In this document: piece after piece, positions 1 to 36,640 of the stretch
Position numbering within the stretch: the first letter of the stretch is position 1
How the letters are laid out: the number at the start of each line of letters is the position of its first letter
Virus record (IMG/VR): IMGVR_UViG_3300040736_000114
Location: 1-36,640 of that record
DNA: 36,640 nt
Reading direction: 5' to 3' (one strand)
From: a virus
Lineage: Duplodnaviria > Caudoviricetes
The notes under the pieces: model-generated
Seen by the model: the letters and a program-made list of their open reading frames with translations, nothing else
What the model was told of the DNA's origin: nothing
Database searches by the model: none
Position numbers and translations under genes: made by a program

Positions 1-288
1 AGTTTTGCTACCCACATGCTGGAGGATGGTGTCGATATCCGGCAACTGCAAAAGCTCCTTGGTCATGGCGATGTCAAGACGACCATGATTTACACGCAGT
101 ATACCCAAGGGGCAAGTGTGCGTAGTCCCTTGGATCGCCTCATCGACTCGACCGGTGACCAGTTGCCGGTGAGCCTCGCCGAAGATGCCCGCCGGTGGCT
201 GGTGTCATTTGCCGCGAAGCTCGGTATTTCACCTCCGGAGGCCGCCGGCCAGATTATTGCCATGGCGGCGCAGGGGGGGATTCTGTGA
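1..288 (+). CDS. Tyrosine recombinase, C-terminal part (integron-integrase-like), with a C-terminal ribbon-helix-helix-like extension; 5'-truncated by the window
   Basis: Frame open from base 1: [32 protein letters not shown] (box II, LGH, catalytic Y), then VRSPLD, the ending typical of IntI-type integrases, then about 50 extra aa. Confidence 0.85.
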
Positions 289-557
289 GCTATTCCGATA
301 TTTATCAATTCCCCCCGACCCGTTTCACGTCAAATTCCCCCTGGCGGCAATGGTTGCATCTATTATCTGAGGTCCTGGAGCTAGGTTTTGCGCTGCTGCA
401 GCGCAATGTGCAGCACGCTGCAAGGGAAACATGGGATGTCGGCCAGAGTTCGGAGACGATGAATCGTATCCTTGCGGGGCTGGGGGCTGATGTGGAGATG
501 GCCAGGGAGCATGTGATTTCCGGTTGCAGGGAGCGGGGCTATTATGATGAGCACTAA
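285..557 (+). CDS. Small phage protein, possibly MazG-like NTP pyrophosphohydrolase fold
   Basis: GTG start overlaps the integrase stop (GTGA) with a G-rich SD. Helical protein with SEVLE...ETWD acidic motif and C-terminal RGYY. Confidence 0.5.
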
Positions 558-690
558 TATTTTCCCGACGTTCCTGATTATTCTGGATGTGCTGGCGGCT
601 GCCGCCTACGCCTGTCAGGGTCTGCATGAGTGGCGAAAGGTAGTGTATTGGGCAGCGGCTGCCGCGTTGACTTTTGTGGTGACGTTTTGA
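544..690 (+). CDS. 48-aa two-TM phage membrane protein (not in ORF track)
   Basis: [48 protein letters not shown]; overlaps the upstream stop; GGGAG upstream. Confidence 0.7.
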   Translation: MMSTNIFPTFLIILDVLAAAAYACQGLHEWRKVVYWAAAAALTFVVTF

Positions 691-697
691 AGGGGTG

Positions 698-726
698 TTG
701 ACAAGCATGGAAATTTTCGATATGGT
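698..726 (+). promoter_or_regulatory. Sigma70-type promoter
   Basis: TTGACA (698-703), 17 bp spacer, TATGGT (721-726). Confidence 0.75.
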
Positions 727-820
727 TCACGCATCCAAAATTCATCTAGGAAGCCACCTTCGCCCGCCAGTCTCAGGGGTGAAAGGAGGCGTTCTGAACA
801 GGACGCGTGTATCTTCAACC

Positions 821-906
821 GGCGTGCCTGTAGTGTCCCCTTGTCGCGAGGCCTGGGGGTGGTTTCCTAGAGAGCCACGGATAACACTACAGGCACGCCT
901 TTTTTT
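821..906 (+). ncRNA. C4/CI-like antisense or attenuator RNA with terminator
   Basis: Perfect 16-bp stem 821-836/884-899 followed by T7. Internal stem 859-865/872-878 with loop CCTAGA, complementary to TCTAGG sites at 745-750 and 934-939 (the second overlaps the RBS of ORF 950). Confidence 0.6.
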
Positions 907-949
907 GTGCCCGGTGTTATCCCTCCAAAATTCTCTAGGAGGCAACACC

Positions 950-1219
950 ATGCAAAGAACCGTCCCGCATGTTTGCGCAACTATGCGCGAACACCTGTCT
1001 ATCAATGCGTCTTACGCCGATGAACAACTCTACCGAATCGCCGCAAAACTCGCCTTTGTTCGAGAATCAAACCCGTTGATACATACCGACTGCGAATTCA
1101 GCCGCCTGGGTTTGGAAGGTCTCTCGTTCGTCCTGGAGTCGATTATGGATGATGTCCAGGAAGCCGGGGTATGTCTCCAAAGGATTCAAAATAAACAGAG
1201 TGGAGGAAAAAATGATTAG
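950..1219 (+). CDS. Hypothetical phage protein downstream of the C4-like RNA
   Basis: AGGAGG SD at 937-942, ATG at 950, 89 aa helical protein. Confidence 0.7.
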   Translation: MQRTVPHVCATMREHLSINASYADEQLYRIAAKLAFVRESNPLIHTDCEFSRLGLEGLSFVLESIMDDVQEAGVCLQRIQNKQSGGKND

Positions 1220-1385
1220 ACACCAAGACTACAAAATCGAAATTGGAGATGACAGAAATATTATTATTTCACAAATCCAACCTTTTAATGATGACGACGA
1301 AAGAATCGGGCTTTATGTGGAACAGGTACCCAAATTCATTGAAGACCTGATTACCGTAATGAAGGAAGCGCAGGATACGGAATAG
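1212..1385 (+). CDS. Small acidic hypothetical protein
   Basis: GGAGG at 1202-1206, ATG at 1212, overlaps the previous gene end. Confidence 0.65.
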   Translation: MIRHQDYKIEIGDDRNIIISQIQPFNDDDERIGLYVEQVPKFIEDLITVMKEAQDTE

Positions 1386-1423
1386 TCAACGGTATATTAC
1401 ATAAAACCTACAGGAAGAATACT

Positions 1424-2392
1424 ATGGTTACCGATATCCGCCTTGATATTACATTCTTCAGTCACCCCAAAATTATAAAGCTACAGCGAAGGCTCGGAGT
1501 AGAAGCTATTCTGTCTTTGCAGAAGTTGTGGATATTCACAGCACTGAACAAGCCTGATGGTGTGTTGTCGAACATGGATCAGGAGGATATCGAGATAGCT
1601 GCGCAATGGTTCGGAGAGGTTGGAGTCTTTGTTTCATTATTATTGGAATTACGGTTACTGGACAGAGCCGAAGATATTTTAATTGTCCATGACTGGGGGG
1701 AGCATAATTCTTGGGCAGCCGGAGCGCCGAACAGGAGCGATGTGTCACGCTTCAAGAAAATGGCCAGCTCCTATCCAGACATTTATGCAAGACTCAAGCG
1801 CGAAGGTTATACTGCCATCAGCAAGAAGGAATATGAGACACTGACGAAAGGTGATAAAATAACTGCCAGCCAACTGCCAGCCAACTGCCAGCCAACTGCC
1901 AGCCAACAGAACATTAACGGCAAGTCAACCCCTTTCCTTTCCTTTCCTTACCCTACCTTACCTAACCAAGAAAAAGCAGCAGTAGAAACTGAGTCAGTCA
2001 GAACTGACAGCGAAACGCCGCCACCAGAGCCGGAGGTTGCAGCCGCAGCCGCGGCATTCCGGAACATGCCGGTGTCGGAATGCCGTGCCCTGGTGCGGAA
2101 ATACCTCGGACAGTTGGTGGACTCTCCCGGTCAGACAACGGTGTTGCAGGATATCTGCCACGAGTACCCTCCGGAGCGGATTATCGAGGCGTTTCAGGCG
2201 GCGGCAGCGGCGAAGGTCGGCGGCCGTGGTGGGCTGAACTGGGTACGAAAACGGCTGAAAGGAGGCGACGAATATGCCGGAGTTGGCGGACAACGAACTG
2301 GCACAGGCGCAGCAGCGTCTCGAAGAGAAGCGCCGAGCGTTGCGGATAGTCTCACGGACGATTTCCTCTCCCGGAGAGGAGCGGCGGGTTGA
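1424..2392 (+). CDS. Phage replication initiator (replisome organizer-like)
   Basis: N-terminal DIRLDITFFSHPKIIKLQRRLG...LW domain, internal iterons, position directly upstream of a DnaC-like ATPase. Confidence 0.75.
   Translation: MVTDIRLDITFFSHPKIIKLQRRLGVEAILSLQKLWIFTALNKPDGVLSNMDQEDIEIAAQWFGEVGVFVSLLLELRLLDRAEDILIVHDWGEHNSWAAGAPNRSDVSRFKKMASSYPDIYARLKREGYTAISKKEYETLTKGDKITASQLPANCQPTASQQNINGKSTPFLSFPYPTLPNQEKAAVETESVRTDSETPPPEPEVAAAAAAFRNMPVSECRALVRKYLGQLVDSPGQTTVLQDICHEYPPERIIEAFQAAAAAKVGGRGGLNWVRKRLKGGDEYAGVGGQRTGTGAAASRREAPSVADSLTDDFLSRRGAAG
1861..1977. repeat. Putative origin of replication: iterons plus pyrimidine-rich pentamer tract
   Basis: Four perfect AACTGCCAGCC (1861-1904) plus AAC; then CCTTT/CCTTA-type pentamers at 1931-1977. 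Confidence 0.75.
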
Positions 2393-3146
2393 GCCCGTAC
2401 TCTGCCCCTTCTGTGGGCTGGAAAGGCCGAGGCTGACAACCGGTGGGATGGTGGTCGGGAATGTCGCGGAGCCTTGTGGTTGCTCGGAGGCTGTAGAGGC
2501 GAGGCGTGTGGCTGATGAGGAGTTGCGGCGTGCACGTGCGACAGAAGCGGCTGAAGCCGATGAGAAACAGCGCAGGGCCTCAATAAGTCGATGGATAGGT
2601 GGGCTGCCGGAGATGTTCCGGGAGGCGTCGTTTTCCGGGCTCCAGGTGCATGAGCAGAACCGAAACGCCATTGAGGCGGCGAGGATGTATGCCGAAATGG
2701 TGCCCGACGAGCCTCGGACAGGCCTGATTTTCTTTGGGAAGCCCGGGAGGGGTAAGACACACTTGGCCGCGGCGGTGGCTGTGACTCGGATTCGTCGAGG
2801 TAAATCCGTGGTGTTCGGGACCGTGCCGGCACTGCTGGGGGCAGTGAAGGCGACCTATAGCGCAGCAACGACCTCAGAGCAGCAGGTTGTGGGGTTGATG
2901 ACGTCGTGCTCTTTGCTGGTACTGGATGACCTGGGTAAAGAACGTCCGTCGGAATGGGTGGAGGAGAAACTCTACGAAATCATAGACACCAGGTACGCTC
3001 GTCGGTTGCCGATAGTTATTACCACGAACGTGGGTTTGGAGCAGATAGAACGTCGATACACATGGAATGGTGAGGCTATCGTTTCGAGGTTGTACCAAAT
3101 GTGTAGTGGTGTTGAGGTCGGCGGGCCGGACTGGAGACGGCAATAA
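2274..3146 (+). CDS. DnaC/IstB-like AAA+ helicase loader
   Basis: CxxC...CxC N-terminus, Walker A GKPGRGKTHLA, Walker B LLVLDDLG, IIDTRY...PIVITTN; AGGAGG SD at 2260-2265. Confidence 0.9.
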   Translation: MPELADNELAQAQQRLEEKRRALRIVSRTISSPGEERRVEPVLCPFCGLERPRLTTGGMVVGNVAEPCGCSEAVEARRVADEELRRARATEAAEADEKQRRASISRWIGGLPEMFREASFSGLQVHEQNRNAIEAARMYAEMVPDEPRTGLIFFGKPGRGKTHLAAAVAVTRIRRGKSVVFGTVPALLGAVKATYSAATTSEQQVVGLMTSCSLLVLDDLGKERPSEWVEEKLYEIIDTRYARRLPIVITTNVGLEQIERRYTWNGEAIVSRLYQMCSGVEVGGPDWRRQ

Positions 3147-3159
3147 AGGGGGGGCGGTT

Positions 3160-3468
3160 ATGAGTGAAGATGTTCGGCTGTGTGGATACATCGGGTGCAG
3201 GAAGCCACTGGTGAGGAAGCCTGGAGAATCGGAAGGGAAATTCAAAAAGCGTGAGCATTGCGACAAGGTATGTTGTGGGTTGCAAAAAGGTGTACGGAGC
3301 CGTGCCGAACGGGATGAGTTGTCCAGGAAGGGCAAGAAGAAAAAGACGGCGAAGCCGGTGAAGTGGCGGCCCGTGCCTCCAGCGGTGGGAAGTCCGCCTG
3401 TTGCTGCGGTTGCAGAGGTGAACCAGGAGTTGTTGAGAGCAAGGATGTATCGCGGAGCTTTATTATGA
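3160..3468 (+). CDS. Small basic Cys-rich (zinc-binding) phage protein
   Basis: CGYIGC...HCDKVC, lysine-rich; G-rich SD. Confidence 0.65.
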   Translation: MSEDVRLCGYIGCRKPLVRKPGESEGKFKKREHCDKVCCGLQKGVRSRAERDELSRKGKKKKTAKPVKWRPVPPAVGSPPVAAVAEVNQELLRARMYRGALL

Positions 3469-3474
3469 GAAAGT

Positions 3475-3517
3475 TGTTCAAAAAAATGTTGAACATTGCG
3501 AGTCGTTGAGGTATGGG
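3475..3517 (+). promoter_or_regulatory. Late promoter 1 with palindromic operator
   Basis: TGTTCAA-aaaaatg-TTGAACA at 3475-3495; the right arm TTGAAC can act as -35, then 17 bp, then TATGGG at 3512-3517. Confidence 0.55.
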
Positions 3518-3546
3518 TGAAGGTAATAAGGTTTCGGAGGTTGGGA

Positions 3547-3714
3547 GTGTCGGCGAATGTGGTTATGCGCAGTAGGGACCCTGATTGGAAGGAAAAGTTG
3601 ATTGCGAACCTGCAAAGCCTTGGATTAATGAAATCTGGATTCACTGGTCAATTAATCATTGACTGCAACCAGGGCGGCGTTACGGCGTTTACGATTTCCG
3701 AGAAAATACGATAA
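3547..3714 (+). CDS. Small YezD/DUF2292-like protein
   Basis: GGAGG at 3536-3540 before GTG 3547 (ATG 3565 is an alternative start). Pattern helix, then GFTGQLIIDCNQGGVTAFTISEKIR. Confidence 0.55.
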   Translation: MSANVVMRSRDPDWKEKLIANLQSLGLMKSGFTGQLIIDCNQGGVTAFTISEKIR

Positions 3715-3752
3715 GAAAAGCGGTTAGTCTGTAACCCGAAAGGGAACTATTG

Positions 3753-3801
3753 AACCCGCACCATGTGGCTGTATGACAGCCAAGGTGCGGGTTTTTTGTT
3801 T
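3753..3801 (+). terminator. Intrinsic terminator/attenuator upstream of terS
   Basis: AACCCGCACC (3753-3762) / GGTGCGGGTT (3784-3793) with inner TGGCTG/CAGCCA stem, followed by TTTTGTTT. Confidence 0.8.
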
Positions 3802-3816
3802 CAGGGGAGTTTGATA

Positions 3817-4416
3817 GTGGCTGGAGTGGATGGACAGACAAGCGTACCAGGGCAAACGGTTCTGCCGGGCATGGCGGAAGACTTGGGGTACGACTCTATT
3901 AAGCTCAAACCATGGGAAGAGCGGTTCTGCTGGAAGTATGTCGAACTGGGGGTTGCTACTCAAGCGTACCAAGCCGTGAAGCCGAAGTCTACCTACGGAA
4001 CAGCGCGCTCGGAGTCGGCGAAACTCCTAGCAAAACCTAGCATAAAAGCCCGGATTGCCGAGGTCCAGGAGGAGATAGGCAGGGAGGCCAGGGCTCTGGT
4101 GATGGGGTATCACCGGACGGTCATGACTACGGATCGGATAGATTTGCTCAGCAAGGTGAAGAACTCTACGTCGTTGGATGATTTGGATGAGGACGCAAGG
4201 GCGATCCTAGAGTTCGAGCAGGTTTCGTCGAAGGATGGTGTCCGGACTCTGTTGAAGGTGCCGACTCGGCATCAGTCAGCGGTGGAGCTGGCCCGCATTA
4301 CCGGGATGCACAAGGATAAGATGGAACTGACGGGCAAGGATGGCGGGCCTCTGGAGCATGAGCACAAATACGACCTGACCGACGAGATGCTGGCGAAGAT
4401 AGCGGTAGGGGGATGA
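3817..4416 (+). CDS. terS: Terminase small subunit
   Basis: EERFCWKYV...ATQAYQA...ARSESAKLLAKPSIKARI HTH; C-terminal ELTGKDGGPL; directly upstream of TerL. Confidence 0.9.
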   Translation: MAGVDGQTSVPGQTVLPGMAEDLGYDSIKLKPWEERFCWKYVELGVATQAYQAVKPKSTYGTARSESAKLLAKPSIKARIAEVQEEIGREARALVMGYHRTVMTTDRIDLLSKVKNSTSLDDLDEDARAILEFEQVSSKDGVRTLLKVPTRHQSAVELARITGMHKDKMELTGKDGGPLEHEHKYDLTDEMLAKIAVGG

Positions 4417-5945
4417 TGATTACCCAGCAAGAGGCCGCCCGTGAGTTGCTGCGCCGGCGGCGGGCACGGAACCACCTGGTTGATTTTTCCCAGGCGATTG
4501 AGATTCCAGGGGCTCCGGTGTCTGATGACCCTGATGAATGGTTGTTCAAGCCCGTGGAAACGGCGGTTGCCCTCCATCACAAGATTATGATGGAGGCGCT
4601 GAATGAAGTGGCGGAGGGTCGTCTGAAGCGGTTGATGATGATGCTCCCTCCCGGTTCGGCCAAGAGTTCGTACACGTCGGTGGTCTTCCCGTCCTACTTT
4701 CTCGGGAAGTTCGAGGGGACGAAGATAATCCTGGCGTCATACGGCTCGGACCTGGCCAAGCGTATGGGACGACGGGCCAGGCAGATTATCCGTTCTCAGC
4801 AGTACCATCCGATTTTCGATTGCGGGTTGTGCTCAGAGACGAGCGCGGCCGACGAATGGGCGCTGACCAACGGCAGCGAGTATATGTCCTGCGGCGTGCT
4901 GGGAGCGATTACCGGATCCCGCTGTCAGGGCCTGATTGTCGATGACCCGTTCAAGGGTAGACAGGACGCGGATTCGAAGGTAATCCGGGACCGCACGTTC
5001 AATGCGTATCAGGATGATTTGCTGACTCGCCTGATACCTGGCGGATGGCAGGTGATTATCACTACCCGCTGGCATGAGGACGATCTGGCGGGTCGGATTC
5101 TTCCGAGCGACTGGATGGGGGAATCAGGGGATATCGTTTGCCGCGACGGAGAGACGTGGCGGGTTATCTGCATCCAGGCGCAATGCGAGCGCAGTGATGA
5201 CCCGGTGGGCCGGCAGATAGGGGAATATCTCTGGCCGGGATGGTTCAGCGAACAGCATTTCGCGCAGTTCAAAAGGGTCCCGAGAACCTGGAACGCTCTC
5301 TATCAACAGATACCGGCAGCCGACAGCGGCAGCTACTTCCTGGCTGACAATTGCCAGTGGTACGAGGAGAGACCGAAGCACCTGCGGATTTACGGGGCCT
5401 CGGACTTCGCGGTTACGGCGGACGGCGGGGACCACACGGAGCACGGGGTGTTCGGAGTCGACCCGAACGATGACCTCTATATCCTGGACTGGTGGTTCGG
5501 CCAGACGCAATCCGATGTCTGGATTGAAGAGGAGTTGGACCTCATCAAGCGGCACAAGCCGTTGTCCTGGTACGGAGAGTCGGGAGTTATCAGGCGCAGC
5601 GTTGAACCGTTCCTTTTGAAACGCAGCCGGGAGCGGAAAATCTACTGCGATTTTCAGTGGCTCCCGTCGATTACCGACAAGCCGACCAGGGCGAGGGCGT
5701 TTCAATCACGATGGGCGATGCGCAAGGTTTTTCTGCCGGTCCATGTGGAGTGGGCTCCGCGGTTGTTGCGCCAGCTCACCAGGTTCCCGGCCGGCGCTGA
5801 AGATGACGGTGTTGATGTTTGCAGCCTTATCGGCCGGGCGCTGGATGACATTGTTGGGGCCAGTGTGCCGGAGGAACCGAAAGAGGATCACAAGGATTAC
5901 GGCGACGATGGTGATGACTTCGAGGACGATTGGAAGACAGCGTAG
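4413..5945 (+). CDS. terL: Terminase large subunit
   Basis: Walker A-like PPGSAKS, IVDDP, TRWHEDDL, WNALYQQ.P, nuclease motifs SDFA and FPAGAEDDGVD. Confidence 0.95.
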   Translation: MMITQQEAARELLRRRRARNHLVDFSQAIEIPGAPVSDDPDEWLFKPVETAVALHHKIMMEALNEVAEGRLKRLMMMLPPGSAKSSYTSVVFPSYFLGKFEGTKIILASYGSDLAKRMGRRARQIIRSQQYHPIFDCGLCSETSAADEWALTNGSEYMSCGVLGAITGSRCQGLIVDDPFKGRQDADSKVIRDRTFNAYQDDLLTRLIPGGWQVIITTRWHEDDLAGRILPSDWMGESGDIVCRDGETWRVICIQAQCERSDDPVGRQIGEYLWPGWFSEQHFAQFKRVPRTWNALYQQIPAADSGSYFLADNCQWYEERPKHLRIYGASDFAVTADGGDHTEHGVFGVDPNDDLYILDWWFGQTQSDVWIEEELDLIKRHKPLSWYGESGVIRRSVEPFLLKRSRERKIYCDFQWLPSITDKPTRARAFQSRWAMRKVFLPVHVEWAPRLLRQLTRFPAGAEDDGVDVCSLIGRALDDIVGASVPEEPKEDHKDYGDDGDDFEDDWKTA

Positions 5946-5968
5946 GCTCGAAAAGGAGACCGATACCA

Positions 5969-8062
5969 ATGCCTGAAAATGCAATAACGCTCACACAGGC
6001 GATTGCCTATTTCGATGAGGCAGAAGAGTTGTCGCTGGATTCCCGCAATACGGCCGAGAAGTGCCGGGACTATTACGACCATAAGCAATGGACCTCCCAG
6101 GAGGCTGCTTTTGTCAGAAAGCGCAAGCAGCCGGTGATTACCCGAAACCGCATCAAGCCGAAGGTTGATTTCCTGAAAGGGGTGGAGCTCGAAACCAGGA
6201 CCGACCCGGAGGCGTCACCGACAACTCCGGGTGATGAGAACGCCGCGCAGACGGCAACCGATGCCGTCAGATTCGTGTACGACAAGGCGAAGTTTCCAAA
6301 GACCAAATCAGATGTGTTCGAGAATCTGCTTATCGAGGGGACCGGCGGGGTTGAGGTCTTCTGCAAGATAGGTCGCAAGGGCGAGGTCGATATCTGTATC
6401 AAGCGGTATCACTGGGACCGGCTGGGCTGGGACCCCCACAGCAGGGAAAAGGACTTCTCCGATACGCTGTACCGGTATGCCGTGGCCTGGATGGATTACG
6501 ACCAGGCCGTAGACCGGTATGAGGACCGTGAAGAAATCCTGGCGGCGACATTGAGTCGGGAGGGCATGCTGTCCAGCACCTACGACGATACACCTCGCTT
6601 GCGGTGGGCGGATGCCAGGCGTAAGAGGATCCGGGTCGTGAAAATGGAATTCATCCACAAGGGAGAGACGTGGGTGTGCGAGTTTACACGAGGCGGTTTC
6701 CTTGTCGACCCCGAGCCTTCTCCGTATCTGGACGAAGAGGGTATTCCCGAATGGTCGATTATCCTCCAAAGTGCCCACGTCGACCGCGAAGGCAACCGCT
6801 ACGGATACATCAAGTCGTGGCTGGATACGCAGGATGAAATCAACAAAAGGGCCAGCAAGCACCTCCATCTCGTCTCGGTACGGCAGACCTACAGTTCCTC
6901 GGGGGCAACGGATGACGTCCAGAAGCTGAAAGCGGAACTGGCCAAGCCCGACGGCCACCTGAAGTTCGACAAGGGAGAGTACGGAAAGGATTTCGGAGTG
7001 CTCCCCACCATGGACCAGGCGGAAGCTCAATTCAGACTTCTGCAAGAAGCAAAGCAGGAAATCGATTCCGTTGGAATACACGCTGCTCTCGCAGGCGCCG
7101 AGGCCCGCGACCTTTCGGGCAAGGCGCTGGGCAAACTGCAGCACGGATCCAGCACGGAACTAAAACCGCTCTTCGAGGCCATTTCCCAATTCGATAACCA
7201 GGTATGCCGGGCCGTGTGGAATCGTATCAAGCAGTTCTGGACCAGCGAACGATGGATACGGATTACGGGTGATGAGGATGCTCCTAAGTGGATTGGACTG
7301 AATGTCCCCGTCACCTGGGGAGAGACACTGGCGGAGGAAAACGGCGGGGTACTGCCGCCAGAAGTGCAAGGGGACCCGCGTTTGAATGTCAAGGTCGGCA
7401 TCAGGAACAATATCGCGGAAATAGATGTGGACTTCAAGATTGTGGAAGTTCCCGACGTGGTGAACGCGATGCAGGAGCAGTTCGAGGCGTTGACCGCGAT
7501 TTACCCGGCAATACCGGAGCACATGAAGCCGGTCGCCTTCGAAATGCTGGTTGAGGCATCTTCGCTCAGGAACAAGAAGAAGTTCCTGGACAGACTGCGG
7601 GGTGGCGATGAGGACCCGCAGTCTCAGGCATCCGCCGCATTGCAAGGAAAGATGGCGGAACTTCAGGCGGCGTTGCTTGAGGCCAAGATTGATATGACGA
7701 ACGCGCAGACGGAGAAGATCCGGGAAGATGCCGCACAGTCCCATTCGGTGAAGGTCGTGAAGCTGATGGAGGCGCTGTATTCGGCAATGCAGGCGGCACA
7801 GGTCGCCACCACGGCGCCGCCGGGGACAACCAGGGTTGCGGATCAGATAGCACTGTCGGCGGGATTCGAGGACCAGAACAAACCGCCCATCTATCCCCAG
7901 GGTGTGAATGTTACGGCCCAGGCTCCGAGGATTGGTTACGAGTCGGAAAGGAAAAACACCTCTCCCATGTTTCCGCCGCAGCCGATTGGACCTGGTGAGG
8001 GCATGATGCACGGGATAGAGACACAAAGGAATGACGGCGTGGAACCGCAGAAAGTGGTGTAA
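5969..8062 (+). CDS. P22-like portal protein
   Basis: DYYDHKQW...PVITRNRIKPKVD, QDEINKRASK, SGKAL, C-terminal coiled coil; AAGGAG SD; follows TerL. Confidence 0.9.
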   Translation: MPENAITLTQAIAYFDEAEELSLDSRNTAEKCRDYYDHKQWTSQEAAFVRKRKQPVITRNRIKPKVDFLKGVELETRTDPEASPTTPGDENAAQTATDAVRFVYDKAKFPKTKSDVFENLLIEGTGGVEVFCKIGRKGEVDICIKRYHWDRLGWDPHSREKDFSDTLYRYAVAWMDYDQAVDRYEDREEILAATLSREGMLSSTYDDTPRLRWADARRKRIRVVKMEFIHKGETWVCEFTRGGFLVDPEPSPYLDEEGIPEWSIILQSAHVDREGNRYGYIKSWLDTQDEINKRASKHLHLVSVRQTYSSSGATDDVQKLKAELAKPDGHLKFDKGEYGKDFGVLPTMDQAEAQFRLLQEAKQEIDSVGIHAALAGAEARDLSGKALGKLQHGSSTELKPLFEAISQFDNQVCRAVWNRIKQFWTSERWIRITGDEDAPKWIGLNVPVTWGETLAEENGGVLPPEVQGDPRLNVKVGIRNNIAEIDVDFKIVEVPDVVNAMQEQFEALTAIYPAIPEHMKPVAFEMLVEASSLRNKKKFLDRLRGGDEDPQSQASAALQGKMAELQAALLEAKIDMTNAQTEKIREDAAQSHSVKVVKLMEALYSAMQAAQVATTAPPGTTRVADQIALSAGFEDQNKPPIYPQGVNVTAQAPRIGYESERKNTSPMFPPQPIGPGEGMMHGIETQRNDGVEPQKVV

Positions 8063-8094
8063 CCACAAAAACAAAAGGAAAAGGAGAAGAGACG

Positions 8095-8490
8095 ATGAAA
8101 AAGTTTAATTACTTCACAGCAGTATTGGCGGTACTCGTTTTGTTCGTGCTCGTAGTAGCCACGGTTGCATTCGCGGGCAATGCCCACAGGGATGGGAAAG
8201 GGGTGGTGATGTCTGATGTTTTTACGCCTGTCAGGGGGACATCGGTGACGCACACCAAGGCCGACGTGACATATACGCCAACATCGGGAACGAAGAAGGT
8301 TCGATTCCAGCCGTCCGCAGCCGTTTCCTACAAGATTAACGGGACTGGCACCGCCTACCCTGTAGCCGCGAATGCCAATGAGGGACCGATGGGCATTGGC
8401 ACAAGGTCCGGTGTGGGCACCGCGGTATCCAGTATCGTGTTCACCGGGATATCTTCGGCTACCAAGACCATCTACATCCAGGAGCAATGA
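8095..8490 (+). CDS. Beta-rich protein with Sec-type signal peptide
   Basis: MKK, hydrophobic core, AFA|G cleavage site; AAGGAG SD. Confidence 0.75.
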   Translation: MKKFNYFTAVLAVLVLFVLVVATVAFAGNAHRDGKGVVMSDVFTPVRGTSVTHTKADVTYTPTSGTKKVRFQPSAAVSYKINGTGTAYPVAANANEGPMGIGTRSGVGTAVSSIVFTGISSATKTIYIQEQ

Positions 8491-8574
8491 TAGTTGTGAA
8501 CCAGGGTCGCCGCCGATAATCGGGCGGGTGTCGTCCACCGGGGGAACCAAAGGGACGCGGAAAGGAGTGGGAAA

Positions 8575-9486
8575 ATGCAGGACATGAACGACATTATAAA
8601 TCCACCAGCGGAAGAAAAGGAAGCTGTGTCCGCGGTCGAGGAGACCGCCGCAAGTGATAGCGCAACTGCCACGGCAGCTGATGAAAAAGAGCAGGTCACG
8701 GGCGAGAAAACTCAGGTCGCCGCTGAGGCCGACGCCGATTCAGGCGTACAGGTGAAGACCGAGCTTGCCGCGCTGACAAAGGAGCGCGAGCGCATCCGCC
8801 AGAAAGAGGCTGCACTCGATGCGGAAAAGGCGGAGCTGGAAGCGGAGAAGCAACGGCTTGCGGGCCAGGGGAGCAAGGCGTCATCGGAGGAAACCGGTGC
8901 AAGGGAAGATTCCGGAGCGGAAAAGAAGGATCTCCGGACGGAACTGAAGGACTTGAACCGGAAGTATCGGGTGGCGTTGCAGGACTCCATGATGGACCCT
9001 GATGATGAGGATGCCGCGCGTCTTGTCGAGGAACTGGAAGACAAGATGGAAGAAGTGCGCGTTGCCATGGTGAATGAGACACAACGCGCCATGAATGACC
9101 GGGAAAAAGCAGAGACCGATTACTGGTCAACCTATAAGGCCCTGCATAATGAGTTTCCATTTCTGTCACCGGACCATCCGCAGGCTGATGCGGATCTGAA
9201 CGATGACATCAATACGTACATAACCGGCAGACTCCAGCAGGGGGATTCGAGAGTCGTCGCCCTTGAGAAGGCCGTCAGGCGCTTTGCGCCTGCATACGCG
9301 GAGCGTATGGGAATCACCAGCGGAGACAGGGGCGGAGCAGAAGAGAGGAAAGAGGAGTCCGGCGATCTGACGAAAAAACTGTCGAAAGGCGGATTTTCCG
9401 AGGTCAGGAGCGCCGGCAGGACACAACAACGAAAAGCCTTTACCGGGCCGACTCCCATGACGGCAATACTGGGGGGCAAAGCCTAG
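8575..9486 (+). CDS. Capsid scaffolding protein
   Basis: Acidic coiled-coil protein (ALTKERERIRQKE) immediately upstream of the capsid gene; AAAGGAG SD. Confidence 0.8.
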   Translation: MQDMNDIINPPAEEKEAVSAVEETAASDSATATAADEKEQVTGEKTQVAAEADADSGVQVKTELAALTKERERIRQKEAALDAEKAELEAEKQRLAGQGSKASSEETGAREDSGAEKKDLRTELKDLNRKYRVALQDSMMDPDDEDAARLVEELEDKMEEVRVAMVNETQRAMNDREKAETDYWSTYKALHNEFPFLSPDHPQADADLNDDINTYITGRLQQGDSRVVALEKAVRRFAPAYAERMGITSGDRGGAEERKEESGDLTKKLSKGGFSEVRSAGRTQQRKAFTGPTPMTAILGGKA

Positions 9487-9530
9487 GTAATTGACCTTTG
9501 CGGGATAACTACCCGCCAGGAGATTACATC

Positions 9531-10628
9531 ATGAGCGAGATCACAATAGCAACAGCGGAACGCGTCGTCCAGTGGGATGACGATTTCTTTACCGGGTATG
9601 TCCGCACCAACCGTTTCAAACGGTACATGGGGACGGACGAAAACGCAATCATCCAGATCAAGGAAAACCTGACGAAGAAAAAGGGTGATGCAATTACCAT
9701 CAACCTGATAGGCGCCCTGGACGCGTCCGCAGGTCCCAACGACGGTTCCACAGACCTGGTGGGCCACGAGAAGGCACTGCCGAACGATGGCCACAAGATT
9801 ACCGTCGGGGTAGTCAGGGACGCAACAGTCGTGAACAACCTGGAAGAGCAGGCTTCACCAATCGATATCCGCAATGCCGGCAAGATAGCGCTGAAAGACC
9901 TTGCCATGAGGTATCTGCGGAACGGTATCATCACTGCCCTTCACACAATCAACGGCGTGGTGTACGGCAGTGCTACCGAAGGGCAGAAAGACGCATGGCT
10001 TGCGGACAACTCCGACCGCGTACTGTTCGGAGCAGCGAAATCGAACAATTCCGGAAACGACCATTCCGCGAGCCTGGCAAACATCAATTCGACGGACGAC
10101 AAACTGACCGGTCCCGTCGTAGAACTCGCCAAGCGAATGGCGCAAACCGCCACCACAGCCAACGGCGACGGCATCCGCCCGTACACCTATGGGGAAGATG
10201 AAGAAACGTACGTCATGTTTGTTCCGTCTTTCGCCTTCCGCGACCTGCGGGACTGGATGGTGTCGAACGGCCATTGGGACCAGGCGCTGGAACGGAGCGA
10301 GAAAAACCCGCTGTTCTCCGGTCCTACCTCCATCGTATGGGACGGCGTAATCGTCCGGGAAATCCCTGAAATGCCGGTGCTCTCCGGCGTTGGGGCCGAA
10401 GGTATTGATGTCGCTCCCTGCTTTCTGTGCGGGGCGCAGGCGCTGGGTGTTGTATGGGCGCAGCGGACAAAGACCACCGTTCGCAAAGAAGACGACTATG
10501 GGTACCGCCAGGGTGTCGGCTTCCAGGAGCTCCGGGGCATTGAGAAACTCCAGCGGGGCAAGGGCGGAGCGGATGCCGTTGACTGGGCGGTGTGCACCGT
10601 CTACGTGAGCGGCGAAGCCGATGCCTGA
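9531..10628 (+). CDS. Major capsid protein, N4-gp56/DUF4043-like
   Basis: FKRYMGTDENAIIQIKENLTKKKGDAIT, NPLFSG...WDGVIVRE, FLCGAQAL, DDYG; AGGAG SD before ATG 9531. Confidence 0.9.
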   Translation: MSEITIATAERVVQWDDDFFTGYVRTNRFKRYMGTDENAIIQIKENLTKKKGDAITINLIGALDASAGPNDGSTDLVGHEKALPNDGHKITVGVVRDATVVNNLEEQASPIDIRNAGKIALKDLAMRYLRNGIITALHTINGVVYGSATEGQKDAWLADNSDRVLFGAAKSNNSGNDHSASLANINSTDDKLTGPVVELAKRMAQTATTANGDGIRPYTYGEDEETYVMFVPSFAFRDLRDWMVSNGHWDQALERSEKNPLFSGPTSIVWDGVIVREIPEMPVLSGVGAEGIDVAPCFLCGAQALGVVWAQRTKTTVRKEDDYGYRQGVGFQELRGIEKLQRGKGGADAVDWAVCTVYVSGEADA

Positions 10629-10653
10629 GAATCAGAAGAAGTGAGTTGAAATC

Positions 10654-10682
10654 GCGGGGAAGGCTGTAAAGGCCTCCCCCGC
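10654..10682 (+). other. GC-rich hairpin after the capsid gene (no U-tract)
   Basis: GCGGGG...AGGC / GCCT...CCCCGC. Confidence 0.5.
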
Positions 10683-10708
10683 AACGTAGACCGGTGGGGG
10701 GCTTACTT

Positions 10709-11401
10709 ATGACGTTTGCGGAAATCGAAGAACTGACACGGTACGAAATCTGTGACGAGACAGGAATCAACCCGGAGGATTTCAGGGTGAAACCGGCACA
10801 GATGCTCGCCTACGCCAATGAGGCCGAGCTGGAGGCCTGCATCAGGGCGCGTTTGCTTCGTGACTCATCTACTCCGGCAATCTGTCAGATAGCGGTCAGT
10901 TCCGGCATTTCCGTCTATGACTACGACCCTCGCATCATTCTCATTTTGAGGGGAAGGATGACGGGCGCAATCGAACCGTTTGCAAGAGTGAGTCATACGA
11001 TGATGGATAGACGTCTTCCTGGGTGGCAAGAACGGTGCGGAGAGCCGCAGGCATTCGTCACAGGGATGGATACCGGGAAAATACGGTTTGACCGTATTCC
11101 ATCGGCGGCAGGCACCCTCAACCTGTCAGTGTCGAGGGGACCCCTTACGCCCATGAAGGCGACAAAGGATTCACCGGAGATACATAGCCGCCTGCATCCT
11201 GCCCTCATCTTCTGGATAAAGCACAAGGTCTATAACAATCAGGACTCGGAACTGTTCGACAAAAACCGTTCGGATATCCATCTTGCCGCGTTTGAACAGA
11301 AATTCGGAAAAAGCCCAACGGATCCTTACGACGTTTTTGCGGCCATGGAATTTACCGATTATGTCCCTGGATCGGAGTTTTACGGCGAGGACTACTATTA
11401 A
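10709..11401 (+). CDS. Head-tail adaptor protein
   Basis: YANEAELEACIRARLLRDS...PEIH..LH.AL..W..HK.Y...D.E.FD pattern; position after the capsid gene. Confidence 0.75.
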   Translation: MTFAEIEELTRYEICDETGINPEDFRVKPAQMLAYANEAELEACIRARLLRDSSTPAICQIAVSSGISVYDYDPRIILILRGRMTGAIEPFARVSHTMMDRRLPGWQERCGEPQAFVTGMDTGKIRFDRIPSAAGTLNLSVSRGPLTPMKATKDSPEIHSRLHPALIFWIKHKVYNNQDSELFDKNRSDIHLAAFEQKFGKSPTDPYDVFAAMEFTDYVPGSEFYGEDYY

Positions 11402-11424
11402 ACGACACTTGGAGTTTTCACGGC

Positions 11425-12816
11425 ATGCCCACCATCACCTACAAACACTACGGCCGCAACAACGTCGATGACGTGCTCAACGTCGGCGCTCCGGTCCCGA
11501 ATATCAGACAGTTGATATTCACCGAGGCGGTGGACCTGGTGAACGCGGACCCGGACAACGACGGCGGCTGTTCCCTGCGGACCGGCTTCGTCAAGCGGTA
11601 CATCGGCAATGTGCGGAGCATGTTTTCCGATAACGAGATCATCCTGTTCCACGAAGGAACGGCGTTGAAGCGGTTCAACCCGGATACCTACGGGTCTACG
11701 TTCATCAACATCAACGTGCAGAGCGGGGCCGACGTAGCGTATCAGGACGTGAATGGGCTCATCGTATGGTCCGACGGGACCATTATCCGCAAGGTTTACG
11801 GCGGGACGGATTATCCGCTGACCGCTCCAACGGCGGCATTGAAGGTGGCTACCCCTCCAGGCCGCTGTTTTGCCATGTTCCAGCAGCATCTCCTCGTCGG
11901 CCAGGCTGACGGGTTTGTTGTCACGGACCCGGAAACCGTTGACGAGATGGATTCGCGGCAGTGCTATTTTCCCATGGGTGGCCCGGCAATAGATATTCTG
12001 CCGGTTGACGGCGGGCTGTATGTGTCGCTGGATACCTCCACCTATTTCGTGGAAGGTCACGGGCTCCCGCAATGGTTGCAGCCTGGGGCGGTGCGCAAGG
12101 TGCTGGACGTGCCCATGATACCGGGGGCGGGGATAACGCTCAAAGGGGAACAGACCGGTCTCAAGGACGTTACCGGCAATATTTGCATGTTCGCCACTTC
12201 CATCGGGTACTGCTACGGCCTGCCCGGTGGAGTCATCATCACGACTCGGGACAAGGTGCGGCCAGGCACGTTCGTGGCCGGTACCGCGCTGCTCCGCGAG
12301 CAGGACGGCATGCGGCACTATCTGGCGGTTCTCCGCACGGCTGCCGGCGCGTTTCACGGGGAGGTGGTCAACGTCAAGACGCAGGGGGCGGCGCGGTATG
12401 CAGGGTACGATTTCCGGTCTGTCGTGAGCTATCAGGGGCGTCTGTTCGGATGCAATGCAAACGGGATATACGAGTTGACCGGGGCGACCGATGACGGCGT
12501 TGCGATAGAGGCCAGCGGCCTGAGCGGCGTGTCGACCTGCGGAAGCGATACGGTCCAGTATTTCCCCTATGCCTATTTGACCGGGCGCTGTGAGGGAGAG
12601 ATGGAATTCACGCTGACGGTGAACGAGAGCAAGACAATCTCCTACCCGGTTACCTGGGGCAAGGGGAAAGAGGGTGTTCACCGGAAGCCGCGAAAGCTGG
12701 CCGGTGGCGTAAAGGGGGGCCAGGCCCAAATCGGCTGGCGGTACGTGAAAGGCTGCGATTTCTATCTGCAGCAGGTGGAGCTGGAAACGGCTCCGACTCA
12801 TAAGCGGGCGGGGTGA
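11425..12816 (+). CDS. Probable tail nozzle/stabilisation protein (beta-propeller-like)
   Basis: 463 aa beta-rich protein starting with the EAVDLVNAD...G..SLR.G pattern; podovirus gene order. Confidence 0.55.
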   Translation: MPTITYKHYGRNNVDDVLNVGAPVPNIRQLIFTEAVDLVNADPDNDGGCSLRTGFVKRYIGNVRSMFSDNEIILFHEGTALKRFNPDTYGSTFININVQSGADVAYQDVNGLIVWSDGTIIRKVYGGTDYPLTAPTAALKVATPPGRCFAMFQQHLLVGQADGFVVTDPETVDEMDSRQCYFPMGGPAIDILPVDGGLYVSLDTSTYFVEGHGLPQWLQPGAVRKVLDVPMIPGAGITLKGEQTGLKDVTGNICMFATSIGYCYGLPGGVIITTRDKVRPGTFVAGTALLREQDGMRHYLAVLRTAAGAFHGEVVNVKTQGAARYAGYDFRSVVSYQGRLFGCNANGIYELTGATDDGVAIEASGLSGVSTCGSDTVQYFPYAYLTGRCEGEMEFTLTVNESKTISYPVTWGKGKEGVHRKPRKLAGGVKGGQAQIGWRYVKGCDFYLQQVELETAPTHKRAG

Positions 12817-12818
12817 AT

Positions 12819-13037
12819 ATGAGCATTATTCTGATGGCATTGATCCTTGCGGTTCTGGCGTATGCGCTCGGCTTCCTGCAGGGCGGCAGGTTTGGCTGGA
12901 AATCAGCAACTTTCAACGCAGTTAAAGAATACTACGATTCGGTGTTTCAGAAAAACGAAAAGCGGATTGCCGCGGCAAATAATCTGGCTGAAGAATGGGC
13001 AACCAGAATCAGGGAGATTGCTGATGGCCGACATTGA
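12819..13037 (+). CDS. Small single-TM membrane protein
   Basis: Hydrophobic N-terminus followed by a helical tail; fills the gap between tail genes. Confidence 0.55.
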   Translation: MSIILMALILAVLAYALGFLQGGRFGWKSATFNAVKEYYDSVFQKNEKRIAAANNLAEEWATRIREIADGRH

Positions 13038-14187
13038 CAGCTTTACCACATACGTTCAGGGCAAGCTGACGGACGTAATTGCCGCCGCTGGTTCTGCCGT
13101 TGGCGACCTGGAGAATATCGCGGAAGGGTACGTTGACTTTTTTAATTTTAATCCGCTGCCGACCTATGACGATTCGGACCAGATGGTGAACTATACCCCG
13201 GCAAATGTGACGCTCGGGGCCGTGACGCCGTTTACCAAACCGACTGTACCGACCATGGATTTTTCCGACCTGGCCGACCCCGGAACATTGAGCCCGTTCG
13301 TGAAGCCCACGATTACCGGATTTGCTCCGGAGGCGTTCGACCCTGACACGGTTGACGGTGAAATAGCATCCATCGCGGCGAAGATTGTGGCGTTCATCGA
13401 CTCCGGTGGACCGGGCATCAGCGACGCTACACAGACGGCCCTGATGAATAGCATGCGCGCGCGTGACCTCCAGACCCTCGATGACGTGCTGCTCAGGATT
13501 CGACAGGAAAACAGCATGTCAGGCTGGCCGCGATCGAACTCCATCACCGAGGCCGCCGAGGCGGAACACCGCAAAAAATACCAAGACACCTACGACAACC
13601 GGAGCAGTGAGATACTGGCGCTCATGACCGAACGGGCGCATCAGACAGCCATGAACGGGCTGAATGCTGGCGTGCAGACCACGCAAATCAAGTCCAACCT
13701 GAAATCGGATGTCTGGAAACTCTACTATGCCATGCAAGGCCTCATCCTCGATAAGTTCAAGACGGAGGTCTCGGGCGAAGTTTCCCGTGTCGAAAGTGAC
13801 CTGAAAAAGATTCTCGGTGATTACGACCTGCTCAAGTCCAAGGTGCTGACTGAAAACGGCGTCAAGTTAGACCTGTTCAAGGTCGAGACGCAAGGCGAAG
13901 AGACCCGTGTACGGAGCGATACGGCGCTTGAGGAGACGAAAGCCAATATCAGCCTCAAATCCAACGACAACCTCCTTAATGCCGCATTGGGTGAGGTCCG
14001 GGCGCAGCTGGAGAAATGGGCGAAAACGGCGGACCAACTCACCGAGCGAGGGAAAGCCAATATCCAACAGTTGACTTCCGAAAACTCGGTCCGCGTACAT
14101 GCCGGGGCGCAGCAGGCCGAATACTACAAAGCGTTGATCATCGCCTGTGCTCAGATGGTGAATACCATCCAGAGCAAGAAGACCTGA
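13024..14187 (+). CDS. Coiled-coil virion protein (internal/ejection-like)
   Basis: GGGAG SD, ATG 13024; Pro-rich N-terminus then long helical region. Confidence 0.65.
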   Translation: MADIDSFTTYVQGKLTDVIAAAGSAVGDLENIAEGYVDFFNFNPLPTYDDSDQMVNYTPANVTLGAVTPFTKPTVPTMDFSDLADPGTLSPFVKPTITGFAPEAFDPDTVDGEIASIAAKIVAFIDSGGPGISDATQTALMNSMRARDLQTLDDVLLRIRQENSMSGWPRSNSITEAAEAEHRKKYQDTYDNRSSEILALMTERAHQTAMNGLNAGVQTTQIKSNLKSDVWKLYYAMQGLILDKFKTEVSGEVSRVESDLKKILGDYDLLKSKVLTENGVKLDLFKVETQGEETRVRSDTALEETKANISLKSNDNLLNAALGEVRAQLEKWAKTADQLTERGKANIQQLTSENSVRVHAGAQQAEYYKALIIACAQMVNTIQSKKT

Positions 14188-14189
14188 CC

Positions 14190-14495
14190 ATGAGCATCCT
14201 GCCTGATTGGCTCGGAGGGGGCGGTTTTATCGCGGTGGCGGCCAACCCTCCCGTGGGAGCCACGGACATAAGCTATGCCCGGCGACCGCCGACTGTGGCG
14301 CTCCTCTCGTTCTCCGGGGTGACGCATGGCCCGGCCTGTCCAATAGGGGCCGGATATATCGGAGTGACCCGGCCTGCAGCAATCAACGCGGCGGCATACC
14401 TGGTTCAGGAACGATACCCAACCGCACCCATGGCGGCACGGATAGTCGTTGCGGTTTTATATCCGCCGTCTGTTTCCAATCTTTCATACCAGTAG
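14190..14495 (+). CDS. Hypothetical virion-module protein
   Basis: ATG 2 nt after the previous stop; fills the gap to the next RBS. Confidence 0.5.
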   Translation: MSILPDWLGGGGFIAVAANPPVGATDISYARRPPTVALLSFSGVTHGPACPIGAGYIGVTRPAAINAAAYLVQERYPTAPMAARIVVAVLYPPSVSNLSYQ

Positions 14496-14503
14496 GAGGC
14501 GCC

Positions 14504-15061
14504 ATGTCCGCCACTATTCAATTTCAGATTCCCGCTCCAGCCGCAGGGGAGGACACCCCGGTTTCCGTCGTCTGGTACGACTCGGCTGACGGTGTTGCTT
14601 ACGCAGAGCTTGGCGAGGAATTGATTGCCAACCTGACCTATGACGCAGGAACGCAGTTGTACGCGTGGACACTGGCGGCGGCCAGCACTGCACGCTACCA
14701 GCTCATCAAGACCAAGAGCGCGGGCGGCATCGAATCGTTCTCCGGCGCGTTCCTCCCGCCTCTCCCGAGCAATCCGGCGTTGCAAAGCCTGTACGGGAGC
14801 GCCAAGGAGTTCGGAGCCGCGACCTGGAGTGCCGGCGATACCGTGGAAATGACCCTGTTCCGGGAACAGATTGGCAATGGTGTCATCCTGGAACCGGTGA
14901 CCAGGACCGCTACCGTAGACGCCAACGGCCAGTTCGTGCTGACCCCGGACAAGGGGGTAGAGATCGCGGTCCAGGTGAAGAACGTCACCACCGGTAAAAC
15001 GTATTTCTCCAAGAGTTTCGTGGTGGACACGGAAGACCAGAAAAACATCAAGGATTACTGA
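14504..15061 (+). CDS. Beta-rich (Ig/FN3-like) virion protein
   Basis: AGGAGG SD; two beta-sandwich-like halves. Confidence 0.65.
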   Translation: MSATIQFQIPAPAAGEDTPVSVVWYDSADGVAYAELGEELIANLTYDAGTQLYAWTLAAASTARYQLIKTKSAGGIESFSGAFLPPLPSNPALQSLYGSAKEFGAATWSAGDTVEMTLFREQIGNGVILEPVTRTATVDANGQFVLTPDKGVEIAVQVKNVTTGKTYFSKSFVVDTEDQKNIKDY

Positions 15062-15063
15062 GC

Positions 15064-15393
15064 ATGTTTGCGCTGCCTAAGTGGATAACCGATATCAAGA
15101 AATTGTTCGGAACGGCCAACGGGAAGGTGCTGGGCCGTGTCGATGGTGCATGGGCGTTTCTTTCGTCGTTCGCGCCGTCGGCCCATAAAAGCAGCCATGC
15201 GACCGTCGGGGGTGACGCGTTAAGCCCTTCCGATATCGGGGCGGCGTCGGCGGAAAGCGAGCATACGCACGACAACATTGAGAGCCTGGACAAGGTGGGA
15301 GAATTCGACGGGGTGCCGACATGGGATGGTAATAGTTGGCCGGGCAGCGGGTCTTGCCCTGATTACATATTGCAGGACAGGGGGATAATCTGA
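15064..15393 (+). CDS. Short tail-fibre-like protein
   Basis: SAHKSSHATVGGDALSPSDIGAA and HTHDN fibre motifs. Confidence 0.6.
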   Translation: MFALPKWITDIKKLFGTANGKVLGRVDGAWAFLSSFAPSAHKSSHATVGGDALSPSDIGAASAESEHTHDNIESLDKVGEFDGVPTWDGNSWPGSGSCPDYILQDRGII

Positions 15394-15776
15394 TGGGTAC
15401 GACAGCGCAATACGCCGCCACTCCGGCAACGGCCATGGCGCAAATCAGCGCGGCCAATACCAATCGGGACGGTACAGGCACGATTGTGGATGTGCTGCTG
15501 GCCGGGACGAATGGGACTCGGGTCGATGATATATCAATAGCCGCAACTGGCACCGTGACCGCCGGAGTTGTGAGACTCTTTCTGAACGATGGGACGAACT
15601 CGCGGCTTTGGAAGGAAGTGCTTGTGACTGCGACAACTCCATCCACCAGCGTTGCTGTCTGGTCGGCGACACTGCCGAATTTAGCACTGGTTCTTAAATC
15701 CGGTTGGAAACTCCAGGCGGCGACGCATAACGCAGAAACATTCAATGTGATTGCGACAAGAGCAGGAGATTTCTGA
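15393..15776 (+). CDS. Tail-fibre-associated protein
   Basis: ISAANTNRDGTGT...AGTNGTRVDDI..ATGT.TAG.VRLF...GGDF-type ending, a pattern I associate with phage tail modules. Confidence 0.65.
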   Translation: MGTTAQYAATPATAMAQISAANTNRDGTGTIVDVLLAGTNGTRVDDISIAATGTVTAGVVRLFLNDGTNSRLWKEVLVTATTPSTSVAVWSATLPNLALVLKSGWKLQAATHNAETFNVIATRAGDF

Positions 15777-16307
15777 ATGAATAACGGACTATTTCCAGGC
15801 TGTGCCAGGTCGGATACCATATTCAAAACAATATTGGAGAATCAGGCGACAGATATCTATGTTCCTGTTCCCGATATGCGGCAGGCCGGGGCACTTGTCT
15901 TTTCTCTGGATATCCCGGCATATAATGGTGCATATGGTTTTGTAAGGCTGTATGTTGACGACGATTACACTGATGGCAACTATCAGTGCATGTATAGCGG
16001 AGCTCAATGGGCTGGGTCGGTCGTGTCGGCTGATGGGCACTGGAATGGGCCTGGTATAGGATTCCGACAACAAAACCGTGAGTGCATGATCCGCGGAGTC
16101 ATTACGTTAATCGGCAACAAAATTTTGTGCAATACAATAACATCCAGGATCAATAGCGCCAGTGATAATTCATTTACACTGCGTCAGGATTATGCGTGGT
16201 TCTATTCACAGGCACTGGTAACCCCGCGGGTATTACGATTCAACAGCGAAGTTGCAAACGGGTTTCAGCCGTTGACTGCGCTGAAAGTATGGCGGGAGGC
16301 TGCATGA
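15777..16307 (+). CDS. Putative receptor-binding/tail tip domain protein
   Basis: Beta-rich, aromatic, visibly lower GC than its neighbours. Confidence 0.55.
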   Translation: MNNGLFPGCARSDTIFKTILENQATDIYVPVPDMRQAGALVFSLDIPAYNGAYGFVRLYVDDDYTDGNYQCMYSGAQWAGSVVSADGHWNGPGIGFRQQNRECMIRGVITLIGNKILCNTITSRINSASDNSFTLRQDYAWFYSQALVTPRVLRFNSEVANGFQPLTALKVWREAA

Positions 16308-16316
16308 CTAGCGGAG

Positions 16317-17576
16317 ATGTATATGCTCTCCTTCTTTGATGGATACGAATCCGGCATTGCCGCCGCTGTCCGCCTACGCAACGCCGCTCGCCAGTACTGG
16401 GATTTCACGGCCCTGCAATGGGTAGCTAGCCAGAGCGCGGATACTCGCCTGAATTATGCGGAGTCCGCAAACGGCGACGGAACGAGCCTCTATGTCGTGG
16501 GAGTGACCGTACCGACAGGCGGACCCTGGATTCAGGAGGCGTTCATCGTGTCAACAGGTGAGGTGCTGGCCGTCGACACGACCGCGATTGATTCACCCTT
16601 GTCCGAATCCGTCACCCCTCCGACCGTCACGGAAATACGGCAGGAAATGGACGCGAACAGCACGAAACTGGCGAACCTCGATGTCGCGGTATCCACCCGT
16701 TCCACCTATGCCAGTGGCCCGGTGGAATCCGTGCTCGGGGCGGTCGGGAGCGTTACCGGGGCGGTCGGGAGCGTGACGGCTCCGGTAACCGTAGGGACCA
16801 ATAACGACAAGACCGGATACGCATTGTCCACGGCGTCGATTCTGGCGATATGGAACCAGGCCACGGCTGCGGCCGGTATCCTGGTCAACACGTTCGGGGC
16901 AAAGCTCCGGGACTGGATGCTCGGAACGGACAATAAGGCGCTCGTCTCCACGGACGCACAGGATCTCTCGGCAACATTCAATGTCGCCGCTAAAGTGGTA
17001 GAGGACAAAACGGGGTATGCGCTGACGGCGGCCTACGATGCAGCCAAGACGGCTGCGACCCAAGCGAGTGTTAACGCGATACCGACAGCTCCGCTCCTGG
17101 CCGCAGACGTACGACTAGACCATCTGGACGCCGATATCTCCGCAATACCGACAACTCCTCTACTGGCCGGCAACTACACGGCTCCGGACAACGCCTCGAT
17201 AACGGCGATTCTTACCGCGCTGCAGAACGCCACCTACGGGCTGGCCCGACTGGATACCGAGATTGACGCTATCACTACGGCCCTGTCGTCTCTCTCGACC
17301 AATACGGACATGCAGACACTCCTCGGCAGGCTGACGAGTGCCCGGGCTCTCCTGATTGACAATCTTCAATACCTCACGGCGACTCCAGGGCTTACGGCAG
17401 AACAGGTGGATATACTCACGGAGGCGAGGGATGAGGCGAAAATGTCCCGCAAACTGGACAGCAACAAAGCCGTCATCTCCAATGACGGTCTCTCGGTCTC
17501 GTATTATGACGACGATGGAGTAACGGTCTTGTGGACATTCTCGATCCCGGACAACAAGCACAGAATCCCGGCGTAA
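16317..17576 (+). CDS. Ala/Thr-rich tail fibre-like protein
   Basis: Internal repeats GAVGSVT x2, DKTGYAL x2, AIPT.PLLA x2. Confidence 0.65.
   Translation: MYMLSFFDGYESGIAAAVRLRNAARQYWDFTALQWVASQSADTRLNYAESANGDGTSLYVVGVTVPTGGPWIQEAFIVSTGEVLAVDTTAIDSPLSESVTPPTVTEIRQEMDANSTKLANLDVAVSTRSTYASGPVESVLGAVGSVTGAVGSVTAPVTVGTNNDKTGYALSTASILAIWNQATAAAGILVNTFGAKLRDWMLGTDNKALVSTDAQDLSATFNVAAKVVEDKTGYALTAAYDAAKTAATQASVNAIPTAPLLAADVRLDHLDADISAIPTTPLLAGNYTAPDNASITAILTALQNATYGLARLDTEIDAITTALSSLSTNTDMQTLLGRLTSARALLIDNLQYLTATPGLTAEQVDILTEARDEAKMSRKLDSNKAVISNDGLSVSYYDDDGVTVLWTFSIPDNKHRIPA
16736..16777. repeat. 21-bp in-frame tandem repeat
   Basis: CGGGGCGGTCGGGAGCGT(T/G)AC twice, encoding GAVGSVT. Confidence 0.8.
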
Positions 17577-19195
17577 TCCCGGTCAGGGAGCAGATACTCG
17601 GCGGTTATGAATACCGGGGGTATGCCTACGCACAGTTGGAGGCACTGGAGCGTGACCGATTGGAAACCGGCGCCCCGATGTTGTCGGACAACCTTCGGCC
17701 GGCCGACGGCGTTGAAATCTACATCAGGGCGTCGAAATACGGCCACCTCATCCGCATCACCGAGAGCGATACCGGTTTTATCTGCCACCCGCGTGATAAC
17801 ACCAATCCGGGAGGGGCGAAACCCGGGGGCGTGGCCGTTACCCCCACCTCCTATCAATATCCGCTGGTGGACGATGACCACGCTAGCAGCGTGCTGTCCT
17901 GGGATGGCGAAACCTGGGCGGTATCCTCCGAGGTGGAGAACTACGGCAACCTGGATTGGAAAGGCCCGGACGGAGAAACGCTGTCCTGGCGCGGGCCGTG
18001 CGGCCGCCAGTTCGCCATGGATTCTACCGCGAACTATCCCGGATTCACGGCATTCGATTACCTGGACGGGAGCGAGGTCGAGCATTACACGCCCTACCAG
18101 CGCTATGTGTACCAGTCAGGTGAGTCGCTCAAGGAATTCCCGGAGGGGACCAGGGTTCTCGGGTGCGGCCTCAACGGTGGCATCCTGGTGTGTGTCGTCA
18201 GCGTGGATTATAGCGGACGCACGAATCCCGACGGCGGGACCGGAGGGTTCTATGATGAGGTGTGGAGGGGCGATACACGCATAGGCTGGGCAACATCGTC
18301 ACGGCCGTCAGTACCGTGGTTTTTTAATTCGACCGGGACAGAGGCTGTCTGCGGACAACGCAAATTGTCCATTGCGGAGGATTCCAGTGTCACGTTCTCC
18401 ACCCTGTCTGCCGGGAGCGGCACGGAGACCGTGCAATACGCCAAGGGTGAGAACTCCGAATGGTCACTCGCTCAAAGCGGCTTATGGGCGCTGTTTCGTG
18501 ATTATATTGGTCAGGATATGGCTGGGATTGAGTTGGCGGTGTCTAGCGCCGAGACCAGCGCGCACACCGGGGAATCGTCGGAAACGCATGCTGACCTGCC
18601 GGTCAAGTGGTCGTGCCCGGAAGACCCGGAAGGGGTAATAATCGGGTCCGATACGGTTACGGTCGGCGCGGGGTATTCGGTCTCTCTCTCCTCCGGGGAA
18701 CTGGAAGTTTGCACGGACATAAGCTGGTCGTTCGATGGAGGCACTATTTCGTCAGACGGCGTGGTTACGGCAATTACTGGCTGCGGTTCTGGAACCATTA
18801 CCGCCACCTACAACGGCAAGTGTGGCGGAAGCCTCAATCTGTCCAAAACCGTCAGGTTACCGTCCGGCAAATGGATCGCGGAATATTACGCCGAGCAATT
18901 TGAAGGATTGCAACCGGGGTGGCTCCCCGACCCGGTTATCACGTATTTCGGGGAATATCGGATATCGGTGACGTGGCGGATGTTTTCATGCTCGTATACA
19001 GGCGCTGTGCCTGATTGCACCTGTCAACGATCCGGATGCACATGGTGCCACAATTGCTACACCGGGCTCACATGCCCCTCTCCTGCCGCCGCTGGGGGTT
19101 TCCCTATGGGTACGTGTCCCACGGCTCCCGAGGCCGGTTTCCCGTACATCACACAACCCGCGATAGTTGACGTGATGAAATGGGTATGCCCGTGA
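17531..19195 (+). CDS. Tail protein with Ig-like (Big_2-like) domain and Cys-rich C-terminus; start uncertain
   Basis: ISWS...GTISSDGVVTA...GSGTITATY Ig-like motif; at least 7 Cys in the last 75 aa. Confidence 0.65.
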   Translation: MDILDPGQQAQNPGVIPVREQILGGYEYRGYAYAQLEALERDRLETGAPMLSDNLRPADGVEIYIRASKYGHLIRITESDTGFICHPRDNTNPGGAKPGGVAVTPTSYQYPLVDDDHASSVLSWDGETWAVSSEVENYGNLDWKGPDGETLSWRGPCGRQFAMDSTANYPGFTAFDYLDGSEVEHYTPYQRYVYQSGESLKEFPEGTRVLGCGLNGGILVCVVSVDYSGRTNPDGGTGGFYDEVWRGDTRIGWATSSRPSVPWFFNSTGTEAVCGQRKLSIAEDSSVTFSTLSAGSGTETVQYAKGENSEWSLAQSGLWALFRDYIGQDMAGIELAVSSAETSAHTGESSETHADLPVKWSCPEDPEGVIIGSDTVTVGAGYSVSLSSGELEVCTDISWSFDGGTISSDGVVTAITGCGSGTITATYNGKCGGSLNLSKTVRLPSGKWIAEYYAEQFEGLQPGWLPDPVITYFGEYRISVTWRMFSCSYTGAVPDCTCQRSGCTWCHNCYTGLTCPSPAAAGGFPMGTCPTAPEAGFPYITQPAIVDVMKWVCP

Positions 19196-19209
19196 AAGGA
19201 TAGGTTCTG

Positions 19210-19506
19210 ATGGTAAGCGAAGACACTGCAATCATTATTAGTCTGACGGATACCCTGGATTACTCGGAGTATGTTGCCGCATGCAACCGCGCAGGGCTTA
19301 CCCCGCAAATCCTGGGAAAATTCGCGCAGACGGCGGGTATGATCGCGGTCGCCAAGCGGGGCGGGGCAGACGTAGCGGAGTACATGAAGATGATAGCGGA
19401 GATGAACGCGGCATACGACACGGCTCCGGAATCCTCGCACACTATCGCTCATGAGGCGCAGAGCAGGGGCGGGTGTCGTGGTTGCGGCGGCGGGAAAGTG
19501 CGGTGA
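19210..19506 (+). CDS. Small protein ending in GGCRGCGGGKVR
   Basis: AAGGA SD, ATG 19210; the stop overlaps the next GTG. Confidence 0.6.
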   Translation: MVSEDTAIIISLTDTLDYSEYVAACNRAGLTPQILGKFAQTAGMIAVAKRGGADVAEYMKMIAEMNAAYDTAPESSHTIAHEAQSRGGCRGCGGGKVR

Positions 19507-20501
19507 CGATAAATGTCTGCACCGGTACTCATTACAGTTGCGGAGAAAGCCGCAATTGGCATACCGGCGATTATACATCATCGCAGATAGCTCAGTCTCG
19601 CAACAACAAGACATCATTCTATTTGGGCGATGCAGAGATAATCTTACTGTCTCAGCAACGCAATTTCTCGATAGAGGGCAGCCTAAGCATAGACCTGAAC
19701 AGCGAAGCCTTTGTGATGTCTGACGGAGAAGGTGCTTATTTTCAATGCGCTACGGAGGTTGAGACTCGACAGAGTTCCGTATCCGAGGATTACGAAATTA
19801 TCACCACAACTATTCATTTTATAGACAGAAGACATAACTGCGGAGTTTTCACTGAAACAAAAGAAAAGCTCACCTTTAGCAAGAGCGGTTCCGATAAGGC
19901 GCAATTCAACGGAGCATACAGTGATATTTATTATCACAAACTCAAAGTAACAAACGCCAAGATAGTGACGACTACGACGTATTATGTAGTGGTCGGAGGA
20001 ATAAAATCAGTTCTTAAAACTGTTACCGAAACAACCTACCCATACACTGCGGTCAGTCCGTTGATTCTGGTCTACCCGAATCCATCATCAGGCGAGACGC
20101 CAATGGATTCCGAAATAATCCAATACGGGTTCTATGACTATTTCGGCGGCGGAGGGTCGCAGATAGAAGAGGATGGCGGAGACGATTATTACTATACGGA
20201 CTCGATGCGGATGGTGGGGGCAGCAAACGCGGCAGTCGATGCGGCCAAAGCGGCGGAGCGGTACGCAACGTATTTCCTCGGCTCCGAAACCAGCTATACC
20301 AATACAGAGAGCATGCCCATGCCCCCTGTCCCTACCGACCCCACTCCGTGCGCATCAATCGCCGTCGACCATGGCGGCAGGGCGTTCTACTCGGTGACGC
20401 TGGCCGGACAAAATTTCAACTACCTGGAAGATGGAGACCTGCTGAAATTGCTGCCGTATTTCTCGGCGGACCCGAAATTCTATCCGGTGGGGGTGATATG
20501 A
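19503..20501 (+). CDS. Beta-rich tail/virion protein
   Basis: Long ORF with GTGA-coupled start; Thr/Ser/Tyr-rich; lower GC in the 5' half. Confidence 0.6.
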   Translation: MTINVCTGTHYSCGESRNWHTGDYTSSQIAQSRNNKTSFYLGDAEIILLSQQRNFSIEGSLSIDLNSEAFVMSDGEGAYFQCATEVETRQSSVSEDYEIITTTIHFIDRRHNCGVFTETKEKLTFSKSGSDKAQFNGAYSDIYYHKLKVTNAKIVTTTTYYVVVGGIKSVLKTVTETTYPYTAVSPLILVYPNPSSGETPMDSEIIQYGFYDYFGGGGSQIEEDGGDDYYYTDSMRMVGAANAAVDAAKAAERYATYFLGSETSYTNTESMPMPPVPTDPTPCASIAVDHGGRAFYSVTLAGQNFNYLEDGDLLKLLPYFSADPKFYPVGVI

Positions 20502-20851
20502 CGATATTGGTGGGGATATTCGCGGCATATATTTTATGGGCTGTCTGTACCACGTATATTGTCACAGTTGTTTTGGTAAAGGGCCATATTTTCACGTATT
20601 TTCGGTGCTGGTTCCGGATGCGAACATTGTGGCTCATCAAAGGGCCCCCGGGAGATAGGCGGCATTTGATTGATTGCCGGCTGTGCACGGGGGTGTGGGT
20701 GGCGTTAGGGATACATGGCGCCGTAATGGTTACTGCCTATGCATTCGCGCGCGACATTCTTCCCCCGGCTGATTTGACGTTGGTGTTATTTTTGGCCGGA
20801 GTTTTTGTGACTATGGCGGGCGCGTATTTTATGGTCACACAGGAAAGGTAG
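20498..20851 (+). CDS. DUF1360-like membrane protein
   Basis: TM, IF..FR, LIDCRLCTGVWVA (CxxC...W), TM, TM; ATGA coupling. Confidence 0.6.
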   Translation: MTILVGIFAAYILWAVCTTYIVTVVLVKGHIFTYFRCWFRMRTLWLIKGPPGDRRHLIDCRLCTGVWVALGIHGAVMVTAYAFARDILPPADLTLVLFLAGVFVTMAGAYFMVTQER

Positions 20852-20856
20852 CAAGT

Positions 20857-20894
20857 TTCACTTGCACATAAACCGTTCAATATAATATTGAACA
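20857..20894 (+). promoter_or_regulatory. Promoter 2 with palindromic operator (ejection genes)
   Basis: TTCACT, 18 bp, TATAAT (20881-20886); the -10 lies inside GTTCAA-tataata-TTGAAC (20875-20893). Confidence 0.7.
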
Positions 20895-20917
20895 CAGATA
20901 AAAAAGGGGGTGGAGAG

Positions 20918-22255
20918 ATGGCCGTCCAGACAAGGAGAATACCCGCAATAGGTGACCTGTATGAAACCGACCCGACCAAGATAGCAGACACGTCGACCTT
21001 CGTGGGCGGAGTAAAGGGATTGGTGAGCGCTGCGGCGGGCGGTATCGCTAACAGCAATCTCGCTACGGGCCGGGCACTGCGGAAGGGAATCGGAGATTTC
21101 GCGTCCATCGGCTCCAATGCGGACAAGCCATTCATGGCACATTGGGACCCCGCGCTTGACCCGACGAACACGGCGGCTGCCGCGGCCAAGAATCAGACGC
21201 CGGCGGCAGTAAAGCCGAAGCCGGTACCAATCGTTTCGGAAGCGCAGGCCGGAGAGATTCCCAAACCTGTGGTGGATATCGGGGCAAGCGCGATGCTGGG
21301 TGCCGCAGGAGGAGCACAGCCGGTCAGCGCGGCTCTTGAAAAATCGGTGGGCACTCCCCCTGTGCAGACGCAGACCGCCTCCCCGACAGCAACGCCGAAC
21401 AAAGCGCAACCCATCGACGGCGGCAGCGGGTATGCCGTTGTAGACGGCAAGCGCATCAACTACCGGGATATCGGAGGTACGGGAGACCCGCTCAGAAAAA
21501 GCGGAGGGTACGTCATGGCGAAGTCAGTCCCGGGAATCGGAGAGACTCCGGCCGACCCGAGCATCGGAGCCATGGACCGTGAAGTAAAGAGGATCCAAGG
21601 GGTGCAGGATGACCTTAACCTGTCCGGTATCGGCGTCATGAGCCCTGATGCCGCACGTAAGTCCATCATGTCCCGGCAGGGTCAACAGGACCTGGACCAG
21701 CGGGGCGATCTGGTAAGCATTGCCGCGCAAAAAGAGGCGAATGACGCGGATTACAAAAACAGGGCGTTGGCCATCAATGCCCCGCTCATTGAGGCACAGG
21801 CCAAAAACAACCTCGCGGAGGCGCGGGCGAAAGAGTTCGCCGTGAGCCCCGCTGGTGTAAAACAGGCGCTGGCCAAGGAGGGCGCGAAAGACAATAAGGA
21901 TGCCGTAATGAAATATTTCGACCTGTTCAAGGGACGCAGCCTCCCGCAGCAATGGGCCGGAAAACACATGGAATTGGCCAAGAAATTCGCCATGTCGGAT
22001 GACCCGAGTAACGACTACGGAATTTTCTTTAATCGGGATACGCCGAATCGTGGTGGTATTGGCGTGAGCAGAAAACTGTTTCTCCCCATCGTGCAAGAGT
22101 ATCAGCGGAAAGGCTTCTCGGAAGGTGACGCAATGGCCCGTGCGGTTGGGTATCTGCAAAGCCTTGAAAAGACACAAGGCAAACTCTACGAGGATATTCC
22201 GAATATGGACCGGTTTGTGCACACTGATAACAAGCCTCAAGACGTGGGAGTTTAA
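20918..22255 (+). CDS. Probable DNA ejection/internal virion protein
   Basis: GGAG SD; Ala/Gly/Pro-rich N-terminus and helical C-terminus; directly upstream of the giant gene. Confidence 0.6.
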   Translation: MAVQTRRIPAIGDLYETDPTKIADTSTFVGGVKGLVSAAAGGIANSNLATGRALRKGIGDFASIGSNADKPFMAHWDPALDPTNTAAAAAKNQTPAAVKPKPVPIVSEAQAGEIPKPVVDIGASAMLGAAGGAQPVSAALEKSVGTPPVQTQTASPTATPNKAQPIDGGSGYAVVDGKRINYRDIGGTGDPLRKSGGYVMAKSVPGIGETPADPSIGAMDREVKRIQGVQDDLNLSGIGVMSPDAARKSIMSRQGQQDLDQRGDLVSIAAQKEANDADYKNRALAINAPLIEAQAKNNLAEARAKEFAVSPAGVKQALAKEGAKDNKDAVMKYFDLFKGRSLPQQWAGKHMELAKKFAMSDDPSNDYGIFFNRDTPNRGGIGVSRKLFLPIVQEYQRKGFSEGDAMARAVGYLQSLEKTQGKLYEDIPNMDRFVHTDNKPQDVGV

Positions 22256-22257
22256 TT

Positions 22258-25200
22258 ATGGGAGTGTATGATTACGAAGTTCCTGATTTCGTGAATGTGG
22301 ACGTGGACGCGATCCTGAAGGATTTCCGTTCAAAACCCATTACCCCCTACGTCCCTCATCCCGAACCGGTTGCCGAAGAGAGCGAATTCACCAAGGGCAT
22401 GAAACGCGGCATGGAGGGCTTGAAAAGCGCCGGGTATGGCGCCGCCGGTCTCGTCGGCTCCGGTCTCGGAATAGACTCCGTGCGCGACTGGGGATACCAG
22501 GGTTTCCTGGAGCATGAGGAAGAGGCGTCAAAACATGCGGGACGAGTCCAGAACATCGAGGACATCAAGAGCATCGGCGACGTGGGAGACTGGGCCGCCG
22601 GTACGTTCGGAAGTCTGGTGCCGTCCATCGGTGAGGCGGCGGTGACCTCGGCCGCCGGCGCGATTGCAGGTTCCGCCATAGGCCCGGAGGGGACCATCGC
22701 GGGTGGTATCACCGGTTTGGTCGGCAAACAGGCGGCCAAATCCATGGTTCGCAAGTTGGCCAGAACATATGTCAAGGATGGGATGGAACGCCAGGTTGCC
22801 AAAGCGGCGGCGAAAGAGGCGGTCGAATCACTCCCGGCCAAGGCGCTGATGCGCAATCTCGGCACCAAGGCAGGCATCGTCGCCGGAACGGCGCCCGTCG
22901 AGGCGGGGGGCATGTGGGGCGAAGGGATGCAGCAGGGGAAAGATAATCCCTATTCCGCCGCGGTATTCGGTACGCTCTCCGGCCTGTCGGAACTGGTCGG
23001 CGGCGAGGCGGAACTTATCGACATATTCACCAACCCTGCCCGTCAGGCGGTGAAGGGAAATATCGTAAAGCGAATCGGCGTGGAATTGAGCAAAACCATA
23101 CCGCAGGAAGCGGCGCAGGAAGCCACACAGGAAACGTTAGCTATCATCAACCGCAAAGTGGTGGACCCTTCGTACGAGATGTTCGGGGATGACGCCCGGA
23201 GCCGTGTGCTCAACTCGGCGGCCGCCGGAGCACTCGGAGGCGTGGCCTTCGGTGGAGTCGGCGGAGTGATGAGCGGAAGGAGCGAAGGGCGAGGAGCAGG
23301 GAATGAGGAAGAGACACCCAGCCCCCAGCCCCCAGCCACTGAAGTTGACCCATGGAAAGAGGCAGAAGAACCACCGCACCCGGTTACCGCGGCAGAAGCC
23401 GAAGAACAGCCGGTCATGCTGGAGGTGCCGAAGGGGCCGTTGACACGCGCAGTAGAGACAGGTACCGGGACCGTCCCGAATATCGGAGAAACTATACCGT
23501 CTATCACGCCGACGCAGACCACAGATGAACTGGTGCTGGATGAGGCTCGCGACTGGGCGAAGCAGATGGTCGGTTCGGGCCGGACGGATCTGATGCGCCA
23601 GCATGGCGAGCCGTCCAGAGTGTACGACCAGAGAATCCTGGAGTCGTACCAGAAGAAGGATGAGCGTTCAACGTCATCCAGCCCCAAATACGCCAATGTT
23701 GTCTTGGTAAATCCTGAAACCGGCGCACAAGAAACAGTCAAGCCGGAAGAGGTGGCGGACAGGCTCAAGAGCGGCTGGCGGACTCCGAACCAAGAAGAAT
23801 CACCCGTCACTCATCACTCGTCACCTGTCACTGATTTACATTCCGTCACCGACGCAGACCGGAACATGCTGCGCATGGCACAGTTGCGCGCTGATTATTG
23901 GGAGCGCGGTTCCCTGGATAACGGGCGGAGCAACAAGACGCAGCTCTTCCCGTGGCTGAATTCGTGGGGCAAGATCACACCGGCGGAAGTGGGCAAGGCG
24001 ATCGGCAATTTCCTGGAAGGTAGAAAGCTGGGGGATGTTCAGCAGCGACTAGTGGAAGCCGCGCTTGAATACGAGCGGGAAAACCCTGTGCCGTTTGCGG
24101 AAGAGCAAAAAACAACGAAGGAGGAATCTCAGGATGAAAAGGTTCAAGAAGAAGTGCGGGGGCAAGGGCCGGGGGAAATAGCGCCGGCGGCTACGAATGC
24201 TTTGCGGGAAAGGGCGCAACGGTACGCGGAAAAAGCGGGGTATGGTGATGTCTCGGACTGGAGCGATAAGGAAGTCGCGAGTTTTGTAAAAACCTACGAT
24301 GCGTGGAGATTCGCGGAGAGACAAAAGCAGCATCTCACGCAAAAGATAAGCCGGACCAAAGAGCCGAAGGCCCTGGAACGGCTGCAAAAAACCCTGGGTC
24401 AGGTCCGCAAAAGACAGGCTGAACTGGGGCTGAAAGGGGCCGCACGTGGCGAAGAAACCGGAAATCAAGGAACCGCTGGAAAAGCCTCGGCCGGAGCCGA
24501 AACAGTGCCGCCGGTGCAAAAACTGGATGGACAGGAAAGCGACGGAATGCCCGTGGTGCAGCCTGCCGATGAAGTGAAGGCTGTTCCACCCATCACTCAT
24601 CACCCATCACTCATCACTGATACTGAAAATAAAGGGGGGATGCAGGATGATTTGTCCGAAGTGCGGCAAGAAGAGCGCGGGACGGAGGGAGAAGTGCCCG
24701 CAGTGCGGGGAGAAACTGTAGGAAACGAACAAAGGAAGGCCAAGTTTGCGGAAGCCCGCAGGAAGCATATTCTGAGAAAGCTGGCTGAGGCGAAAGAACC
24801 GAAAGAGCGTGAGCGGCTGCAAAAGGCGCTTGCCCGTTTGGAGGCAGAACGTGATTCAAAACAGGGAAAAACCGAGGAAAAAGCCGAAGTAGGAAAGCTG
24901 GGTAAAGATATCCGTAAGCAGAGAGTTGAAGAGTTTAAGAAAAAGTATGGGTATACCGAAGCTGATAACGGAGAGAAACAGGATTCAAGAAAAGCCCCGG
25001 AAACACGCCAGGAGAAGCTGCTCGATACCCTTGAAAAAGCCTACGAGACACAGACAAAGCGGTTGAACAGTATGAATCTGCCCGTGCCTTCCAAGAATGA
25101 TGTGCGGCAGTATATCCAGGACGGCAAAGGCGCGGTAGCGGATGTTACGGCATCAATTCAAGATATCATGGAAGAGATGTCGAGAGCATCCGTTCAAGAG

Positions 25201-28200
25201 TCGGATTCGAGTATCCCTTCCACAACTCCCGCCACCGAAGAGGAGCGGCCTGCCGGGGCCGCTCCGCCCGCCTCCGATGAAATGTCGAAGGCACCAAGTA
25301 TGGTCAGAGATTTTGCCGCAAAGGTATTGAATGGTGAAAACCATCCAAAAAGACTGGTCTTCAAAGTGACAACGGAAACAAAACGCCAAAAAGTTATTAA
25401 CGATACCGGTGTTGATATAGGTGGATCAGTGGAAATGGTTCTTCCCGATTCAATTATCCATGTGAAAAAACGGCACTTGGATATTACTCTCGACGACTGG
25501 GAAAGACTCCCTGAGATAGCGGAAACATTCAACGATTCATACATTGGGCGCGCAATTGGAGATCCCAAAACAAAAAGAATGATTTTCGTCAGAGAAAGCG
25601 ACCCATATCAATATGTATATGTGGCTGAATTTGCAAGTGGAGGCAGGGGAAAAAGGCTTATCGTTAAAACCTATTTCAAAGATACGTCCAAAAATATTGA
25701 AGATTTCCTTGAAAAAAATGCGCAAAAAACAAAAGAGGCTTCTTCTGGTGTCGGGGATCTCACCCAACCTGCTTTACGCCCCCAGAATTCCACCTCTTCT
25801 GTGGATATTGTCCCCAATTCCGATGGTAATGTCAAGGAAAACGAAGGTAAAATAGACGACTTCGGCGAAAAGATAGGCGGAGCGAGGAAGGACACGGCGG
25901 AAAAGGTGTCCTCGCAAACGCGTAAGGCAAAAGACAAAGAAACGGCGCCCGCCTGGAAGAAGCGCTTCATCGTCTCCGAGAGCGTGAAGACACCGGGACA
26001 ATTTAAAATAATCGACACCAGGGAAGGGCGGTACAGCTTCTCATCGGGAGGGCAGCCCTTCACTTCGAAAGAGGAGGCCGAAAACGCCCTACCCGTGTAT
26101 GCCGTGGCGAAGACGCATCATGTGTACCAGAACGCCGACAAAACATGGTCCGTCTGGAAACGGGTGGGAGAACGGAAGCGGCTCAAGGTGGTGGACCGGG
26201 ATTTCCAGAGCCGGGAAGACGCCATGCGTTTCATGGCGAAAAACGCCGTAAGTCTTCTTGAAAACAAGACCAGCTTCGGCGAAGAGATTCTTCCGGTTCC
26301 GGAAATAGCCGTGCGCAAGGGCGAGGAGAGGCGTACCGGCCCGGCGACGCCTGAGATGTTCATGGAGACCTTTACGCCGCGCGGTATCGAGTTTGGCAAT
26401 TGGACCAACCAGGAAGAGCGGCAGCAGGTCATGGACCACGCCTATGATGGGCTCCTCGACCTGGCCGAGGTTCTGGGCGTCCCTCCCAAGGCGCTGATGC
26501 TGAACGGCGAACTGGCTATCGCCTTCGGAGCGCGCGGCCAGGGTCTGTCCGGAGCCAAGGCCCATTACGAGCGCGATTACGGCGTCATCAACCTGACCAA
26601 GATGAAAGGGGCCGGTTCCCTGGCCCATGAATGGTTCCATGCCCTCGACCATTACCTGGGAAGGCTGGACGGCAAGGCTACGTCCGAAAAGGAACAGAAC
26701 AAGCGTGGTGACCAGGTTTACAAGACCAGGGGGACCGGCGACTATCTGAGCCACGGCGCAAGCTACAAATCACAGCTGCGGCAGGAACTCCGGGAGGCGT
26801 ATACCGCCCTTGTCAAAACGATGTACAAAAAGGCGGAGCAGTACGTCGAGGACACCGAGAAGACGGAAAAGTTCGTCGGCGCCGCGCGGGAAAACCTGAA
26901 GGAAACGCTGGACAGGATTCGGACCGACCTTTCCCGCGACCTTTCCAATGAATACACCTGGAGAAAGAGCAAGAAAGGACTTGCTCCGGCATCCGCCGAA
27001 CAGCTTGCCGAGTTCGACAGGCTGGCGTCAATCCTTGTGGAAGGCGGTGACCTGGCAACATCCTTCCGGCAGGATAATCCTACAGCTCCGGCCAACAGCC
27101 GCGCGGCTTTTTCGGGCCGTAACACCAATGAAAGCCTGGAGGGTATCAGCCGCATACTCAAGGCCGTGCGTAACCGCTCCGGGTTCAACGCCGAACGGAC
27201 CGGGACGCTGGACAGGCTCCGCGCGGATATGAACCTGTATGACCAGCGGCTGAAGATGCTGCAAGAAGCGGAAAGCGGTACGGAAAAAACCAAACAGGTA
27301 CCCACATCGTTCGCCATGGAAGCGAAGAAGATGGATCAGGCCCGGTCGGGAGATTATTGGAGCGAACCGCACGAAATGGCGGCCAGGGCCTTCGCCGCCT
27401 ATGTGGAGGACAAGGTAGCGGAAAGGGGTGGGCAGAGCGATTTCCTTGTCTATCATGCCCATGGCGGTATTGTCGTGCCAATGATAGACGGCTTTGTAGC
27501 ACGGCCGTATCCGGAAGGTAAGGAGCGGCAGGCGTTGAATACGGCTTTTGACAAATTCGTCAAGGCCATTCGCACCGAAGAGACCGAAAAAGGCGTAGTG
27601 ATGTTTGCTCTTGCGCCAAATCCAGGAGCGCCGTTCTATTCCAAACTGGAAAAGGTTGTTGAGTCGAAATTCCCCGGAAAGTCTGACACGCGCATGGCCG
27701 CCCAGATGCTCCAGGCGTGGCAGAAGAAAGGAGAGTTTACATCTGACGAGTTGGGGCAGAGCGGACTAAAGGATTTCCTTGCCGGAGAGACGAAAGTTAC
27801 GAAGCAGGATGTGCTTGATTTTCTGAAAGAGCAGCAGACGGAGTTTCAGGATGTGGTGCTGGGGGAGGAATCAAAAGAGCAGTTGTATGAAGGGCCAGAT
27901 TCATGGGGCGATATGCCAGCCATGACTTTGGAGTCGTGGAAAAACGAGATACCGGAAAATGAACAGGAGGCCAAGGCAACCCATTGGTACGATTGGTATA
28001 GAGACGATGCGTACCGTGCCGAGGATATGGGAGAGGACCTTTCATGGAGCGATTACCGTGACGGATTGATTGATGATTTGAAGAAGTCGCAAGAAATTGA
28101 ACAACCTACTCACTTCTCCCGATACACTGAACCCGGCGCGAAAGAAGGAAGTTACCGGGAGATGTTTGTGACGGTGCCAAGTCAAAAACCCGTTAGTGTC

Positions 28201-31200
28201 CAAGGTGAATATAGGCTCAAGTCCATTGGCGATGGGCGATGGGAGTTGACAAAAGGCGGTCAGTTTGTTGGCGAATACCCGTCTAAGGCAGAAGCTGAAT
28301 CCCGCATGGCAAAAGGTTCTGAAAAGACTTTCGGTTGGCAAGATGGTCACTCCCAATACTCCGACATCAAAAATCCCGTAGTCCGTATCCGCTTCAACGA
28401 GCGTGAAAACTCCGGAAAGCGTATTCTTTTCGTCGAAGAGATGCAAGGCCCTTCCGACACCGAACAGAAGAAAATGCCGGAATGGCTACGAAAGCGCATC
28501 TATGATATCGGTGTAAAGCGTATCCTTGCCTATGCCAAGGAGAACGGTTTTGACGGGGTTGCGTGGACAACGGGGGAGATGCAGGCGGCGCGGTATGACT
28601 TGTCGAAACAAATCAGCCGCATTAAGTATGAAAAGTCTTCGACCGGCGTTTCGAATGAGGTCAATGAGGAGTATGTAAAAGACGGCGTATTGCTTGCCTA
28701 TGATCTTGACGGCAAGCAGGTCATCAAGGAGTACATCTCCGATGGCGAGTTACCGAATTATATCGGAAAGGATGCTGCCGAAAAATTGATGAAACTGAAT
28801 CCTGAGCCGGGTCGGACTCTTGGCGGCTTGGGTGGCATTTCAAGAGAACTGTCTGGACTTGATTTGAAAGTAGGCGGCGAGGGCTTGAAGCGTCTTTATG
28901 ATCAGACCATACCCGCCATGTTCGCAAAGTACGGCAAGGAGACGGTGGGGAAAGTAACGTACTTTCATTCCGGGCAAAAGCAATTCGGTGAGGGAAACGC
29001 GCTTACAGCTGCGGAACAGGAAGAATATGACATCCTTGAAGAACTGGAGAGCAATGACCGGCCGATGACGCAAGCGCAACTTGACCGTTTTGGAGAGCTT
29101 GATGATCGTTTAGCAGCTATAAATTATGAACGGCCCGAAATGAAACCGGGGGCAATAACAGTCCCCTTCATCCCCATCACCGAAAAGACAGCCTCTGTTT
29201 ATCCTCTATATTCCGCGGCTACTTCCAGGGCCTCCTCCGGCCTACCGGCCGCCGACATCAGGGCCTCCTTTGAGCCGGTCTATAAGAATATGCCCAAGGC
29301 CCCTCCCTGGCGGGTGGTGCAGACCGCCGCCGAGCTGCCGAAGCGGGCGCTGGATGATGCTGCGCGGCGGGGAATCCCGCAACGCTTCCTGCAAGCGGTT
29401 TACTTAGGGCATGAGGTCGTCTACGTCGCGGACCACTTCAATTCCATTGAGGAGGCGAAGCAGGTCATCCTGGAGGAGGTCGTGGTGCATCACGGCCTGC
29501 GCGGCATCATGGCGCGGGATACCTACGAGAAACACATGCTTCAGGCGGCGCTCTGGTACGCCAACAAGCGCACCGACGAATGGAAGGCCCTGGGCAAAAC
29601 CTACGGACTCGACCTCAAGAGCCGGGCGGGACGCATCGAAGCGGCAGAAGAAATGTTGGGACGGGATGCCCGGACCGGCACGGATTCAACCCTGATGACC
29701 CGCATCATAGCCGCAGTCAAGGAGTTCCTGAGAAGCATCGGTTTTGATTTGGGGTACGGAGAGTCGGAGATCCGGGAGCTGCTGGGCAAGGCCAGGAGAT
29801 TCGTAGAAGGAAAAGAAACTCCCCGCCTTGAGAAAAAGGGCAAGGGGGGGATAGACTACGGCGCCCTTCTCCGTAACCTCCGGGAACGGGGAATCACGGA
29901 TGAGCAGCTTCAGGCCGTCGCGGCCTTTGAGCCGGGAGGGGCAAATTACGCCGTTGCTGAACAGTCACGAAATCGAATGGTGGAGGTTCTGGATGCAGTC
30001 AAGAAAATAGCTGCCGGCAGTGATGAGGAGACATTAAAAGATTTTCGCGGAGATCTGGAGACTCTGGGTGGAACAAACGACGTAACTCTTGTCTGGGGTG
30101 ATTCTAAAAAAGGATTGCGTCATATCGGTGAGAAACGCGGGGCGCAAGTAGTCGCGGACGTATTGACGGCAGTGGCTCATGGTTCAATCGCCAAGCAAGT
30201 AGCTGGCAAGAAAACCGTACACATTGTCTTGGGAAACACTGAGGCAGTTCTTTCGCTGGATGAGCATGGAAAACGAAAGTCCTGGTTGTTGACTGGCTGG
30301 AGAATAGGCGAGTCCGATGCTTTCGGTGGGGTTGGTGCCCATGCCGATGCTACGCAGGCCGGACCTGTCTTTAGTCGTTCCGACCTGGGAGCGGACTCTG
30401 TAAAACAAATTATAGCAAATATGGAGAATATTGAAAAGCTCTTATCAGCAACCAAATTCGCCCTCTCCCGGCTCCAGGACGTAAAAACCCAAATCACCGA
30501 CAAGGGTGTCTCACTGAACACCGCCGAGCGGGAGGTGCTGGAGGCCGACCGCGCGAAGGCGGTTGAAGCCATCGGCGAGACGGTCAAAGACTACGACGAA
30601 CCGGGCCGGTTCCTGTTCCGGGCAATCTACGAATCCGACCAGGACAAGGCCCCCGGAGTGGTGCCATACAATCCTGAGCGCGGGCACTACGCCGCCGGGG
30701 AAAACCTCAAGGGCTCATGGTGGACCACATCCCTTTCCACGGCCCAAGAGATAGCCTGGAGCAAGGCGCGAGGCGGTAAAAAGGTGAAGATTGTTGCCCT
30801 TCCGTTGGATAGGTTGCCAAATGGCAACATATACATCCAAAACACCAACCCGCCGGGAATGGTCTATGACCTGTTTGTGGGCCTGCCGGCGGATGTGCCG
30901 ATGTCGGCCGTGCGGGAAATGCCGATTGACTCCGGTATCCGCTATGCCCTGGCGGACCGCTTCGCCGGGTACGTGGGAGAGATGCAGGGCGGCGCGATCT
31001 GGAAGAAGATTGCGCGGCTGCTGAATCCGTTGGACTGGTCACACGTTTATGGCTGGTTCAAAAACATTACTCCTCAGAATATCCAGAACGGCCTCGCCCG
31101 CGTCTTCCGCGACCCTATCGGGGCGGCGGAGGTGGACGAAGACAAGAAGATTTTCGTGGAGAGGGGCATCCAGCGGGAGAGGAACAAGACAAGCCTTGTG

Positions 31201-34200
31201 CTCCGTCTGTTCGGCTGGTTCGGGCCGAGAGAGAAAATTCCGAACTTCTTCGAGCGGCTCACCAAAACCTTCACCACCTTTCACAACAATGACCTGACAA
31301 CGGCGTGGGGCCGGATAGTCGATGAATTCGGAAAACTGTCACAAGGTGACCGCAAGGGTGTGGACTGGCTCCTGTACCGTGGGGATGTTGACGGCAAGGT
31401 GTACCGGACCTATGACATGGTGAAGAATGACAGGAAGGTGTCCAAGAAACTCCCGTCCGAAGCCGCGTTCAATACCTACCTGAAGGTGAGGACGCATATC
31501 GACACCACAGTCGCCGATACCATCGAGGATATAACCCGCCAGTTCATGGCGGAAAACGGCATGTCCGGAGATGAGATAGAAAAGCACATTTTCAATTACC
31601 GGCAGGGTCTCGCGCGGCACGTCGGCTGGTTGCCGCGCAACCATGGCGAGGGGAATTGGCAGGTCAACATCTATCAGCGCATCACCGGTCTCAAGTGGGA
31701 CATCGGACAGTATCAGGCTGTGAAGCATGTGAAGTATCTGACCAAAAATGGTAAAACCGTAGAGTTTGAAAGGACGATAGATGCGCTGTCCGCCTATCTC
31801 CCCTACTTCCCGAGCCATGATGTTGCCAAGGAAATCAAGACGCTGGCGAAACGCTTCGGCCTTGCCTACGAACAGGAAAACGGTCGGCAGCGCGTCTATG
31901 TGGACAAGGGGGCTCAGAAGAGATTCGGTAAAGCTGTTGAGAAACTGAAGGCGTCCCTGGCCGGAGAAGGTCTGGACCAGGCCAAGCGCGAGGAGATGCA
32001 AAAGAAACTGGAAGAATTGGAAACCGCGCTTACTTTTATCAAAGACCATTCACCGAGTAGACAGATCCAGTTCTTCGTCAAGCAGGCGTCCAAAATAATC
32101 GGGCGTTTGGAGTCAAAGAACCTGATGAGCATCCACCGGGCCAAGGAGAATCTGAAGCAGGCCATCGAGGACAAGGAATCCGCTACGGAAATCAGGAGGC
32201 TCGAAGACGAACTGGAAAAACTGGGTGACGGAAGCATCAAGGTGAAGGTCTATATGCGACTCCAGAGTTCCAGGTCCAAGGCCGACAAGCACATGAAGGC
32301 CGTGCGGGCCGACCTGAGAAAGGCCATCCCGGAGAATTTCCGGGAAAGCGGCATCTACGAAGTAAAGGTCAAGTTCAATGACCGGATATCCGAATCCACC
32401 TACGGAGACATGCAGAACGATTTCGCCATGGAGCAGGCCCAGTTGCAGGCAATCAGCATGGCGTCATCCAAACAGGAGATTACCAAGGAAGAAGCGGCGG
32501 CAATCCGCCACCAGATTATCCAATCGACCGCCGAAGTGCTCATGGCCCGCGGGGCCGGAGCGCACAGGATTCAGCGCGCCGAGTACCTGATAGAAGGCTA
32601 TGACACGGAAAACACCCTCGATGCCTACCAGGATTACATGACCGGCACGGCGGGGATGCTGTCCAAGGCAAAATACGCACACGACCAGTTTGAGAATTTC
32701 CGCTATGCGAAGCCGGAAGTGAAGGCGTGGGCCGAGCAGTACATCAAGGACACCCTGCGCAACATGGGGTATGGCGACATGGTGAGCGGCAACCTGCGCT
32801 CTCTGGCCTCCTTGGCGTATCTCGGGTTCAAGGTCTCATCCATGGTCATCAACGCCACCCAACCGTGGACTCTCGGGGTCGCTCACTTGGGCATGCTCAC
32901 CAAGCGGAGCCCGCTGAAGGCGATTGCCAAGGCGCAAAGGGATATTCTGAGCTGTAAAACAGCGAAGAAAGAGGGAGATATAGGGATCACGAAGTCTGAA
33001 GCGGAAATATTCGCCTCGGAAATATGGAAAGAGCAGGAACAGAAGACTGCTGTGCACGAAATGGCAGGTTCCTCGGAAGGCGCTACCGGCAAGGTGTCCC
33101 GCTTCATGCACACCCTGACCGACAAGGCGCTGTTCGGCTTCCAGGAAGTGGAGATGCTCAACCGAAAGACCGTCATCCTTGCCGCGTACCGCACCTTCAA
33201 GGCGGACGGAATGGAGCATGGCGAGGCGCTGAAAAAGGCCCTGGACGTGAACGGGCAGGTCAACAACGAAATGAGCCGGGCGAACAAGCCGGGAATAGCG
33301 CAGAATCCTGTCGGCAATACCCTGTTCACCCTGCAAAGCTTCACGTGGCGTACCTGGAACTGGGTGTTCAACCGACTCACCAGCGGCAAGAAGGAAGACA
33401 TGATTGCCCTGCTCCGCTACGCCGCCGCCATGGCGATAATCGGCGGAGTAGCCGCCCTGCCGGGCGGGGATGAGCTGGATAAGCTCTATCAGATGCTTTT
33501 CGGAGAGAGCCCGAAGCTGGCGTTCCAGAAATGGACGAAGAAACACGCCCGCGAATACGGCTCCCTGGGCGAGATGGTCAACGGCTTCGCCTGGCACGGA
33601 CTGGCCAGCGCCACCGGCGTCAACATATCCAACGCCATGCGCCTACAGATACCAATTGTTTCCCCGGTACTGTCGGGCGATTCCCTTCCCGAGGCCGCAG
33701 GCGGAGTGTTCACCGGCCTCGCGCAAAAGGGCGCCAGGGCGGTTACGGCGGCAAGCCGGGGGGATATGTACAGGATGATTGAGAATATTTCCCCAGAGGC
33801 CCTGTCCGGAGGCATGCGGGCCTACCGAATGGCCACCAGGGGCGCCACCACCGGAACGGGAAAGGTCATTTTCGACGAGAGCGGAAGGCCAATGAAATAC
33901 GGCGCTGGTGAGGCGGTTACCAGGGCGCTCGGTTTTCAGCCGTCCCGGGTATCCGAACGCAACGACCTGACCAACGTGGAAAAGGGTCTGTCGGTACACT
34001 GGAAAGAAGAACGCGGGGATCTGCTCGCCGAGTTGCGCCTCGCAAAACCGGGGGAGCGCAAAGAGGTGACGCTGAAAATAATGCGCTTCAACCGACGTCT
34101 CCGCGATTCCCAGGCCGCCGGGCTGGTGCCGGTAATCAAGGCGGAAACCATCCGGCGGACTCTGGCCGAAAAGCCGAACAAGCGCAAGGCTGAATGGGAA

Positions 34201-34221
34201 CAAAATCAGTTGACTACGTAA
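22258..34221 (+). CDS. Large polyvalent (ejected virion) protein, 3987 aa
   Basis: Gly/Ala-rich membrane-like N-terminus; PBECR-like RNase (~25300-25730); KIDDFGEKIGGARKD (LPD5-like, 25849); zincin HEWFH (26626); DYWSEPHEMAARAF (LPD1-like, 27352); LFVEEMQ domain; EEVVVHHGLRG metallopeptidase-like (29473); barnase/colicin E5-like RNase (~29976-30305); ART-like (~30604-30900); PLxRFG-like WLPRNHG (31627); helical C-terminal domain. Confidence 0.85.
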   Translation: MGVYDYEVPDFVNVDVDAILKDFRSKPITPYVPHPEPVAEESEFTKGMKRGMEGLKSAGYGAAGLVGSGLGIDSVRDWGYQGFLEHEEEASKHAGRVQNIEDIKSIGDVGDWAAGTFGSLVPSIGEAAVTSAAGAIAGSAIGPEGTIAGGITGLVGKQAAKSMVRKLARTYVKDGMERQVAKAAAKEAVESLPAKALMRNLGTKAGIVAGTAPVEAGGMWGEGMQQGKDNPYSAAVFGTLSGLSELVGGEAELIDIFTNPARQAVKGNIVKRIGVELSKTIPQEAAQEATQETLAIINRKVVDPSYEMFGDDARSRVLNSAAAGALGGVAFGGVGGVMSGRSEGRGAGNEEETPSPQPPATEVDPWKEAEEPPHPVTAAEAEEQPVMLEVPKGPLTRAVETGTGTVPNIGETIPSITPTQTTDELVLDEARDWAKQMVGSGRTDLMRQHGEPSRVYDQRILESYQKKDERSTSSSPKYANVVLVNPETGAQETVKPEEVADRLKSGWRTPNQEESPVTHHSSPVTDLHSVTDADRNMLRMAQLRADYWERGSLDNGRSNKTQLFPWLNSWGKITPAEVGKAIGNFLEGRKLGDVQQRLVEAALEYERENPVPFAEEQKTTKEESQDEKVQEEVRGQGPGEIAPAATNALRERAQRYAEKAGYGDVSDWSDKEVASFVKTYDAWRFAERQKQHLTQKISRTKEPKALERLQKTLGQVRKRQAELGLKGAARGEETGNQGTAGKASAGAETVPPVQKLDGQESDGMPVVQPADEVKAVPPITHHPSLITDTENKGGMQDDLSEVRQEERGTEGEVPAVRGETVGNEQRKAKFAEARRKHILRKLAEAKEPKERERLQKALARLEAERDSKQGKTEEKAEVGKLGKDIRKQRVEEFKKKYGYTEADNGEKQDSRKAPETRQEKLLDTLEKAYETQTKRLNSMNLPVPSKNDVRQYIQDGKGAVADVTASIQDIMEEMSRASVQESDSSIPSTTPATEEERPAGAAPPASDEMSKAPSMVRDFAAKVLNGENHPKRLVFKVTTETKRQKVINDTGVDIGGSVEMVLPDSIIHVKKRHLDITLDDWERLPEIAETFNDSYIGRAIGDPKTKRMIFVRESDPYQYVYVAEFASGGRGKRLIVKTYFKDTSKNIEDFLEKNAQKTKEASSGVGDLTQPALRPQNSTSSVDIVPNSDGNVKENEGKIDDFGEKIGGARKDTAEKVSSQTRKAKDKETAPAWKKRFIVSESVKTPGQFKIIDTREGRYSFSSGGQPFTSKEEAENALPVYAVAKTHHVYQNADKTWSVWKRVGERKRLKVVDRDFQSREDAMRFMAKNAVSLLENKTSFGEEILPVPEIAVRKGEERRTGPATPEMFMETFTPRGIEFGNWTNQEERQQVMDHAYDGLLDLAEVLGVPPKALMLNGELAIAFGARGQGLSGAKAHYERDYGVINLTKMKGAGSLAHEWFHALDHYLGRLDGKATSEKEQNKRGDQVYKTRGTGDYLSHGASYKSQLRQELREAYTALVKTMYKKAEQYVEDTEKTEKFVGAARENLKETLDRIRTDLSRDLSNEYTWRKSKKGLAPASAEQLAEFDRLASILVEGGDLATSFRQDNPTAPANSRAAFSGRNTNESLEGISRILKAVRNRSGFNAERTGTLDRLRADMNLYDQRLKMLQEAESGTEKTKQVPTSFAMEAKKMDQARSGDYWSEPHEMAARAFAAYVEDKVAERGGQSDFLVYHAHGGIVVPMIDGFVARPYPEGKERQALNTAFDKFVKAIRTEETEKGVVMFALAPNPGAPFYSKLEKVVESKFPGKSDTRMAAQMLQAWQKKGEFTSDELGQSGLKDFLAGETKVTKQDVLDFLKEQQTEFQDVVLGEESKEQLYEGPDSWGDMPAMTLESWKNEIPENEQEAKATHWYDWYRDDAYRAEDMGEDLSWSDYRDGLIDDLKKSQEIEQPTHFSRYTEPGAKEGSYREMFVTVPSQKPVSVQGEYRLKSIGDGRWELTKGGQFVGEYPSKAEAESRMAKGSEKTFGWQDGHSQYSDIKNPVVRIRFNERENSGKRILFVEEMQGPSDTEQKKMPEWLRKRIYDIGVKRILAYAKENGFDGVAWTTGEMQAARYDLSKQISRIKYEKSSTGVSNEVNEEYVKDGVLLAYDLDGKQVIKEYISDGELPNYIGKDAAEKLMKLNPEPGRTLGGLGGISRELSGLDLKVGGEGLKRLYDQTIPAMFAKYGKETVGKVTYFHSGQKQFGEGNALTAAEQEEYDILEELESNDRPMTQAQLDRFGELDDRLAAINYERPEMKPGAITVPFIPITEKTASVYPLYSAATSRASSGLPAADIRASFEPVYKNMPKAPPWRVVQTAAELPKRALDDAARRGIPQRFLQAVYLGHEVVYVADHFNSIEEAKQVILEEVVVHHGLRGIMARDTYEKHMLQAALWYANKRTDEWKALGKTYGLDLKSRAGRIEAAEEMLGRDARTGTDSTLMTRIIAAVKEFLRSIGFDLGYGESEIRELLGKARRFVEGKETPRLEKKGKGGIDYGALLRNLRERGITDEQLQAVAAFEPGGANYAVAEQSRNRMVEVLDAVKKIAAGSDEETLKDFRGDLETLGGTNDVTLVWGDSKKGLRHIGEKRGAQVVADVLTAVAHGSIAKQVAGKKTVHIVLGNTEAVLSLDEHGKRKSWLLTGWRIGESDAFGGVGAHADATQAGPVFSRSDLGADSVKQIIANMENIEKLLSATKFALSRLQDVKTQITDKGVSLNTAEREVLEADRAKAVEAIGETVKDYDEPGRFLFRAIYESDQDKAPGVVPYNPERGHYAAGENLKGSWWTTSLSTAQEIAWSKARGGKKVKIVALPLDRLPNGNIYIQNTNPPGMVYDLFVGLPADVPMSAVREMPIDSGIRYALADRFAGYVGEMQGGAIWKKIARLLNPLDWSHVYGWFKNITPQNIQNGLARVFRDPIGAAEVDEDKKIFVERGIQRERNKTSLVLRLFGWFGPREKIPNFFERLTKTFTTFHNNDLTTAWGRIVDEFGKLSQGDRKGVDWLLYRGDVDGKVYRTYDMVKNDRKVSKKLPSEAAFNTYLKVRTHIDTTVADTIEDITRQFMAENGMSGDEIEKHIFNYRQGLARHVGWLPRNHGEGNWQVNIYQRITGLKWDIGQYQAVKHVKYLTKNGKTVEFERTIDALSAYLPYFPSHDVAKEIKTLAKRFGLAYEQENGRQRVYVDKGAQKRFGKAVEKLKASLAGEGLDQAKREEMQKKLEELETALTFIKDHSPSRQIQFFVKQASKIIGRLESKNLMSIHRAKENLKQAIEDKESATEIRRLEDELEKLGDGSIKVKVYMRLQSSRSKADKHMKAVRADLRKAIPENFRESGIYEVKVKFNDRISESTYGDMQNDFAMEQAQLQAISMASSKQEITKEEAAAIRHQIIQSTAEVLMARGAGAHRIQRAEYLIEGYDTENTLDAYQDYMTGTAGMLSKAKYAHDQFENFRYAKPEVKAWAEQYIKDTLRNMGYGDMVSGNLRSLASLAYLGFKVSSMVINATQPWTLGVAHLGMLTKRSPLKAIAKAQRDILSCKTAKKEGDIGITKSEAEIFASEIWKEQEQKTAVHEMAGSSEGATGKVSRFMHTLTDKALFGFQEVEMLNRKTVILAAYRTFKADGMEHGEALKKALDVNGQVNNEMSRANKPGIAQNPVGNTLFTLQSFTWRTWNWVFNRLTSGKKEDMIALLRYAAAMAIIGGVAALPGGDELDKLYQMLFGESPKLAFQKWTKKHAREYGSLGEMVNGFAWHGLASATGVNISNAMRLQIPIVSPVLSGDSLPEAAGGVFTGLAQKGARAVTAASRGDMYRMIENISPEALSGGMRAYRMATRGATTGTGKVIFDESGRPMKYGAGEAVTRALGFQPSRVSERNDLTNVEKGLSVHWKEERGDLLAELRLAKPGERKEVTLKIMRFNRRLRDSQAAGLVPVIKAETIRRTLAEKPNKRKAEWEQNQLTT
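23800..23834. repeat. Heptamer array TCACnnn x5
   Basis: TCACCCG TCACTCA TCACTCG TCACCTG TCACTGA. Confidence 0.8.
24586..24620. repeat. Second heptamer array TCACnnn x5
   Basis: CCACCCA TCACTCA TCACCCA TCACTCA TCACTGA. Confidence 0.8.
24647..24721 (+). CDS. Nested 24-aa zinc-ribbon micro-ORF (+1 frame of the giant gene)
   Basis: MICPKCGKKSAGRREKCPQCGEKL* preceded by AAAGGGGGGA. Confidence 0.4.
   Translation: MICPKCGKKSAGRREKCPQCGEKL
25724..25801 (-). ncRNA. Predicted antisense sRNA 1 after the PBECR-like domain
   Basis: Minus-strand TTGACA (25835-25830), 17 bp, GACAAT (25812-25807); nested stems 25733-38/25793-98 and 25743-48/25782-87; ends in a minus-strand U-tract. Confidence 0.5.
30309..30402 (-). 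ncRNA. Predicted antisense sRNA 2 after the barnase/colicin E5-like domain
   Basis: Minus-strand TTTTCA (30437-30432), 17 bp, extended -10 TGCTATAAT (30417-30409); closing stem GAGTCCG/CGGACTC (30310-16/30392-98) enclosing two hairpins. Confidence 0.55.
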
Positions 34222-34256
34222 GAAGAATGGGGTACTGTTCAACAAGTTATTGAACA
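34210..34256 (+). promoter_or_regulatory. Lysis promoter with palindromic operator
   Basis: TTGACT (34210-15), 17 bp, TACTGT (34233-38); TGTTCAA-caagtta-TTGAACA at 34236-34256. Confidence 0.7.
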
Positions 34257-34304
34257 ATCAAAGCGACACTGGGTAAGTTTCAACCCGGATGGATGCGGGA
34301 ACTG

Positions 34305-34347
34305 AAAGCCCCGGTGGGACCGACAACGGTTCTATCGGGGCTTTTTT
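34305..34347 (+). terminator. Intrinsic terminator/attenuator upstream of the lysis genes
   Basis: AAAGCCCCGGTGGGACCG-acaa-CGGTTCTATCGGGGCTTT followed by TTT. Confidence 0.85.
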
Positions 34348-34364
34348 GGTATGGAGGTGCAAAG

Positions 34365-34706
34365 GTGGCGGCGACACCGGATCCGCTGTACACGAAATTA
34401 TTGGAGCAGGGCATCATTTTGTTGTCCGCGACTGTTATCACTGTAGGAGGAGCACTGTGCGGCATCCTGATTTACATCTACCAACAAGGACAAAAGGGAT
34501 TTTCAGAGGCATTGGAAAGCCTTGAAAATCGAATCGGTGAAATAGCGAAAAGCCTGTCAAACCTTGCTGAAAAGCTCTTTGAACGGACTGATGACCATGA
34601 AGCCCGCTTGTCTGCCATGGAGGCCGTATGCAAGGACCGACATAGCGGTGGACAATACCCGTATCGCAGGAAATCGGATTCACCTCACGGAGTTGAGGAG
34701 CCATGA
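34365..34706 (+). CDS. Holin-like protein (single TM plus coiled coil)
   Basis: GGAGGT SD before GTG 34365; one TM then a coiled coil; first gene of the lysis module. Confidence 0.55.
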   Translation: MAATPDPLYTKLLEQGIILLSATVITVGGALCGILIYIYQQGQKGFSEALESLENRIGEIAKSLSNLAEKLFERTDDHEARLSAMEAVCKDRHSGGQYPYRRKSDSPHGVEEP

Positions 34707-34720
34707 AGGAGGGAAGAAAG

Positions 34721-35059
34721 ATGAAAACTGTCGTATTTGGAGTAATGTTGGCGGTGATGTGTTTGCTGTCCGTAGGATGCGCCACAACCACAACCAAGGA
34801 AATGGTGCAGGCGGAACTCACGCTGATGCAGACGAAAATCGCAGCAGCGTCAACCACGTCCGCGCTCTGCCAACAGGGCATAATGTCTCAGCAGGATTGC
34901 GCCACGGCGCTGGCCGCCTATCAATTGTCACAGGTGTCGAGCAATACGGCCCTTTCGCTGTTGCTCGCCAATTGCACGGACGCGGATCTTTCCGCTCAAA
35001 TCCAGGCGGCCATAGCGGCTGGATTCCCTGGTTTATCTTTTGTTAAGGGGACGCAGTAA
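34721..35059 (+). CDS. Lipoprotein (possible spanin component)
   Basis: Signal peptide with lipobox-like LSVG-C; alternative ATG at 34703. Confidence 0.65.
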   Translation: MKTVVFGVMLAVMCLLSVGCATTTTKEMVQAELTLMQTKIAAASTTSALCQQGIMSQQDCATALAAYQLSQVSSNTALSLLLANCTDADLSAQIQAAIAAGFPGLSFVKGTQ

Positions 35060-35496
35060 TGGATAGGCTGGAGGGTTTAGACCCCGGATTCAGGGCAACG
35101 GTGGAGCGGATAGTCTCGGAACTGGAGAAAATCACCGGGAGAAAATGGCTGGTCACGTCCGGGTATCGTAGTATCGCGGAGCAGGATAAACTCTACGCTC
35201 AGGGGCGGACAGCAAAAGGACCTGTAGTGACCAACGCCAGGGGAGGTTCTTCGGCTCATAACTGGCGACTGGCGGTCGATATCTGGCCGCTTCAATCGGA
35301 CGGTTCGGTTGACTGGAAGGCACAGAAGCCAGTTTTCAAGCCCCTTGCAGAGCTCGCCAGGGCGGCAGGATTAACACCTGGATACGATTTCAAAACCCTG
35401 TCAGACTGTAGTCACATAGAGGACCCGGATTGGCGGAGCGTTCGGGCAGATTGGGCGAAAAAGAAGCTTTTGGAGAAAGGGTCAGGCATTGGGTGA
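35059..35496 (+). CDS. Endolysin, M15 family L-Ala-D-Glu peptidase (CwlK/Ply500-like)
   Basis: GYRS..EQ..LYAQGRT...VTNARGGSSAHN..LAVD...D.SHIE. Confidence 0.9.
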   Translation: MDRLEGLDPGFRATVERIVSELEKITGRKWLVTSGYRSIAEQDKLYAQGRTAKGPVVTNARGGSSAHNWRLAVDIWPLQSDGSVDWKAQKPVFKPLAELARAAGLTPGYDFKTLSDCSHIEDPDWRSVRADWAKKKLLEKGSGIG

Positions 35497-35560
35497 CCTT
35501 GAAAAACCGCTCAAATCGAAAATTTGGAAGCCGGTTCCGTGAGGCTCGAAAGGTAACATC

Positions 35561-35932
35561 GTGATACTGGGAACATTTGAACTCGGATACGAATACGTCA
35601 CGCTCGAAGTGCGCAAAGGGTCAGGCGGATCATTTACCTGCTGTCATACAAACCATCTGAGACCTGTAATCAGCGTCGGAATGGATTACGAAAAGTTTGA
35701 AAGAGTCGTCGGTTGTCTTATTCACGAAGCATTGGAATTTTCGTTATCTCGTATGCAGGCACGTTTTAGCCCATCACTCGAACTGGCATGCGACCACAGT
35801 GCGTATCTGTTCAGCTTCGGTCATGTAACACTTTCAGAAGCATCGTTTATGGTGGCTGAATATCTTACATCAGCCATGCCTCATCTCAAAGAAGCATGGG
35901 AGAAAAGGGCAGAACCGGACATGTGTCTATGA
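35561..35932 (+). CDS. Small zincin-like protein (HExxE)
   Basis: GCLIHEALEF following beta strands; GTG start with AAGGT upstream. Confidence 0.55.
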   Translation: MILGTFELGYEYVTLEVRKGSGGSFTCCHTNHLRPVISVGMDYEKFERVVGCLIHEALEFSLSRMQARFSPSLELACDHSAYLFSFGHVTLSEASFMVAEYLTSAMPHLKEAWEKRAEPDMCL

Positions 35933-36438
35933 TGTACTTGGCAGCAAAACATACAGCCACCAGTTTCTTCGGGAAACTCATCAAACTGTATACCTTTTCC
36001 CGGTACTGCCACGTCGAGGTGATATTCTCCGACGGCAAATGGTTTTCAGCCAGGGAATTCAAGGGCGCCGTGTCGTTCCTGCCAGGACCTCCGTCGGATG
36101 AGACCCCTGATATGTACGATTACTTTCCGCTGCCCTTCACACCGGAGCAGGAAGCCCGCATGCGGACATGGGCGGAAAAAGAAAGATTCCGGGATGATGG
36201 GTCGCCGTGCAAATACGATGTCAGAGGCGTCCTGTGCAGCTTTCTGCCAATCCCCATCGGATGGCAAAGCGCGGATGACTGGTTCTGTTCTGAGATAGTG
36301 TCGGCCCTGTTCCAGACCGAGGGATGGTTTGCGGGATATTCCGCGGCGGCGATATCGCCCAGGAAATGCGTGGAGCTCTATAAAAAGGAGATATACAGCT
36401 ATGGGAAAGTGGCTTGTTACGAGACTGAAAGAGTATGA
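35929..36438 (+). CDS. Permuted papain-like NlpC/P60 (YiiX-like) phage protein
   Basis: YCHVEV (His), KYD..G, WFCSE (Cys) in permuted order; ATGA coupling. Confidence 0.8.
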   Translation: MMYLAAKHTATSFFGKLIKLYTFSRYCHVEVIFSDGKWFSAREFKGAVSFLPGPPSDETPDMYDYFPLPFTPEQEARMRTWAEKERFRDDGSPCKYDVRGVLCSFLPIPIGWQSADDWFCSEIVSALFQTEGWFAGYSAAAISPRKCVELYKKEIYSYGKVACYETERV

Positions 36439-36640
36439 GACAACCTTTGCCGGGATTCTCCTCGGCGCTGGAGCCGGGGCCGCTATGAGCATCAAATCCG
36501 GCCAGATCACGAAGACGGCGCTTATCACCGGCGCTTCAATCGGCGCATGTGGGGCACTGATGAAAACTCCCACATGGGCAAGGATATTCAATAACAGACA
36601 GGATGAAACTTCAAGTAGCACTGAAAGAAGTAATCAGTAG
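36401..36640 (+). CDS. Holin-like two-TM membrane protein
   Basis: AAGGAG SD; WLVTRLKEYETTFAG followed by two Gly/Ala-rich hydrophobic segments. Confidence 0.6.
   Translation: MGKWLVTRLKEYETTFAGILLGAGAGAAMSIKSGQITKTALITGASIGACGALMKTPTWARIFNNRQDETSSSTERSNQ

Follow-up and report, generated by a model that had tools for sequence, protein, structure and literature searches.

The window, by which we mean the whole stretch of DNA analysed here, is a 36.6-kb virus record from a temperate podovirus-like phage. Its gene order runs from replication genes through terS, terL, a P22-like portal, capsid and tail genes to very large late proteins and an M15 endolysin, and family searches of the window ORFs confirmed the identities of terS, terL, portal, capsid and M15 endolysin. 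The window is a partial genome, since the same 55-aa protein that concerns us here was found on a 72-kb contig. A tyrosine-recombinase C-terminal fragment opens the record (1-288), and the immunity region lies outside the window. Further downstream, a 3987-aa ORF (22258-34221) gave only unnamed PHROG matches, confined to its first half; its product is probably an injected or tail-associated protein. A 102-aa cysteine-rich basic ORF (3160-3468), located between a DnaC-like loader and the first copy of a DNA palindrome, is kept in close relatives; it gave no family match, and its Atlas leads were zinc-finger-like only.

Downstream of this ORF, a 55-aa ORF (3547-3714, + strand) with a GTG start and a ribosome-binding site (GGAGGT, 3536-3541) is followed by an RNA motif, an intrinsic terminator (3752-3801, + strand) and terS (3817-4416, + strand; PF03592, E 1e-11), behind which terL, portal, capsid and tail genes extend as far as 20851. 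A preliminary description of the locus had listed promoter, ORF, motif, strong terminator and terS in this order, and all of these elements were confirmed except the promoter: the consensus scan lists none upstream of the small ORF, where a weak TTGAAC-17-TATGGG is visible. The same description had located the motif, GGTTAGT-ctgt-AACCCG-aaa-GGGAACT, at 3722-3748 and a repeat of it at 34272-34303. Both were matched, while 0 of 100 shuffles gave a match, a control that is generous because the motif pattern was derived from these same two copies. A covariance model made without the second copy gave the lysis copy, at 16.2 bits and E 0.012, as its best further match within the window. This second copy precedes another terminator (34306-34348, + strand; from fold z and a hairpin and U-run scan), two membrane-type ORFs, for which a holin/spanin role may be proposed, and the M15 peptidase endolysin (34365-35496, + strand; ORF list and family searches). 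We refer to the two arrangements of hairpin and terminator as gates 1 and 2. In line with the earlier reading, the scanned window ORFs, a part of the ORFs of this partial genome, gave no match to a Q-, N- or RinA-like regulator.

Over 45 codons, the small ORF differs from its counterparts in four relatives at 20-25 third positions versus 5-8 second positions, a protein-like pattern. The protein is only mildly basic, with seven scattered K+R against five D+E. Its monomer model (pLDDT 84) consists of one helix (residues 14-24) and a beta-hairpin (strands 34-41 and 44-52). The homodimer was predicted with an ipSAE of 0.73, compared to 0.00 for the best of three controls, and the mark applied is one that 20 of 30 known homodimers attain, as does 1 of 23 single chains. 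The homodimer runs agreed in at least 98% of contacts with a pLDDT of at least 76, and in the model the contacts involve the first strand and the helices of both copies. The model supports the pairing of two copies of the protein. No match to the protein was found in Pfam, NCBIfam, PHROG or PDB; Foldseek of the monomer model against PDB and BFVD gave none at E<=0.001, and the best VIA fold match was GnsA, with a Z of 2.6. Single-sequence searches were nearly blank, and relatives of the protein came through a DNA pattern scan, which revealed two loci where the motif is immediately preceded by a homologous ORF. The profile search detected 33 proteins at E<=0.01, and the homologs found measure 44-81 aa.

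The RNA motif forms part of a hairpin of roughly 40 nt, whose three helices are separated by two conserved internal loops, in the order P1, UUAG|RC, P2, A|ARC and P3. Hairpin 1 (3720-3759, + strand) is composed of P1 (3720-3723 with 3756-3759), P2 (3728-3733 with 3748-3753) and P3 (3735-3737 with 3742-3744, with a GAAA loop); its internal loops are UUAG|AC between P1 and P2, and A|AAC between P2 and P3. In hairpin 2 (34269-34314, + strand), P1 pairs 34269-34273 with 34310-34314, P2 34278-34282 with 34303-34307 and P3 34284-34287 with 34296-34299, and the corresponding loops are UAAG|GC and A|AAC. Since the UAAG loop of the window's lysis hairpin matches a loop found with a variant of the protein, this hairpin may bind less well or be of foreign origin. 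The top loop varies from a tetraloop up to 8-10 nt. Over 19 distinct sequences, 89% of the cells are paired and 39 double changes are observed, which none of 500 shuffles reached, and the fold beats all slid registers. RNAalifold recovers P1 and P3 unaided; it does not predict P2, whose cells are 81% paired. The outer pair of P1, which uses a terminator base, is found in six pair types and shows 6 double changes, and a C-G pair of P1 is replaced by G-C in the lysis copy; since the three inner P1 pairs are almost invariant, the support for P1 comes largely from this one position and the swap in the lysis copy. An alternative AGU:ARCU pairing was rejected, there being no compensatory change in that helix.

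Both terminators had been described as strong, and their fold z values of -6.3 and -7.5 bear this out. At about -30 kcal/mol each, they are the two strongest of six hairpin and U-run sites on the + strand; the next one (-24.5) is intragenic. In both gates P1 takes the first stem bases of the terminator's 5' arm (CCCGC, 3755-3759, in gate 1, where the U-tract is at 3792-3797), and hairpin and terminator therefore cannot coexist. Relative to a state in which the GGU strand is forced onto the terminator base, the terminator state is favoured by 8.1 and 10.2 kcal/mol, so the default of both gates is off. In equilibrium folds of growing transcripts, P1 remains near 0.9 as long as the 3' arm of the terminator has yet to be transcribed, and drops to 0 thereafter, in agreement with the logic described for RAT hairpins (PMC3105407). 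The switch had previously been described as two mutually exclusive pairings, GGT(T) with AACC and CCC with GGG. This proposal was not supported: the choice is instead between hairpin and terminator, via the bottom helix P1. The GGUU:AACC pairing is compatible in 74 of 76 cells and shows 0 compensatory changes, and is for the latter reason an off-state partner at most; in folding it appears early, then again after the terminator forms, and it is complete at site 2.

Co-occurrence of gene and motif across related phages had been suggested as a check, and the motif was indeed found in relatives that carry the gene. All 10 viral loci selected by protein, of which about 8 are distinct, have hairpin and terminator at most 14 nt from the stop codon, with terS behind the gate in six and scaffold/capsid genes in four. 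Among 133 pattern-selected loci there were 28 covariance-model matches, 25 of them at 40 bits or more. Every one of these strong matches shares sequence with a terminator, and for 24 of them the gene lies no more than 330 nt upstream. These counts include near-duplicates and training sequences (the sequences are related, most of the loci scored had also served to train the model, and some DNA patterns were designed from protein-selected loci). The record of the single strong match without a gene holds only 42 nt of upstream DNA, and the three weaker matches had neither terminator overlap nor gene. Thirteen DNA-pattern loci outside the protein profile scored 27-71 bits against it. What the sequence itself shows is that hairpin and terminator overlap, that the helices covary, that the loops are conserved and that gene and hairpin are linked. 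Our preferred reading, to which we assign a probability of about 0.6, is that the 55-aa protein acts as a stand-alone microprotein antiterminator, whose binding to the hairpin would allow transcription to continue into the packaging and lysis genes.

In 17 of the 24 loci where gene and hairpin are linked, the distance between stop codon and motif is at most 20 nt, and in L139 the stop codon falls inside the motif. Such proximity could point to ribosome-coupled attenuation, in which a ribosome ending the small ORF would cover the 5' strand of the hairpin and thereby set the choice between hairpin and terminator, the peptide itself mattering little. We consider this quite unlikely, since the lysis copy of the window follows a promoter-like site in a leader without an ORF, other hairpin copies are located 50-324 nt from the gene, and the protein retains its fold and conserved polar residues at 27-65% identity.

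A profile search over 401 genomes of one bacterial phylum revealed nine places in eight genomes: two with the window-type hairpin, six with a variant hairpin over a terminator (assigned by eye), and one without a hairpin within the 166 nt examined. When 151 genomes of the class of G001 were scanned with the covariance model R1, a strong match was obtained in G001 only; the blanks weigh little, since R1 misses the variant hairpins of the phages G550 and G551. Gene, hairpin and terminator also occur together in a non-phage context (L046, L135, L141, L144, L146 (L201:1321-1400)). In L046, L135 and L146 this unit is located upstream of a large DUF11 surface protein, and in G001 upstream of a c-di-GMP-I-GGC riboswitch, forming a tandem switch. 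More distant homologs (L154, L155, L157, L158, L159, L161) are followed by variant hairpins over terminators and by a DUF2213 phage gene, a PEP-CTERM-like protein or a phosphatase. It is possible that these variant hairpins represent a bridge to the classic DUF2292 hairpins.

The complete phage G007 has one copy of the gene and three gates with hairpin and terminator: upstream of scaffold/capsid, downstream of capsid, and upstream of tail fibre/endolysin. These are its cleanest late-region terminators, and the arrangement fits a factor acting in trans, at each site. Directly 3' of the gene, G006 and G007 have a degenerate hairpin without a terminator; at L023:182-216 and L026:2272-2308, a hairpin of this kind right behind the gene is followed by the full gate one small ORF further on. 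A hairpin in this position could be taken to mean that the dimer binds RNA for another outcome, such as stabilisation or autoregulation of the short mRNA, or favouring of termination. This seems very unlikely to us, given that 25 of 25 strong copies overlap the terminator arm in an antiterminator geometry and that the unaided state is already a terminated one. No second hairpin copy was found in G410, G411 or G004, and the lysis copy is absent from G003, where the same first lysis gene as in the window follows an ungated leader.

Among eight TerL-selected loci, six have gene, hairpin and terminator. The records of the other two, G552 and G553, lack the gene, and no terminator is found in the 1 kb that precedes terS; the joint absence may reflect one module loss, since the palindrome is missing too. 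In G550 and G551, whose TerL is 92-96% identical to that of the window, the protein keeps its helix and differs in the beta-hairpin half. Both RNA loops of their hairpin are altered as well, with UAAG and an extra U beside P3, and the G551 lysis hairpin also has the extra U. In these two phages the DNA palindrome is unchanged and the 102-aa ORF is retained. As evidence of matched recognition this joint change of protein and RNA is suggestive only, because it concerns a single lineage. It also bears on the notion that the hairpin is a real antiterminator with another opener, which could be a host protein, a small ligand, the product of the 102-aa ORF or the RNA alone acting on the polymerase, the small gene being a passenger or a target. 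A ligand could fit the two conserved internal loops, chromosomal copies in Desulfuromonadales-type contigs stand in tandem with a c-di-GMP riboswitch, and the 102-aa ORF, without a family, occupies the usual position of a late regulator. We nevertheless regard another opener as unlikely: 24 of 25 strong hairpin matches come with the gene, across unrelated phage layouts and chromosomes, and the 102-aa ORF is retained in G550 and G551 while the small protein and the RNA loops change jointly.

A second layer is formed by the palindromic DNA site TGTTCA-N9-TGAACA, present in three copies in the window, each at a late leader, against a mean of 0.04 and a maximum of 1 in 100 simulations. Copy 1 (3475-3495; pattern scan) is located 51 bp before the small gene, and the same site is found in relatives. 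Copy 2 (20874-20894) lies before the 455-aa and 3987-aa genes and overlaps a TATAAT, with no hairpin or terminator downstream. It had been proposed that late genes can be reached by read-through only; the packaging and lysis genes do lie behind gates, but the block from 20888 has its own hairpin-less leader. Copy 3 (34236-34256) overlaps the -10 hexamer of the lysis leader, where a promoter-like TTGACT-17-TACTGT (34210-34238, + strand) with 8/12 consensus, under the scan cut-off, can be read. This leader layout is common to G003, G410, G411 and G551, and the palindrome occurs in 2 to 5 copies in G003, G410, G411, G550 and G551, often over the -10 hexamer; one G003 copy is near CI-like genes. 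In G551, two copies with an identical spacer (2091-2111 and 4877-4897), 2.8 kb apart, flank an insert before the lysis leader. A host regulon such as LexA was rejected as the origin of the site, which occurs in 4 of 201 genomes of G001's phylum, once in each, a phylum that may not be that of the host. The palindrome is likely a phage-wide operator of the phage repressor.

A two-fold dimer suits a palindrome, and the copy 51 bp before the gene could suggest that the small protein is a DNA-binding regulator of this site, unrelated to RNA. G004, by contrast, has gene and hairpin and lacks the palindrome, and at up to two mismatches the site was absent from L062-L065, L023, L026 and L135-L148, save one weak match in L142. 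The palindrome thus does not accompany the gene into distant phages, and it is unchanged in G550 and G551 where the protein has changed, which makes this role highly improbable.

The closest parallel to the proposed antitermination gate is the BglG/SacY CAT-RAT system. RAT hairpins have two internal loops, partially overlap a more stable terminator and exclude it, and the CAT domain of BglG, SacY and LicT is a small dimeric RNA binder that acts locally (PMC3105407). The window hairpin likewise overlaps and excludes a more stable terminator and has two asymmetric internal loops (UUAG|RC and A|ARC), and a small dimer, predicted by modelling, is the putative binder, with local action proposed. 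In contrast to BglG and SacY, the 55-aa protein has no CAT sequence match in Pfam, NCBIfam or PDB sequences and no PRD domains, its ORF ending at 55 aa and the homologs found, in a search that covered short forms, at 44-81 aa. Here the candidate is a stand-alone protein of 45-60 aa with a predicted helix and beta-hairpin, which would act on late genes of phages where BglG, SacY and LicT act on sugar operons. The CAT fold was not among the Foldseek and VIA-align matches of the monomer model, a type of search that cannot exclude this fold.

The gene had been called YezD/DUF2292-like, which stands as regards shape, but not as regards the Pfam model PF10055: its gathering score was reached by 0 of 7 A1 members and 0 of 23 further homologs, the window protein likewise falling below it. 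The likeness to the DUF2292/YezD/OscA family (PF10055) concerns size, a helix followed by a beta-hairpin ending in EK.R, and, in the model and alignments, the pattern G..x.I...G.I..I...EK.R; a hairpin, often followed by a terminator, is also found downstream of classic DUF2292 genes. When the family (A2) was compared with seven DUF2292 proteins by hhalign, a weak match was obtained (probability 38.9%, E 3e-4, 47 columns), and the nearest named Atlas cluster, a lead only, was DUF2292, on 27% of members with a score of 0.76. Classic genes differ in being followed by a hairpin of the GCUGACCRG-AAA-CYGGAGG type (7 of 9 loci, by eye), to which model R1 gives no match.

Dedicated factors and terminators guarding phage or mobile-element genes are also a feature of lambdoid N/nut and Q, P. 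aeruginosa AlpA, Caulobacter GTA antitermination and conAn. These factors modify the polymerase, mostly processively, with Q and AlpA loading at DNA elements; here, each terminator has its own overlapping RNA hairpin. Lambdoid N uses an arginine-rich motif and the fixed boxB loop of nut. The window protein has no arginine-rich motif, its seven K+R being scattered, and the top loop of its hairpin varies freely. No window match was found in Rfam at the gathering threshold, the sub-threshold ones lying on the terminator only. Among small hairpins linked to phages or delta-proteobacteria, c4-2 (RF02944) scored 19.6 bits against a cut-off of 41, with a match confined to the terminator, and Moco-II (RF01713) and gut-2 (RF02990) were not listed in the scan. 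No description of the system was found in the literature searched on DUF2292, YezD, oscA/sulfur starvation, PF10055 and COG5583; the motif was not found in the parts of PMC10690425 that were covered, and the RNA may be contained in supplementary material of PMC10690425 or PMC5737381. The gate would work like CAT-RAT antitermination, yet it is no CAT-RAT member, nor is it filed under DUF2292.

We propose the following sequence of events. In the lysogen, the phage repressor would silence the leaders by binding to the palindromes. Induction would lift this repression, giving short terminated transcripts that encode the 55-aa protein. In the nascent RNA, the hairpin would be dominant until the terminator's 3' arm emerges. 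The accumulated protein dimer would bind the two internal loops of the nascent hairpin and hold it shut, so that the terminator is blocked and RNA polymerase reads through. Each gate would be opened locally above a protein threshold, and the gate would be a delay or threshold device that works site by site and not processively. The core of the preliminary description, an antitermination gate made of a small protein, an RNA motif and a terminator, thus agrees with the motif being kept in gene-bearing relatives; its details concerning the pairing, the feedback, the DUF2292 assignment and the gating of all late genes did not hold or were weak. Positive feedback is not to be expected, as the small gene precedes the gate and is transcribed without read-through.

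To our knowledge, the way in which late genes are switched on is largely an open question for those temperate phages that lack Q, RinA and a late sigma factor. If our reading is true, a 55-residue protein and a 40-nt hairpin would constitute a very small antitermination system, of which G550 and G551 would provide a natural specificity variant. It is tempting to speculate, at a little less than even odds, that it is one branch of a widespread group, the DUF2292/YezD/OscA superfamily, whose members would be minimal stand-alone antiterminators that bind RNA, with a subtype-specific hairpin code read via the beta-hairpin, which phages may use in place of Q for late-gene timing and bacteria for gating surface-protein and other operons. 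The finding would also point to a function for DUF2292, which is an uncharacterised family, and the gate may represent a compact, possibly orthogonal gene switch.

Follow-up and report, generated by a model that had tools for sequence, protein, structure and literature searches.

The window analysed here, a 36,640-nt stretch of tailed-phage DNA (Caudoviricetes; IMG/VR record IMGVR_UViG_3300040736_000114), carries a plus-strand gene at 22258–34221 that encodes a polyvalent protein of 3987 aa. The gene lies 3′ of the head and tail genes and 5′ of the lysis genes, and its product has a DarB-like C-terminal region, an LPD1 domain and two predicted RNase domains, a PBECR3 domain (D1) and a divergent PBECR1-like domain (D2). 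The protein is likely packaged in the virion and injected, judging from the gene context and the work of Iyer 2017 (PMC5512222), according to which up to 26% of polyvalent proteins carry PBECR domains.

D1 (25369–25701, plus strand; aa 1038–1148) matches the PBECR3 profile PF18812 with 34.9–36.2 bits, above the curated Pfam cut-off of 30, and with 29.9 bits when scored inside the whole protein. Residues His44, His49 and Thr114 are near-invariant among 20 homologs. Solved BECR toxins have an N-terminal helix and a sheet of four or five strands. Fold searches with D1 returned RelE/BrnT/CdiA-type folds with Z-scores up to 5.6 and a list dominated by BECR toxins, and no Foldseek match reached E ≤ 0.001. 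D2 (29971–30309, plus strand) matches the PBECR1 profile PF18809 weakly (17.5 bits, cut-off 27.6, E 0.006), as do five of the seven members of its group. Its His51 is invariant in all seven aligned sequences, with Thr/Ser in LLTGW; in both domains the conserved residues agree with those described for the BECR fold. BECR-fold chains top the list in the fold search (Z up to 6.0), the best match being CdiA-CT NC101 (Z 6.0, rmsd 3.6, 82 residues aligned). The profile searches proposed in the first-pass annotation, which had predicted both RNase domains from the letters alone, thus confirmed D1, while for D2 they returned a PBECR1 match that stays below the Pfam cut-off.

3′ of each domain lies a folded element on the minus strand, with a convergent sigma70-type promoter-like site beyond it, as originally described. 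RNA1 (25724–25802, minus strand) consists of a closing stem P1, an inner stem and two hairpins, and ends in a terminator-like U-tract; its promoter lies at 25835–25807 (minus strand, TTGACA-17-GACAAT). RNA2 (30310–30398, minus strand) forms a three-way junction of P1, P2 and P3 with conserved 15-nt and 7-nt loops and a weak U-tract, and its promoter lies at 30437–30409 (minus strand, TTTTCA-17-TATAAT, with extended TG). Promoter-like sites as a whole are at chance level in the interval 18000–36640 (12 sites, shuffle mean 9.8), and these two are among the three there with 10/12 consensus matches. With a weight matrix of our own, they are the top two of three distinct minus-strand sites scoring at least 9.5 in the 12-kb gene, which has no plus-strand site at that threshold. 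A third promoter-like site, at 28784, was rejected as a further unit, having no closing stem, no U-tract and no similar RNA. The control domain LPD1 (27331–27579, plus strand) has no antisense promoter 3′ of it.

The elements were also said to pair better as minus-strand RNA, and this holds. The folding z-scores of RNA1 (taken as 25729–25802) and RNA2 are −5.1 and −3.5 on the minus strand vs −1.9 and −1.8 on the plus strand, with boundaries that were picked post hoc and with values of just −0.9 to −2.5 when the boundaries are looser; at the family level, reading the minus strand gives 64 G-U cells and 10 A-C cells. The motif GCGUA, noted at first as common to both RNAs, did not survive as such, since it lies in a hairpin of RNA1 and in junction J2/3 of RNA2 and is absent as a common element from the RNA1 homologs and from a third RNA family.

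The unit at D1 moves as a whole. A 640-bp segment (25252–25891; GC 0.37–0.46, below its flanks) that comprises the PBECR3 domain, RNA1 and the promoter is 96% identical in three relatives (L001, L002 and L046), and the homology ends on both sides at exactly these positions, which bears out the capture of entire domain, RNA and promoter cassettes. In the four near-identical loci the −35 box of the RNA1 promoter is kept in every case, and the −10 box reads AACAAT or GACAAT. Further D1 homologs (L041–L043, L045 and L178) have an RNA1-like architecture 3′ of the domain; at the sequence level, RNA1 homologs are either near-identical or unalignable.

RNA2 has a richer record of homologs, in which its promoter keeps the same position. 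In an alignment of 22 homologs, 22 of the 28 base pairs show double changes, a degree of covariation that none of 500 shuffles reaches on all five measures used, and covariation was found in two independent RNA families. Conservation is higher in the unpaired columns (0.87) than in the paired ones (0.68). In the RNA2 region, 20 of 22 sequences have the same codons TTT-AGT-CGT, and the loop bases are conserved at synonymous positions, also in three loci in which the stop codon precedes the element; a constraint on the protein is thereby ruled out as the source of the conservation. An antisense protein as immunity factor was likewise rejected, as the antisense ORFs range from 13 to 145 aa, are shorter than 30 aa in 9 of 48 cases and include no conserved ORF. 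Rfam gave no match in the window or in 20 loci and only two chance-level matches, away from the elements, in nine loci, and ARAGORN called no tRNA or tmRNA gene in 26 loci. The check on homologs suggested at the outset found both promoter conservation across PBECR ends and compensatory changes in RNA2, and the data support the view that PBECR domains are accompanied by genuine antisense genes for RNAs of conserved structure.

The unit is widespread 3′ of PBECR1, 2 and 3 domains in many unrelated phages. Minus-strand promoter scores of at least 9 occur at 35 of 48 domain ends; the plus strand reaches this score at 5 of 48 ends, and 29 of 309 control windows do so. In a held-out clade, scores of at least 8 were found at 14 of 30 ends (plus strand 0 of 30, controls 20 of 150), and the Bacteroidota-type TAnnTTTG in 10 of 28. 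The RNA family differs from one domain clade to the next, with unrelated loop sequences and no core common to the families, and the RNA2 model matches, among 44 sources, only RNA2 itself and, weakly, L047. RNA-side matches fall at fixed spacing behind the cognate domain in 27 of 35 and 9 of 10 cases. Such matching of domain and RNA may stem from physical linkage alone. Cultured carriers are BPP-1, BcepMigl, PBC5, Atu_ph08, Itty13, SuMu and phiHP33; genome surveys returned few matches (2/301, 4/301 and 2/239), and the one plasmid search returned none. In jhp1044 of the Helicobacter pylori phage phiHP33, a candidate unit is present at all three PBECR domains, with weight-matrix scores of 10.6, 7.3 and 12.0 at the domain ends and no site with the strict extended −10 pattern.

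Intact RNAs without an intact domain make up 5 of the 35 RNA-side matches (4 of them distinct), to which L033 is added; most retain the promoter, and one of the orphans, L177, is free-standing between genes. One PBECR1 clade has Lys at the position of the conserved His of D2 and keeps the RNA, the presence of which thus does not track an obvious catalytic residue. The unit is absent after both PBECR-like solo toxins that are followed by a DUF2283 protein, after Mu gp30, which Iyer 2017 (PMC5512222) calls inactive and whose stop codon overlaps gene G, and after single cases of LPD1, LPD38, SLT and MuF domains, these negative controls being few (one or two per type).

Several known systems invite comparison. 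Type III toxin-antitoxin systems (ToxIN, AbiQ, CptIN and TenpIN) encode a tandem-repeat RNA upstream of the toxin, on the same strand and co-transcribed with it. The proposed likeness lies in the inhibition of an RNase by a small structured RNA; the differences are that the protein here is a BECR-type domain of a virion polyprotein rather than a ToxN-type toxin, and that a single RNA on the opposite strand, downstream and with its own promoter, takes the place of upstream same-strand repeats. No ToxN/AbiQ-type toxin or catalogued antitoxin RNA was found, Pfam giving PBECR only and Rfam no match. Of the initial proposal of captured cassettes of RNase and RNA antitoxin, the capture is supported and the antitoxin role remains the favoured reading; neither the layout nor the toxin family is that of type III systems. 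In type I systems, the antisense RNA targets the place where translation of a short toxin mRNA begins, a layout different from that of RNA1 and RNA2, which are located some 3.5 and 8 kb from the beginning of the ORF. Helicobacter pylori has antisense RNAs in hp1116, a gene named like PBECR-bearing phage proteins (‘HP1116/jhp1044-like’), and in hp0488, which we take to be a member of the hp1116-type family. These RNAs, HPnc5970 and HPnc6000 (hp1116) and HPnc2240 and HPnc2250 (hp0488), are listed as Northern-validated in a review (PMC8322730, Table 1), with neither a function nor a link to the domains, and may correspond to units of the present kind. Polymorphic toxins require an adjacent immunity factor, and the MuF toxins, as described in the text available to us (PMC5576092), share with the present units a phage-delivered toxin domain, an element directly downstream and a proposed protection of lysogens. 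Their downstream slot holds a small immunity ORF, whereas here that ORF is missing, the frame continues and the slot is occupied by an RNA gene in convergent orientation, even where the unit lies within the frame. The PBECR1/2/3 families, the virion-gene context and the domain mosaicism are those of Iyer 2017 (PMC5512222), who argued that PBECRs need not be lethal; the accessible text of that account names no RNA partner or immunity factor, with 0 occurrences of ‘antisense’ or ‘noncoding’. Our literature search found no description of a PBECR-linked RNA, although subscription journals and closed bioRxiv supplements (structured-RNA catalogues) may contain the motifs.

The unit of domain, RNA and promoter, with its conserved fold, clade-specific loops and exchange as a cassette, sits exactly at the position of an immunity gene, and this placement and the enrichment of promoters at domain ends are counted in favour of an antitoxin. 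The genomic contrasts favour such a role, and we lean slightly towards the RNAs being antitoxins, each specific to its own predicted PBECR RNase domain. Each RNA would bind and inhibit the cognate domain in the manner of an RNA immunity factor, its conserved loops and junctions presenting a substrate-like ligand to the active site. Constitutive transcription by host RNA polymerase, both in lysogens and as soon as the DNA has entered a cell, would yield the RNA of ~75–95 nt, so that the cell producing the polyprotein, and also lysogens struck by related virions, would be protected, and the injected domain would be active in a naive host up to the point at which the RNA is made from the incoming DNA. 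Coding the RNA antisense in the linker would keep the immunity factor with a toxin domain that is buried in a polyprotein, where there is no room for an immunity ORF.

The RNA might instead be a cofactor, guide or scaffold, in an RNP packaged or assembled after injection, or be processed or carried by the domain. The same linkage, clade specificity and loop conservation would follow, the RNA persists in the clade without the usual His, and RNA binding was suggested for inactive PBECRs by Iyer 2017 (PMC5512222). We nevertheless regard this as improbable, as there is no variable target-like segment (the stems vary by compensation and the loops are fixed) and PBECR3-like solo toxins exist without any RNA. 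We give no more credence to an RNA that acts alone, misleading host defence as an anticodon-nuclease, tRNA-like or CRISPR-repeat decoy, and that hitch-hikes beside its domain of origin. Orphan RNAs that keep fold and promoter, L177 among them, fit an independent RNA function as well as orphan immunity, and the shapes of some families are cloverleaf-like; against a decoy stand the fixed spacing behind the cognate domain, the unrelated loops of different domain clades, and the lack of tRNA calls in 26 loci and of Rfam matches, CRISPR repeats included, at the elements.

Still less probable is cis-antisense control of the OOP or type I kind, in which pairing or convergent transcription would reduce the late mRNA or lead to its cleavage. 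The full complementarity to the phage late transcript and the convergent promoter are what such a regulator would have, but a simple antisense RNA matches its own mRNA in any case and needs no loop conservation of this kind; the invariant loops, the junctions and the multi-way fold would be left unexplained, and several units lie in one ORF, distant from any translation start. A ribozyme or other autonomous mobile RNA inserting after PBECR domains, in spite of conserved junction nucleotides and cassette-like exchange, is very improbable, given families without a common core, no Rfam ribozyme match and a protein domain that is part of the exchanged unit.

If the RNAs are antitoxins, one may go further, though only tentatively, and envisage a widespread class of RNA immunity genes, in which injected BECR RNases are silenced by clade-specific antisense RNAs in linker codons and toxin and antidote form one shuffling in-frame module. 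The arrangement would work as a dead-man switch, in which the injected RNase is turned off only if the incoming DNA survives and its transcription starts, punishing hosts that destroy the DNA and sparing lysogens. No target or inhibitor of PBECR domains is given in the accessible literature, and a dedicated RNA partner for each domain would account for the tolerance of phages to a virion protein with several RNase domains. If true, the finding would add a second toxin fold to those controlled by RNA antitoxins, provide many new protein–RNA pairs with built-in specificity, and suggest what orphan antisense RNAs known for a long time, those of H. pylori hp1116 for example, may do.

The giant gene (22258-34221) lies in a 36,640-base provirus record, together with genes for terminase, a P22-like portal, capsid and lysis. 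Its 3987-aa product combines LPD1, PBECR3 and a DarB-like C-terminal region and therefore qualifies as a polyvalent protein as Iyer et al. 2017 (PMC5512222) use the term; the gene context suggests that it would be packaged in the virion. Of the two RNase domains proposed by the first-pass annotation, D1 (25369..25701, plus strand) was confirmed by Pfam above the PBECR3 cut-off, and D2 (29971..30309, plus strand) is a weak PBECR1 match. AlphaFold models of D1 and D2 reached pLDDT values of 81.6 and 89.5, and their fold-search lists were headed by RelE, BrnT, CdiA and colicin D/E5 chains, with best Z-scores of 5.6 and 6.0 that the tool grades as middling; Foldseek gave no significant match for the D1 model. 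In both predicted RNases, the His and Thr/Ser residues reported for active PBECRs are conserved. An uncultured Geobacter MAG (L044) carries a D1 that is 98% identical, suggesting the host group of the prophage. The polyprotein also holds two HExxH-like zincin motifs, AHEWFH and LEEVVVHHGL (26353-26700 and 29400-29550), and, past RNA2, an unannotated domain (30490-30930) with no Pfam or PHROG match and no antisense promoter behind it, whose R...WWTTS...E spacing is reminiscent of ADP-ribosyltransferases.

The convergent sigma70-type sites reported behind both domains (25807..25835 and 30409..30437, minus strand) are indeed present; our own, uncalibrated weight matrix ranks them above every other minus-strand site of the gene. 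The stretches that they face, RNA1 (25724..25802) and RNA2 (30310..30398), both on the minus strand, each fold with the closing stem that had been described, starting 5-10 nt after the -10 box; a U-tract terminates RNA1, and RNA2 has only 4 U in 9. Since promoter counts are at chance level and z depends on the boundaries, the evidence from one window alone is modest, and the deciding evidence for the arrangement is the homologs.

The RNA2 alignment comprised 21 distinct loci plus the window, counted as sequences and not as independent events; duplicates and two spurious matches (L013, L014) were dropped, and two distant loci (L004, L015) were handled separately. On the minus strand it folds into a three-way junction with changes on both sides in 22 of 28 pairs (147 cells), a level reached by none of 500 shuffles, which bears out the covariation expected of a structured RNA. 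Pairing holds in 90.9% of 616 cells (slid controls, 30-42%), and RNAalifold, unaided, returned a nearly identical structure. The 64 G-U versus 10 A-C cells fix the strand as minus. Conservation is higher in unpaired than in paired columns, and TTT-AGT-CGT is invariant in 20 of 22 sequences. At three loci (L023-L025) the element lies, unchanged, beyond a stop codon, and homology around D2 in 18 loci mostly stops near the promoter.

The relatives found for RNA1 comprised only near-identical copies, among which one change converts a predicted U-G pair to U-A, and six distant loci; a hairpin motif is common to two relatives (L043, L178). Two loci (L041, L042) have a stop at the domain end, and promoter, closing stem and U-tract then fall in non-coding DNA. 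A 640-bp unit of D1, RNA1 and promoter is 96% identical in three other loci (L001, L002, L046), with homology stopping on both sides. The linkers behind D1 homologs (P0009-P0054) form several groups by sequence. They often finish in S-I/V...V-K-like residues, which is how the antisense -10 and -35 boxes show up in the coding frame.

The arrangement extends to other PBECRs. We surveyed 48 PBECR1/2/3 ends, of which 21 belong to the D2 clade and 27 lie outside it, excluding duplicates and one repeated domain. At +50..+230, a search window picked after the D2 clade had been seen, the best minus-strand promoter scored at least 9 behind 35/48 ends, against 5/48 on the plus strand and 29/309 control windows; without the D2 clade the figures were 22/27, 4/27 and 21/182. 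From a held-out set of 80 loci, 2 of them too short, 30 distinct ones remained; 14/30 had a promoter of at least 8, against 0/30 on the plus strand and 20/150 control windows. TAnnTTTG, the Bacteroidota-type promoter consensus, stood just upstream in 10 of 28 anchorable held-out loci (expected, ~0.02 per 50 nt). The held-out clade has a separate RNA family, with 15 of 16 pairs doubly changed and 88.2% of cells paired (26 of 28 loci); its covariation score was matched by 0/500 shuffles and its pair count by 5/500. Where Helicobacter polyproteins carry five or six PBECRs, most of the domains have a site of their own, and two scored low (6.0, 7.6). In BcepMigl PBECR1 precedes the sole minus-strand site of at least 9.5 within 14 kb. 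The families share a plan of closing stem, two or three hairpins and often a U-tract; their sequence is not shared. In SuMu (L056), the RNA behind MuF-PBECR3 (MuF stop at 1803) contains a T-arm-like stretch, GGUUCGAGCCC. In phiHP33 jhp1044 (L180), Pfam DUF3519 spans both the PBECR end and the linker that encodes the RNA, and this 'protein' family may therefore in part reflect constraint on the RNA.

No promoter was found behind two solo, chromosomal PBECR3/2-like genes with a neighbouring DUF2283 gene (L050:1468-1997 and L051:283-815), likely a protein-antitoxin form, nor, in single cases, behind Mu gp30, LPD1, LPD38, SLT and MuF. Searching from the RNA side, 9/10 and 27/35 pattern matches were located behind the cognate domain; the rest were six orphans (five distinct) and three identical, chance-like matches. 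The orphans (L033, L146, L157/L159, L160, L177) keep the fold and mostly the promoter, with the PBECR gone or cut to its last strand, and that of L177 is free-standing and intergenic. Among the A4 loops (30310-30398) and the A7 loops, the two loops within an RNA family often carry a common short word, such as ACUAA in 5/22 D2-family RNAs and GAGAA in both loops of the divergent L026. The canonical PBECR1 RNA family has CUGUG and CUGUC loops, which resemble the GUN-anticodon loops cut by colicin E5.

Clade-specific conserved loops, the position of an immunity gene and absence beside a protein partner point to the RNA as a ligand of the adjoining PBECR domain. We favour, over all four alternatives, the reading that it would inhibit this predicted RNase, at somewhat better than even likelihood; the orphan RNAs, and a PBECR1 clade without the usual His yet with an RNA, call for caution. 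Substrate mimicry by the loops is possible. The RNA takes the slot of the immunity gene of MuF toxins, as described in PMC5576092. The suggested parallel with type III toxin-antitoxin systems survives in the proposed mode of action, whereas layout and toxin family differ. That the RNA is instead a cofactor of the domain seems rather unlikely, and an autonomous decoy is just as doubtful. Antisense control is less probable still, because plain antisense RNA does not need conserved loops, and a ribozyme is very improbable, as one class would have a core common to the families.

A review (PMC8322730) lists two antisense RNAs of H. pylori hp1116 as validated by Northern blot, and HP1116/jhp1044-like is the annotation given to phage proteins that bear PBECRs. 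Candidate units lie behind all three PBECRs of phiHP33 jhp1044, none of which was detected by one strict pattern search. The link of the hp1116 RNAs to such units, by gene name and not by position, is no more than suggestive. An RNA partner of BECR domains is not mentioned in the available part of a 2026 BECR preprint (10.64898/2026.08.28.747851), and the literature and Rfam scans yielded no description of PBECR-linked RNA genes. The RNA genes paired with PBECR domains are real and widespread, and as a set they seem not to have been described before.

What the first reader, a model, noticed from the sequence alone, without database searches (positions are those of the whole stretch)
30309..30437. 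Antisense unit 2: extended -10 promoter and three-way-junction RNA after a barnase/colicin E5-like domain
Minus-strand TTTTCA-17-TATAAT with a TG extension (TGCTATAAT). The RNA has a perfect 7-bp closing stem (GAGUCCG/CGGACUC) with two arms (CAGGUCGG/CCGGCCUG; UCGG..UGGG/CCCA.CCGA). A 7-bp closing stem matches the length of a tRNA acceptor stem, and colicin E5 cleaves tRNA anticodons, so a tRNA-decoy role is conceivable (inference). There is no U-tract, so the 3' end would need processing.
Basis: partly seen in the sequence, partly recalled or inferred. Interest (0 to 1): 0.78.

Follow-up and report, generated by a model that had tools for sequence, protein, structure and literature searches.

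The report
Hidden RNA antidote in phage protein
A giant phage protein gene hides, on its opposite strand, a small gene for a folded RNA whose promoter and shape are kept across dozens of phages and which travels as one swappable unit with a predicted RNA-cutting domain, most likely serving as that enzyme's antidote.

Summary
The feature is real. The promoter and three-way-junction RNA lie antisense inside a 3,987-codon phage polyvalent-protein gene, just after a PBECR1-type predicted RNase domain with its His/Thr pair intact.

In 42 homologues 23 of 28 pairs show compensatory change, and G-U pairs favour the minus strand 110:14. A strong sigma70 match precedes 22 of 42 copies (controls 5 of 2,380). 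Codons under the RNA are synonymously frozen, and the RNA persists as non-coding DNA behind stand-alone nuclease genes. An RNA model hits 55 of 57 nuclease loci; searching from the RNA, 43 of 53 distinct copies have such a nuclease next door. Domain, RNA and promoter (29952-30455) are replaced together in two close relatives. Loop sequences follow nuclease clades, and extra or orphan RNAs occur.

Best reading (inferred, 0.6): a protein-binding RNA antitoxin, type III-like in function but not a member of the known families. The tRNA-decoy idea is not supported for this copy. No transcript or binding is shown. No Rfam match; ten paper searches found no description. The scan noted similar antisense units in other phages before (e1-9712188, e1-2668651).

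The parts
22258..34221 (+). 3,987-aa phage polyvalent protein gene in the virion-gene block (LPD1, PBECR3, DarB-like C-terminal part); host reading frame of the element
29952..30455 (.). Exchangeable cassette: nuclease domain + antisense RNA + promoter; replaced by 135 nt in G007 and by about 1,577 nt in G006
29983..30306 (+). PBECR1-type (BECR fold) predicted RNase domain
   Evidence: Pfam PBECR1 E 0.003-0.008, below cut-off; relatives pass the cut-off; model pLDDT 90, top 14 fold matches all RelE/ParE/CDI/colicin-type toxins, best Z 6.0
30121..30123 (+). Conserved His codon (predicted catalytic)
   Evidence: H in 90% of 138 aligned homologues; PMC5512222 section 19
30292..30294 (+). Conserved Thr codon (predicted catalytic)
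   Evidence: T or S in 89% of 150 aligned homologues
30432..30437 (-). -35 hexamer TTTTCA
   Evidence: family conservation
30409..30417 (-). Extended -10 (TG-N-TATAAT)
30310..30402 (-). Predicted ~90-nt three-way-junction RNA (start inferred from promoter spacing; 3' end uncertain in this copy)
30392..30398 (-). P1 closing stem, 5' strand
   Evidence: 7 of 8 P1 pairs with two-sided changes
30310..30316 (-). P1 closing stem, 3' strand
30355..30387 (-). P2 arm (9 bp) with 15-nt apical loop 30378-30364; loop ends ACG and AGG invariant in 42 of 42, middle varies by nuclease clade
30319..30350 (-). P3 arm (11 bp with bulges) with 7-nt loop 30337-30331 (YACNAAM in this clade)
25369..25701 (+). Sister unit 1: PBECR3 domain of the same protein
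25720..25835 (-). Sister unit 1: antisense promoter (25835-25807) and a different branched RNA with U-tract
   Evidence: (z -3.6); not tested for covariation

Best explanation
The phage gene carries a swappable cassette made of a predicted RNA-cutting (PBECR1) domain and, on the opposite strand just behind it, a conserved promoter and three-way-junction RNA that likely binds the domain and keeps it switched off. Shown: RNA structure, strand, promoter conservation, nucleotide-level selection, one-to-one linkage, joint replacement, loop classes that follow nuclease clades, extra and orphan copies. Inferred steps: (1) host sigma70 polymerase makes the RNA in lysogens and while the late gene is expressed; (2) the conserved junction and P2 motif give a fold that PBECR1 domains recognise, and the two variable loops set which nuclease clade is blocked; (3) the cell that makes or already harbours the phage is protected, while the domain delivered with the virion into a naive cell is free to cut RNA; (4) extra and orphan RNAs give cross-immunity against the nucleases of other phages, as orphan immunity genes do in polymorphic toxin systems (recalled). 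An RNA gene on the opposite strand solves the problem that an internal domain of a 4,000-residue protein has no room for a downstream immunity-protein gene.
For: Covariation and strand: the 14 top-ranked column pairs are all helix pairs; 5 exceed the maximum of my tree-based null; G-U 110 vs A-C 14. Promoter: score at least 10 of 13 in 22 of 42 vs 4 of 1,190 and 1 of 1,190 shifted controls. Selection on the nucleotides, not the peptide: among 30 coding loci synonymous codon identity is 0.70 under the RNA (14 sites) vs 0.33 in the domain (39 sites), e.g. Pro CCT 30/30, Arg CGT 30/30; the tail is modelled as disordered; five loci have a stop right after the domain and keep the RNA with a shared frame-breaking 1-nt deletion. 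Linkage: 55 of 57 nuclease loci; 43 of 53 distinct RNA-first hits have a nuclease within 760 nt. Cassette swap. No frame of 70 codons or more between nuclease and dnaN in L021, so no ordinary immunity gene there. Stems vary freely while unpaired loop and junction bases are fixed, which fits recognition by a protein rather than pairing with the own mRNA. Tandem extra RNAs with other loops (L102, L142, L088, L025, L034). Copies with no family nuclease found in proviruses 86-88% complete (G002, G003, G008) and in complete G009, whose only PBECR1 has its own different antisense unit. Precedent for RNase plus RNA antitoxin in a prophage: AbiF/RCd22 (abstract).
Against: No transcript, toxicity or binding is shown. 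The domain is below the Pfam PBECR1 cut-off (17-18 bits vs 27.6) and its fold matches are middling (Z up to 6.0, no Foldseek E below 0.001), so RNase activity is a prediction. This copy lacks a U-tract and departs from the family at three P2-loop positions, so it may read through into the nuclease frame as a longer antisense RNA or be decaying. Four of 42 homologues had no promoter match at all and two scored under 8. Loops following nuclease clades is also expected from physical linkage alone. Three of the four orphan records are incomplete, and 5 of the 10 RNA-first copies without nuclease had only 253 nt of flank or less. L002 and L031 have the nuclease but no model hit (L002 has a different junction RNA; L031 keeps only the 3' piece). 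41 of the loci built the model. The homologues are related, so the counts are not independent events.
Confidence: 0.6

Rival explanations
1. Antisense silencer: the RNA pairs with the polyvalent-protein (or stand-alone nuclease) mRNA and triggers its decay, silencing leaky expression in lysogens and blocking superinfecting kin, as proposed for STnc6030 of prophage BTP1 and as in convergent type I antitoxins.
For: Geometry: convergent and fully complementary to the mRNA; in stand-alone genes it covers the 3' untranslated part. This copy lacks a U-tract, so read-through would cover the nuclease codons. Precedent antisense to a DNA-injection gene (PMC7067206 passages).
Against: Complementarity in cis is automatic, so it does not explain invariant unpaired bases across distant hosts, fixed length or one-strand G-U bias. 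Orphan and tandem copies have no matching message or only a diverged one. Each nuclease clade keeps its own loops while stems turn over.
Confidence: 0.15
2. Cofactor or passenger: the RNA is bound by the domain and is needed for its activity, targeting or packaging (a ribonucleoprotein injected with the virion), not for its inhibition.
For: Tight one-to-one linkage and clade-specific loops fit any obligate partner; DUF3800 motifs are a precedent for complex RNAs tied to one protein domain on either strand with no known role (PMC5737381 passages).
Against: A host-type constitutive promoter points to the lysogen rather than to late assembly (inference). Orphan RNAs would be useless without the protein. 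The variable loops are 7-8 nt and fixed within a clade, too short and too constant for programmable guides.
Confidence: 0.12
3. True tRNA decoy: the RNA folds like a tRNA and soaks up an anticodon nuclease, the phage's own or the host's.
For: 7-8 bp closing stem and a 7-nt arm-2 loop with pyrimidine first and A at the sixth place in 42 of 42; a sister clade has YGU-containing loops, the colicin E5 determinant; several fold neighbours are tRNases.
Against: No ARAGORN or Rfam tRNA signal; two arms only; no 3' NCCA; A at the U33-equivalent place in 40 of 42; the middle base of the would-be anticodon takes all four letters; no YGU in this copy's loops.
Confidence: 0.08
4. No RNA function: a conserved linker peptide plus chance hairpins.
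For: The tail peptide looks conserved in most homologues; no RNA-level data exist.
Against: Compensatory changes, synonymous freeze, persistence after stop codons with a frameshift, and promoter enrichment.
Confidence: 0.02

Closest known systems
Type III toxin-antitoxin systems ToxIN, CptIN, TenpIN (PMC12283969, passages read)
   Same: Predicted endoribonuclease paired with a dedicated structured RNA; found in phages and bacteria.
   Different: Their RNA is a tandem array of pseudoknots upstream of the toxin gene on the same strand, before a terminator. Here it is a single three-way junction downstream on the opposite strand with its own promoter, often in frame inside a giant protein, and the nuclease has the BECR fold.
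AbiF/RCd22 of a Clostridioides difficile prophage (bioRxiv 10.1101/2025.04.15.648962, abstract read)
   Same: Prophage-borne toxin neutralised by direct binding of a cognate non-coding RNA, active in cis and in trans.
   Different: Abi_2/AbiD/F protein related to Cas13 ancestors, an abortive-infection setting; the abiF RNA is in Rfam (recalled) and gave no hit here. Ours is a BECR domain in a probably virion-delivered protein.
PBECR domains of polyvalent proteins (Iyer et al. 2017, PMC5512222; passages and section 19 read)
   Same: Domain family, His plus Thr/Ser active-site pattern, virion-gene context, domain mosaicism.
   Different: The paper proposes targets (mRNA, crRNA) and names no antidote; the words promoter and noncoding do not occur in its main text and antisense scored 0.
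MuF polymorphic toxins of temperate phages (Jamet et al. 2017, PMC5576092, passages read)
   Same: Virion-associated toxic domains that need self-protection; 89% are followed by a small candidate immunity frame.
   Different: Immunity there is a protein encoded downstream; here the downstream slot holds an antisense RNA gene.
STnc6030 antisense RNA of Salmonella prophage BTP1 (PMC7067206, passages read)
   Same: Lysogen-expressed RNA antisense to late injection genes, giving superinfection exclusion.
   Different: 786 nt, no conserved compact fold reported in the passages read, thought to act by base pairing; not tied to a nuclease domain.
DUF3800 RNA motifs (Weinberg et al. 2017, PMC5737381, passages read)
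   Same: Several unrelated compact RNAs each tied to one protein domain, in either orientation, often ending in terminators.
   Different: Different protein and no Rfam match to these motifs; function unknown there.

Membership tests
PBECR1 (PF18809) | Score above the Pfam gathering cut-off (27.6 bits) | tested here: not met
   17.0-18.4 bits, E 0.003-0.008, the only family hit. Relatives linked by the same profile score 46-64 bits, so it is a divergent branch.
PBECR1 (PF18809) | [quoted passage not shown] | tested here: met
   His at 30121, Thr at 30292; 90% and 89% conserved; helix and strand placement in the model
PBECR1 (PF18809) | BECR fold (helix plus four to five strands) | tested here: inconclusive
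   Top 14 VIA-align rows are BECR-type toxins, best 7m5f_C Z 6.0, rmsd 3.9, 87 aligned; Foldseek E 0.007; profile hit to 7m5f_C E 0.007. Consistent but under Z 8.
PBECR1 (PF18809) | RNase activity | not testable with these tools
   Needs an assay
Classical type III toxin-antitoxin (ToxIN/CptIN/TenpIN) | Antitoxin repeats upstream of the toxin gene, same strand, followed by a terminator | tested here: not met
   RNA is downstream and antisense in all 55 model hits beside the domain
Classical type III toxin-antitoxin (ToxIN/CptIN/TenpIN) | H-type pseudoknot unit | tested here: not met
   Nested three-way junction; no significant covariation between loops
Classical type III toxin-antitoxin (ToxIN/CptIN/TenpIN) | Toxin of the ToxN/CptN/TenpN families | tested here: not met
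   Only PBECR1 in Pfam
Classical type III toxin-antitoxin (ToxIN/CptIN/TenpIN) | RNA binds and inhibits the toxin protein | not testable with these tools
   Inferred from linkage and conservation pattern only
tRNA or tRNA-like decoy | Cloverleaf with D, anticodon and T arms; 3' NCCA | tested here: not met
   Two arms, no NCCA after the stem, no ARAGORN or Rfam tRNA hit
tRNA or tRNA-like decoy | 7-nt loop with U33; YGUN for colicin E5 | tested here: not met
   A at that place in 40 of 42; no YGU in this copy's loops
Type I (antisense) toxin-antitoxin | Convergent antitoxin gene overlapping the toxin message | tested here: met
Type I (antisense) toxin-antitoxin | Action by base pairing and mRNA decay | not testable with these tools
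   Conservation of unpaired bases and orphan copies argue against it
Any Rfam 15 family | Match at gathering score | tested here: not met
   0 hits in the window; none at the RNA in 7 homologous loci at E up to 5

The most novel reading that the evidence does not exclude
Phage-injected BECR RNases have a general RNA-based immunity layer: every such domain carries its own antisense RNA antidote inside the giant protein gene, one scaffold with a two-loop code sets which nuclease is blocked, and phages and hosts collect orphan RNAs as cross-immunity, an RNA counterpart of polymorphic toxin-immunity arrays.
Probability: 0.4. Interest if true: 0.9.

Novelty: new variant of a known kind. Interest (0 to 1): 0.8.

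Why it matters
PBECR domains occur in up to 26% of polyvalent proteins (PMC5512222), yet no target or self-protection is named there. This gives a concrete, clonable 500-bp unit (108-residue domain plus 90-nt RNA) to test both. If it holds, it adds a BECR-fold toxin with an RNA antitoxin to the type III repertoire, shows RNA genes hidden antisense inside coding sequence where screens of intergenic DNA would miss them, and offers a natural series of nuclease-RNA pairs with different loops for working out a specificity code. It also warns that conserved linker peptides in these proteins can be shadows of RNA genes.

Tried and rejected
Expression: the one run search listed no holder, so no RNA data could be laid; this is no evidence either way. 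Rfam: nothing at gathering score in the window, nothing at the RNA in 7 loci. tRNA/tmRNA: none in the window. BLASTN of a homologous RNA against phage and plasmid records and tblastn of the domain against plasmids: no match; tblastn against phage records gave 4 distant ones. Kissing or pseudoknot pairing between the P2 and P3 loops: no significant covariation in 42 or in 90 sequences; a possible AGG/CCU contact is untestable because both sides are near-invariant. Guide-RNA reading: loops too short and fixed within clades. The 135-nt filler at the same site in G007 has a promoter-like match but no significant fold (z -0.1 and +0.7), so I do not count it as an orphan RNA. L069 and L078 and 35 of the 92 loci had no strong model hit and were treated as chance pattern matches. 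Complex prediction was not run: it does not take RNA. PHROGs gave no hit for the domain. Literature: 10 searches found no description of this RNA or of an RNA antitoxin for PBECR domains; the library lacks most subscription papers. In PMC10690425 six supplement files were searched for the loop motif without a hit, but three large files could not be searched; the supplement of PMC5737381 could not be read. The non-coding copies could be among unnamed candidates there.

Full report
Setting. The window is a 36.6-kb phage record with terminase, P22-like portal and capsid genes. The finding lies inside one 3,987-codon frame, 22258-34221, a polyvalent protein with LPD1, PBECR3 and a DarB-like C-terminal part. 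Its packaging into virions is inferred from this context and from PMC5512222 (section 19 read).

The observation. Promoter, stem and arms are in the sequence as written. Alone they are modest: the fold has z -1.7 to -3.3 depending on the cut, and promoter-like sites in 22000-36640 are no more frequent than in shuffles (8 vs 7.6). But the only two 10-of-12 matches are both on the minus strand, each right after a PBECR domain.

The domain. Residues coded by 29983-30306 match only Pfam PBECR1, below its cut-off (E 0.003-0.008). A search of 1.84 billion representatives gave 242 relatives, of which the best 150 were examined; His and Thr/Ser at the predicted active site are 90% and 89% conserved. 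A profile of these also finds nucleases that pass the PBECR1 cut-off. The model (pLDDT 90) has BECR-type toxins in its top 14 fold matches, best CdiA of Serratia 7m5f at Z 6.0, rmsd 3.9 over 87 residues (Foldseek E 0.007). That protein is described as BECR-fold (PMC8616854 passages). RNase activity is predicted, not shown.

The RNA is under selection. I fetched 57 loci by the protein. After removing duplicates, one near-duplicate (L055), L031 (no anchor) and four that the anchor misplaced (L002, L032, L037, L038), 42 sequences including the window aligned almost without gaps. For a three-way junction of 28 pairs, 91% of cells pair and 23 pairs change on both sides; slid controls pair 32-44%. 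In my tree-based null the 14 best-ranked column pairs are all helix pairs and 5 exceed the null maximum. G-U pairs number 110 on the minus strand against 14 for the plus strand. Unpaired bases in the junction and both loops are near-invariant while stems turn over. In 30 coding loci, codons of conserved residues under the RNA are synonymously frozen (identity 0.70 over 14 sites vs 0.33 over 39 domain sites; rank test p 8e-6, sites treated as independent, no correction for kinship), and the tail is modelled as disordered. In L021, L022, L023, L024 and L056 the frame stops just after the domain, and the RNA persists with a shared one-base deletion (L030 shares it but has a frameshift upstream). 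L021 sits between dnaA and dnaN and L023 just after mnmG, so bacteria have taken up the bare pair.

Promoter and end. A sigma70 match scoring at least 10 of 13 lies at the expected distance in 22 of 42 copies (at least 9 in 29), against 4 of 1,190 and 1 of 1,190 shifted windows (19 and 19 at 9); four copies had no match. A U-rich run follows the closing stem in many homologues (at least 7 of 10 in 14, at least 5 in 24), so the whole RNA can act as its own terminator there (inference). The window's copy has only 4 U.

Linkage in both directions. The RNA model hits 55 of 57 nuclease loci, always antisense just behind the domain (41 of them built the model). Searching viral contigs by the loop pattern gave 21 loci: 14 with the nuclease adjacent, 5 full RNAs without it, 2 chance. 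A scaffold-only pattern gave 92 loci, 57 with a strong model hit (61 matches, 53 distinct); 43 of the 53 have a related nuclease within 760 nt, and 5 of the 10 without had short flanks. That pattern imposed three motifs, so their constancy in this set is not evidence. These hits reach distant PBECR1 clades: the scaffold stays and the two loops change with the clade. Linkage alone could give that pattern, though paralogues in one phage (L101, L102) share their N-terminal halves and differ in both C-terminal half and loops.

A cassette. Two close relatives (G006, G007; 96-97% identical in unit 1) match the window up to 29951 and again from 30456; between, they hold 1,577 and 135 other bases and no model hit. 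Domain, RNA and promoter come and go as one piece.

Extra and orphan copies. Second RNAs with different loops follow the first in L102, L142, L088, L025 and L034, and near-copies in L104 and L145. Copies with no family nuclease found lie in proviruses G002, G003 and G008 (86-88% complete) and in G005. The one complete record tested, G009, does encode a PBECR1 4.5 kb away, but it is of another type and has its own antisense promoter and closing-stem unit that the model does not hit. In L075, L063 and L126 the orphan sits head to tail with another RNA-like unit, in L075 and L126 behind an LPD13 frame. Different branched antisense RNAs also follow the window's PBECR3, the PBECR1 of L002 and the matching domain in DarB-like gp69 of the isolated phage BcepMigl (z -2.5); these were folded singly, not tested for covariation.

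How it most likely works. A protein-binding antitoxin (0.6) explains the fixed unpaired bases, the one-strand fold, the clade-specific loops, the lack of room for an immunity gene, and the value of orphan copies. Antisense silencing (0.15) fits the geometry but not the conservation pattern. A cofactor role (0.12) fits the linkage but not the orphans. A strict tRNA decoy (0.08) fails the tests that could be made for this copy, although loop-level mimicry of a substrate may be how an antitoxin binds: a sister clade shows YGU loops, and another shows a loop that resembles a tRNA T-loop (resemblance recalled, not tested). Transcription, toxicity and binding are all untested; no sequencing run was listed.

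Comparison and novelty. It would work like type III systems and AbiF/RCd22 (passages of PMC12283969; abstract) but fails their membership features: position, strand, fold of the RNA and toxin family. No Rfam match. Ten paper searches found no description; the 2017 PBECR paper and passages of a 2026 BECR survey (the term RNA antitoxin occurs 0 times) mention none. Supplements of two RNA-motif screens could be searched only in part or not at all. The scan's earlier notes describe antisense promoter-hairpin units in another polyvalent gene and captured units beside a CRISPR locus; I did not re-examine those loci and do not count them as support. What this locus adds is covariation, the tie to a nuclease domain, the cassette swap and the orphan arrays. 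Verdict: real, new RNA family, new variant of the toxin-antitoxin kind if the mechanism holds; interest 0.8.

Noticed in passing
window 25369-25835: Unit 1: PBECR3 domain followed by a minus-strand promoter and a different branched RNA with a U-tract (z -3.6); near-identical in L176 and L177.
   Followed up: partly
L075 1606-1705 and L063 1645-1745: A second, unrelated ~100-nt RNA-like unit with a long closing stem and U-tract, shared by both loci, head to tail with the orphan RNA; in L075 it is convergent on an LPD13 frame. The LPD13 frame of L126 also scores weakly as PBECR2, so LPD13 may be a BECR nuclease with its own RNA.
   Followed up: partly
L182 1295-1480: Stand-alone PBECR1 of G009 followed by an antisense promoter and a ~140-nt unit with its own closing stem; its promoter is nearly identical to the one before the orphan RNA in L126.
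   Followed up: partly
L083 8290-8370 (BcepMigl gp69): An isolated phage has a related domain in its DarB-like protein followed by an antisense three-way junction of different sequence: a cultured system for testing.
   Followed up: partly
L021 1408-1970; L023 1432-1900; L024 203-600: Stand-alone nuclease plus RNA cassettes in bacterial DNA: between dnaA and dnaN, right after mnmG, and beside a DUF4258/MqsA-like pair.
   Followed up: partly
L101 and L102 (one contig): Three paralogous nucleases with near-identical N-terminal and divergent C-terminal halves, each with an RNA of different loops, plus one extra RNA.
   Followed up: partly
L067/L079 (G005): The RNA and promoter stay in frame inside a polyvalent protein while the nuclease domain in front of them is absent.
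   Followed up: partly
window 29940-29951 and 30456-30470; L180, L181: A short KFA-type peptide recurs at the joints where modules are swapped in the window and its relatives.
   Followed up: no
L025 962-1063; L034 686-786: Second scaffold copies with their own promoters about 380-440 nt after the first, in frameshifted DNA; the frame between them was not identified.
   Followed up: partly
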